DNA of 37,978 nt from Candidatus Aminicenantes bacterium (GTDB lineage: Archaea; Nanobdellota; Nanobdellia; Woesearchaeales; JAFCCF01): positions 1 through 37,978 of the forward strand of contig JAFCCF010000004.1 of assembly GCA_017610325.1 (NCBI GenBank), given 5' to 3'. Positions within the stretch are counted from its first letter, which is position 1; each line of letters starts with the position of its first letter. The notes below the pieces were generated by a model. The model worked only from the letters and a program-made list of their open reading frames with translations, ran no database searches and had not been told where the DNA came from. Below are positions 1 through 37,978 of this stretch, one piece after another. Made by a program: the position numbers and the translations under genes.

Positions 1-1484
1 TTGTTCATGTATTTTAATTCTGGCCCGCTCTTGCCATTGCACAGCTTTATTGTGTTGCCATCCAGTTTAAAGAGGTTAAGGCACTCTGAACATGTCTGTG
101 GAATATTGAATCTTTCAAAGAATTCCTTATGGTTTGCTCCAAAAACACATGGCGGAAGCGGCTTCACAATCCTTGCTTTAATTCCTTTTTTCTTCAGCTC
201 TTCAAGATAAGTTGTAATCTTCCTGCCTGTCTCATCATTCAGGTCATTCTCCGTGACTCTGAAATAAATATGGTCGCCGTCTTTTACCTCAGCCATATCA
301 GCTAGGTCAATTTCTTTCTTTTCCCTGCCAAGCTCGTCAAGATCAACAGGCTTAAGGTCCATCCTAACATTTGTTGCATAGATTGTGCTGTATGTAACCT
401 TGTCCTCGTCCCTGTCCTTACATTCGAACAAGGGAAGTTTATCCCCTAAATGCCAGCACTGCGGGTCAGGGGCATATGGTGTGCCAAACCAGCCATTTGC
501 AGCGCATTTTCCAGAACCCTTGCACGAGCTCATAAATTTGCAGGATTTGCAGCTGGGGTGCATGTTCTCAAGGTTCTTGAGCTGCTGGTACACCTTGCTT
601 GAATAATATACTTCAAGGAATGTCTGTTTTAGGATATTGCCTGCCACAATCGGTAGCCTCCTGCATGGAACAACATCCCCGTTTGGCAGTACAGTAAATA
701 CATCATAGGGTGTTGAACAACCATGTGTCTGGAACCTTGGGTTTATTGTTGTATATAATGAATCTGAGCAGTGAAGCCCAACTCTGAGCCGGATATTCTC
801 ATTGGCAAGCCTCATGTTAATACCCTCAAGCTGCCGATAGAGTTGCAGCACCTGTACCGGGCTCAGCATTAAGTCCTGCATTTGCTTGCCCCTTCCCTCT
901 GGAATAAGCCTACCAATGCCCATGCCACCAACACCAATTCTTGCAGCCAGCCTTGCAAGCGGTTCAATATCATGCACATTTTGTTGTGTCAAAGTCATTG
1001 AAAAGCTCAATGGCATTTTGTGCGCAATAGTAACCTCAGCACCCTTGAGCGCCTTCTGGAAAGAGCCCTCACCCCTTATTTCATCATTGCACTTCTCAGT
1101 TCCTTCAACACTAATCTGGATAGAATCAACACCAAGCTCTTTATACTTCTGGAGCACATCGTCAGTAAGTGTTGAGCCGTTTGACATAACACAAACATTA
1201 TTGATAATGCCCTGGTTTTTGTAATCCTGCACTTTTTCAAGCAGCGGGAAGAAATCTTGTTTAAGGATGGGTTCTCCACCTGTTATTGAGATTTTTGCAT
1301 AGTCTATACCAGTCTTCTTGATAAAGTCTACCCAGTTGTCAAGCACATAGAACAGCTGCTCTGAATTGAGCTCATTCTTGATGTAAAACTCATTCATGTA
1401 GCAGTGCTTACACTTGAAATTACACCTTTCAGTAATATGCCACTGTAAGTGGCATGTCATAGGTCTATGAAGATATTTTATCAT
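1..1484 (-). CDS. Radical SAM/SPASM protein with extra Cys-containing C-terminal region (runs off the left edge; absent from the ORF track)
   Basis: Manual translation from ATG at 1484 (TGATG overlap with the upstream stop): MIKYLHRPMTCHLQWHITERCNFKCKHCY...ITGGEP...GCSTPYDVFTVLPNGDVVPCRRL...CKSCKFMSSCKGSGKC...DPQC; open to position 1. Confidence 0.9.
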   Translation of the reverse strand, partial: MIKYLHRPMTCHLQWHITERCNFKCKHCYMNEFYIKNELNSEQLFYVLDNWVDFIKKTGIDYAKISITGGEPILKQDFFPLLEKVQDYKNQGIINNVCVMSNGSTLTDDVLQKYKELGVDSIQISVEGTEKCNDEIRGEGSFQKALKGAEVTIAHKMPLSFSMTLTQQNVHDIEPLARLAARIGVGGMGIGRLIPEGRGKQMQDLMLSPVQVLQLYRQLEGINMRLANENIRLRVGLHCSDSLYTTINPRFQTHGCSTPYDVFTVLPNGDVVPCRRLPIVAGNILKQTFLEVYYSSKVYQQLKNLENMHPSCKSCKFMSSCKGSGKCAANGWFGTPYAPDPQCWHLGDKLPLFECKDRDEDKVTYSTIYATNVRMDLKPVDLDELGREKKEIDLADMAEVKDGDHIYFRVTENDLNDETGRKITTYLEELKKKGIKARIVKPLPPCVFGANHKEFFERFNIPQTCSECLNLFKLDGNTIKLCNGKSGPELKYMN

Positions 1485-2536
1485 CAGCCCACCCCCCAAA
1501 ATAGACTTAGATATGCTTGGCATGGTGTCCAACAGTTAGGGCACTTGTCTTGCTTTATTAGTTTTTTGGCCTCGCTTGCTCTTTCTGATTTCCATATTTT
1601 TATTAGGTCATAGTCATGTTCCTTTAGGTTGCCCAGCTTGTGGCCCCACATAAAACATGGTATCACATTTCCCTGGCAATCAATAGACACCGAGTTCTTG
1701 AGTGCAACACAGCTCATGACCTTCTGCTTTGGGTTTTTTACAAAAGAGGGTAGTCTGCTCAGATACATTTTTGCAACAAGCTCATCAATCTTGTACCATC
1801 TCTGATTGCTCTTAACAAGTTTAATAATCTCCTCTAACTCTCTTAGGTTATCTGGTGCCATGCTGCTGAACTCTTGATTATGGTAAAGAAATGCATTGTG
1901 CGCAATGGTCATCACAAGTTTGTCCCCCCTACTAATTCTCTGCTTTGCAAAATCCCTGATTTTGCCAACATTGAACTTTGAGATTGTTGTCTCAATCCCA
2001 ACCTCAAAGCTGTTGTTATGCTTTAGCATCTTCTTTACTTTTATATAATTAGCATATGTTTTCTGAAACGCTCCCTTGATTCCCCTGATTCTGTCATGCA
2101 CTTCCTCTGGTCCGTCCAAGCTGAATGTTAGGAAGATGTTTGGAAACCGTTTGCCAGCTGCATCCTTGAGCTTTGATACAGTACCCATTATATTCTCTGT
2201 TTCAAACCCATTAGTTGGGATGCTAATTAGTTTTAATGTGGGCACAAGCTCAACAGAAGATAAGATTATATCAGCAAGGTCCTTCCTTATGAATGGCTCA
2301 CCGCCGCTGAAGCTTATCCATGAAACTGTGTTGGGCAGGTTCCTGAAAATCTTCCTGAAATCTTCAAGCTTTAGCTCTTTCTCTTCCAGGTTTTGATCAT
2401 TCACTGAATTGCGCCAGCAAAAACAGGTCAGGCAGCGCGAGTTGCACCTATTTGTAACAATAAAGTTTACCTTGAATGGCCTTCTAATGATTCTTGTGAG
2501 CAATATGTTCTTTGCAATACTTACCTTATGTTTCAT
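1484..2536 (-). CDS. Radical SAM protein with SPASM/twitch-like C-terminal Fe-S domain
   Basis: CNSRCLTC, SGGEPF, SLDG; C-terminal C...GNVIPC...CPNCWTPC. Confidence 0.9.
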   Translation of the reverse strand: MKHKVSIAKNILLTRIIRRPFKVNFIVTNRCNSRCLTCFCWRNSVNDQNLEEKELKLEDFRKIFRNLPNTVSWISFSGGEPFIRKDLADIILSSVELVPTLKLISIPTNGFETENIMGTVSKLKDAAGKRFPNIFLTFSLDGPEEVHDRIRGIKGAFQKTYANYIKVKKMLKHNNSFEVGIETTISKFNVGKIRDFAKQRISRGDKLVMTIAHNAFLYHNQEFSSMAPDNLRELEEIIKLVKSNQRWYKIDELVAKMYLSRLPSFVKNPKQKVMSCVALKNSVSIDCQGNVIPCFMWGHKLGNLKEHDYDLIKIWKSERASEAKKLIKQDKCPNCWTPCQAYLSLFWGVG

Positions 2537-2551
2537 ACACTTCCTCCCTTT

Positions 2552-3229
2552 TTAATCACTCTTGTCTTGTACTGGATGGATGCGTTTTCTCACTAAAAAT
2601 ACATGGTGCAGGTTCATGACAGAGCGGCCCCCAATAATATCAAAACGCTGTCTCAGCAGCATTTCAGCCTTTTTCCTGCAAAAGTCATGGTGCATGTGCC
2701 AGTCACTAAGTTCAAGCAGTTGCCTGCTGAACAGGGGTCTGAGCACAACAGTGTTTTTGATAACCTTCTTAATGCGCGAATAAAATTTTTCATTGGGTAT
2801 GGACACAACTGCCCTTCCCCCAGGTTTCAATGTATTGTAAATGTTTTCAATAATTTGTTCTGGCTTCTCAACATGTTCCAGGATTTCCCCTGCAATCACA
2901 ACATCAAACCTGCTTTTCTTGAAAGGTAGGTTGCCTGTTGCGTCAGTTAGCACAAAGCTTGCGTTAGCCCTGCTTTTTTTAGCATCCCTGAGCGCAGTGT
3001 CTGATATGTCAAATGATACAAGCGTTTTGCAGCTTGGTATCATTGAACTGAACTTACCATCTTCGCATCCAAACTCAAGCACAGCATCTCCTTTTTTTAT
3101 GTTTGCAAGCTTTAGCATTAATTGCCTTCTCGCATCCTGTACTCTGCCAATTATGCCACTCTGTGTATTGGGCTTATACCTAATATACATCTCATTGTTC
3201 CACTTCCTAAGCTCATTGCTGGTCTTCAT
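2552..3229 (-). CDS. Class I SAM-dependent methyltransferase
   Basis: VLEFGCEDG motif I, FDVVIAGEILEHV, LKPGG; ORF is open from 3259 but MKTS at 3229 is the likelier start. Confidence 0.85.
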   Translation of the reverse strand: MKTSNELRKWNNEMYIRYKPNTQSGIIGRVQDARRQLMLKLANIKKGDAVLEFGCEDGKFSSMIPSCKTLVSFDISDTALRDAKKSRANASFVLTDATGNLPFKKSRFDVVIAGEILEHVEKPEQIIENIYNTLKPGGRAVVSIPNEKFYSRIKKVIKNTVVLRPLFSRQLLELSDWHMHHDFCRKKAEMLLRQRFDIIGGRSVMNLHHVFLVRKRIHPVQDKSD

Positions 3230-4232
3230 CGTACTTGTAAGGATGCTCTCCTGAATCATATGTTGGCTTTATGTGCTTTTCAATAAATTCCCTGTCCTCT
3301 CCTGCAAGGCACAACTCTGTGTTGTTGCTGAACATGCCAGAATTAAGCATCCGCTTCCATATTTTTCCAAGCGGTTCCTTTAAGAAGTTGCCGAATGAAA
3401 TGTGGATGAACGGGCATGGTAGCACATCACCATATGCTGTTATGAATATCCTTTCAACTGCTGCAGGGCATTTTGTTGATAGGTAATTTGAGAAACGGTC
3501 AGTCCTCACACCATCTTCCTTGAGCAGCTCTCTGAAATATTTTTGGTCATCCTTGCTCAGCAGTTTCTCATCTTTTCCAGCCCACTTACCAACTGCGCAC
3601 GGGACATTGAGCTGTATAAGCACCCCAAGCTCTTTTGCAAGCTTAATTTGCTTCTTAATATCACCATCTGATATGTTATCAGGTGTTATTACAGCATCAA
3701 TCATCACTTCCATCTTGTGCGCCTTTGCATAGCTTATCCCTTTAATCACCCTGTTGAAAGAGTCTTTGCCCCTGTTATCATCATGACTTTCAGCATCAGC
3801 GCTGTCAATGCTCACTATGAGCATGTCAATTCCTGACTTCTTGAGCTTTCTGACATTATCATCTGTTAGCATAAACCCGTTTGAGAGGATGCTTGTGAAC
3901 ATCTGCTGCGAGTGCGCGAACTTAATCATATCATAAACATCCTGTTTGAGCAACGGCTCTCCTCCTGTAAAATTAATGTTTGTAACACCTAGCTTTTTGA
4001 GCTGCCAGATAACCTTATTAACCTGTTCCAAGCTAAGCACCTGCTTTTCTTTTTTGAGCATTGAGATAGAACAGTGCTTGCACCCAAGTTGGCAGTCAAA
4101 TGTAATTGCAATGTCAGCCTGCCTCAGCACTAGCTTCTTCTGCATCAGTTTGATATAATTGACCATAATCCTTGCCAGCACCTTTTTTCTCCTTAGCGCA
4201 AGCCTGATGTTTGTTCTTGTCCTATGCTTCAT
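3213..4232 (-). CDS. Radical SAM protein with twitch/SPASM-like domain
   Basis: CQLGCKHC, FTGGEPLL, CPAA...GDVLPCPF...GN; ATG 4232 makes an ATGA overlap with the upstream stop. Confidence 0.9.
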   Translation of the reverse strand: MKHRTRTNIRLALRRKKVLARIMVNYIKLMQKKLVLRQADIAITFDCQLGCKHCSISMLKKEKQVLSLEQVNKVIWQLKKLGVTNINFTGGEPLLKQDVYDMIKFAHSQQMFTSILSNGFMLTDDNVRKLKKSGIDMLIVSIDSADAESHDDNRGKDSFNRVIKGISYAKAHKMEVMIDAVITPDNISDGDIKKQIKLAKELGVLIQLNVPCAVGKWAGKDEKLLSKDDQKYFRELLKEDGVRTDRFSNYLSTKCPAAVERIFITAYGDVLPCPFIHISFGNFLKEPLGKIWKRMLNSGMFSNNTELCLAGEDREFIEKHIKPTYDSGEHPYKYDEDQQ

Positions 4233-5674
4233 ATGCATTCATACCTCTTAGAGATATCCCTGTTGCAAAAAAATGTGAAAAATTGCTGTATGTTTATCAA
4301 GAATTCTTTTGGCGAGCGTATCTTTGTCAGCCTGTTGATTATATAAGATGGTCTCATGTAAAAGCTCAAGAATGCCTCGTTATACTGCTTCTGAATTTCC
4401 TTGTTGCTTATCTGGGGAAAGTCAGTTACACAGTTCTTCTGCCAGAATTCTGACCAGTCTTTTGTTATGATATGGTTACTTACTGATTCAGTAAACCTTG
4501 TCTTAGGCCAGGGTGTTGCCATTGTGAATGTCACATAGTCAGGGTTAAGCTTTTTTGCAAAGCTTATTGTGTTCTTTAACTGTTTGTTTGTCTCATTTGG
4601 CAAGCCAAGTATGAAATATCCAAGTATTTCAATGCCAGCTTCTTTTGTAAGCTTAAATGCGCTCTTAACCTGTTCAATAGTAAATGCCTTTTGCAGCAGG
4701 TTAAGTGATTCCTGCTGGGCAGATTCTACACCATAACTTATAATTCTGCAGTTTGCCTGTTTTAGTTTTTTGAGCATCTTTTTATTTACATAATCAACCC
4801 TTGCCTTGATTCTCCACTCAAACCTAAGCTGTTTCTCAATTATCAGGTCACATATTTGCTCAACCCTTTCCATATTGTAATTGAATGTCGAGTCAGAAAA
4901 GACAATATGCTTTATTCCACATCTCTTGACCAGGGTTTCAATCTCCTCAACAACATTTTCAGGCGAGCGTGCCCTGAACTTATGTCCATATAATAATGGT
5001 TCTGAACAAAATGTGCAAGCATATGGGCAGCCCCTGCTAGCCATCATCATAAATGTCTTCTTTTTGAATGAAAGTGAGTCACCATACCTGGTCATGTCAA
5101 CAAGCTCAAATGCAGGAAATGGCAGTTTGTCAAGGTTCTCAATGAGAGGGGTTTTCTTTGAGATAAATGTTCCATTCTCCCTTAAGAAACCAATGCCGGG
5201 AATCTTCTTAATTTCATCAATGCCCCTTGCCTCAGCAAGGCACTGCACCAGCTCCAGGAATGTGTGCTCTGCCTCACCCCTCAGGATGAAATTAAGCTCA
5301 AGCATTGTCTTAAGACTGTGCTCTGGTTCAAGAGTTACGTGTGGCCCGCCAACAACAATAACAGCTTCTGTAAGAACCATCCTTATTGTCCTGATGCATT
5401 CTATTGTGTTCTTGATTATTGGGGTTGTTGTGCTTACTCCAACAACATCTGGTTTTTCCTTAAGGAGATATTCTCTTAGTTGGTCTGTGTCATACCCAAG
5501 TGCCTCCATATCAAGTACCTTAACCTTGAAATCATTCTTAAGAAGGACACTAGCAATATACAGTATGCCAAGGGGGGGCATCTTGCTTGACCACATCTTC
5601 TTATAGTGTACTTCATGATACCTTGGCTTAACTAGAAGTATCTTCATATCCTCTTTTTTCTTTTTATTTATCAT
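4229..5674 (-). CDS. Cobalamin-binding-domain radical SAM protein (class B methyltransferase-like)
   Basis: PPLGILYIA, VVGGPHVT, GEAE, SRGCPYACTFC, GVES, FILGLPNET. Confidence 0.92.
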   Translation of the reverse strand: MINKKKKEDMKILLVKPRYHEVHYKKMWSSKMPPLGILYIASVLLKNDFKVKVLDMEALGYDTDQLREYLLKEKPDVVGVSTTTPIIKNTIECIRTIRMVLTEAVIVVGGPHVTLEPEHSLKTMLELNFILRGEAEHTFLELVQCLAEARGIDEIKKIPGIGFLRENGTFISKKTPLIENLDKLPFPAFELVDMTRYGDSLSFKKKTFMMMASRGCPYACTFCSEPLLYGHKFRARSPENVVEEIETLVKRCGIKHIVFSDSTFNYNMERVEQICDLIIEKQLRFEWRIKARVDYVNKKMLKKLKQANCRIISYGVESAQQESLNLLQKAFTIEQVKSAFKLTKEAGIEILGYFILGLPNETNKQLKNTISFAKKLNPDYVTFTMATPWPKTRFTESVSNHIITKDWSEFWQKNCVTDFPQISNKEIQKQYNEAFLSFYMRPSYIINRLTKIRSPKEFLINIQQFFTFFCNRDISKRYECI

Positions 5675-5809
5675 TATAACTAAATCTACCTTTTTTACTT
5701 ACTTCACCCCTCTTAATATAGTCAAAAATTACCTGTATATATTTAAATGTTTTGTAGAAAGGTATATATATTATCCTTTAATATGCTTAGGTGGGGGTAA
5801 GTTATTATA
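5675..5809. promoter_or_regulatory. Divergent promoter region between two B12-radical SAM genes
   Basis: AT-rich gap between head-to-head genes, with TATA-like tracts (tatatttaaa, tatatata) and a GGGGGT RBS-like motif before 5810. Confidence 0.5.
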
Positions 5810-7240
5810 ATGAAGATTGCTTTGGTAAACCCATATTTTAGCAGGAACATGCGCTTTGTGATACCTAAGATTATCCAGAAGGTTAGGGGCAAGTATCCTC
5901 CACTTGGGCTTGCCAGCGTCACAGCTTCACTTGAGCAGAAAGGTCATAAAGTTATTATTGTTGACGCAGAAGCTGGGGAGCTTTCAGCAGGCAATATTGC
6001 TGAGCAGGCTGCAGATTTCTCTGCTGAGCTTGTTGGAATTACTATAACAACCTGGACAGTGAACCATGCAAGGAAGATTGCCAGGGCTGTGAGGAAGAAG
6101 ATACCTGATATAAGGATTGCAGTCGGAGGACCTCAGGTGAAGGCGTTTCCAAGGCTCACACTAAAATTTTCTGAGTTTGATTATGGGGTTATAGGGGAAG
6201 GGGACATGACGTTTCCTGAGCTTGTAGACTCGCTTGAGAATAACAAGCCATTGTCCAAGGTCAAGGGGGTTGTTTTCAGGAAATCCAGTAAAATTATTCA
6301 GACACCCGCAAGAGAATATTGCCCTGACCTGGACAAGCTGCCCTCTCCTAGCTGGCACCTACTTCCAATTAAGAAATATCATGACATGCTCACAAGGAGA
6401 AAGCAGTTCATGGTTATGATTACCAGCAGAGGTTGCCCGTTCAACTGCACGTTCTGTGACCCAAGGAACACACTTGGCAAGCAGTTTCGTGCCTGGGGCG
6501 CTGACAGGCTCTTTTATGAAGTTAAGGTGCTATATGATAAGTATGGAATTAGGGAGATAATGTTCTTTGATGATTTGTTTACCTTTGACAGGAAACGTGT
6601 GATTGATTTTTGCAGGAAAATGATTAAAAGCAGCATGAACCTTATCTGGGACTGCAGGACAAGGGTCAATTGCATTGATGAGGAACTGATAAAATGGATG
6701 AAAAAAGCTGGCTGCTACAGGGTACGCTTCGGAGTTGAGTCAGGAAACCAGAAAATCCTGAACAGACTCAATAAAGGAATAACACTTGAGCAGGTTAGAA
6801 GGGCATTTGCACTTGCAAGGAAGTACAGGATAGAGTCCATGGCTTACTACATGCTGGGTTCACCTGGTGAGACTAAAGAGACACTCAGGCAGACAATTGA
6901 CTTTGCAGTGAAGCTTGACTCTGACTATGCACTATTTGCAGTAACAAGCCTCATGCCGCCAGGAAGCAGTTTGTTTGCCTGGGCTGCTGATGAAGGGTAC
7001 ATTGCAAGGGATTACTGGGAGAGATTTGTCTCAGGGGAGAAGCTTGACCCCTACCCAACCCTGAGCACACCGCAGCTTCCTGAAAAAACACTAAGGAGAT
7101 ACCACCAGCTTGCGCACCGCTGTTTTTATCTCAGGCCAATTATCTTTTTCAGAACCCTTAGAAGGCTAAGGTCCTGGATAGCTTTTAAGAACTCACTCCA
7201 AATCTTCATAAGCCTTGTGTTAAGGAGGTTTGATGCCTGA
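5810..7240 (+). CDS. Cobalamin-binding-domain radical SAM protein (class B methyltransferase-like)
   Basis: YPPLGLASV, VGGPQV, GEGD, TSRGCPFNCTFC, FGVESG, MLGSPGET. Confidence 0.92.
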   Translation: MKIALVNPYFSRNMRFVIPKIIQKVRGKYPPLGLASVTASLEQKGHKVIIVDAEAGELSAGNIAEQAADFSAELVGITITTWTVNHARKIARAVRKKIPDIRIAVGGPQVKAFPRLTLKFSEFDYGVIGEGDMTFPELVDSLENNKPLSKVKGVVFRKSSKIIQTPAREYCPDLDKLPSPSWHLLPIKKYHDMLTRRKQFMVMITSRGCPFNCTFCDPRNTLGKQFRAWGADRLFYEVKVLYDKYGIREIMFFDDLFTFDRKRVIDFCRKMIKSSMNLIWDCRTRVNCIDEELIKWMKKAGCYRVRFGVESGNQKILNRLNKGITLEQVRRAFALARKYRIESMAYYMLGSPGETKETLRQTIDFAVKLDSDYALFAVTSLMPPGSSLFAWAADEGYIARDYWERFVSGEKLDPYPTLSTPQLPEKTLRRYHQLAHRCFYLRPIIFFRTLRRLRSWIAFKNSLQIFISLVLRRFDA

Positions 7241-8772
7241 TGACAGATTATAACCTTGTAAGGATGTACATCATCTTCATAGCACTGGTCATATTTTTCA
7301 TACTTTCATTCAAAAGCCTGAAACAGCAGTTCAAGGGTGTGAACAAATCTGCCTGGGTGCTGCTCCTCATAATCTTCGTGCTTGCGCTTGTTCTCAGGCT
7401 TTCGGTGCCTCATTATTACAAGCTGTACATGGACGAGCCAAGGTATGTTGAGGTTGCCAAGAACATTGTGCTGCATGACCAGGCGCAGATTATGAAGTAT
7501 TACGGGGAATCAACATTCAAGTTCTTTGAGCCGTTCCATCCCATTGCCTGGCCATTCCTGATGTCAGTTGCCTTCAGGGTCTTTGGCATAAATGGCTTTG
7601 TTGCAGGTTATCTCAACACCATTATCAGCAGCCTGGCTGTGCTTATGGTATTCCTCTTTAGTTATCTACTGTTCAAGCGTGAGGATGTTGGGTTATGGGG
7701 TGGCTTGCTCCTTGCCTTAAATCCATTGCATGTGCACTGGTCCACAAGCGCAGGTGTTAATGCACCCTCGCTGTTTTTCATGCTCCTTTCACTTACAGCA
7801 TTTATCATATACTGTAGAAATAGGGATATAAAATTGCACCTGCTCGCAACATTCAGCTTTCTTTTCTCTGTGTTAATGAGGTTGGAATATGTAATGGTAT
7901 TTGTTCTGGTTGCATCAATCTACATGCTACACTGGAAGACCATAAAAAAAGAGGTAAGGAAACTAAGGTTCTGGTTGCCCTGGCTTGGCATTTTGCTGTT
8001 CTACAGGAATTATTACACAACCCTAATGCTTTTCATCAACAAGCTTAGGATAAATGGGGTAGCCCTGGTATTTGCAAGCAGTTCAGGCAGCTTTGGGCTG
8101 TCAAAGATTGTGTCTAACATTGGTTTGTTGTTTCAACACATCCTGAAAACCTACTCCCTAATGCTATTGGTGTTCATGTTAATCGGAATCTATGCAATAT
8201 TCAGAAAGAGAAAATCAGTCTTGCTGATGTTGCTTATATGGTTTGTTGTTTTCTCCGGCTTTTACATGAGCTATGTACAGTTCCAAGAAAGGCACCTATT
8301 ATTCCCAATGTTGGCGTTCCAGTTAGTTATTGCCTTTGGCATATCTTATGTGCTCAAGCTCAAGCAGGTAAAAAGATATAGGCAGCTTCTTGTAGCGGTG
8401 CTGGTAATCTTGATTGTAATCTTTATGGTGCCCAGGCTTTTGCTAATCTATAACATCACTGACTCCAATCTGCTCCAGACACAGGTTCCTGAGATTACAG
8501 AAGCAGCAGCACAGGATTGTTATATTGTGGCAAGCAGGCCAGCGCTGGTAAGCAGCTCAGCAGACCTGAAAGTTATCCCGCTTGATTATTTCCTTGCAAA
8601 TGATTTGGTGTTTTCCGGGCTGGCTGGTGAGTGTGTGCTGTTGTACAATGGCTCATACCTTTCCTCAGAAGACTTCCATGCAGTAAATGAGAAGTATGTT
8701 CTTGAAACATTCATTGACTTTAGAAGAGGAAACACTGTCTTTAGCCTTTACAATATCTCAGCTAAAGGTTGA
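7240..8772 (+). CDS. GT-C fold membrane glycosyltransferase (ArnT/PMT_2-like)
   Basis: Many hydrophobic helices; LVLRL...YMDEPRY first-loop DE motif; HP.AWP; LLLALNPLH; late ERHLL motif. Confidence 0.8.
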   Translation: MTDYNLVRMYIIFIALVIFFILSFKSLKQQFKGVNKSAWVLLLIIFVLALVLRLSVPHYYKLYMDEPRYVEVAKNIVLHDQAQIMKYYGESTFKFFEPFHPIAWPFLMSVAFRVFGINGFVAGYLNTIISSLAVLMVFLFSYLLFKREDVGLWGGLLLALNPLHVHWSTSAGVNAPSLFFMLLSLTAFIIYCRNRDIKLHLLATFSFLFSVLMRLEYVMVFVLVASIYMLHWKTIKKEVRKLRFWLPWLGILLFYRNYYTTLMLFINKLRINGVALVFASSSGSFGLSKIVSNIGLLFQHILKTYSLMLLVFMLIGIYAIFRKRKSVLLMLLIWFVVFSGFYMSYVQFQERHLLFPMLAFQLVIAFGISYVLKLKQVKRYRQLLVAVLVILIVIFMVPRLLLIYNITDSNLLQTQVPEITEAAAQDCYIVASRPALVSSSADLKVIPLDYFLANDLVFSGLAGECVLLYNGSYLSSEDFHAVNEKYVLETFIDFRRGNTVFSLYNISAKG

Positions 8773-9733
8773 GAACCGCTTTCTTATCTGTAATCTTTTC
8801 ACCAGGCATAGGCCTAAGCTCATCTACACCATAATGTTCTTCATAGTCATCCCACACTCCTTCGCATACAGGGTCAAACTTGCACTGCTTGCAGTTTTCA
8901 TGCTTCCTCTTCATCTCGCCCCGCCTTGTTTTCACAAAGTCAAGGTCTTGGTAGTCCACCCCCCTGAGCTGCATCCTTTCTGTTCGTATAAGCTCAGAGC
9001 TGAAGCGCTCCCTGTCCTTCATGTAGCAGTATGGCACAGACTCTATATTCATTGTCATTCCAAGCTCTATTGTCTTGTCAATCATGTCATATATGTGCTG
9101 CTCAGCCTCGCTGTACTTTGGAACAACATCATAGAAATACTTGCTCGCATTTCCCTGGCCATGCGGAAAAGCCACATTGAGATTTTTTACTCCATATTTG
9201 TGCAGAAGGATTATAGTATCAACAAGATGGGCAAGGTTAATCTTTGATATCACAATCTTTCCATTCACCCTGCAGTTGCCTGTAGCAAGCAGCCTCTTGA
9301 TGCCAGCCATGGTTTGTTTAAATGAACCCTTTACTCTCGTTATCTTGTCATGCACCTCTGCATTTGGGCCGTGTATTGCAATAGAATAGCTGATGAAAGC
9401 AATCTTTGAAACCCTTTCAGTGAATTCCTTATAATAAAACATCCTGCCATTTGTCTGCATTTGAATCTCAAAACCAAGCTGCTTTGCATATTCAATAATG
9501 TCAAACACATCGCCCCTTATAGTTATCTCGCCACCAGTAAGGACAATCACCTTTACACCATCCTGCTTTGCCTGGTTAAGGTCAATCTTTATCTCTTCGA
9601 AGGTGCGGTCAATGCGGATGCCCTGCTGCTCCATTCTTCTTCTGTTGCCTGCTATAACACAATGTATACAATCATTGTTGCATCCCCAGCCAACCTTTAT
9701 GTCAGCATACGGTATCTGGTCAAGCTCTACCAT
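8762..9733 (-). CDS. HxsC-like radical SAM protein (paralog 2)
   Basis: DIKVGWGCNNDCIHC, LTGGEIT, QTNGRMF, IHGPNAEVHDKIT..KGSF.QT..GI, C-terminal CKQCKFDPVCEG; lies downstream of HxsB. Confidence 0.75.
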   Translation of the reverse strand: MVELDQIPYADIKVGWGCNNDCIHCVIAGNRRRMEQQGIRIDRTFEEIKIDLNQAKQDGVKVIVLTGGEITIRGDVFDIIEYAKQLGFEIQMQTNGRMFYYKEFTERVSKIAFISYSIAIHGPNAEVHDKITRVKGSFKQTMAGIKRLLATGNCRVNGKIVISKINLAHLVDTIILLHKYGVKNLNVAFPHGQGNASKYFYDVVPKYSEAEQHIYDMIDKTIELGMTMNIESVPYCYMKDRERFSSELIRTERMQLRGVDYQDLDFVKTRRGEMKRKHENCKQCKFDPVCEGVWDDYEEHYGVDELRPMPGEKITDKKAVLNL

Positions 9734-9735
9734 TT

Positions 9736-10323
9736 TTATTTTATCGCCTTTATGTATATGGTTGTTTTATCAGGAGACTTTTTGCTCACCTGCTTGAGAA
9801 CCTTGCTGAAACCTGCTGTTCTGAGCGCCCTTTCAATGCGGTTGAACCAGAATCCATTAAGGTAATTTGCACGAGAGCCATACACAGTGTCAATCACAGC
9901 TTTTGAATCTTTAATATCTCCCTTGTTAAACCTGATTATAGTGTCAATTATGTCAGGCACCATGATGTGCAGCATCCCCCCTTTCTTTAGCACCCTACAC
10001 CAGTTGCCAAGCGCCTTCTGGTACAGGTTTCTCTCTATGGTGTTAAGTGTATTGTTAGCTAGTATTGTGTCAACAGAACCTATCTTGAAAAATCCAAGTG
10101 TTTTTATATCTCCAACTATCTGCGGCGAGTCAAAGAAATCAGAACCAACCCTGATTGCTTTCTGCTTTAGCTTGTTTCCCAGCTCAATAGACTCAGAACT
10201 CACATCAATGAATATCTTATTCTTATCAATAGCAATATTCTGGAAAACACTGTTCTCTTCTTCCTTAGGTTTATCCTTCGAAAAAAAATTATTAATTACC
10301 TCTCTCATGCTAACCTCTACCAA
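9736..10323 (-). CDS. Degenerate class I methyltransferase-like protein
   Basis: GSVDTILANNTL...WCRVLKKGGMLHIMVPD matches the C-terminal half of a Methyltransf_11 fold; no clear Gly-rich motif I. Confidence 0.6.
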   Translation of the reverse strand: MVEVSMREVINNFFSKDKPKEEENSVFQNIAIDKNKIFIDVSSESIELGNKLKQKAIRVGSDFFDSPQIVGDIKTLGFFKIGSVDTILANNTLNTIERNLYQKALGNWCRVLKKGGMLHIMVPDIIDTIIRFNKGDIKDSKAVIDTVYGSRANYLNGFWFNRIERALRTAGFSKVLKQVSKKSPDKTTIYIKAIK

Positions 10324-11281
10324 GGTTCAGCCACTCTGGGGGAATCTGCGTGATTTTTTCCCCAGCAACAGGCGTGAACTCGTCAAAACCCCTTCTTTCA
10401 GGGTACTCAATCCAGGGACCTTCGCATATCATATCATACCTGCAGTTCGCACATTTAGGACCCTTTTTCTTGGCAATGTTCTTTCTTGTATGCTCATAGC
10501 TTAGATTAATGCCAACCATGTCTCTCAGCTGGCTTGCAACCATCCTCAGCTCTGCTGCCCTCTTCTCCTCTCCAACCAGGAAGCAGAGCGGCACAGCCTC
10601 AAAATCAACCCACATCCCGAGCCTCTTAGATGTTTCAATTGCCTTGTCAATGTTTGGCTTCAGCTCACTATATGTCGGGATAACCTCCTCAAAGTAAAGC
10701 AGGGCATTTCCCTGGCCGTGTGGGAATGCAATATTAACACTTCTAGAACCAAATTTGTGGAACAGCTCCAGAATCTCAGCCAGGTACTCTTGATTATACC
10801 TTGAGATGACTATCTTGCCGCTGACTAGCTGGTTATACTTTTTCAGGTTCTTTATTCCATTTATTGTCTGATCAAATGCTCCCTTTGCTTTTGAAACCTT
10901 ATCATGAATCTCTGGGTTAGGGCCATTCAATGCCACAGTATATGCAGCAGGGCATGCATCTACAATCTTCTTTGTGAATTCTTCATAAGAGAACATCCTA
11001 CCATTTGTCTGGATGCCAACCATCATGCCAAGCTGCCTGGCATGCCTGAGTATTTCAAATATATCCTTCCTGATAGATATCTCTCCTCCAGTCAGCACAA
11101 TCTTTGATATACCGTGGTTTTTAGCCTGCTCCATCTGCTCTAAAACTTCTTGCGTGGAGCGGTCTATATTCTTTCCCTCACTCTTTAGCTGGCGCCGCTT
11201 GTCAGCTATCACGCAATGGATACAGTTATTATTACACGAAAATCCGGTTTTTATATCTGCGTATTTATCTCCTTCAGCCAT
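10310..11281 (-). CDS. HxsC-like radical SAM protein (paralog 1)
   Basis: DIKTGFSCNNNCIHC, LTGGEIS, QTNGRMFSY, AFPHGQGNA, CANCRYDMICEG; closely similar to 8762..9733. Confidence 0.75.
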   Translation of the reverse strand: MAEGDKYADIKTGFSCNNNCIHCVIADKRRQLKSEGKNIDRSTQEVLEQMEQAKNHGISKIVLTGGEISIRKDIFEILRHARQLGMMVGIQTNGRMFSYEEFTKKIVDACPAAYTVALNGPNPEIHDKVSKAKGAFDQTINGIKNLKKYNQLVSGKIVISRYNQEYLAEILELFHKFGSRSVNIAFPHGQGNALLYFEEVIPTYSELKPNIDKAIETSKRLGMWVDFEAVPLCFLVGEEKRAAELRMVASQLRDMVGINLSYEHTRKNIAKKKGPKCANCRYDMICEGPWIEYPERRGFDEFTPVAGEKITQIPPEWLNLGRG

Positions 11282-11294
11282 TTTAACCTGTCAT

Positions 11295-12731
11295 CTATTT
11301 CCCATTTGTCTTCCTTAATCCTGCCCAGCCAAGCAGAATATCCCTGTCTTCCTTGGAATAAAGAATCTTTTTGAATATGTACTCGATCATGCCCTTTCTT
11401 ATTTTGCATTCATGGTCAACTGCAAGTTTTGGCACGACACTGCCCTGCGCCCCGTATGTTGCAACCATACATGTTCCGCAGTACGGATGCCAGGGGCATG
11501 CATCACACATTGAGGCAAAGCCAGATGTCAGGCTGACAATGTCCTTTGCCTTAATCATGATATCTTTATAAGAATGGGTATTGACATTTCCCATCTTGAA
11601 TATATCAAATGACCTTGACTCATCACAGGTGTAGATATCACCATTATAATCATATGAAATCTGCCCAATCAGCGCTCCGCAGGGCGACCCAAAGCATGTA
11701 AATCCTCTTGTCCTATTTGTCAGGAGTCTCCAGAGTATCACCTGAATTTTGCTGTCAAGGAATTTCTTACCTTTCTTGTTAAGCTCAAGCTCATAATCAA
11801 ATACCTTTTTCCAGAATTCAAGGAACTCCTCTGAAGAGTACCCAATTTGTTCCCAGAGCTGTTTTGCAAAACCAGCAAAGTTCAGGTTCCTTGACATTAT
11901 GTTTGAGAAGCCATTCTTCAGGTATTCATCAATAATCTCCCTTGGGTAATTGAGCGATTCTTTTGTTATTGTTGGCAGTGCAGAGAAATTAAAGTCCTTC
12001 TTCAGCTCTTTGAACTTTTTTATAACCTCATCATATGAACTCTTGTGCCCAAAATATTTTCTCTGCTTGTCATGAAGCTTTTTCGGCCCGTCAAGGGATG
12101 AGCAAAACCTGATATTGTTCTTTTTCATGTAATCCTTTATCTCATCTGTGAATCCAACTGCGTTTGTGACAATTATGTACATGAGTTTCTTATTATAGCG
12201 CTTGTTAAGTTCTTGTGAGTATTCATATATGTATTTTATAACCGGGAAATTGAGGAGCGGTTCACCACCCTGGAACTCAATTGTAATATCTCTGGCAGGT
12301 GACTCAAAGAGGAACTCAACTACCTTCTTGGCATCCTCCTTACTCATGTCATACCCTTCTGCCTCTAGCGGCTTTGACTTTGCATGACAGTATACGCATG
12401 TGTGGTTGCATCTTAGGGTTACTGTGATAATGTGCAGACCTGCACCTCTAGATACATGGGCAAACTTGTTCCTGAGCTGCCGCGTGATTGACTCAATATT
12501 GTTCAGCGTTATTATAACTCCTTTTTCTTCCAAAAGCTTGTACAGCTGAGGATCTTCCCTTATCTTATTGTATCTTAGAAGGTCAAACTCTTCTTTGTTC
12601 AGGCACACCCACCCCCCGTGGTCTGTGGTGACAACTATATGTTCTTTATCAAATTTGTGGGTCAGGTACCTATTTACCTCAAACTCTTCTACTTTAACCG
12701 GTCCTTTATCTTCATAAAAACTAAAAGCCAC
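11295..12731 (-). CDS. hxsB: His-Xaa-Ser system radical SAM/SPASM maturase HxsB
   Basis: LHIITVTLRCNHTCVYCHA, IEFQGGEPLLNF, SSLDGPKKLHD, SPCGALIGQISYDYNGDIYTCDESR, CDACPWHPYCGTC; N-terminal extension; GTG 12731 has a GAGGT RBS (ORF open from 12791). Confidence 0.85.
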   Translation of the reverse strand: MAFSFYEDKGPVKVEEFEVNRYLTHKFDKEHIVVTTDHGGWVCLNKEEFDLLRYNKIREDPQLYKLLEEKGVIITLNNIESITRQLRNKFAHVSRGAGLHIITVTLRCNHTCVYCHAKSKPLEAEGYDMSKEDAKKVVEFLFESPARDITIEFQGGEPLLNFPVIKYIYEYSQELNKRYNKKLMYIIVTNAVGFTDEIKDYMKKNNIRFCSSLDGPKKLHDKQRKYFGHKSSYDEVIKKFKELKKDFNFSALPTITKESLNYPREIIDEYLKNGFSNIMSRNLNFAGFAKQLWEQIGYSSEEFLEFWKKVFDYELELNKKGKKFLDSKIQVILWRLLTNRTRGFTCFGSPCGALIGQISYDYNGDIYTCDESRSFDIFKMGNVNTHSYKDIMIKAKDIVSLTSGFASMCDACPWHPYCGTCMVATYGAQGSVVPKLAVDHECKIRKGMIEYIFKKILYSKEDRDILLGWAGLRKTNGK

Positions 12732-12741
12732 TTTTACCTCT

Positions 12742-12975
12742 TTACTGGTTTTGGTTTTGCATAATTCCCAGGAGGCAATCAAAAAATTCATAGCCTATAT
12801 TTGACAATTTGTCTATGTTCTTTGGTATTATGACAACCTTAGTGCTGTGATCTTCAACAGCAACATCACCAAAAGCCTTGAACTCTTCTGCTGCCCTGGA
12901 AACTATCTGTGGTGGATAGATTATTGTGTTAATCTTGATAACACATCTGTTGTCTTCAACCTTGACATTTTTCAT
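12742..12975 (-). CDS. Small HxsD-like protein
   Basis: 77 aa; INTIIYP...AAEEF...IGYEFFDCLL pattern parallels the N-terminal domain of 13003..13575; directly upstream of hxsB. Confidence 0.6.
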   Translation of the reverse strand: MKNVKVEDNRCVIKINTIIYPPQIVSRAAEEFKAFGDVAVEDHSTKVVIIPKNIDKLSNIGYEFFDCLLGIMQNQNQ

Positions 12976-13002
12976 GGTGCTCTACCCTTGAGGTTCACAC
13001 CC

Positions 13003-13575
13003 TCAGTCATCCCTTCTGGTGTTGTCCTTCATGATTCCCTTTGGATCTGCCACCCGGTCTTCTTCAGGAACCTGCACCTTTCTTATGCCCATTGGGTCAG
13101 GGACATTATCTGTCGGTCTTGGTCCTGGACCTCCTGGTCCCGGGCCACTTGGCTGAGGGAATCTCTGTGGCATTGGTTGTGGCGGGCCTGGCCCTCTCCT
13201 TGGCGGCTCTGGTCCTTTCCTTGGCGGCTCTGGTCCCCTTACATTGCCCCTAAGCGCGCTCTCCATGAGAGCTTCCCTAATTCTCTTGGTCCTTGTTGCC
13301 TGTATTGTATAGATTGAGTAGTTTATTAGCTCATCATTAAAGTTATAACCTATCTCTTTCAAATTCTTTTCACTAATCTCCCCATCAGCTTTTGGTCTTA
13401 GTTCAACCAGCACCTCGCTGTTTGGGTCACCATCAATAATAACATGGACCTTGTCCAGCATTGCATATGCTGCAGAGTAAATCACGCTCACTGGATAAAA
13501 TTTAGGATTCACAGATATAACTAAAAAATTTTTATGGATTTCAATATTATCCAAAATACTTTCTTTCTCACCCAT
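13003..13575 (-). CDS. hxsD: His-Xaa-Ser system protein HxsD with Pro/Gly-rich C-terminal tail
   Basis: VNPKFYPVSVIYSAAY...FNDELINYSI...TKRIREALMESAL resembles the HxsD consensus; tail GPEPPRK-GPEPPRR-GPGPP. Confidence 0.75.
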   Translation of the reverse strand: MGEKESILDNIEIHKNFLVISVNPKFYPVSVIYSAAYAMLDKVHVIIDGDPNSEVLVELRPKADGEISEKNLKEIGYNFNDELINYSIYTIQATRTKRIREALMESALRGNVRGPEPPRKGPEPPRRGPGPPQPMPQRFPQPSGPGPGGPGPRPTDNVPDPMGIRKVQVPEEDRVADPKGIMKDNTRRDD

Positions 13576-13603
13576 ATTAAACCCCCCAGTATATTATGTT
13601 CGA

Positions 13604-13630
13604 TTTAGACGATAACCCCCATATTTATAA
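13604..13630 (-). promoter_or_regulatory. TATA-like box plus TTATCGTCTAAA motif upstream of the hxsD operon
   Basis: Minus strand reads TTATAAA-8nt-TTATCGTCTAAA, ending ~30 bp before ATG 13575; same motif and spacing at 32216 and 35244. Confidence 0.5.
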
Positions 13631-13930
13631 ATCTTTGGTTTTAATTCATAGTTGGCCAAACTTGCTGTTAGCACGCTACTTTTTCTTCTATATTTTCATC
13701 ACCTATCTTTAACGAAACTACCTTTAAATCAAAAACTTTAAATATGAGGTGCCTACTTATATGGTTTAGAATAAGTGATAGAGATAATTGGGCGAGTATA
13801 TTTGTCTAATTAAGGGAAGTGTGGCGCAATAAATGAGTATTAAAAAGAGGTTTGTTTTATTAAGTAGACTTATGTATTTTTCTATCTCAAATAATCATTA
13901 TCATAGTTTTTATTCCATTAACCTGTTACG

Positions 13931-14101
13931 TTCTTTGCGCCACACTTCTGTCTCTGCACATCAGCAGAGGCAGAAGTTTTTAATTTCCCGTTCTTTGCGC
14001 CACACTTCTGTCTCTGCACATCAGCAGGGGCAGAAGTTTTTTCCTTCCTATTCATTGCGCCACACTTCTGTCTCTGCACATCAGCAGGGGCAGAAGTTTT
14101 T
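13931..14101 (+). repeat. Three tandem 60-bp units, each a 14-bp hairpin followed by a T tract
   Basis: TTC(T/A)TTGCGCCAC-ACTTCTGTCTCTGC-ACATCA-GCAG(A/G)GGCAGAAGT-TTTT at 13931, 13991 and 14051; ~9-nt variable gaps. Confidence 0.95.
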
Positions 14102-14162
14102 ATTTTCAGGCGCTTTAAAATATTTGTTTGAATCAAGCTGATAAAAAAGAAGGTGTTGACAG

Positions 14163-17093
14163 ATTAACAAAAAAGAGGCAGAGAGTAATAAGGCTTTTAC
14201 AGATATCAGGAGGCCTACCCTTCTCTCACACATAAAGAAAGCAATCACTTCTTTCGTTAAGGAAGAGGAAGCCTCAATTAACAAGCATGCTCTGCTTAGC
14301 GTTGGTAGTTTTATGGCTGCAGGTGTCATTGCATCACGGGTTGTTGAGGCATCTCAGGTTGTTGTCACGCACGACCATAGTGATATAGGTCATAGTAATT
14401 GCACATATCCAGACACCCATGACAACTGCCATACACAGAGCCACAGCAACTGCGCTTATCCAGAAACCCATGACAACTGTACATATCCAGACACCCATGA
14501 CAACTGCCATACTGTGAGTCATAGCAACTGCCATTCTAACTGCTCCTATCCAGATTATCACAACAACTGTTCATACCCTGAATCAACTTCACCTGACACA
14601 CACGACAACTGCCATACTGAGAGCCATAGCAACTGCCACTCTAACTGTACTTATCCTGACACGCACGACAACTGCCACTCTAACTGTACTTATCCAGAAT
14701 CCACTGCTCCAGAGACGCATGACAACTGCCATACTGTGAGCCATAGCAATTGCCACTCTAACTGTTCTTATCCAGATTCCCACAACAACTGCTCATACCC
14801 AGAATCAACTTCTCCTGACACGCATGACAACTGCCACACGCAGAGCCATAGCAACTGCCATTCTAACTGTGGTTATCCAGAATCCACTTCACCTGACACG
14901 CACGACAACTGTTCGTATCCAGAATCCACTGCTCCAGAGACGCATGACAACTGCCATACTGAGAGCCACAGCAACTGCCATTCTAACTGCTCCTATCCAG
15001 AATCGCACGACAACTGCCATTCTAACTGTACTTATCCAGAATCCACTTCACCTGACACGCACGACAACTGCCATACTGTGAGCCATAGCAACTGCCACTC
15101 TAATTGTAGTTATCCTGAGTCACACTCAAACTGCCACTCTAACTGCTCATACCCAGAATCCACTTCACCTGACACGCACGACAACTGCCACACGCAGAGC
15201 CACAGCAACTGCCACTCTAATTGTGGTTATCCAGAATCCACTTCACCTAATACGCACGACAACTGCTCATACCCAGAATCCACTTCACCTAACACGCACG
15301 ATAACTGCCACACTGTGAGCCACAACAACTGCCACTCTAATTGTGGTTATCCAGATTCCCACAACAACTGCTCATACCCTGAATCAACTGCTCCAGAGAC
15401 GCACGACAACTGCCATACTGTGAGCCACAGCAACTGCCACTCTAATTGTGGTTATCCAGATTACCACAACAACTGCAGTTATCCGCAGTCCCACGACAAC
15501 TGCCATACCTCAGGTCACAACAACTGCAGTTATCCGCAGTCCCACGACAACTGCCATACCGCAGGCCACAATAACTGTGGTTATCCAGAATCGCACAGCA
15601 ACTGCCACAGTAACTGTTCCTATCCAGAATCCACTGCCCCAGGTTACCATAACAACTGCCACTCAAACTGCTCTTATCCAAATTCCGTTAATCCAAACAC
15701 CCACAACAACTGCCACTCAAACTGCTCTTATCCAAATTCTGGTAATCCAAACACCCACAACAACTGCACCTATGTGAATGCCCACAGCAACTGCCACTCT
15801 AACTGTACTTATCCAGCATCCCAATCTCCAGCTGCTCATTCTAACTGCCACAGTAACTGTTCCTATCCAGAGTCCACTGCTCCAAACACCCACACTAACT
15901 GCCACTCTAATTGTGGTTATCCAGACTCCACTGCCCCAAATTACCACAACAACTGTAGCTATCCGCAGTCCCATGATAACTGCCATACCTCAGGCCACAA
16001 TAATTGTAGTTATCCAGAATCGCACGACAACTGCCATACCTCAAGCCACAATAACTGCTCCTATCCGCAGTCCCACGACAACTGCGCATACCCTGAATCC
16101 ACTTCCCCAAACACCCATGACAACTGCCATACTGAGAGCCATAGCAACTGCCACTCTAACTGTACTTATCCTGACACGCACGACAACTGCCACTCTAACT
16201 GTACTTATCCAGAATCCACTTCACCTGATACGCACGATAACTGCCACACTGAGAGCCACAGCAACTGCCACTCTAACTGTACTTATCCAGAATCAACTTC
16301 TCCAAATACGCACGACAACTGCTCTTATCCAGAATCCACTTCACCTGACACGCACGATAACTGCCACACTGAGAGCCACAGCAACTGCCATTCTAATTGT
16401 GGTTATCCAGAATCCACTTCACCTGACACGCACGATAACTGCTCTTATCCAGAATCCACTTCTCCAGAGACGCACGACAACTGCCATACTGAGAGCCACA
16501 GCAACTGCCACTCTAACTGCTCCTATCCAGAATCGCACGACAACTGCCATTCTAACTGTACTTACCCAGAATCCACTGCTCCAGAGACGCATGATAACTG
16601 CCATACTGAGAGCCACAGCAACTGCCATTCTAACTGCTCCTATCCAGAATCACACGACAACTGCTCATACCCGGACTCAACTTCACCTGACACGCACGAT
16701 AACTGCCACACTGAGAGCCACAGCAACTGCCATTCTAACTGTACTTACCCAGAATCCACTGCTCCAGAATCGCACGATAACTGTACATACCCTGACTCAA
16801 CTTCACCTGACACACACGACAACTGCCATACTGAGAGCCACAGCAACTGCCACTCTAACTGTTCCTATCCAGAATCACACGACAACTGCTCATACCCTGA
16901 ATCAACTGCTCCAGAGACGCACGACAACTGCCATACTGTGAGCCACAGCAACTGCTCCTATCCTGAGTCGCACTCAAACTGCGAATCTCCTGATACTCAC
17001 GATAATTGTCACACCCAGAGCCACAGCAACTGTACATATCCTCAGGAAGACCCATCGCACACATCATCCATTGATGTTACAAACACGGAGTAG
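14163..17093 (+). CDS. Giant His-x-Asn-Cys repeat protein; putative substrate (HxsA-like precursor) of the Hxs maturases
   Basis: About 101 H[S/D/N/T]NC motifs by manual count, with synonymous codon variation among repeats. First ATG is 14313, but the frame is open from 14160 and ATT 14163 lies 7 nt after AGGTG, adding a leader-like 50 aa. Confidence 0.85.
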   Translation: MNKKEAESNKAFTDIRRPTLLSHIKKAITSFVKEEEASINKHALLSVGSFMAAGVIASRVVEASQVVVTHDHSDIGHSNCTYPDTHDNCHTQSHSNCAYPETHDNCTYPDTHDNCHTVSHSNCHSNCSYPDYHNNCSYPESTSPDTHDNCHTESHSNCHSNCTYPDTHDNCHSNCTYPESTAPETHDNCHTVSHSNCHSNCSYPDSHNNCSYPESTSPDTHDNCHTQSHSNCHSNCGYPESTSPDTHDNCSYPESTAPETHDNCHTESHSNCHSNCSYPESHDNCHSNCTYPESTSPDTHDNCHTVSHSNCHSNCSYPESHSNCHSNCSYPESTSPDTHDNCHTQSHSNCHSNCGYPESTSPNTHDNCSYPESTSPNTHDNCHTVSHNNCHSNCGYPDSHNNCSYPESTAPETHDNCHTVSHSNCHSNCGYPDYHNNCSYPQSHDNCHTSGHNNCSYPQSHDNCHTAGHNNCGYPESHSNCHSNCSYPESTAPGYHNNCHSNCSYPNSVNPNTHNNCHSNCSYPNSGNPNTHNNCTYVNAHSNCHSNCTYPASQSPAAHSNCHSNCSYPESTAPNTHTNCHSNCGYPDSTAPNYHNNCSYPQSHDNCHTSGHNNCSYPESHDNCHTSSHNNCSYPQSHDNCAYPESTSPNTHDNCHTESHSNCHSNCTYPDTHDNCHSNCTYPESTSPDTHDNCHTESHSNCHSNCTYPESTSPNTHDNCSYPESTSPDTHDNCHTESHSNCHSNCGYPESTSPDTHDNCSYPESTSPETHDNCHTESHSNCHSNCSYPESHDNCHSNCTYPESTAPETHDNCHTESHSNCHSNCSYPESHDNCSYPDSTSPDTHDNCHTESHSNCHSNCTYPESTAPESHDNCTYPDSTSPDTHDNCHTESHSNCHSNCSYPESHDNCSYPESTAPETHDNCHTVSHSNCSYPESHSNCESPDTHDNCHTQSHSNCTYPQEDPSHTSSIDVTNTE

Positions 17094-17107
17094 ATTGTTC
17101 TAGCAAA

Positions 17108-18190
17108 ATGAACATAATCACTATATTATCTCTCTTAAGGCCCTACATATTGTTTGCAATAATCATTGCTCTTGGAATTATAGCTTCATACACTGATGTT
17201 AAAAAAAGGAGGATTGAGAACAGGTTTGTGATTCCTGCCTTTATAATTGGGCTGCTTATCAACCTAACTTACTGGGGCATGGATTTTCTGGGGCACTACC
17301 TCTTTGGCGTTCTCTTTGCGCTGTTTGTGACTTTTGTGTTGTGGTATGTAGGGTTCTGGAATGCAGGGGATGGCAAGCTTTTTCTTGCATTTACCAGCCT
17401 GATTCCAGCAGCGTTGTTGTATGGCGGTGTTGCGCAGCTTCACTCATACTGGATAATCTTCTACACATTTGTACCTGTGTTCTTTGTTCTTCTGGTGCTA
17501 CTGATAATTCATACCAGGTGGAAAGACATAAAATATGTATTAAAGGAGTTTATCAAGCCACAGGCAATATTCCTTGTGATGCTGGCTTTCTTTGCATTTC
17601 AGTGGATTATCCATATCTTCAACGATGCAACCGGCATTACCCTTAACTTCTTTATCAGCGTGCTAATCCTGTTCTTTTTCTTTGAGGCTATGGAAAAGAT
17701 ATTACCGTTCAGGATAATGTCAATATTTGTTATTGTTGCAATCTCCAGGTTTATCATTGACTTCCGCACCATTTTCACATTTGATTTTGTTATAGTCTTT
17801 TTTCTTCAATTCTCTGTTTTCATAATAATGGTATATTTCATACTCCATCTTGCCTATGTGAAATATGGTAAGCATGCTAAGATCCAAGACCTTAAGCCAG
17901 GCATGTTACTGTCTGAAATCATCTACAAGAAGGGAAAGGTTTACGCAACCAGGCCAAATGTGCAGATAAGCCTCTTCATGTTCCTCAGGACAAAGGTGAA
18001 AGAAAAGCCGCTTATTGAGATTACTTCCAATGGTTTGACTAGGGAAGATATTGAACTGCTAAAAAGATTGCACAGGGAAAAAAAGCTGGAGGTTGGCTCT
18101 TTGCTTGTTCAGATGAGGATACCATTTGCACCTTTCCTGTTCCTTGGCGTAGTGTTATATATACTTACAGAACTTCTTCATGTTTTTTAG
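17108..18190 (+). CDS. A24-family prepilin/preflagellin-type aspartic peptidase
   Basis: ASYTDVKKRRIEN (first Asp), WNAGDGKLF (GxGD-type second Asp), multiple TM helices, C-terminal IPFAPFLFLG. Confidence 0.88.
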   Translation: MNIITILSLLRPYILFAIIIALGIIASYTDVKKRRIENRFVIPAFIIGLLINLTYWGMDFLGHYLFGVLFALFVTFVLWYVGFWNAGDGKLFLAFTSLIPAALLYGGVAQLHSYWIIFYTFVPVFFVLLVLLIIHTRWKDIKYVLKEFIKPQAIFLVMLAFFAFQWIIHIFNDATGITLNFFISVLILFFFFEAMEKILPFRIMSIFVIVAISRFIIDFRTIFTFDFVIVFFLQFSVFIIMVYFILHLAYVKYGKHAKIQDLKPGMLLSEIIYKKGKVYATRPNVQISLFMFLRTKVKEKPLIEITSNGLTREDIELLKRLHREKKLEVGSLLVQMRIPFAPFLFLGVVLYILTELLHVF

Positions 18191-18241
18191 AAAAGCTTTT
18201 ATACGCTCACCTCAATCGCCATAATAGAGGGGTTTTTGTTT

Positions 18242-18354
18242 ATGCTCAAAAATGTCGCAAGACGTTTTTGAGTCAGGTTTAAAACTCCGCCCTTTAGGGC
18301 GACATTTTTGGCATGTTAGAAATCCTCAGTAAGAAAAGTAACTAGGGATTTCTA
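18242..18354. repeat. Nested inverted-repeat element (MITE/REP-like)
   Basis: ATGCTCAAAAATGTCGC (18242) versus GCGACATTTTTGGCAT (18299-18314); internal hairpins CTCAAAAATGTC/GACGTTTTTGAG and CGCCCT-TT-AGGGCG; then TAGAAATCC/GGATTTCTA. Confidence 0.6.
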
Positions 18355-18378
18355 CCAGAATTGTTTAGGTTGTATAGA

Positions 18379-19266
18379 ATGCAGGCTTCAGACTTTCCAG
18401 AAAGAATTCAGATACAGACACACTCATACTGTAATGCTCGCTGCATCATGTGTGCGTATCCCGATACTGTTGGCACCTTCAAAGGCGGGTTTATGGATGA
18501 GGACCTGTTCGTGAAGATAATAAATGAGTGCTCCAAGCACCAGCTTGAGAAAATAGAGCTTTTCCTGATGAACGAACCGTTGATGGACAAGAGAATTGCT
18601 GACCGGATAAGATACGCAAAGAAAAAGAACCCAAATACAATCATAAGTCTGTCAACCAATGCCAGCCTTCTGGATGCTGGGCTGGCAGACAAGCTCATCT
18701 ATTCCGGCCTTGATTGGATTACCCTGAGTGTTCATGGTGTAAGCAAGGAAGTATATGAAAAGATAATGGTTGGTCTGGACCATGATAAGGTGTTCACCAA
18801 CATAAACACATTCTTGTCAAAGCTTAAAAAGAGCGGTAAACAGATTATAGTTAATCTAGTCTGCAAAGAAGCCCTGTTGTCTGAGAGTGAACAGGAACTT
18901 ACAAAGAAATACTGGGGGGAGCGCGGGCAGAAGATTCATATGGGTCTAGTAAACAACAGGGCCGGCAATGTTGAAGGGTATGATGAGCTTGTACCACAAT
19001 CCTTTGACGTGTTTCCACACTGTACAAGGCCCTTTTGGTTTGCAGGAATCCTATTCAACGGCGATGTTGTGATGTGTTGTATGGATTACAAGAGAGAGGT
19101 TATATTGGGAAATGTAAAAAATAGCTTAATCCAGGATATTTGGAAAGGCGACAAGTATACAAAACTTAGAGATGCTTTTACCAAAAAAGATAAAGAAGGT
19201 CTTTTGCTATGCAAAAAGTGTGTGATGAATAAGGTCCCAGATAAAGAACATCTTTGTAAGATTTAG
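18379..19266 (+). CDS. Radical SAM protein with SPASM-type C-terminal domain
   Basis: CNARCIMC, MNEPL, STNA, NRAG, CTRPF...NGDVVMCCMD...GN...CKKC; ATG 18379 preferred over TTG 18361. Confidence 0.9.
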   Translation: MQASDFPERIQIQTHSYCNARCIMCAYPDTVGTFKGGFMDEDLFVKIINECSKHQLEKIELFLMNEPLMDKRIADRIRYAKKKNPNTIISLSTNASLLDAGLADKLIYSGLDWITLSVHGVSKEVYEKIMVGLDHDKVFTNINTFLSKLKKSGKQIIVNLVCKEALLSESEQELTKKYWGERGQKIHMGLVNNRAGNVEGYDELVPQSFDVFPHCTRPFWFAGILFNGDVVMCCMDYKREVILGNVKNSLIQDIWKGDKYTKLRDAFTKKDKEGLLLCKKCVMNKVPDKEHLCKI

Positions 19267-19314
19267 AAAACTTTTAAATAGCTAGGCCACAATAGGAACT
19301 TTTGGGGGTTTTAT

Positions 19315-21255
19315 ATGGTTAATTTAATGCTGACCTATCATTGTAATATGAATTGCGATTTTTGTTTTGCTAAAGGTCAGAATAAACTATTCCCCCAGGA
19401 GATGAGCATTGAGAACCTTAATAAGGTTCTTAACTGGTTTGAGAAGGGTGAGGCTGGCAGGCAGCTACCACAGCAAAGGAGGAAGAAAATCTCCCTGCTT
19501 GGGGGAGAACCCACGCTTCACTCAAAATTCCTGGAGATTATTGACCTGCTCAGGCAGAGGGGCTTTAAGACCACAATATTCAGCAATGGAATTTTTCCCA
19601 GCGAGTACATAAAGCACCTTGACCATAATGTTATCAACGGCTTTGTGATTAATTATAACCCTGAGAAACACTATACCAAAGAAAATTACAAGAGAGTTCA
19701 TGAAAACCTGCGCCTTCTCTCAGAGCAGAAGTATCCAATTAAGCTGAGCTATAATATTTCCCCTACTAACTATGACCCCGGCTACATATTCAAGGCATGC
19801 AAGGAATACAACATTAATGTTTTAAGGTTTTGTATCGCAAGCCCTAATATTGACCAAAGCAACGTGTTTGCAGAATACAAAGATTATAGAAAGCTCATAA
19901 AGAAGATGATTGAGTTTGTCAAGGAAGCTAAAAAGAAGAAAATCAAACTGACTTTTGACTGTTGCATGCCCTGGTGCCTGCTTACAAAGGAAGAGCTTCT
20001 TATTATAAAAAAATATTCTCAGATTTTCAAAGGCACCTGCGACCCGCCAGCTGACATTAATCCTGACCTTTCAGTATACTACTGTCTGCCGCAGTCATGG
20101 GTCAAGGTAAAAAATGTAACTGATTTTGGCTCTGTCGATGATATGCTAAAATATTTTAAAGAGCATACAAACAAGATAAGGTGGGAATATGATACCTTTA
20201 TCGAATGTAAGGACTGTATCTACAAGAAGAGAAAGATGTGCCAGGGTGGCTGCCTGGCTATGAAAGAGAAATTTGGTTATACTGCAACAGGAAAAAGGCT
20301 GAGCAATAAAGATTTCTTTAAGGAGGACAGCTTACAGCAGCAAAAGGCAGACACCAAAGAGGAGATTACAGCCCTTAAGAAGATTGGTATCAGGATATGG
20401 GGCGGCATTGGAGACGGCATGATGTTCTCGCCAACACTACGGAAGATAAAGCAACTAAATCCCAGTATGAAAATTTACTGTGTCGGCGGCAAGAATCATA
20501 GAGAGATATTCGAAAACAGCCCTTACATTGATAAGTTTACTATATCACCTGATAATTCTGCGTTTGAAGGTGATTTTGACAAGGCATACAGCACAAACTA
20601 TAGGATTCTTGAGCCAAGCTTGAATTTCAAGAAACATGGTATAGATATAATCGCAGAGGAACTTTTTGGGATTAAGCTTGATGAGGATGAGAAAAGGATT
20701 GATGTCTTTCTTGAGAAAGAGGATGAGCAATTTGCCAAGAGGGTGATTTCAAAACATAAAAATCCTGTTATACTGGCAATATCATCCCAGACAAGCACCA
20801 ACCAAGAGTGGGATATCCAGAAATGGAAAGAGCTTGTGAGCAGGTTTGATGACTACACATTCATCCAGCTTGGTGTGCAAGGGGAGCCTCATGTAATGGG
20901 TAGTATTAATATGCTTGGCAAGACAACAGTAAGGCAGGCGGTTGCGCTTGTGAAGTACGCAAAGCTCTTTGTTGGTGTTGATAGCTTCCTGAACCATGCA
21001 ACAAATGCAACAGCAACACCAGGTGTGGTGCTGTTCGGTAACTCAACACCTGTTATATGGGGTTATAAATCAAATACTAATATATATCGAGGCTTTAGTT
21101 GTCAGCCATGCGTTGACAAGGAGGGTGGCCTTGAGCCCTGCAGCCATAAAAAGTGTTTGAATGACATCAACGTGGATGAGGTTTACTATGCGGTCAGGGC
21201 CAAATTAAGAGAACCTGTTGCTAAAATGTTAGCAGCGGGCGAGATGCAAAAATGA
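19315..21255 (+). CDS. Fusion of a radical SAM/SPASM domain and a GT9 (heptosyltransferase-like) domain
   Basis: N-terminal CNMNCDFC, LLGGEPTLH, CKDC...CQGGC; C-terminal GGIGDGMM, QEW...W, FVGVDSFLNH, VVLFG, CQPC...CL. Confidence 0.85.
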   Translation: MVNLMLTYHCNMNCDFCFAKGQNKLFPQEMSIENLNKVLNWFEKGEAGRQLPQQRRKKISLLGGEPTLHSKFLEIIDLLRQRGFKTTIFSNGIFPSEYIKHLDHNVINGFVINYNPEKHYTKENYKRVHENLRLLSEQKYPIKLSYNISPTNYDPGYIFKACKEYNINVLRFCIASPNIDQSNVFAEYKDYRKLIKKMIEFVKEAKKKKIKLTFDCCMPWCLLTKEELLIIKKYSQIFKGTCDPPADINPDLSVYYCLPQSWVKVKNVTDFGSVDDMLKYFKEHTNKIRWEYDTFIECKDCIYKKRKMCQGGCLAMKEKFGYTATGKRLSNKDFFKEDSLQQQKADTKEEITALKKIGIRIWGGIGDGMMFSPTLRKIKQLNPSMKIYCVGGKNHREIFENSPYIDKFTISPDNSAFEGDFDKAYSTNYRILEPSLNFKKHGIDIIAEELFGIKLDEDEKRIDVFLEKEDEQFAKRVISKHKNPVILAISSQTSTNQEWDIQKWKELVSRFDDYTFIQLGVQGEPHVMGSINMLGKTTVRQAVALVKYAKLFVGVDSFLNHATNATATPGVVLFGNSTPVIWGYKSNTNIYRGFSCQPCVDKEGGLEPCSHKKCLNDINVDEVYYAVRAKLREPVAKMLAAGEMQK

Positions 21256-21935
21256 GTCTGGTTGCAGTTATTCCTGCGTACAATGAGGAATCCAAGATAG
21301 CAAGCACAGTCAGCAAGACAAAGCATTATGTTGATGAGGTAGTTGTAGTTGATGACGGCTCGTCAGACAACACTGTAGGAATTGCCAGGAACAGTGGTGC
21401 CAGGGTCATATCACACAAGGCTAACAAAGGTGCTGGGGCAGCTATAAGAACTGGCTTAAAATACGCTGTTAAGAATGGCTATTCAGTTGCTGTAGTGCTT
21501 GGCGGCGATGACCAGGATAATCCTTCTGAGATTCCGCTTCTCCTTAAGGCAATTGAAGATGGCAGTGACTTTGTCCAGGGTTCAAGATACAAAAAGGGAA
21601 TAAGGAACCAGCCCCTGTTCAGGATAATCAGCACAAAGCTTTTCTCTGCTTTCTTTAGCTTTGTTGTTGGCCATAAGGTGACTGATGCTTCAAACGGCTT
21701 CAGGGCTTTCAGGACGCATATCCTGGAAAAAATTGACCTGTCACCAAAATGGCTGGACAAGTATGAGCTTGAACCATATTTACAGATTCAGGCCCTGAAA
21801 AAAGGTTACAGGTACAAAGAAGTTCCTGTCTCAAAATACTTCAACAAGGAAAAGGGCTATACAAAGATGACACCAATAATCAGCTGGTATAGGATATGCA
21901 GGCCAATGTTCAGGGAATTATTCCAAAAACCTTAG
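21252..21935 (+). CDS. GT2 glycosyltransferase (DPM1-like polyprenol-phosphate glycosyltransferase)
   Basis: VIPAYNEE, VVDDGSSDNT, NKGAGAA, GSRY, TDASNGFRAF. Confidence 0.9.
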   Translation: MSLVAVIPAYNEESKIASTVSKTKHYVDEVVVVDDGSSDNTVGIARNSGARVISHKANKGAGAAIRTGLKYAVKNGYSVAVVLGGDDQDNPSEIPLLLKAIEDGSDFVQGSRYKKGIRNQPLFRIISTKLFSAFFSFVVGHKVTDASNGFRAFRTHILEKIDLSPKWLDKYELEPYLQIQALKKGYRYKEVPVSKYFNKEKGYTKMTPIISWYRICRPMFRELFQKP

Positions 21936-21938
21936 AAA

Positions 21939-23210
21939 ATGAATGCTGAGAATTTCTCAAACATACTAGAACAGCCAGATGAGCTGGTTACTGTGAACAC
22001 TGGCAAGGTTTTGTTCTCAAACCAGATATTTGAGATTAGACTGGATTACAGGCTGAGACCGCCTTGGATGGTGCTTGACAACAGTAAAAGGTTTATTTAT
22101 ATCTCAAAATTATTCCAGCCTGTAAAAGGGGATGTGCTTGCATGGCTCTGCAAAGATGGCAGGAAATATCCTGCAGTTGTCAGGCAATCTGGTAAGATAA
22201 TATTTAATTTTGACATTGAGCAGACCATCACCAGAATCCTCCGCGAGCAGTATTTAGCCAAGAAAAGGCCCCTGATGTCAAGATTGCCCTTCCACCACCA
22301 CAGGTTTCCAGCTTCTGTCAGGGTTTGGGTCCTCAAGACCTTGAATAAATTAAAGCAGGGCAAGGTAGTTTTCCCGTCCTGGCCAGCTGACAACTCAGTT
22401 GACCTTCTGCGCTTTATGTTCATGCAGGCATTCCAGCTTGTTAGCAAAGAACAACTTAAAAAGACGAAAAAATGGCCCCTGGATGTCAAGAGCATTGTGT
22501 GCCTGAGCCATGATGTTGATACAATTGATGCGGCGAGAAACATTGAGAAGGTGGCATTTATTGAAGAGGAGTTCAATCTTAAGTCAACCTGGTTCATCAC
22601 TGGCAACAAGCTGAGCCAGAGCAAGAAAACTCTTAACTATCTGCATGACAACGGCAATGAGATTGCCCTGCATGGGCATAACCATGACTTTAAGCTTCCG
22701 TTCCTTAAAATAGAAGAGATTGAACAAAGACTGAAAATATATAGGGTGTATATGGAAGATTATAACATGACTGGGTTCAGGTCACCTGGAATGCTGAGGA
22801 CAACAGAGCTCCTGAAGGTGCTTGCTACTTATTTCAGGTATGACTCAACTTTTGTGGATACAGAGAGGTATTCATTCACAACACCTGGCGAGGGATGCTG
22901 CACAGTATTTCCGTTTAATGTTGGCCCGCTACTTGAGATTCCAGTTACACTTCCAATGGACATTTCTCTCGCAGTTGCTGGATTGTCAGAACAGCAGATG
23001 CTTGAGTTGTGGCTTAGGAAGATAAGGCTTATCAAGCAAATTGGAGGGGTTGCTGTGCTCAACACGCACACTGACTCGCACCTGAGTGCACAGCCAAGCA
23101 TGCTGAAAATATACCAGAAGCTTCTGGATACTATATCCCAAGATAAGAGTTTAAAGGTTGCCACTCTTAACAAGGTTGCAGGCTATTGGAAGAGGAGAGA
23201 TGAAGATTAG
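21939..23210 (+). CDS. Polysaccharide deacetylase (CE4-like) family protein
   Basis: LSHDVD, STWFI, EIALHGHNH, GFRSP, YDST, LEIPVTL. Confidence 0.82.
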   Translation: MNAENFSNILEQPDELVTVNTGKVLFSNQIFEIRLDYRLRPPWMVLDNSKRFIYISKLFQPVKGDVLAWLCKDGRKYPAVVRQSGKIIFNFDIEQTITRILREQYLAKKRPLMSRLPFHHHRFPASVRVWVLKTLNKLKQGKVVFPSWPADNSVDLLRFMFMQAFQLVSKEQLKKTKKWPLDVKSIVCLSHDVDTIDAARNIEKVAFIEEEFNLKSTWFITGNKLSQSKKTLNYLHDNGNEIALHGHNHDFKLPFLKIEEIEQRLKIYRVYMEDYNMTGFRSPGMLRTTELLKVLATYFRYDSTFVDTERYSFTTPGEGCCTVFPFNVGPLLEIPVTLPMDISLAVAGLSEQQMLELWLRKIRLIKQIGGVAVLNTHTDSHLSAQPSMLKIYQKLLDTISQDKSLKVATLNKVAGYWKRRDED

Positions 23211-24987
23211 GCTGAATTCATGGAAGGTTGCATTGCCTGTTTTTATATTAGTTGCTGTAATCTTTTTTTCCCCTTTCCTAAAAAACATTCAGAATCAGGG
23301 GAGTCACTATGACTGGGATCTTTATTCCTTCTATGAGGGTGCACCAAGAAAGACTATTTTGGAATACCATCAGTTCCCGCTATGGAATCCATATTATTGC
23401 GGCGGTAATGTTCTATTGGCAACACCCGAAACAAGGTTTTTATCACCTGCATTTCTGCTGGTACTGTTTTTTGGTGCTGTTGCTGGTCTTAAACTTGAGA
23501 TTGTATTGCACGTAATTATTGGAATGTTTGGCATGTGGCTGCTTGCAAGGCATTTTAAGCTTGGAAAGATATCTTCATATCTCCCCCCGTTTATCTTCAT
23601 GCTCAACTCAGCATTTATACTGCATATTAGCGCTGCGCACATAGAATGGACCTCCATTGCATTTGCACCATTTGTTTTTCTTTTTTATCTGAAGGCAATA
23701 GATTCAGACAAAAGCCCTTTTAAACTTCTAAAGGGTATTAATTTGAAATATGTTCTTGCTGCTGGCATTTTTCTTGCGCTCATGATACTTAGCGGAGCTA
23801 CATACCCTCTTCCGTTTACTGCACTTTTCTTGGGCATCTACACAATCCTTAAAACACTAAAACTAAAATCATCAAAGCCTGTAATTGTGCTGTGCTTATT
23901 GCTTATGACAGCTGTGATGCTTGGAGCAGTCAAGGTATTGCCAACTGCCGGGCTTTTGTATGAGAATCCGCGCTCTGATTCACCCAAAGTCTATTACAGG
24001 CCCAGTCTTCTGCTTGAGGGTTTGCTGAGCAAGGATCAGGCACTTGAGTCAAAACATTTTACGCAGCAGGATTTTGCAACAGCAGGGAACCTTGGCCAGG
24101 ATACCCTGCCATGGTGGGAGTATGGTATGTACATTGGTCTGGTGCCCCTGCTACTGATTGCGCTCAGCTTATTCTTTGATTTCAAGGAGAAAAAGAATCT
24201 TTTGCTGATTACACTTATTTTTATTCTTCTTGTGCTCGGAGAAAGCTTTGTGCTGTGGAAAATTCTCAGCAAGTTTCCCATCTACTCATCGCTTAGAAAC
24301 CCAGTGAGATTCTCGGTTTTTCTTATGATGCTATTTGGTTTGCTTGCAGGAGCATCATTATCAAAGCTTGAGAAAATGGGGAAATTGGCAAAGCTTGTTG
24401 TAGTTATTGTTATCGTGTATGTGCTGTTTAATCTATATGTTGTGAATCACCTGATAGCAGAAGACTTATTCGAACGCGAACCAGTACAGATAGACCCACA
24501 ACCAGAGTTCTACCATGTTATGCCGCAAGGTAGCAGGCACTTCACTGACCAGTATTCTAATATGGTGAATAACATGGGAACATTACGCTGCTATGAGGCT
24601 ATTCCTATTGCTACGATTAAAAACAGAGACCTTTGGGGTTATGTTCATACAGGAGCAGCAATTCCTAAAGGGGCTCCAGGATATATGGGTGAAGTGTTCC
24701 TTGCCAGCGCACAGGGCACAGTAGAAATTGAAAAATTTTCTCCAAACAAAGTCATTGCAGGTGTAAATGCAACAGGAGATGACTTCCTGGTGCTTAACCA
24801 AAATTATCACTATGGCTGGAAAAGTTCAGCTGGCAAGGTTGAGCAATATGAGGGTCTTGTGTCTGTTGCAGTTAGTCAAGGAACAGAAAAGGTTAAATTC
24901 TATTACCTACCCAGCTTGTTTGTTGCGGGGATGATAATTACAATACTTAGTATAATTGGGTTTGTGTATATTTGGAGGAAATCATGA
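23200..24987 (+). CDS. YfhO-like GT-C membrane protein
   Basis: FPLWNPYYCGG, many TM helices, WEYGMYIG, LRNPVRF, LVLNQNYHYGW, C-terminal TM; ATG 23200 follows GAGGAG. Confidence 0.72.
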   Translation: MKIRLNSWKVALPVFILVAVIFFSPFLKNIQNQGSHYDWDLYSFYEGAPRKTILEYHQFPLWNPYYCGGNVLLATPETRFLSPAFLLVLFFGAVAGLKLEIVLHVIIGMFGMWLLARHFKLGKISSYLPPFIFMLNSAFILHISAAHIEWTSIAFAPFVFLFYLKAIDSDKSPFKLLKGINLKYVLAAGIFLALMILSGATYPLPFTALFLGIYTILKTLKLKSSKPVIVLCLLLMTAVMLGAVKVLPTAGLLYENPRSDSPKVYYRPSLLLEGLLSKDQALESKHFTQQDFATAGNLGQDTLPWWEYGMYIGLVPLLLIALSLFFDFKEKKNLLLITLIFILLVLGESFVLWKILSKFPIYSSLRNPVRFSVFLMMLFGLLAGASLSKLEKMGKLAKLVVVIVIVYVLFNLYVVNHLIAEDLFEREPVQIDPQPEFYHVMPQGSRHFTDQYSNMVNNMGTLRCYEAIPIATIKNRDLWGYVHTGAAIPKGAPGYMGEVFLASAQGTVEIEKFSPNKVIAGVNATGDDFLVLNQNYHYGWKSSAGKVEQYEGLVSVAVSQGTEKVKFYYLPSLFVAGMIITILSIIGFVYIWRKS

Positions 24988-26372
24988 ACATTGCATTAAT
25001 ATATCCGAGGCTAAAATATCCGTCAGGCGACCCTCCACTTGGTCTTGCCTCTCTTGCATCTTCTGTTCTAACTAATCTCAAAAATGTTGAAGTGAATCTG
25101 ATTGACCTTACATTTCACGCAAGCCTTGATTATCTGAAAGATATTTTCAGGAAACATAAATATGATTTGGTCTGCCTGACAGCAGCCACAATCTTTATGC
25201 CAGATGTGCTCAAGATAGCTAAGCTGTGCAAAAAGTTGCAGCCTGGCTGTAAGATTATTATTGGCGGGCCCCATCCCTCATCTGACCCAGAGGATGCAAT
25301 AGGGCATAGGGAAATTGATGGAATTGTGATAGGTGAGGCTGAAGAAACCTGTGTTGAGATTGTAAAGGCATTTCTGGACAATGGGGAACTGTCAACTGCC
25401 AGGGGATTCTGGTTCAAGAAAGGAAAAAAGATTATCAGGAGTGAAAGAAGAGAGCCAATCAAAGACCTTGACAAGGTGCCTTTTCCAGCATGGCACCTGC
25501 TAGAGATGGAGAAATACTTTAAGTATTGGTTCCAGATGGACTGTGTATCACTTAACCTGAGAGGCACATCAATGGTTGCTTCCAGGGGCTGCCCCTATAA
25601 ATGCTCATTTTGCCAGCCTACCTTGTGGAACATGTTTGGAAGAAAAATCAGGTACAGGAGCACAGGCAATGTTGTTGATGAGATTGCTGAACTGAAAAAA
25701 AGGTATAATGTGAGTGCTGTGTGGTTTGTGGATGACACATTTACAATTGATAAAAGATGGGTCAAGGAATTCTGTGAAAAGCTGATTAACCGCAGGCTTA
25801 ATATTGTGTGGGGCTGTACAATACGAGCTAATCTTGCTGATAAAGACTTGTTGAGGCTCATGAAAAAATCAGGCTGCAGACTAATTGGAATTGGAATTGA
25901 ATCTGCAAGCCAGAGAATCCTGGATGAAATATATAATAAGAATATTAAGGTAGCTCAGGTTAAGGAGGCAGTCAGGGTAACGCACTCCTTAGGCATCAAA
26001 CTCAGGGGGCAGTTCATGATAGGTGCTCCAACCGAGACCCTGGAAGAGATTAAAAGGACAATAAGGTTTGCCTATAAGCTGGACCTTGATGAGGCAACTT
26101 TCTCGATAACATCCCCATTGCCGCACACATTCCTATATGAAATGGCTAAGAAAAAGGGCTGGCTTAATGTTAAGGGCTATTCAAGCTTTGATTATTATGA
26201 TAATTATGCATTTAAGCCAACAGCTGGCCTGGACACTAAAGCCCTTATCAAGCTGAAGAGAAAGGCGTTCATTAAGTTTTATTCCAGGCCAAGAAGGTTC
26301 ATTGCCCTGGTCAAGAACTTGCTTAACCCAAGGGCATTCAGGCACAACATGCTCAAGCTTAAGAGGTTTTGA
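24984..26372 (+). CDS. Cobalamin-binding-domain radical SAM protein
   Basis: PPLGLASLA, IIGGPHP, GEAE, SRGCPYKCSFC, GIES, FMIGAPTET. Confidence 0.92.
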   Translation: MNIALIYPRLKYPSGDPPLGLASLASSVLTNLKNVEVNLIDLTFHASLDYLKDIFRKHKYDLVCLTAATIFMPDVLKIAKLCKKLQPGCKIIIGGPHPSSDPEDAIGHREIDGIVIGEAEETCVEIVKAFLDNGELSTARGFWFKKGKKIIRSERREPIKDLDKVPFPAWHLLEMEKYFKYWFQMDCVSLNLRGTSMVASRGCPYKCSFCQPTLWNMFGRKIRYRSTGNVVDEIAELKKRYNVSAVWFVDDTFTIDKRWVKEFCEKLINRRLNIVWGCTIRANLADKDLLRLMKKSGCRLIGIGIESASQRILDEIYNKNIKVAQVKEAVRVTHSLGIKLRGQFMIGAPTETLEEIKRTIRFAYKLDLDEATFSITSPLPHTFLYEMAKKKGWLNVKGYSSFDYYDNYAFKPTAGLDTKALIKLKRKAFIKFYSRPRRFIALVKNLLNPRAFRHNMLKLKRF

Positions 26373-27850
26373 TGAAGAAGGGAAAGTGGTATAAGGACTG
26401 GCACAATATCCTCCTAGTTGTTCTGATAGTTGCATATTTCATTATCTTCTCATGTTATTCAATCCAGAGATATAATGCATACGGTGCAGGGGCATATGAC
26501 ATGGGTGCGTATATGCAGGTGCTTTGGAATGCAGGACATGGGAATGGATTAGTGAGTAATATTGAGTTCACGCACCACTTTGGTGAGTATTTTGAGCCAA
26601 TCTTATTTGTATTTGTTCCCCTCTATAAATTATTTGAGGGCCCTTTCCTGCTTTTTATCCTGCAGTCTGGTTTGATTGCATTGGGTGCCATTCCCTTGTA
26701 CCTGCTGGCTGTTATGAAGCTCAAAAATAAGATTGCTGGCTTGGTGTTTGCAGCTGCATATCTATTGTATCCATCTTTGCAGTATGTAACTTTATTTGAC
26801 TTTCATCCTGTTGCACTTGCAATTCCATTTCTGTTGTTTATGGTTTATTTTCTTGAGAAAAAGAACTATAAGCTGTACTTTGTGTTCATGCTGCTCTCGC
26901 TCAGCTGCAGGGATGATGTTGCACTTGTTGTGCTGTTCTTCTCACTGTACCTTATCTTTGTTAGGAAAATGAGGACGATAGGGGTTGCGACACTTGTTAT
27001 TAGCATAATATGGTTTGTGATAGCCTTCAGTGTAATCAGGCCAGCATTTGGCGGAACAGTTGTTACACTTGATGACCGCTATGAGACTTTTGGAACAACA
27101 TTTGGAGAAATTGTATATTCTGCCATAACAAAGCCTGGCTTAACATTCTCAACTATATTTACTGCTGAGAAAATCAGGTATATGCTTAACCTGCTCAGCC
27201 CAGCCATGTTTCTGCCGCTGCTGAGCCCTGCTGTTTTGCTTGTGACAGTGCCTTCATTGATGCAGAACCTGCTCTCTTCAAAAGTTCACACATTCTCCTC
27301 GCAGTTCCACTATGACAGCCTTATTATTCCTTTCCTGTTTATTGCAGCAGTGTATGGATTGCATAACCTTATGTTATTTCTTTCCAAGAAAAAAGAGCTC
27401 AAGAAGAATATTAAGACAATCCTTGCAATTATTCTGGTTGCACTGCTGCTCAAGTCTGTTTTAGCATTCTATGTCAGTTCTCCTATTGGCCCTAATGCCT
27501 CTTTAAAGAATAAGTTCATTGTTACTGAGCATCACAGGATTGGTAATGAGATACTTGAAGATATACCTGAAGATGCTTCAATCCTCACAACAACATCTAT
27601 CATGCCGCATGTTGCCCATCGCAAAGATGCATTTATATTTAACCGCGGTGCTGAAGGCCAATATGTGCTGTTTGACATAACCAAGCCTTTCCCTTACTCT
27701 GATGAGCAACTAAAACAGAAGATTATATCATATGTAAGGCAGGATGATTATGGGGTAGTGCTTGTCAGGGATGGGTATGTGATGTTCAGGAAAGGAGTAG
27801 CTGATGATGATAATGTGTTGGATAAGCTGAATAAGGGGGGTTTTAGTTGA
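26372..27850 (+). CDS. DUF2079-like membrane protein (putative GT-C glycosyltransferase)
   Basis: AYDMGAYMQVLWN, HFGEYFEP, FDFHPV, CRDD, QFHYD, PHVAHR; multiple TM helices. Confidence 0.8.
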   Translation: MKKGKWYKDWHNILLVVLIVAYFIIFSCYSIQRYNAYGAGAYDMGAYMQVLWNAGHGNGLVSNIEFTHHFGEYFEPILFVFVPLYKLFEGPFLLFILQSGLIALGAIPLYLLAVMKLKNKIAGLVFAAAYLLYPSLQYVTLFDFHPVALAIPFLLFMVYFLEKKNYKLYFVFMLLSLSCRDDVALVVLFFSLYLIFVRKMRTIGVATLVISIIWFVIAFSVIRPAFGGTVVTLDDRYETFGTTFGEIVYSAITKPGLTFSTIFTAEKIRYMLNLLSPAMFLPLLSPAVLLVTVPSLMQNLLSSKVHTFSSQFHYDSLIIPFLFIAAVYGLHNLMLFLSKKKELKKNIKTILAIILVALLLKSVLAFYVSSPIGPNASLKNKFIVTEHHRIGNEILEDIPEDASILTTTSIMPHVAHRKDAFIFNRGAEGQYVLFDITKPFPYSDEQLKQKIISYVRQDDYGVVLVRDGYVMFRKGVADDDNVLDKLNKGGFS

Positions 27851-29204
27851 AGAAAAGAAAAGTATCATGGCACTTTGCTGTGCTTATTTTGCTGATACTT
27901 GCATATTTTGCTGTATTTTCATATTTCACAGTCCAGAGATACAATGCCTATGTGCCAGCAGCCTATGACCTTGGTGTATGGACACAGACCTTGTGGAATG
28001 CTGCACATGGCAATGGCTTTGTGAATTCAATAGAGTTCCTGCCGCATTTTGGCTTGCATGTTAACCTTATCCTTATTCCATTTGTACCCTTGTACTGGTT
28101 GTTTGGAACTCCAGTGTTTCTGCTCATGTTGCAATCAGCAATGCTTGCAATAGGTGCCCTTCCATTATACCTGCTGGCTGTTATGAAACTCAAGAATAAG
28201 ATTGCTGGCCTGGTGTTTGCAGCTGTTTACCTGCTCTATCCATCACTGCACAATATTAATTTATTTGATTTTCATGCAATTGCACTTGTTATACCTTTTT
28301 TATTGTTCATGTTCTATTTTTTTGAAAAAAAGAATTACAGGGCAATGTTTATGTTTGCTGTTCTTGCACTTAGCTGTAAGGAGGATGTTGCTCTGGTGGT
28401 GCTATTCTTTGGCCTGTATGTTCTGCTCATCAGGAAACTGAGAAAAATAGGTGTTGCTGTCGCTTGCCTAGCTTTGCTGTGGCTAATTATGTCATTTTTT
28501 GTTATTATTCCAAGCTATGGCTCATCTTTTGAGCTGTCCAGCGACAATCGCTATTCTAAGTTTGGCAACACCCTCACAGAGGTAGCAGTTAATGTTATTG
28601 CAAAGCCTGGCTTGACTCTCTCTACTTTATTTTCACCTGGCTTCTCATAGCATTGCCTGTTTTTATGCAGAACATGCTGTCAAACCAGCCTGCAATGTAC
28701 AGCTCTATGTACCACTATGACTGTACTATTATTCCGTTTGTGTTTATTGCTGGTATATTCGGGTTAGGTTATCTGATGTCAAAGCTGTCAGGCAAGAAAC
28801 TGAAGAGCCGTGTGCTCATGATTATCCTTGTTATTGTACTGCTAAAGTCATCTGCTGCTTTCTATTATGGCAGTGGTCTTGGGCCTAGCAAGTACACGCC
28901 AGGCATTTACGCTGTTACTGAGCATAACCAGCTTGCCAATGAGGTGATTAAGGAGATTCCTGAAGATGCGTCTGTGCTCACAACTACTTTTATCATGCCG
29001 CATATAGCAAACAGGAAAGATATATTTGTGTTTCCGCAAAAGGTTGAGGCAGATGTTGTGCTGTTTGACCTGAGCATTACACCATATAAACTTACCCCAA
29101 AAACATATAAGGAAGAACTGTATAAATACAACAAGAGCAGTGATTACGAGCTGGTGCTTGAGAAGGGAGATTTTATCATGTTCAAAAAGAGGTTATTATC
29201 ATAA
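27847..29204 (+). pseudogene. Second DUF2079-like paralog split by an internal deletion/frameshift (ORFs 27847..28650 and 28653..29204)
   Basis: The two halves align to consecutive parts of 26372..27850; ~23 codons are missing between TLFSP and LLIALPVFMQN, with a frame change near 28638. Confidence 0.75.
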
Positions 29205-29260
29205 TTATGTATGGGCTCTGCTGCTAGCTACAATTTTGTAAATTACTGCTCAATCACACT

Positions 29261-29362
29261 TAGGCCCCACAGTTGCCAAGCACACCCAGGAAATTTTTCC
29301 TTCCCCACATCAGGCGAGGGGAGAGGAAAAATTTGTTGCTTAGCGACCAGCTGTGGAGCTAG
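29261..29362. repeat. Long imperfect hairpin element, copy 1 (related copy inverted at ~35465-35541)
   Basis: AAATTTTTCCTTCCCC-ACATCAGGCGA-GGGGAGAGGAAAAATTT core, with outer stem CCACAGTTG/CAGCTGTGG. Confidence 0.7.
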
Positions 29363-29416
29363 TTAAGTAACTGGGCGCTGGCTGTTGTAAGAGGGGAATA
29401 AGGAGAGGTAAATTAG

Positions 29417-29887
29417 ATGAAGGTGATACAATTGCAGGAATTAATGGAGATTGTAAATAATTTCAGAGAAGAGAACAAGAAGATTGTGTTTACAAATGGC
29501 TGCTTTGACATACTACATGAAGGTCATCTATCTTATCTGCAGCAGGCTCGAAGTATGGGTGATGCACTCATAGTTGGCCTTAACTCAGATGCTTCAGTTA
29601 GGCGGTATAAAGGCGAAGGAAGGCCTGTGAACAAGCAGGAGATTCGCGAATCCAACCTTGCTGCGCTTGAATATGTTGATTATGTTATTGTGTTTGAGGA
29701 AGACACCCCTATGAAACTTTTGGAGGCAATTAGACCAAATGTGCTTGTCAAGGGCGGAGATTATTCCCTTGATGGTGTTGTTGGCCGTGACTTTGTTGAG
29801 TCATATGGTGGTGTTGTTAGGGTAACAGATAAGGTTGAAGGGGTATCAACAACAAAGATTATTGAGTCAAGGAAAAGTGGGAAATAA
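29417..29887 (+). CDS. rfaE2: D-glycero-beta-D-manno-heptose 1-phosphate adenylyltransferase (RfaE domain II)
   Basis: [47 protein letters not shown]. Confidence 0.9.
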
Positions 29888-31436
29888 AAAATCAAAGAAC
29901 CTGCATTATCTTATTATTCTTCTCTTTGTTATAGGCGCATTTCTTAGGTTGTATAACCTTGGAACTGTGCCTTTGTGGCAGGATGAGGCTGAGACAGCTC
30001 TGCACTCATTCAATGTGCTTGAAACTGGCCTGCCAGTTGGATTCTATAAGGTTCCTTTTTATGAGAATGCTTATCTTATAAAAAGCTCTGATGAGATGTA
30101 TGCGTTTATGCCAACAAATTATCTTCATACAAATCTTGTCACTATGAAGGGCTGGCTTACATATTATATAGGGGCTTTTTTCATGTTATTTGGTAAAAGC
30201 AACCTTGCATTGAGGCTTCCATTTGCCCTGCTTGGAATTAGCTCTCTGTTTGTTGTTTATTTTTTTGTGAATAAGTTTTTCAATAAGCGGACAGCTGCCA
30301 TTGTGTTGTTCCTGCAGGCAGTAAGCCCCACCTTTTTGTACTACGAAAGGCAGATTAGGTATTATTCACTTGAGATTCTGCTTGTGTTTGCCTCAATCTA
30401 TATTTTTATTAAAGCCTTTGAGCAGCGAAAGCTCTGGATGTTCATTGTTGCAGAAGTGTTGCTTGCCCTACTGTTTCATACCCATATCATTGCCTGCATC
30501 TCAGTAATCATCATCTTATTTATCTATGCATTCCTGTTCCACAGGGGGCTGTTTTCCAACAAGAGTCTCTGGACAGGTGACCTGGTCTTCCTTATTTTGA
30601 CAGTTCCCTGGCTGATTTTTGCAGGTTTTAGTGTAACATCACAACCGCATATCTGGCACATGCCTGGCTGGCTTAGTTCTGGGTTGTATTATCCTATCAG
30701 CAGCGCAACCCTGTACACCTCCATATACATACTTGCTGAGCTTGGTTTTCTAGCTCTGTTGGTGAGTGTTTTCTTTGCAAAGTGGATGAAGAAGCAAAAG
30801 CTGTATTTTGGAAGTCAAAAGGCAAACCTGTTGTTGCTTGCCTCTGTGATTGTTTTCCTGATTATTCCTACACTACTTGTTCCATATTCCTCATTTAATG
30901 AGAGATTGTATCTGCCATTATTTGTTTTCTGGCTCATAATAATTGGTGTATTCTTTGACAAGCTCCTGTCTCTTGTTAAGCATAGGATAGCAAAGCTTGT
31001 GCTTATGCTGGTGTTCTTGTTTCTCACCTTTATGCATGTTAGCAGTGTGTTTGGCAGGCAGGGCATTGACTTTGGCAACCAATTGGATTTGATTACAGAT
31101 GCTGGTGATGACTGGGTAGAACAGGACATTGAGTTTCTCAGGTTGCAGGGTGCATCTGAGGATGCCCTGATTCTGACAACAGATGAGCACTTCACATTCC
31201 TCTGGTACTCAGATTATACTGTTCAGACAATCTGGCCAGTGCGCAAATTATTTATTGATAACTATGATGGCGAGTTATGGCTTATTTTAAGGGGACAGCC
31301 TGATGGTGTGTGCAACCACTTCCACATGTATCTTCAGTCAGGGGATTTCTGTGAAGATAACAAAAACTATCTGAGTAGAATAAAGGATTGTGAAATGTTT
31401 GAGCCTGGTTCTGGCTCTATTATATACAAATGTTAA
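29877..31436 (+). CDS. GT-C fold membrane glycosyltransferase (ArnT/PMT_2-like)
   Basis: [36 protein letters not shown]; GTG 29877 is the likely start. Confidence 0.8.
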
Positions 31437-31469
31437 AATTGGCAATGTTTCTATTATAAAATCCCCTTT

Positions 31470-31880
31470 TTACTCAAACCTTAAAAGCCTGATAATCTCA
31501 GAGGTATTAAAAACAATAACCTTTTCTTGTTTTTTGAATGCTTTATCATTAGACCAAATAGCTAAATCAAGTCTAAGTGCCAAAGCAAAGAAATCAATAT
31601 CATTTAGGTCACTTGCAATTTTCGAAGCTTTTTTGAGTTCTGTTCTGTATTCACTCTCAGGCACAAATTCAACAATAGTAATAAGTCTTTTTTTGATTTT
31701 ATTAAACTTATCTTTGTCAATATCTGCCTTAACTCTTATCTGTGAAGCATGTTTTCCTAATTCAGCTAATGCAAATTGAGGTGCAAAAAGCCCAATCTGT
31801 AACTCTTCAAATATGCTGTGCGTTGGTGATTGTTGTTTGAAATAACTAAACATTATATTTGTATCTACAATAAGCATCAT
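31470..31880 (-). CDS. PIN-domain (VapC-like) toxin
   Basis: LIVDTNI, E, DLNDIDFFALAL, IWSNDK. Confidence 0.88.
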   Translation of the reverse strand: MMLIVDTNIMFSYFKQQSPTHSIFEELQIGLFAPQFALAELGKHASQIRVKADIDKDKFNKIKKRLITIVEFVPESEYRTELKKASKIASDLNDIDFFALALRLDLAIWSNDKAFKKQEKVIVFNTSEIIRLLRFE

Positions 31881-31881
31881 C

Positions 31882-32133
31882 TTATATGAGCCCTTCTCTC
31901 TTTAGTTCTGCAAATCTTCCTTTTCTACCTTTCTTCTGTAGTTTCACAGCCCACTTAATAAATTCTTTTTCTCCATCAAGTTTCTTTAACATCTCTTCTC
32001 TCCAAAATAGTTCTCTTGTTTTTTCTTCAATAGCTTTTCTCACAAAACCTGACCAGTTCATCTCATTAAACTTATCCATCTTTGCCTTGATTTCTTCAGA
32101 CACAGATAATGTTATACTTACCATTTGCATCAC
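31882..32133 (-). CDS. Ribbon-helix-helix antitoxin
   Basis: MVSITLSVSEEIKAKMDKFNEMNWSGFVRKAI; immediately upstream of the PIN gene; start may be ATG 32124. Confidence 0.8.
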   Translation of the reverse strand: MMQMVSITLSVSEEIKAKMDKFNEMNWSGFVRKAIEEKTRELFWREEMLKKLDGEKEFIKWAVKLQKKGRKGRFAELKREGLI

Positions 32134-32144
32134 CCTACATAAAA

Positions 32145-32176
32145 AAACGTAAATACGTTTAAATATTTAAATATTT
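32145..32176 (-). promoter_or_regulatory. Palindromic operator and TATA-like box of the antitoxin-PIN operon
   Basis: AAACGTA-AA-TACGTTT next to AAATATTTAAATATTT, just upstream of the antitoxin start. Confidence 0.5.
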
Positions 32177-32202
32177 CGGTTACTTGTTACTACATATATT
32201 AG

Positions 32203-32262
32203 TCTTCTAAAATAGTTATAAAATCCCTGTTTATCGTCTAAAAAACAAAACATTTATATATC
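32203..32262 (+). repeat. ~60-bp direct repeat, copy 1 (copy 2 at 35231-35291)
   Basis: TCTTCT-n4-TAGTTATAAAATCCCTGTTT(A/G)TCGTCTAAAAAAC...TTTATATATC in both copies; 33 of 34 identical in the core. Confidence 0.88.
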
Positions 32263-32286
32263 ATATATGGGTAATATTATTCAATA

Positions 32287-32859
32287 ATGGATAATAAGCA
32301 TGAAATCATTAATTATCTTGGAAAGAATTTAGGTAGGGGGTATACTATGCACGAGCTTAGTATGCTGGTTCATATTCCCTATGCTAGTTTTTATAGGACA
32401 ATACAAAAGATAGAAGATGTTCTAAATATTCAGGTAATTGGTAAATCTAAAGTGTTAAAACTTAATGTAGGAAATCCAATTATAAAATCACATCTTATTG
32501 TGGCATCAGATGAGGAAAAAAAAGAGTTCCTTGCAAAACAACCAATTATTAAAAAAATTGTAAATGATTTTGACACTAAAGATATTGTTGTTCTTTTCGG
32601 AAGCTATGCAAAGGGAAAGCAAACTGAGAAAAGCGATATTGATATTATAATTATAAATAAAGACGGAAAAAAGACTTTATCTTTCTCTAAATATGAATTA
32701 TTATACAAAAAGAAAATAAATCCTGTCTTCCTAACAAAGTCGGAATTTAAGAAAATGCTTAAAGATAAAGAAGAAAATGTTGGAAAACAAGCTTTGAAGA
32801 ACCATATCATACTTAACAATCCTGAAAACTTTTGGGGGTGTGTTTTAAATGGAATTTGA
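32287..32859 (+). CDS. wHTH plus minimal nucleotidyltransferase (MNT) antitoxin
   Basis: N-terminal HTH-like segment; VLFGSYAKGKQTEKSDIDI. Confidence 0.85.
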   Translation: MDNKHEIINYLGKNLGRGYTMHELSMLVHIPYASFYRTIQKIEDVLNIQVIGKSKVLKLNVGNPIIKSHLIVASDEEKKEFLAKQPIIKKIVNDFDTKDIVVLFGSYAKGKQTEKSDIDIIIINKDGKKTLSFSKYELLYKKKINPVFLTKSEFKKMLKDKEENVGKQALKNHIILNNPENFWGCVLNGI

Positions 32860-33208
32860 CAAGAAGACCTATGCAAACTTATTCAGGGATTTCCTTACTG
32901 AAAATAGAATAAAAGAATCACAAGAATCATTTAAGGTTAAGCTGTTCCTTCAAAAAGCAGAAAATAGTTTACTTATAGCAAAACATGTCAAAGATATTGT
33001 ACCTACAAAAGACCAGCCGAAGAAGCTTCATTGGAATTATTGGGCAATCACAGTATCCTACTATTCAATGCTGTATGCTGCTAAAGCTGTAATATTGTCA
33101 AAGGGATATGAGGTTAGAGACCATGATGCGGCTCAAATAGCACTAGGCCATCTTTTGGTTCCTGATGAATTAGAAAAAGAAGATTTAGAAATTCTAATTT
33201 TTTCTTAG
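32849..33208 (+). pseudogene. HEPN-domain protein, apparently C-terminally truncated
   Basis: FLQKAENSL...WAITVSYYSMLYAAKAVI...DHDA; ends at the convergent gene before the usual R-x4-Y/H segment. Confidence 0.6.
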
Positions 33209-33435
33209 AAACATTCCTTATTGAAGCACTCATCACAAAGCCTAGCGTGCCAGTCTTTATTATGCGCTGATATTTTCTTATTGCATTTCCTGCAACTAAA
33301 TCTCATGTCTTCATCATGCTTTTTATGAAATGTTTTCATCTTCTCTTTAATCTCATCCGCGCCTAGGCTCCGAATAAAAGATCCCTCTTCCCAAATGCTA
33401 TCCTCTTCTAATTCTTCTGATTTTTCTTTCTCCAT
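33205..33435 (-). CDS. Small putative zinc-finger protein
   Basis: 76 aa; CRKC...HNKDWH..LCDEC; last gene of the minus-strand trio. Confidence 0.6.
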   Translation of the reverse strand: MEKEKSEELEEDSIWEEGSFIRSLGADEIKEKMKTFHKKHDEDMRFSCRKCNKKISAHNKDWHARLCDECFNKECF

Positions 33436-34175
33436 TTTAGTTTGTCCTTATTCACATCTTTTAAATATGGTTTTGGAATGTGTTTTTCTAAATTTTCTAT
33501 GTCAATCATAAAGTCGCTTGGCCTTTGTTTCCAGTACTCCTTACATTTATTGAATATTAAATCTTTAGCTTCAATAGTAATATTCCTGTCATTTTCAACC
33601 CTGCATAACTGCTCATATACAAAGAATATCCATGTTACGCCCTCTCTTTTTTGTAGATCACACTCATTGATTATTATCTGCCAATCCACTCCTTCTCTTA
33701 CCAGGCGTTCAATATCTGGAAAATCTTTTTGCCTGTCAGAGAGGCTTTTAAGCAGTAATATATCAGTGTTTGATGCAAGATAAACAGAGAGATTATTCTT
33801 TTTCTCATTTAATTCAGCTCGCTTGACCATGCTTTCTGAAAAATCCAGCATTCCCACAATGTTCTTAATAAAAACATCAATTTTTGACGGTCCTCTCTGG
33901 AATACGATTATAGCATTCTTGTAAACTGCTTCTTTGAAAAGCTCCTGGTCTACAACTTTATATCCCCCTTGTAGAAGTGCCTTATTCAAAAGTTTAAAGT
34001 CTTCTTTTGTAAGAACAATAATATCAATATCAAATGTTGCGTCTTTTAAGTTTTTTAGGCACATTGCACCTCCACCAATCAGGAAAATACTGAGTTTATC
34101 TTCAAGTTTCTCGTTAATTTCTTCTAAGAATTTCTTGATGCCTTCTAATTCGAATATTTTCTCTTTTTCTGCCAT
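33408..34175 (-). CDS. Nucleotidyltransferase (DUF6036/AbiEii-like)
   Basis: FLIGGGAM...KDATFDIDI, IDVF, LLKSLSDRQKDFPDI. Confidence 0.78.
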   Translation of the reverse strand: MAEKEKIFELEGIKKFLEEINEKLEDKLSIFLIGGGAMCLKNLKDATFDIDIIVLTKEDFKLLNKALLQGGYKVVDQELFKEAVYKNAIIVFQRGPSKIDVFIKNIVGMLDFSESMVKRAELNEKKNNLSVYLASNTDILLLKSLSDRQKDFPDIERLVREGVDWQIIINECDLQKREGVTWIFFVYEQLCRVENDRNITIEAKDLIFNKCKEYWKQRPSDFMIDIENLEKHIPKPYLKDVNKDKLKWRKKNQKN

Positions 34176-35080
34176 TATGCTTTCACCCCATAATCATTCA
34201 TCATATCTTTAATACCTTGCCTCGTAGTTGTTGGTAGGGTAGCAGTCTTAATCTTTTGTTCTTTTGATTTTATTACCTTAAAAAAATCATTGAATAAATC
34301 TATGCAATCATAGTTATATGCAAGCTTTATTAATTTTTTCCTATTGGGCTTATTTTTATAATAAAAAACCACTGCTAACTCAAGAAGCCTGGTTTCTCTT
34401 CTAATTTGAAATAAGCTGTGGATAAACACTTCTTCTTTGGTAAGTTTTTTTTCTGGAAGATAACAAGCATGTTTTATCACATTCAAAGGAGTGTTAAAAT
34501 TGGAATATGCCGAGAATCCAGTAAGAACGCCCTGTATATCTTCTTTTGTAACCTCAAAGACCATCTTATCTTCAAATTTCCAAAGCACATTATTAAAGTA
34601 CTTGTAGTAATTCCTATATGCACTAAGGAAATCATACAGCAGAGGCCAGCTTTTCTTATTAAATCTAAGCATTTTCTTTTCTTTGGTAAGTATCAATCTG
34701 TTTCGTAAATACTTTGATCTGTTCAGCACTGTTTTTTCTGAAATGTTTAAGGCTTCAGCTATGTTCTCAAGCGGTTTCCATGAATGAAGACAATAGCTAA
34801 ATATCCTGAAATTTAGGCCAAAGAGAAATTCTTCATATTTTGTTCCAGGCTCTAAAATAAGCATTCTTTTGAATAGATAAGAGTGTTGTGTTTTGGCAGA
34901 CCTAACCCTTATTTTCCTATTTTTCTTTTCTATTTCAATGAAATCAAGCTCCTTTAAATGTTCTAATAGTGGGGAAACTCGGTTAACAGAAACATTAAGA
35001 CTTTTAGCAATCGTTTCTCTAGTAAAAGCTCCTTTAAATATGGCTATCAGTGCTTTTACATCTGATTTTGATAGAGTCAT
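34175..35080 (-). CDS. Winged-HTH protein, probable partner of the adjacent nucleotidyltransferase (type IV TA-like)
   Basis: Two HTH-like segments (ETIAKSLNVSVNRVS, ENIAEALNISEKTV), LTGFSAY; TAATG coupling to 34175. Confidence 0.65.
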   Translation of the reverse strand: MTLSKSDVKALIAIFKGAFTRETIAKSLNVSVNRVSPLLEHLKELDFIEIEKKNRKIRVRSAKTQHSYLFKRMLILEPGTKYEEFLFGLNFRIFSYCLHSWKPLENIAEALNISEKTVLNRSKYLRNRLILTKEKKMLRFNKKSWPLLYDFLSAYRNYYKYFNNVLWKFEDKMVFEVTKEDIQGVLTGFSAYSNFNTPLNVIKHACYLPEKKLTKEEVFIHSLFQIRRETRLLELAVVFYYKNKPNRKKLIKLAYNYDCIDLFNDFFKVIKSKEQKIKTATLPTTTRQGIKDMMNDYGVKA

Positions 35081-35230
35081 GTTTATCTCCCTTGTTATTA
35101 TAGGATAACTATTATATAAATCTTTTGATAATTCCCTAAATTATTTACATTATATATAAATAAATCAATAAAATAGGGGAATTACAGCTTTTTTATGGCT
35201 TTAATAAGCTATTCATTGATTATTCATTTC

Positions 35231-35291
35231 TCTTCTGGAGTAGTTATAAAATCCCTGTTTGTCGTCTAAAAAACCGAAAAGTTTATATATC
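35231..35291 (+). repeat. ~60-bp direct repeat, copy 2
   Basis: Matches 32203-32262; ends in a BRE/TATA-like CGAAAAGTTTATATA. Confidence 0.88.
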
Positions 35292-35296
35292 TTTAA

Positions 35297-35314
35297 TAAG
35301 AATTATAATTCTTA
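35297..35314. promoter_or_regulatory. Perfect 18-bp palindrome downstream of a TATA-like box (putative operator)
   Basis: TAAGAATTATAATTCTTA. Confidence 0.5.
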
Positions 35315-35464
35315 ATAAGTTAGTGGTGGTTTTGCTTAAGTTTTTTTAATAAAAATAAGGCTGTGTCAACATGAAATTGTGTGGGTTAGTGGGGTCTACA
35401 GTATTCTCAATACATCTTATAATCTTCTACTTGATATATCGCAAATCAATTTCCAAACCCTGGC

Positions 35465-35541
35465 GCTGGTTGCAGGCAACTGATTTTTTCTTTCCCCTCG
35501 CTAGATGCGGGGAGGAAAAAATCCCCAGTTGGGCAGCGGCA
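35465..35541. repeat. Long hairpin element, copy 2 (inverted relative to 29261-29362)
   Basis: Reverse complement reads GATTTTTTCCTCCCCGCATCTAGCGAGGGGAAAGAAAAAATCAGTTGCCTGCAACCAGC, aligning to 29290-29351. Confidence 0.7.
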
Positions 35542-35576
35542 AAGCATAGTGCAGTGAATTATGAGTTGGTGGTCTT

Positions 35577-35840
35577 ATGAAAAAGGTATTTCCAGTCAGC
35601 TTAGATGAGGAAATGATTGAGTGGATAAAGGAAGAGGTCGATAAAGGCCATTTCAGGAACCGTTCTCATGTTGTTGAATTTATCTTAGCAAAACACCGCG
35701 ATGAGCTTCTTAAGAAATATGACACAGCTAGACTAAGGAAGCTTGAGCAAACGATGAAGGAGGTGAAGGATGAAGAAGGCATGTCCAGCTTCAGGAACAG
35801 GGTTGAAGGCGGAACTTTAAGAAAATATATAAAAAAATAA
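35577..35840 (+). CDS. Ribbon-helix-helix (CopG/Arc/MetJ-like) DNA-binding protein
   Basis: MKKVFPVSLDEEMIEWIKEEVDKGHFRNRSHVVE. Confidence 0.8.
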   Translation: MKKVFPVSLDEEMIEWIKEEVDKGHFRNRSHVVEFILAKHRDELLKKYDTARLRKLEQTMKEVKDEEGMSSFRNRVEGGTLRKYIKK

Positions 35841-35877
35841 CTTTAAAAAAAATATTTCAAAAAAAAGAGGCATTTAG

Positions 35878-37978
35878 TTGAAATTATTTTGGGTGAATGA
35901 AAAAGAGAGGAGTAGAGTTCTGAGTTCATTAGTTGACAAACCATCATGTTTAGCAAGTTCTGGGGAGGAGAGGGCAAAACCACCAAAACTTTTTTCTTTC
36001 TCTTCTCTAGGATTTTCTAAAAAATCACAGCTCAGATCTTTGTTTTTAATAAGCATATTTATTTTCATAGTCCTAATTGTATTATCATCATCTTCTATGG
36101 TAAATGCTGTCAGGTGTACAACAAACATTACATCGGGTAATGTGTGGATTATAAGACCCAGCGGTGCACTGACTTCTATTTCAGCTAGTGATCTAACTTT
36201 AAATGTAACCACAGCTGAGAACTGCAGCGAGGTTAATACCACCTGGTACCACACATATACCAAAGACTGCCAGGAAGAGGGAGACTACATGGTATATGTG
36301 CATTTGTTTCCAGAAGCTTCGATACTTGATGCTCCAGGCATTAGTGATAGGGGAGGATATATCGAGATTCCTGGTTTTGAAAACTGGACATCATCTTCTG
36401 ATGCAGCTCAGTGGCTGGAAAATGGCTCTGTTGTTGCTGCCCAGAATACAACAAATGTCAAGAAGGGTACCTACAGTGTGAAGCTGACTGGAGGTACTAC
36501 ACAGAATATCATACAGAACGGCGAGGGCGATGATAACTCTCATCTTGATTCTCTTCCAGTTGGAAATTATACCTTTATAATCTGGGCATATAACCCCAAT
36601 GAGCAGACAAAGTTCTCTGTTTGGTACAGCGGCGCATATCATGATGTAACTATACCCACAAATGACGGGTTTACAAAGTATAAGCATAACTTTGAACTGG
36701 AATCCATCTCAGATGTTGAAATCCACCTTTATGCAAACACCAATGGTGTCTACTATGATGAGGTTTACCTGTATGATGTTCTTAAGTGGGGCTGGTCAAC
36801 TGTAACAACATATAACATTAACTGGGATGGTGACAGCTCGGATTGTGAGTGCAAGGTTGGTGCTGGCAGGTGGAATATTGGCGGCATAGCCAATTGCTGC
36901 GGCGATGATGGTAGTGAATACAAGGAAACAAAAGCCTGCGATAATTCAGACGGCAGCATACTTCCTACACCATACTCCTGCACAACATCTTCATCAGATG
37001 ATGCATGCTGTGACGCTTCAACAGATTGCGTGCATTCAAGCACCTGTTACAACTCAGGAACACATGCAACTGATACAGATAGCAATGGAGATGATGAATA
37101 TTGCTTATCTGGAACCTGGTATGACTGCTATGATACTGGAGATTGTGACCCAGCAGGTGAGAATGCTTACACTGAGTCAAATAATCCGTGCGCTGATGGC
37201 AATGAATGCCATGAATCATGCTCATCAAATGACTGCATATATGAGAGGAATGCAGGTTATGGTGACTGCGATGCCAGCGCAGGCTGTTATAGCTCAAATT
37301 GCATCCAGGATACAAATTATGCAACACAGTTCATTGGAGCAGGCATGTGCGATGCAAGCACAGGAGCAATCTGTACAGCAGGTGCAACTGATGGTTATGA
37401 TGTGTGCGTTGCCTCTGGCACCTGCTTGGTTGACCATGACTATGACGATAACATGGCTGACTGTACAGGTGCTTTGTGTATCAAGAGCAGTGGCACCTCA
37501 TTTGACGTTGATAATGATGGTGATACAGATTACTGCAACAGCGGAGTGTGGGTTGATTGCAACTCTGACTCAAACTGCCTAGTAGGCAGCTACTGTACTT
37601 CCAACAATTGCGCTGGCTTGTCAACTCCAACACTAAGCTCAGTAACTGCACAAACAGACCAGCCATTAAACTCAGAGCTTGGCAAGATAATCGCGTCATG
37701 GACAGGCTCCCTTCCATCTGGCTATGAGTACAATCTTGAGGAAACAAGTCCAACTGCTGTAACAAGATATTATGGAACCTCAACATCTTACACAAACTCA
37801 AGCCTGCTCAACAACACAAGATACTGCTACAGGGTTAGGATACAGGACACACAATCCTCACCATCGCATTACACAGCATGGTCATCCACTGTGTGCAACA
37901 TCACAAAAGACAGGGCAGGCCCTGTATCGCCTAACTTAATCCCTGGCGCACTAGAAGGAATCGTATCATACTGGGACT
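35878..37978 (+). CDS. Large secreted Cys/Asp-rich surface protein with a CBM-like domain, an FN3 domain and the probable start of a LamG-like domain (runs off the right edge; absent from the ORF track)
   Basis: Frame open from TTG 35878 (GAGG upstream) to the end; hydrophobic KKSQLRSLFLISIFIFIVLIVLSSSSMVNA; PGFENW...YYDEVYL; CCGDD, DTDSNGDDEYC, DVDNDGDTDYC; IIASW...Y..LLNNTRYCYRVR; ends GIVSYWD. Confidence 0.82.
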   Translation, partial: MKLFWVNEKERSRVLSSLVDKPSCLASSGEERAKPPKLFSFSSLGFSKKSQLRSLFLISIFIFIVLIVLSSSSMVNAVRCTTNITSGNVWIIRPSGALTSISASDLTLNVTTAENCSEVNTTWYHTYTKDCQEEGDYMVYVHLFPEASILDAPGISDRGGYIEIPGFENWTSSSDAAQWLENGSVVAAQNTTNVKKGTYSVKLTGGTTQNIIQNGEGDDNSHLDSLPVGNYTFIIWAYNPNEQTKFSVWYSGAYHDVTIPTNDGFTKYKHNFELESISDVEIHLYANTNGVYYDEVYLYDVLKWGWSTVTTYNINWDGDSSDCECKVGAGRWNIGGIANCCGDDGSEYKETKACDNSDGSILPTPYSCTTSSSDDACCDASTDCVHSSTCYNSGTHATDTDSNGDDEYCLSGTWYDCYDTGDCDPAGENAYTESNNPCADGNECHESCSSNDCIYERNAGYGDCDASAGCYSSNCIQDTNYATQFIGAGMCDASTGAICTAGATDGYDVCVASGTCLVDHDYDDNMADCTGALCIKSSGTSFDVDNDGDTDYCNSGVWVDCNSDSNCLVGSYCTSNNCAGLSTPTLSSVTAQTDQPLNSELGKIIASWTGSLPSGYEYNLEETSPTAVTRYYGTSTSYTNSSLLNNTRYCYRVRIQDTQSSPSHYTAWSSTVCNITKDRAGPVSPNLIPGALEGIVSYWD

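What the first reader, a model, noticed from the sequence alone, without database searches (positions are those of the whole stretch)
8762..18190. Candidate new system: Hxs maturase operon, ~100-motif His-x-Asn-Cys mega-precursor and prepilin-type peptidase
Seen: hxsD-hxsD'-hxsB-hxsC-MTase-hxsC on the minus strand share a divergent intergenic region with a ~930-980 aa repeat protein, and an A24 peptidase gene starts 14 bp after its stop. Established: His-Xaa-Ser systems pair HxsB/HxsC radical SAM enzymes and HxsD with a short HxS-repeat precursor (HxsA), and some SPASM maturases crosslink aromatic-X-X tripeptides into cyclophanes. Inference: here the substrate is far longer than a typical RiPP precursor, uses H-x-N-C in place of H-x-S, and would be membrane-targeted and cleaved by a pilin-type peptidase. 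The product would be a heavily crosslinked surface or metal-binding polymer rather than a small peptide.
Basis: partly seen in the sequence, partly recalled or inferred. Interest (0 to 1): 0.95.

Follow-up and report, generated by a model that had tools for sequence, protein, structure and literature searches.

The report
Archaeal Hxs cassette with giant precursor
A small-genome archaeon carries a radical-SAM "His-Xaa-Ser" protein-maturation gene set whose target is a giant protein with 101 His-x-Asn-Cys motifs, followed by a dedicated pilin-type peptidase, a combination that recurs in related archaea but was not found in the papers searched.

Summary
The minus strand encodes HxsD, an HxsD-like protein, HxsB (above its NCBIfam cutoff), two HxsC-like radical SAM enzymes and a methyltransferase-like gene. 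The plus strand holds a 2.9-kb open frame with exactly 101 H-x-N-C motifs, and an A24 peptidase gene starts 14 nt after its stop.

New evidence ties the parts together.
- The frame upstream of the first ATG encodes a leader homologous to NCBIfam HxsA3 and to small precursors beside hxsB in related archaea.
- The peptidase belongs to a separate hxs-linked A24 clade, adjacent to hxsD/hxsB in 12 of 21 related loci.
- HxsD–leader and A24–PMT_2 fusions occur in relatives.
- H-x-N-C precursors form a small subfamily, found in four metagenomic contigs and one protein fragment.
- These genes are preceded by conserved tandem hairpins.

Caveats:
- The leader-containing frame has no canonical start codon (ATC where relatives have ATG).
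- HxsC, HxsD and HxsA scores fall below curated cutoffs.
- The cleavage site is not a classic class III motif.
- The chemistry is unknown.
- The repeat count could not be checked against reads.

Verdict: a real new variant of the Hxs system, with a pilin-type peptidase as the probable leader peptidase. Interest 0.7.

The parts
13003..13575 (-). hxsD-like gene (190 aa). The HxsD domain is about residues 1-115, followed by a Pro/Gly-rich tail.
   Evidence: TIGR03976 46.5 bits (cutoff 50). Homologs are found in 20 of 31 related loci, and relatives' copies pass the cutoff (50.2 and 50.5). AlphaFold2 model pLDDT 89.9.
12742..12975 (-). Second, small HxsD-like gene (77 aa, HxsD_rel type).
   Evidence: NF038315 33.9 bits (cutoff 41). 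Relatives' copies score 55 and 55.8. The same position between hxsD and hxsB is occupied in relatives.
11295..12791 (-). hxsB, a radical SAM/SPASM maturase (498 aa).
   Evidence: TIGR03978 419.9 bits, above the cutoff of 370. Pfam Radical_SAM, Fer4_12 and SPASM. A CxxxCxxC motif is visible in the translation. Nearest solved structure is 5wgg, 98.9 bits.
10310..11281 (-). HxsC-like radical SAM enzyme a (323 aa).
   Evidence: Best NCBIfam hits are HxsC4 at 137 bits (cutoff 500) and HxsC at 97.1 (cutoff 267.9). Homologs in 6 of 31 related loci, directly after hxsB in L052.
9736..10323 (-). Methyltransferase-like gene (195 aa, TTG start). It matches only positions 22-94 of the 95-position Methyltransf_11 model.
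   Evidence: PF08241 31.7 bits. No homolog in the 31 related loci.
8762..9733 (-). HxsC-like radical SAM enzyme b (323 aa).
   Evidence: HxsC4 132.6 bits and HxsC 84.2, both below cutoff. Homologs in 8 of 31 loci; the best (283 bits) lies directly after hxsB in L020.
13815..13828 (+). Segment exactly complementary (14 of 14) to the 5' flank plus first stem bases of each downstream hairpin unit; a possible competing pairing partner.
   Evidence: Read from the sequence. An analogous complementary segment occurs upstream of the hairpin arrays in L083 (14 of 15) and L084 (11 of 15).
13930..14105 (+). Three tandem ~60-nt units. Each has a 14-bp hairpin (13944-13977, 14004-14037, 14064-14097) followed by a T-run.
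   Evidence: 4 terminator-like sites in the region against 0.7 expected. G-U pairs favour the + strand (-78.5 against -63.5 kcal/mol). Unique in the genome. No Rfam match. The same architecture precedes H-x-N-C precursor genes in L082, L083, L084 and L085. The consensus hairpin has 9 pairs, 5 with compensatory changes.
14160..17093 (+). Open frame of the giant HxsA-type precursor (977 codons). The first canonical start is ATG 14313. The homology-inferred start is ATC 14205.
   Evidence: No ATG, GTG or TTG lies in frame between 14160 and 14312.
14205..14306 (+). HxsA3-like leader, ending at a conserved Gly.
   Evidence: NF038309 21.9 bits, E 1.1e-4; six-frame hit 14226-14447, 25.7 bits, E 8e-6. 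Aligns with 24 relatives' leaders, with P0009 (57% identity) and with four metagenomic loci.
14289..14345 (+). Hydrophobic segment (19 residues, mean Kyte-Doolittle 1.74); a presumed membrane or signal segment.
   Evidence: Conserved in position in all aligned relatives.
14367..14381 (+). T-H-D-H-S signature, shared with the cores of relatives' precursors.
   Evidence: Two His are invariant in the four-sequence alignment. The same H-x-H motif is seen in precursors printed and in P0009 and L082-L085.
14391..17033 (+). Repeat array: 101 H-x-N-C motifs in 49 units that begin [S/T/A/G]-Y-P. 41 Cys are followed by x-Y-P-[D/E], and 41 Asn lie in N-C-[S/T].
17108..18190 (+). A24 (class III signal peptidase-type) aspartic peptidase with an archaeal C-terminal domain; a member of the hxs-linked clade.
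   Evidence: PF01478 45.2 bits and PF06819 38.9 bits. Both Asp motifs are present (D30, D88). In the tree it groups with 16 hxs-linked A24s, split from 3 unlinked A24s by a 100/100 branch. Adjacent to hxsD/hxsB in 12 of 21 related loci.
7240..8772 (+). PMT_2-family glycosyltransferase abutting the cassette; a possible accessory gene (weak link).
   Evidence: PF13231 36.9 bits. One relative's hxs-linked A24 is fused to a PMT_2 domain (L045). A homolog (99.7 bits) lies about 7 kb from the H-x-N-C precursor in L082. No homolog in the 31 related loci.

Best explanation
This is an archaeal variant of the His-Xaa-Ser (Hxs) protein-maturation system. Its substrate is a giant precursor, and a dedicated pilin-type (A24) peptidase most likely serves as the leader peptidase.

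Proposed course:
1. The precursor is made with a ~34-residue HxsA3-like leader, a ~20-residue hydrophobic segment, a T-H-x-H-S signature and 101 H-x-N-C motifs.
2. In the cytoplasm the leader is recognised by HxsD and the HxsD-like protein working with HxsB. HxsB, and probably the two HxsC-like radical SAM enzymes, modify the His-centred motifs.
3. The hydrophobic segment inserts into the membrane, with the leader inside and the core outside.
4. The hxs-clade A24 peptidase cuts at the cytoplasmic face, most plausibly after the conserved Gly that precedes the hydrophobic stretch.
5. The result is a very acidic, His/Cys-rich, possibly glycosylated polymer on the cell surface.

Shown here: gene content, family relationships, leader homology, conserved synteny, the separate A24 clade, the gene fusions and protein-level selection on the motif. 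Inferred: every biochemical step, the topology, the cleavage site and the function.

The chemistry is open. Candidates are a His-C2 to Asn-C-beta cyclophane as in triceptides, a Cys thioether to the Asp/Glu of C-x-Y-P-[D/E], or the undefined +8 Da change reported for E. coli HxsA.
For: 1. HxsB passes its curated cutoff (419.9 against 370). The HxsD, HxsD_rel and HxsC-like genes each have an Hxs model as their best NCBIfam hit.

2. The region in frame upstream of ATG 14313 matches NCBIfam HxsA3 (six-frame E 8e-6) and aligns with 24 relatives' leaders. The 14 control genomes gave no HxsA3 match.

3. Leader and hxsB are linked. Leader matches occur in 66 of 300 other same-order genomes (one of them, G207, is unpublished). 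HxsB occurs in 11 of 40 and 49 of 400. Of 27 relatives that show both in those tables, the leader lies within ~2 kb of hxsB in 19, 13-17 kb away in 2, and on another contig in 6 (my reading of coordinates).

4. A24 linkage, over 21 fetched hxsB loci: an A24 gene abuts the hxsD/hxsB block in 12; lies 5-8 kb away in 2; cannot be assessed because the contig ends in 3; and is absent from the fetched flank in 4.

5. Four of five relatives checked hold two A24 genes, one unlinked and one hxs-linked. The window's A24 groups with the 16 hxs-linked ones, separated from 3 unlinked ones by a 100/100 branch of length 3.14. Both Asp motifs are kept in 19 of 20 aligned sequences.

6. Natural fusions. HxsD(-like)-leader-core proteins occur as four genes in two genomes (L049 x2, L078, L075). 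There they sit beside YcaO genes and hxs-clade A24 genes, in a genome where one search found no HxsB. This argues that HxsD, the leader and A24 form a module that can serve different maturases. An A24-Arc_PepC-PMT_2 fusion occurs in L045.

7. The motif is under protein-level selection.

8. H-x-N-C precursors with the same leader recur in P0009 and in L082-L085, which start with Met.
Against: - No ATG, GTG or TTG precedes the leader in frame. Relatives' Met aligns at or within two codons of ATC 14205. From the first ATG the protein would lack the leader and half the hydrophobic segment.
- HxsC-like scores are far below the cutoffs. HxsD, HxsD_rel and the leader are also below their cutoffs, and no leader in 301 genomes reached the HxsA3 cutoff.
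- The leader does not show the [K/R]-[G/A] class III site (a motif I recall; not tested by a predictor).
- Many relatives have an Ala-x-Ala-like stretch just before the first core His. Signal peptidase I could therefore be the processing enzyme.
- Four of 21 hxsB loci show no A24 in the flank.
- In L027, pilin-like genes with classic signal peptides sit next to the hxs-linked A24.
- In L082-L084 no hxsB, hxsD or A24 lies in the 2.7-10 kb upstream of the H-x-N-C gene. Downstream is lost at the contig ends.
- The core is strongly acidic (net charge about -101, no K or R), unlike the basic, DNA-binding bacterial HxsA (PMC13128918, sections 8-10 read).
- The HxsD model has no RRE-like or other confident structural match (0 hits at E <= 0.001).
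- The array length is unverified.
Confidence: 0.6

Rival explanations
1. The Hxs enzymes do modify the repeat protein, but the A24 peptidase is not its leader peptidase. It processes pilin-like or other class III substrates of the same surface-biogenesis island. The leader is removed by signal peptidase I after the hydrophobic segment, or is not removed at all.
For: - The leader lacks the classic [K/R]-[G/A] site (recalled motif; sequences).
- Relatives often show an Ala-x-Ala-like stretch before the first core His.
- L027 has three pilin-like genes with classic signal peptides directly beside its hxs-linked A24.
- Four of 21 hxsB loci lack an A24 in the flank.
- In this genome (86% complete) the window's A24 is the only A24 found, so it may also have to serve any pilins.
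Against: - An A24 gene abuts hxsD/hxsB in 12 of 21 loci, across many families of the order.
- The hxs-linked A24s form their own clade apart from the unlinked copies held by the same genomes.
- A24 also accompanies the HxsD-leader fusion proteins where hxsB is missing.
Confidence: 0.2
2. The gene is inactive in this genome, or its size is an artefact. The start codon has decayed (ATG to ATC), or the array was mis-joined during assembly, so no 101-motif product is made as read.
For: - No canonical start lies before the leader, while P0009 and L082-L085 start with Met at or within two codons of the aligned position.
- A 102-nt exact repeat 1515 nt apart could mislead an assembler.
- All four metagenomic relatives break off inside their arrays.
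- No reads could be found.
Against: - The 2.9-kb frame is intact, with all 101 motifs preserved, and only this frame is open.
- Few k-mers of 77 nt or longer are repeated (26 of 2679 at k=77, 4 of 2679 at k=99).
- A single-base call (C for G) or use of a near-cognate AUC start would explain the start equally well.
- Collapse, the usual repeat error, would make the true array longer, not shorter (general knowledge).
Confidence: 0.13
3. The repeat protein is an unmodified His/Cys-rich metal-binding or surface protein, and its position next to the Hxs genes is coincidental.
For: - 127 His, 101 Cys and 111 acidic residues make a plausible metal ligand set by themselves.
- No Pfam or NCBIfam family matches the full protein.
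- In L082-L084 no hxs gene is seen upstream.
Against: - The HxsA3-type leader and the T-H-x-H-S signature are shared with precursors that sit next to hxsB in 19 of 27 relatives.
- The divergent arrangement with hxsD-hxsD'-hxsB is also seen in L033.
Confidence: 0.07

Closest known systems
Bacterial HXS antiphage system (HxsA, B, C, D; Nat Commun 2026, PMC13128918; abstract and sections 8-10 read)
   Same: It has an HxsB-type radical SAM/SPASM enzyme, an HxsD-family small protein and a second radical SAM enzyme. Its precursor has His-centred short repeats, is processed at the N-terminus and is exported to the envelope.
   Different: The bacterial system:
- is ordered hxsD-B-C-A on one strand;
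[quoted passage not shown]
- has no peptidase gene;
- is 99.7% Pseudomonadota.

This locus:
- is archaeal, with a divergently transcribed precursor of about 960 aa;
- has 101 H-x-N-C motifs, an acidic core and no peptidoglycan-binding domain;
- has two HxsD-type genes and HxsC-like genes that fail the HxsC cutoff;
- has a dedicated A24 peptidase.
NCBIfam variant models HxsA3 (NF038309), HxsA4 (NF038313), HxsC4 (NF038332) and HxsD_rel (NF038315)
   Same: The window's leader, HxsC-like and HxsD-like proteins have these models as best or only hits. A relative's 492-aa H-x-S/T precursor passes HxsA4 (61.6 against 55), and relatives' HxsD_rel pass.
   Different: All the window's scores are below the cutoffs. 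No leader in 301 same-order genomes reaches the HxsA3 cutoff. No paper in the searched library uses these names, and nothing I could see links them to an A24 peptidase.
Triceptides: three-residue cyclophane RiPPs made by radical SAM/SPASM enzymes (HaaB on HAA, YhhB on HNR, HtkB on HTK; PMC11499958, abstract and passages read)
   Same: A His at position 1 of a three-residue motif is crosslinked (His-C2 to residue-3 C-beta) by an rSAM/SPASM enzyme. H-x-N would fit the pattern.
   Different: HxsB scores only 70 bits on the YhhB model (cutoff 445) and 81.4 on GrrM/OscB (cutoff 310). Triceptide precursors are short peptides with few motifs. No chemistry was tested here.
Archaeal class III signal peptidases with dedicated substrates (FlaK/PibD; EppA with Epd pilins)
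   Same: The A24 fold with an Arc_PepC domain and two Asp motifs, in a paralog dedicated to one substrate set and encoded next to it. The best NCBIfam hit is EppA at 56.2 bits (cutoff 450).
   Different: The partner genes are radical SAM maturases, not a pilus assembly ATPase and platform. The presumed substrate lacks the classic cleavage motif. The 2026 archaeal type IV filament census does not contain the words 'radical SAM' (PMC13705601, term search only).
Ranthipeptides (PapB family, Cys-x3-Asp/Glu thioethers; motif recalled from memory)
   Same: PapB is HxsB's second-best NCBIfam hit (161 bits). 41 of the 101 Cys are followed by x-Y-P-[D/E], i.e. Cys-x3-Asp/Glu.
   Different: The score is below the PapB cutoff (340). 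50 of the 101 Cys are followed by His instead. This is a lead only.

Membership tests
His-Xaa-Ser (Hxs) system | HxsB radical SAM/SPASM maturase scoring above the TIGR03978 cutoff | tested here: met
   419.9 bits against a cutoff of 370.
His-Xaa-Ser (Hxs) system | Paired HxsC radical SAM enzyme above the TIGR03977 cutoff | tested here: not met
   97.1 and 84.2 bits against 267.9; HxsC4 137 and 132.6 against 500. These are the top one or two NCBIfam hits (for P0003 heme b synthase, 93.3 bits, ranks between HxsC4 and HxsC) but far below cutoff.
His-Xaa-Ser (Hxs) system | HxsD small protein above the TIGR03976 cutoff | tested here: inconclusive
   46.5 against 50 for the window's protein. Orthologous positions in relatives score 50.2 and 50.5.
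His-Xaa-Ser (Hxs) system | HxsA precursor with His-Xaa-Ser repeats | tested here: not met
   Only 4 H-x-S against 101 H-x-N-C. No HxsA model matched at E <= 10. Only the leader matches HxsA3, at 21.9-25.7 bits against a cutoff of 65.
His-Xaa-Ser (Hxs) system | Gene order hxsD-hxsB-hxsC-hxsA (99.6% of bacterial systems, PMC13128918 section 10) | tested here: not met
   The precursor is divergently transcribed. There are extra hxsD-like, methyltransferase-like, second HxsC-like and A24 genes.
His-Xaa-Ser (Hxs) system | Antiphage activity by blocking DNA entry | not testable with these tools
   PADLOC v2 gave only generic radical SAM cross-hits to viperin models.
A24 prepilin / class III signal peptidase | A24 domain above the Pfam threshold with both catalytic Asp motifs | tested here: met
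   PF01478 45.2 bits (cutoff 26.5) and PF06819 38.9 (cutoff 23.4). D30 and D88 are present and conserved in 19 of 20 aligned homologs. That these two Asp are the catalytic pair is recalled knowledge of the family.
A24 prepilin / class III signal peptidase | [quoted passage not shown] | tested here: inconclusive
   A conserved Gly precedes the hydrophobic stretch. However, the leader is ~34 residues, position -2 is not basic, and no signal-peptide predictor was available.
Triceptide (three-residue cyclophane) RiPP | Maturase belonging to a cyclophane-forming rSAM/SPASM family | tested here: not met
   YhhB 70 bits against 445; GrrM/OscB 81.4 against 310; AmcB 60.1 against 425.
Triceptide (three-residue cyclophane) RiPP | C-C crosslink between residue 1 (aromatic or His) and residue 3 | not testable with these tools
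   Needs mass spectrometry and NMR.
Ranthipeptide (PapB type) | PapB-family maturase above cutoff, with a Cys-x3-Asp/Glu substrate | tested here: not met
   PapB model 161 bits against 340. The motif itself is present 41-42 times.

The most novel reading that the evidence does not exclude
A clade of pilin-type (A24) aspartic peptidases has been recruited as the leader peptidase of a radical-SAM maturation pathway. Small-genome archaea would thus modify a protein in the cytoplasm and then display it on the membrane the way a pilin is processed. The precursors range from ~80-aa peptides to a ~960-aa protein with 101 modification motifs. HxsD would be the leader-binding adaptor, and the HxsD-leader-A24 module would be portable between maturases (radical SAM or YcaO). 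The H-x-N-C subfamily would additionally be controlled by a conserved tandem-hairpin RNA leader. By analogy with bacterial HXS, the product could be an envelope coat that interferes with virus entry, or one that mediates contact with host cells.
Probability: 0.4. Interest if true: 0.85.

Novelty: new variant of a known kind. Interest (0 to 1): 0.7.

Why it matters
The Hxs system was predicted from genomes for years and gained a function only in 2026, as an envelope-based antiphage barrier in Proteobacteria. Its chemistry is still undefined.

The archaeal variant described here is common. HxsB occurs in roughly one in eight to one in four of the sampled genomes of this order. The variant adds three things that can be tested directly:
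- a dedicated pilin-type peptidase as the candidate for the unexplained N-terminal processing step;
- natural HxsD-leader fusions that point to what HxsD does;
- precursors with tens to a hundred identical motifs, which would make any mass shift easy to detect.

If the model holds, it links two fields that have not met: RiPP-style radical SAM maturation and class III signal peptide processing. It would also define a way for very small archaea to build heavily modified surface polymers.

Tried and rejected
- **Long relatives of the repeat protein.** The whole 957-aa query against proteins of 526-1675 aa gave 0 hits. The 193-aa query against proteins of 339-2000 aa gave 0 hits. The tool itself calls this weak evidence.
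- **ESM Atlas.** No usable hit.
- **Tandem H-x-N-C in the order.** A degenerate DNA pattern gave 27 matches in the window's genome and single matches in 6 of 400 others. The reversed-pattern control also gave 6 single matches.
- **Rfam.** No match at gathering thresholds over the window, and none at E <= 1 over 13576-14330.
- **tRNA.** None in the window.
- **HxsD fold.** The model is confident, but Foldseek against the PDB found 0 matches at E <= 0.001. The top rows are Rpb11-like and DCoH-like at TM about 0.5, with secretion-chaperone-like folds lower down. I draw no conclusion from it. A profile search of PDB sequences found nothing significant.
- **PADLOC.** Only generic radical SAM cross-hits to viperin models.
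- **Named genomes.** A search with HxsB gave a single locus, a Saccharibacteria MAG at 36% identity with no A24 or leader nearby, so the organism's name could not be read off.
- **Sequencing runs.** None was listed, and no RNA holder was listed.
- **Rejected: the hairpin repeats as a CRISPR array.** The intervals are 10-15 nt and alike.
- **Rejected: AGGAGG (14208-14213) as a Shine-Dalgarno element for a CTT start.** I considered this. It was superseded when P0009 and L082-L085 showed that these bases align with codons 2-3 of the relatives.
- **Not seen.** Supplementary files of PMC13128918 (its list of 10,369 HxsA proteins) were not available. They might name archaeal members.

Full report
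**What is there.** The window is a whole 37,978-bp contig of a 1.12-Mb, 86%-complete genome. The genome carries a full-length match to the archaeal SSU rRNA model (1398 bits). Its A24 peptidase has the archaeal C-terminal domain. I take the organism to be a small-genome archaeon. Its name could not be determined.

- Minus strand: HxsD-like, HxsD_rel-like, HxsB, HxsC-like, methyltransferase-like, HxsC-like.
- Then a 737-nt divergent region.
- Plus strand: the repeat gene and, 14 nt after its stop, an A24 peptidase gene.

HxsB passes its curated cutoff (419.9 against 370). HxsD (46.5 against 50), HxsD_rel (33.9 against 41) and the two HxsC-like enzymes (97.1 and 84.2 against 267.9) do not, although an Hxs model is the best hit for each.

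The rest of the contig is rich in radical SAM, glycosyltransferase, PMT_2 and DUF2079 genes. Only HxsB, HxsD, A24 and the HxsC-like genes recur in relatives' loci: 21, 20, 15 and 8/6 of 31 loci.

**The repeat protein is real and selected.**
- It has exactly 101 H-x-N-C motifs, which hold every Cys.
- They are arranged in 49 units that begin [S/T/A/G]-Y-P. 41 Cys are followed by x-Y-P-[D/E], and 41 Asn lie in N-C-[S/T].
- Only this frame is open.
- Motif codons vary synonymously, and the x-position Ser is written with both codon families.
- The core is extremely acidic: net charge about -101, with no Lys or Arg.
- The exact count depends on the assembly. The longest exact internal repeat is 102 nt, and no reads could be listed.

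**The repeat protein belongs to the Hxs precursor family.** The frame is open from 14160, but the first ATG/GTG/TTG is at 14313. The stretch in between encodes a leader that matches NCBIfam HxsA3: 21.9 bits, and 25.7 bits in the six-frame search with none of 14 control genomes matching. It aligns with small proteins encoded next to hxsB in relatives.

The shared plan is:
- a basic start;
- a conserved Phe;
- an acidic patch;
- Lys-x-x-Leu;
- a conserved Gly;
- a ~20-residue hydrophobic segment;
- an H-x-H signature, which the window keeps as T-H-D-H-S;
- usually a tail of H-x-S repeats ending in Trp or Tyr.

Leader matches occur in 66 of 300 other genomes of the order (one of them, G207, is unpublished). 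HxsB occurs in 11 of 40 and 49 of 400. Among 27 relatives showing both, the leader lies within about 2 kb of hxsB in 19 (coordinates).

Most precursors are 80-270 aa, but long ones exist. One is a 492-aa H-x-S/T protein that passes the HxsA4 cutoff, and it has a neighbour interrupted by an assembly gap.

**The H-x-N-C type is a subfamily.** A 121-aa fragment (P0009) and four metagenomic contigs (L082-L085) carry near-identical leaders and H-x-N-C arrays with a different linker. All four break off inside the array, with 3, 12, 15 and 24 motifs read. L084 and L085 are nearly the same sequence.

None of 400 other genomes of the order has a tandem H-x-N-C gene.

These relatives start with Met. Counting back from a shared motif, their Met falls at or within two codons of the window's ATC at 14205. 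The window's gene therefore either uses a near-cognate start, carries a base-call error, or has lost its start. I cannot tell which.

**The peptidase is a dedicated paralog.**
- Among 21 fetched hxsB loci, an A24 gene abuts the hxsD/hxsB block in 12, lies 5-8 kb away in 2, cannot be assessed in 3 (contig ends) and is not in the flank in 4.
- Four of five relatives checked have a second, unlinked A24 of ~300 aa that matches Pfam better.
- In a tree of 20 sequences, the window's enzyme and 16 hxs-linked ones are split from 3 unlinked ones by a 100/100 branch. Two further unlinked copies did not reach the phmmer threshold and were left out.
- Both Asp motifs are kept.
- In the window's own genome this is the only A24 found.

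**Fusions that suggest how the parts work together.**
- Four genes in two genomes fuse an HxsD(-like) domain to the leader, the hydrophobic segment and a Cys/Gly-rich core. They sit beside YcaO genes and hxs-clade A24 genes, in a genome where no HxsB was found.
- One hxs-linked A24 is fused to a PMT_2 glycosyltransferase domain.
- A PMT_2 gene abuts the window's cassette, and a homolog lies near the L082 precursor.

I read HxsD, the leader and A24 as a portable recognition-and-processing module, with glycosylation as a possible later step. The direct test of HxsD-leader binding could not be run because the complex predictor was unreachable (seven attempts). The HxsD model has no informative structural match.

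**Mechanism and its limits.** The most likely course is: cytoplasmic modification of the His-centred motifs by HxsB with HxsD and the HxsC-like enzymes; membrane insertion; leader removal by the A24 paralog at the conserved Gly; and display of an acidic His/Cys-rich polymer.

The chemistry is unknown. His-C2 to residue-3 C-beta cyclophanes are established for HaaB, YhhB and HtkB (PMC11499958, passages read). E. coli HxsA carries an undefined +8 Da change and is processed at its N-terminus by an unidentified route (PMC13128918, sections 8-10). The Cys-x3-Asp/Glu spacing, together with PapB as second-best hit, raises a thioether alternative (the PapB motif is recalled).

Against the peptidase step:
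- there is no classic class III site;
- many relatives have an Ala-x-Ala-like stretch after the hydrophobic segment;
- in L027, pilin-like genes sit beside the A24.

**A conserved upstream element.** The divergent region holds three tandem 14-bp hairpins with T-runs on the plus strand. An upstream 14-nt segment is exactly complementary to the flank and first stem bases of each unit.

The H-x-N-C relatives have the same design with different sequences: 4, 7, at least 3, and 2 hairpins. They also have complementary upstream segments (14 of 15 and 11 of 15) and a compensatory swap within one array. A consensus fold gives 9 pairs, 5 of them with compensatory changes. No Rfam family matches. I take it to be a cis-regulatory RNA leader of unknown mode.

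**Novelty.** In the searched library:
- the papers holding Hxs gene names do not mention archaea or prepilin peptidases;
- none uses the names HxsA3, HxsA4 or HxsC4;
- none combines RiPP, archaea, radical SAM and prepilin peptidase.

NCBIfam already models several variant parts. I therefore file this as a new variant of a known kind, not a new system.

Noticed in passing
window 13815-14105; L082 9817-9985; L084 2937-3264; L085 36-163; L083 2682-2840: Conserved tandem-hairpin element upstream of H-x-N-C precursor genes. There are 2-7 hairpin units per locus. Stem sequences differ between loci, with compensatory changes. A further-upstream segment is complementary to the flank and first stem bases of each unit. 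No Rfam match.
   Followed up: partly
window 14160-14313: The leader-encoding part of the precursor frame has no ATG, GTG or TTG. Relatives' Met aligns at or within two codons of ATC 14205. This could be a near-cognate start, a base-call error or a decayed start.
   Followed up: partly
L049 5605-6207 (-) and 14260-15450 (-); L078 1743-2363 (-); L075 1761-2342 (-): Natural fusions of an HxsD(-like) domain with the HxsA3-type leader, a hydrophobic segment and Cys/Gly-rich cores. In L049 they lie next to two YcaO genes and two hxs-clade A24 genes, in a genome where no HxsB was found at E <= 1e-40.
   Followed up: partly
L045 12295-14958 (-): An hxs-linked A24 peptidase fused to a PMT_2 glycosyltransferase domain (887 aa).
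   Followed up: no
L037 9361-10161 (-); L049 14260-15450 (-): Precursors with the same leader that end in a Hint/intein-like autoprocessing domain.
   Followed up: no
L035 10273-11751 (-) and 8369-10218 (-): A 492-aa precursor made almost wholly of H-x-S/T repeats (passes the HxsA4 cutoff). A second long one beside it is interrupted by an assembly gap.
   Followed up: partly
L027 12309-14141 (-): Three pilin-like genes with classic class III signal peptides directly beside the hxs-linked A24. This is relevant to the rival reading of the peptidase.
   Followed up: no
window 13003-13230 (-): The window's HxsD carries a ~75-residue Pro/Gly-rich C-terminal tail. It is longer than the C-terminal extensions of the relatives' HxsD proteins printed (113-137 aa in total).
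   Followed up: no
window 26369-29204 (+): A full-length DUF2079 gene is followed by two ORFs that match the N- and C-terminal halves of DUF2079 (27847-28650 and 28653-29204). This may be a split or frameshifted paralog.
   Followed up: no
window 31400-36000: A low-GC stretch (0.28-0.35 against ~0.41 elsewhere) with a DUF6036 nucleotidyltransferase-like gene and a TrmB-like regulator. It may be foreign DNA.
   Followed up: no
window 19315-21255 (+): A radical SAM domain fused to a GT9 (heptosyltransferase-family) domain. Homologs occur in L040 and L035 near their precursors (178 and 129 bits).
   Followed up: no
L082 7073-9364 (+); L084 201-2486 (+): Two H-x-N-C loci share the same upstream gene pair: a ~190-aa protein with an N-terminal hydrophobic segment and a ~560-aa protein. 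The window has no counterpart.
   Followed up: no

Follow-up and report, generated by a model that had tools for sequence, protein, structure and literature searches.

An archaeal protein of 101 His-x-Asn-Cys modules as a probable substrate of an Hxs-type radical SAM cassette

A recent study by Li et al. (Nat Commun 2026, PMC13128918) reported that the gene order D-B-C is found in 99.6% of HXS systems, that 99.7% of these systems occur in Pseudomonadota and that an HXS system has antiphage activity through blocked DNA entry. According to the same source, the only HxsA that has been studied, that of E. coli, is a basic protein for which DNA binding by charge was proposed, and a single change, of +8 Da, was found on one of its repeats and could not be reconstituted (PMC13128918). 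HaaB and HtkB are three-residue cyclophane (triceptide) synthases that act on His (PMC11499958). Additionally, NCBIfam holds the variant models HxsA3 (NF038309), HxsA4 (NF038313) and HxsC4 (NF038332). Archaeal class III (prepilin-like) signal peptides are cut by the A24 peptidases EppA, FlaK and PibD, and the usual site consists of a short charged N-terminus, a Lys/Arg-Gly/Ala cleavage motif and a hydrophobic helix.

Here we describe an archaeal locus that probably encodes a greatly enlarged HXS substrate. The window that was analysed is the whole 37,978-nucleotide (38-kb) contig JAFCCF010000004.1 of assembly GCA_017610325.1. The analysis establishes a repeat grammar, purifying selection on it, an Hxs gene context, a homologous leader, a set of relatives and an association with a peptidase. 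We consider it likely that the repeat ORF is the HxsA-type substrate of an archaeal Hxs variant in which the usual His-x-Ser repeats are replaced by 101 His-x-Asn-Cys (HxNC) modules, an assignment in which the HxsC-like, HxsD-like and leader matches all fall below the curated cut-offs. Judged from its sequence, the protein is very probably a radical SAM substrate, because the sole HxsA-type leader in the window and in the assembly lies beside the sole HxsB. The features of the locus are collected in Table 1.

Table 1. Features of the HxNC locus, with positions in the window.
Feature	Position	Strand	Remark
HxsC-like radical SAM protein 2	8762..9733	-	HxsC4/HxsC best families
Class I SAM methyltransferase	9736..10323	-	between the two HxsC-like genes; Methyltransf_11 31.7 bits (Pfam)
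HxsC-like radical SAM protein 1	10310..11281	-	HxsC4/HxsC best families
HxsB radical SAM/SPASM maturase	11295..12791	-	TIGR03978 above cut-off
HxsD-like small protein, Pro/Gly-rich C-terminal extension	13003..13575	-	TIGR03976
Tandem array of three 60-nt units, each made up of a 14-bp hairpin and a subsequent T run	13929..14107	+	z -10.2
Proposed full HxNC repeat gene	14205..17093	+	962 codons from ATC 14205; relatives' ATG aligns to 14205-14207
HxsA-type leader, 27 residues, IRRPTLLSHIKKAITSFVKEEEASINK	14205..14285	+	wholly 5' of the first ATG
Hydrophobic segment, residues 28-47, candidate membrane anchor or signal core	14286..14345	+	Kyte-Doolittle
Core of 101 H[S/D/N/T]NC modules	14391..17033	+	regex count and linker parse
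C-terminal tail ending DPSHTSSIDVTNTE	17034..17090	+	kept in relatives
A24 (prepilin-type) aspartyl peptidase, archaeal C-terminal domain	17108..18190	+	15 nt after the repeat gene
Radical SAM/SPASM protein	18361..19266	+	3' of the peptidase

The locus resembles the canonical HXS system (HxsD-HxsB-HxsC-HxsA; TIGR03976-03979) in that HxsB scores above its cut-off, in that HxsD-like and HxsC-like genes stand in D-B-C order, and in that the substrate combines an N-terminal export-type signal with tandem His-containing repeats. On the minus strand from 13575 to 8762 the genes read D, B, C, methyltransferase, C, which is the HxsD-HxsB-HxsC order, with the substrate gene divergent. The canonical substrate is processed at its N-terminus, and a counterpart of this step is predicted here. 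In contrast to the canonical system, the host is an archaeon, the unit is H-x-N-C and not H-x-S, there are 101 units and not five, and the substrate, of 926-962 aa, is strongly acidic and not basic and lacks a peptidoglycan-binding domain. The locus further differs in having two HxsC-like genes, a methyltransferase and a dedicated A24 peptidase, and in that the substrate gene is on the opposite strand and not last in order. The HxNC protein has 112 Asp and Glu residues versus one Lys or Arg, and therefore the charge-based DNA binding of E. coli HxsA does not carry over to it.

The ORF from the first canonical start (14313..17093, plus strand) encodes 926 aa. An earlier note on this DNA had described about 101 H[S/D/N/T]NC motifs containing every Cys, and a regex count of the 926-aa ORF gives exactly 101 motifs (HSNC 51, HDNC 36, HNNC 13 and HTNC 1) and 101 Cys residues, with none outside the motif. 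In 2000 composition shuffles of the protein, H.NC occurred 1.9 times on average and seven times at most. The extent given before, 14391..17045, is right at its start but runs 12 nt too far at the 3' end, as the last motif ends at 17033. The proposed linker lengths and patterns also stand: the 100 inter-motif gaps fall into just four length classes, 0 (n=27), 4 (n=23), 5 (n=23) and 10 (n=27) residues, and the four-residue linkers all read HT.[SG] (23/23, of which 20 are HT.S), the ten-residue linkers all read.YP.S..P.. (27/27) and the five-residue linkers read.YP.. in 21/23, with TYVNA and ESPDT as the exceptions. The HT.[S/G] linkers are also the only literal H-x-x-S units in the core, the repeat itself being H-x-N-C. 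Lys, Leu, Phe and Trp are absent from the repeat protein, and Arg (1), Met (1), Ile (3) and Val (15) are rare. The Asn of the motif is kept in 101/101 modules; a role for it as a mere N-glycosylation sequon (N-C-S/T) was rejected, as the sequon is present in only 41 of the 101.

The codon usage of the array indicates that selection acts at the level of the protein and not on DNA prone to slippage, as had been argued from the synonymous variation of the codons. The motif is encoded by 28 distinct 12-mers, and the His codons (CAC 84, CAT 43) and Ser codons (AGC 40, TCA 37, TCT 36, TCC 36, AGT 9, TCG 8) of the repeat gene are mixed. When modules of equal length were compared, pS was 0.50-0.75, pN was 0.07-0.19 and dN/dS was 0.04-0.17, so that the differences are mostly synonymous; these values of pN are biased downward by the delimiting of the modules by the motif. 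The longest exact DNA repeat in the array is 102 nt, 2 of 2679 101-mers recur and blocks of 247-300 nt within the array are 60-92% identical. From the length of the longest exact repeat and the identity of the blocks, the array is not a run of identical units, and its flanks are unique within the contig.

The reading frame is open from 14163 for 977 codons. No ATG, GTG or TTG is found at the start of the leader, where the homologous position holds ATC, and a start at the first canonical codon, ATG 14313, would strip off the leader. Given the ATC, translation of the repeat gene may be poor, or the gene may have been disabled recently. The leader region (14205-14450) matches HxsA3 with E 1.1e-5 and 25.2 bits, which is below the cut-off of 65. 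An HMM trained on 13 leaders, all from other genomes, matched the repeat frame alone among the 592 ORFs of the window (E 9.4e-6), and the leader alignment matches one place in the whole assembly, which contains one HxsB. These results support the proposal that the repeat protein is a target of radical SAM enzymes. The leaders share the conserved motif E-[E/D]-G-x-I-S-K, and a hydrophobic stretch is found at the matching position in the 17 that were aligned; in the repeat protein the Kyte-Doolittle maximum over 19 residues is 1.74, at residues 29-47. At the other end of the protein, the tail has the counterparts NPSHTDSITVSNTED in G335 and NPSHNDSITVTNTED in G175, two genomes of another family. 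Upstream of the gene, the 5' motif of the 60-nt hairpin unit has an inverted copy at 13819-13829, and similarly built arrays stand before the genes of the relatives; a search of the region 13576-14420 against Rfam gave no match. The Hxs identity of the neighbouring genes, the leader 5' of the ATG and the A24 peptidase had not been part of the first reading of this DNA.

Among the neighbours, HxsB reaches 419.9 bits against TIGR03978 (cut-off 370) over profile positions 6-466 of 466. The HxsD-like protein scores 46.5 bits against TIGR03976, just short of the cut-off of 50 (E 3.5e-12, profile 4-86 of 90), and shows 57-58% identity with its counterparts in G175 and G335. Both HxsC-like proteins are below the cut-offs of HxsC4 (500) and HxsC (TIGR03977, 267.9), with 137 and 97.1 bits for the first and 132.6 and 84.2 bits for the second, which shows 46-47% identity with HxsC from G335 and G175. 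The best NCBIfam variant models are thus HxsA3 for the leader and HxsC4 for the HxsC-like proteins; the comparison is one of model names and scores below cut-off, and the variant proteins span 81-93 positions, unlike the 900-residue array found here. The methyltransferase is a candidate member of the cassette by its position, and no homologue of it was seen in 20 HxsB loci of the relatives. The SPASM protein 3' of the peptidase has a 35% identical homologue on the Hxs contig of G335. In total, the window holds 11 radical SAM genes, and glycosyltransferases and B12 radical SAM enzymes are numerous in it; it contains no pilus assembly genes, and PADLOC found in it nothing beyond a generic viperin-type radical SAM similarity.

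The next-best families of HxsB after TIGR03978 are thioether maturases, and one Cys per substrate module is a further likeness to those systems. The scores of HxsB are below the cut-offs for PapB (161 of 340 bits), the SCIFF maturase (131.8 of 425), CcpM (109.3 bits, cut-off 500) and CefB (95.9 bits). The nearest solved structure is 5wgg (E 2.4e-27), which we take to be the SCIFF thioether maturase CteB. Sactipeptide, ranthipeptide and SCIFF precursors are short and Cys-rich, whereas the precursor here has 926-962 aa, and we know of no Hxs enzyme for which a thioether has been demonstrated. With the triceptide systems the locus shares an aromatic-x-x form (His-x-Asn) that is present many times in one precursor, but the fourth conserved residue, Cys, is without a counterpart there. 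The best scores of window enzymes against cyclophane models are 81.4 of 310 bits for GrrM/OscB, 70 of 445 for YhhB and 60.1 of 425 for AmcB. The family models therefore give no backing to the cyclophane or thioether links suggested in the earlier note, as every enzyme in the window scores below the cut-offs of the known cyclophane synthase and thioether maturase families.

The peptidase matches Pfam PF01478 (45.2 bits) and PF06819 (38.9 bits), both above cut-off, and scores 56 of 450 bits against the EppA model and 22 of 330 against that of FlaK. Both catalytic Asp residues are present, and of the 14 homologues compared from Hxs loci all retain D88 and 13 retain D30. As in class III signal peptide systems, an A24 peptidase with both Asp residues and the archaeal C-terminal domain lies beside a substrate whose N-terminus is charged and then hydrophobic. 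The Lys/Arg-Gly/Ala motif of those systems is not evident, the leaders conserving their own motif instead. From these sequence features, the enzyme is a candidate leader peptidase. Among 20 HxsB loci, HxsD is found in 17 and an A24 peptidase in 13, and in 11 the peptidase lies within 1.4 kb of HxsD. Within the same phylum, 15 of 20 HxsB loci have a small leader-bearing ORF beside HxsB, four of the 15 having been in the search model, and HxsA3 or HxsA4 is the best model for the small neighbours of HxsB in that phylum.

Relatives with HxNC units were found in G335 and G175 and on four metagenome contigs (L042-L045). All six arrays are broken at contig ends, so that none is full length. The four metagenome contigs have leaders 55-61% identical to the one described here, and their arrays run through 3, 12, 15 and 24 HxNC units up to the contig end. 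G335 and G175 retain the C-terminal end of the array with the same tail and the A24 peptidase next to it, and HxsD, HxsB and HxsC are on the same contig. The HxsB described here forms a single branch with the HxsB proteins of the two other HxNC loci, with support 100/100. In the cores of the six relatives every unit is H-x-N-C, all Cys residues are within HxNC, and Tyr is absent and Pro occurs 0-1 times. Because the relatives keep H-x-N-C and differ in their linkers, the conserved unit, as read from these sequences, is H, N and C, and Tyr-Pro is a lineage-specific trait of the linkers. Two aromatic-x-x classes of target are thus not sustained, since Tyr-Pro-Asp/Glu is no feature of the family.

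Protein searches with the whole repeat protein gave little. Among 5.8 billion clustered proteins, 5159 candidates of near length were compared and none had E <= 0.001; in the same set, P0003 was the sole match to the leader region among shorter proteins. An exhaustive search of 1.84 billion representatives returned seven matches at E <= 0.001, of which P0003 alone shares the leader (P0001 was left out); P0002, P0004, P0006 and P0007 were rejected on reading as unrelated low-complexity proteins. The ESM Atlas gave no usable match, and the whole repeat protein matches no family in Pfam or NCBIfam, in the latter even at E 10. A whole-genome protein search found it in 0/40 relatives, and in five of 400 other genomes of the order the protein query gave weak matches, to the leader only. 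Such blanks are uninformative on the repeats because the protein query misses the array that is visibly present in G335. A DNA pattern scan for HxNC in 401 genomes of one phylum marked four of them, compared with 1/401 for the reversed control. The match in G187 was rejected, as it is a 24-nt DNA repeat in which no listed ORF of at least 50 aa reads as HxNC. Leader searches of species-representative genome contigs and of viral contigs found nothing, nor did a metagenome scan with the single leader sequence. The scan with the leader alignment found L042-L045, and L046, which it also matched, is unrelated.

Several other explanations have to be weighed. The protein could be an unmodified metal-binding surface protein that stores or scavenges Zn, Ni, Cu or Fe, with the radical SAM neighbours serving envelope glycans or lipids, as the wealth of glycosyltransferases and B12 radical SAM enzymes in the island would suggest. 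Its 127 His and 101 Cys residues in H-x-x-C spacing would suit such a role, as would the His that directly follows the Cys in 50/101 modules (in the relatives Cys is followed by [S/T]-His). The AlphaFold2 model of residues 1-222, made with no alignment (mean pLDDT 36.9, a weak helix at 6-22 and an unfolded core at about 30), is what would be expected of a chain ordered only upon binding. This explanation is nevertheless improbable, since it leaves the single Hxs-type leader of the assembly and the co-variation of HxsB with the core type unexplained and has no need of an Asn that is invariant. There is likewise little to be said for a multi-core RiPP precursor that is cut after modification into many small released HxNC peptides. 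The modular grammar and the few linker classes do resemble such precursors, and leader-dependent radical SAM enzymes adjoin, but the sole protease of the conserved set is a membrane peptidase of a type acting at N-terminal signals, the linkers are wholly different between lineages and therefore offer no conserved cleavage site, and the conserved C-terminal tail and N-terminal hydrophobic segment favour an intact protein.

The ATC at the homologous start and the breaking of all six relatives at contig ends inside the array would also fit a dead gene, with its ATG lost, or an array made by the assembly, so that no such protein is produced. We find this very unlikely in view of the 977 open codons, the mainly synonymous divergence of the modules, the unique flanks in a 38-kb contig with a longest exact repeat of 102 nt, and the intact tail and downstream peptidase.

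In the preferred reading, that of an HxsA-type substrate, the repeat protein would be synthesised with the N-terminal leader of the family and, behind it, the hydrophobic segment. Acting in the cytoplasm, HxsB, the pair of HxsC-like enzymes and the HxsD-like protein would alter the repeated modules with one covalent change each, for which our preferred guess is a cross-link via the sulfur of Cys. The A24 membrane peptidase encoded next to the repeat gene would cut off the leader, and the hydrophobic segment would hold the exported chain, which is long, very acidic, rich in His, Cys, Ser and Thr and probably glycosylated, at the cell surface, where it may serve as a metal-binding or protective polymer. 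A bolder proposal, which we put forward as rather doubtful, is that HxNC is the recognition unit of an undescribed radical SAM reaction, in which HxsB/HxsC-type enzymes would form a cross-link from the Cys sulfur to His or Asn in each unit, 101 times, giving a DPANN-type archaeon a covalently stapled surface polymer that binds metal, with the A24 enzyme as the leader peptidase of a protein-sized RiPP.

In the literature, we found no paper that links a prepilin peptidase to radical SAM leader peptides and nothing relevant on archaeal HxsA or HxNC, although the distribution tables of Li et al. may include HxsA proteins that are archaeal or giant. With the same four-residue site present 101 times, and short constructs easily made from it, the substrate would yield a much stronger MS or NMR signal per molecule for the study of Hxs chemistry. 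The HxNC protein is most likely a hugely expanded, Cys-bearing version of a small Hxs-modified protein. The reach of the Hxs machinery would thereby be extended to archaea, to units that contain Cys and to protein-sized substrates, and a prepilin-type peptidase would be linked to a radical SAM maturation cassette. That a genome of 1.1 Mb should surround a single predicted surface protein with an island of 38 kb and 11 radical SAM genes points to something of importance for the cell envelope.

The core of the HxNC repeat protein is assembled from one short unit. A regular-expression count returned exactly 101 H.NC motifs (HSNC 51, HDNC 36, HNNC 13 and HTNC 1) that contain all 101 Cys residues of the protein, as compared with a mean of 1.9 and a maximum of 7 motifs in 2000 protein shuffles. 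The motifs are separated by 100 gaps of 0 (27 cases), 4 (23), 5 (23) or 10 (27) residues, and the linkers fit the patterns HT.[SG] (23/23 of the 4-residue class),.YP.. (21/23 of the 5-residue class) and.YP.S..P.. (27/27 of the 10-residue class), with super-units such as 4-0-5-0-10 and 4-0-10-10 visible in their order. An earlier note had counted about 101 motifs by hand, placed every Cys within them and named the same four linker classes, all of which is confirmed. The whole protein is devoid of Lys, Leu, Phe and Trp, contains a single Arg, and has 112 acidic residues versus 1 basic residue.

That note had also proposed that conservation acts on the protein while codons vary synonymously, and this was borne out. 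Nei-Gojobori comparisons between modules of equal length (27, 23, 23 and 27 modules per length class) gave a pS of 0.50-0.75, a dN/dS of 0.04-0.17 and a pN of 0.07-0.19, which is biased downward because the modules are defined by the motif itself, although the linkers were counted too and gave the same picture. At the DNA level the motif occurs as 28 distinct 12-mers, and both AGY and TCN codons are used for Ser in the array. The longest exact DNA repeat within the array measures 102 nt and identity between blocks of 247-300 nt is 60-92%, which indicates that the array is old and diverged; in principle it could be resolved by short reads.

The reading frame of the repeat gene is open from 14163, and ATG, GTG and TTG are all absent before 14313. 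Among 1.84 billion representative proteins there is a single true homologue, P0003, which aligns to this frame upstream of the first ATG, and the start ATG of four metagenome relatives aligns exactly with the ATC at 14205-14207, 19 residues ahead of a conserved E-E-G/A. The gene therefore either uses a non-canonical start codon, has recently lost its start, or contains a base error. The stretch from 14205 resembles the NCBIfam family HxsA3 (E 1.1e-5, 25.2 bits) below the cut-off of 65. A leader HMM trained exclusively on 13 small HxsA-like leaders taken from other genomes matched the repeat-gene frame alone among 592 window ORFs (E 9.4e-6, open-frame residues 24-58, mostly upstream of the ATG). 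The leader aligns at one place in the entire assembly, which also has one copy of HxsB, and is followed by a hydrophobic stretch with a Kyte-Doolittle maximum of 1.74.

The source genome is archaeal, since ribosomal protein L31e was found in the assembly (1.12 Mb, 98 contigs, 86% completeness) and, among 14 control genomes, this family matches the four archaeal ones only. A radical SAM domain is present in 11 of the 30 window ORFs scanned. The two HxsC-like proteins upstream of the repeat gene have HxsC4 and HxsC as their top families, each below cut-off. Past the 90-position HxsD profile, the HxsD-like protein continues with a repetitive, Pro/Gly-rich C-terminal extension of ~70 residues (GPEPPRKGPEPPRRGPGPP...). 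The second DUF2079 gene lies in two ORFs of different frames next to an intact DUF2079 gene, and is a frameshift, a sequencing error or a pseudogene. Two nucleotidyltransferases, one MntA-like and one of the DUF6036 family, and a TrmB/Lrs14-like regulator are encoded in the low-GC region (28-35% vs ~42% elsewhere), which lies at the island's edge and may represent a toxin-antitoxin or mobile insert.

Features of the HxNC locus and of related contigs (L042, L043 and L044, metagenome contigs with HxNC relatives; L069, HxNC contig of the archaeal genome G175)
Feature	Sequence	Position	Strand	Remarks
SPASM protein	window	3-1532		
HxsD-like protein	window	13003-13575	-	TIGR03976 46.5 bits, cut-off 50
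HxsB	window	between HxsD-like and first HxsC-like genes	-	TIGR03978 419.9 bits, cut-off 370
Gene order upstream of repeat gene	window		-	HxsD-like, HxsB, HxsC-like, methyltransferase, second HxsC-like
Inverted copy of array motif	window	13819-13829		
Hairpin array	window	13929-14107		3 units of 60 nt
HxNC repeat protein, first canonical ORF	window	14313-17093	+	926 aa
A24 prepilin-type peptidase	window	begins 15 bases past repeat gene		archaeal C-terminal domain
Radical SAM/SPASM protein	window	at 18361		after A24 peptidase
Radical SAM-GT9 heptosyltransferase-like fusion	window	19315-21255	+	
Radical SAM part of the fusion	L069	18690-19640		40% identity
DUF2079 gene, intact	window	26369-27850		
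DUF2079 gene, split	window	27847-28650 and 28653-29204		profile positions 8-241 and 270-449
Heptose-1-phosphate adenylyltransferase	window	29417-29887		TIGR02199 205 bits, above cut-off
Low-GC region	window	~32000-35100		
~50-codon ORF	L042	9447-9605		
Hairpin array	L042	9802-9987		3.9 units of 48 nt
~50-codon ORF	L043	~2280-2435		
Hairpin array	L043	2625-2872		1.9 units of 132 nt
~50-codon ORF	L044	2567-2719		
Hairpin array	L044	2922-3266		6.9 units of 50 nt

Tandem units of a CA-rich motif and a 10-14 bp hairpin precede the HxNC gene in all four loci with an assembled 5' end. Single units fold with -16 to -23 kcal/mol (z -5.4 to -10.7), and the stems vary by locus yet remain complementary, with one L042 unit carrying G-C at a position that is C-G in the others. 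Between the end of the array and the ATG there are 13 nt in L044 and L042, and between its end and ATC 14205 in the window there are ~100 nt; both the window and L044 have an inverted copy of its motif upstream. No match to the array was found in Rfam, and it may be either an element of the 5' UTR or a cluster of protein-binding sites. Immediately upstream of the array the three metagenome contigs have a conserved ORF of ~50 codons with weak RelB/DUF6364-like (ribbon-helix-helix type) similarity, below cut-offs; in the window this place is taken by the divergent HxsD gene.

Of the 401 genomes sampled from the phylum, 41 have an HxsB above cut-off, and neighbourhoods were counted in 20 HxsB-bearing loci retrieved from these 41. 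HxsD is present in 17 of the 20, an A24 peptidase homologue in 13 (no more than 1.4 kb from HxsD in 11), one to five HxsC-like paralogues in nine, and a small ORF with the same type of leader in 15, four of which had built the search model. These counts define an archaeal cassette of A24 peptidase, HxsD, HxsB, leader-bearing substrate and at least one HxsC-like enzyme. The leaders share the consensus P-K-I-K-K-K-I-x-S-F-L-x-x-E-E-G-K-I-S-K, with a hydrophobic stretch behind it, and both catalytic Asp residues of the A24 peptidases are kept (D30 in 13/14, D88 in 14/14). The cores behind the leader are diverse, some being runs of His-x-Ser that terminate in Ser-Trp or Ser-Tyr and others Cys-rich, and core type tracks the HxsB branches in the tree. 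Among the relatives' loci L023, L024, L029, L032 and L033, several have 3-5 consecutive HxsC-like paralogues next to one HxsB, and the substrate cores are sharply unlike (His-x-Ser runs ending in Ser-Trp, long Cys-rich cores, poly-Gly tails).

HxNC cores themselves were found in six relatives. Four metagenome contigs with the leader (55-61% identity) have 3, 12, 15 and 24 HxNC units up to the contig end, and G335 and G175, two congeneric genomes from the same order but a different family, have the C-terminal end of an array followed by an A24 peptidase; the tails end in DPSHTSSIDVTNTE in the window, NPSHTDSITVSNTED in G335 and NPSHNDSITVTNTED in G175. In all six, every core Cys lies within HxNC, Lys and Arg are absent, and the linkers are 9 or 11 residues long and of the type [S/T]-H-x-S-x-T-G... 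The x position is S/D/N in the window and T/V/A/I/N in the relatives. H, N and C are thus the conserved unit, with the x position and the linkers free. A Tyr-Pro class of targets, as the earlier note had suggested, is therefore wrong, since the six cores contain no Tyr and 0-1 Pro. A DNA pattern of three HxNC units matched 4 of 401 genomes (G000 74, G335 8, G175 1, G187 2) and its reversed control 1 of 401. The match in G187, another archaeal genome of the phylum, is a 24-nt DNA repeat, and none of its listed ORFs of at least 50 aa reads as an HxNC protein.

In a tree of 19 HxsB rows, from which L024, L029 and L033 were left out for stop codons in the range or as a precaution, a single branch with support of 100/100 unites the window HxsB with those of G335 and G175. 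As two of these three come from congeners, at most two independent lineages are represented. Synteny with G175 and G335 reaches past the Hxs core to the SPASM protein at the start of the window (48% identity, 502 bits), the radical SAM-GT9 fusion (40%), PMT_2 and DUF2079 membrane proteins, B12 radical SAM genes and the SPASM protein downstream of the peptidase; upstream of the L042 array gene lie three B12 radical SAM genes and one PMT_2-like gene.

The neighbouring Hxs-type enzymes most likely act on the repeat protein as their substrate. The proposal that it is a radical SAM target is judged right, given the adjoining Hxs genes and an HxsA-type leader unique in the assembly. Each module would be modified in the cytoplasm in a leader-dependent manner, the A24 peptidase would take the leader off, the hydrophobic segment would hold the protein at the membrane, and the GT-C-type enzymes of the island may glycosylate the Ser/Thr/Pro linkers. 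After its own family, the next-best families of the window HxsB are Cys-thioether maturases, all below cut-off (PapB 161 bits, SCIFF maturase 132, CcpM 109), and its nearest solved structure is 5wgg. Because of these two similarities, a cross-link via the Cys sulfur is the favoured guess for the bond.

The Hxs families were defined by Haft and Basu in 2011, as cited in PMC9062424. A 2026 study (PMC13128918) demonstrated that Hxs serves Pseudomonadota as an antiphage system, in which a secreted HxsA with five His-x-Ser repeats is matured by HxsB, HxsC and HxsD, and the only modification described there is +8 Da on one repeat. The window system would work like an Hxs system. Compared with the Hxs equivalogs, its HxsB and gene order agree, whereas its HxsC, HxsD (narrowly) and HxsA lie below the curated cut-offs, and it is therefore filed as an Hxs variant and not as an equivalog member. 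Additionally, E. coli HxsA is basic, with a DNA-binding model that is not transferable to the acidic window protein because of its charge. Literature searches found nothing on HxsA in archaea or on a prepilin peptidase together with radical SAM enzymes and a leader peptide, and the listed matches for the HxNC motif were unrelated by title. The window protein is a new, very large, Cys-bearing archaeal variant of the Hxs substrate with a doubtful start codon, and our best guess is that it serves as a metal-binding or protective surface polymer.
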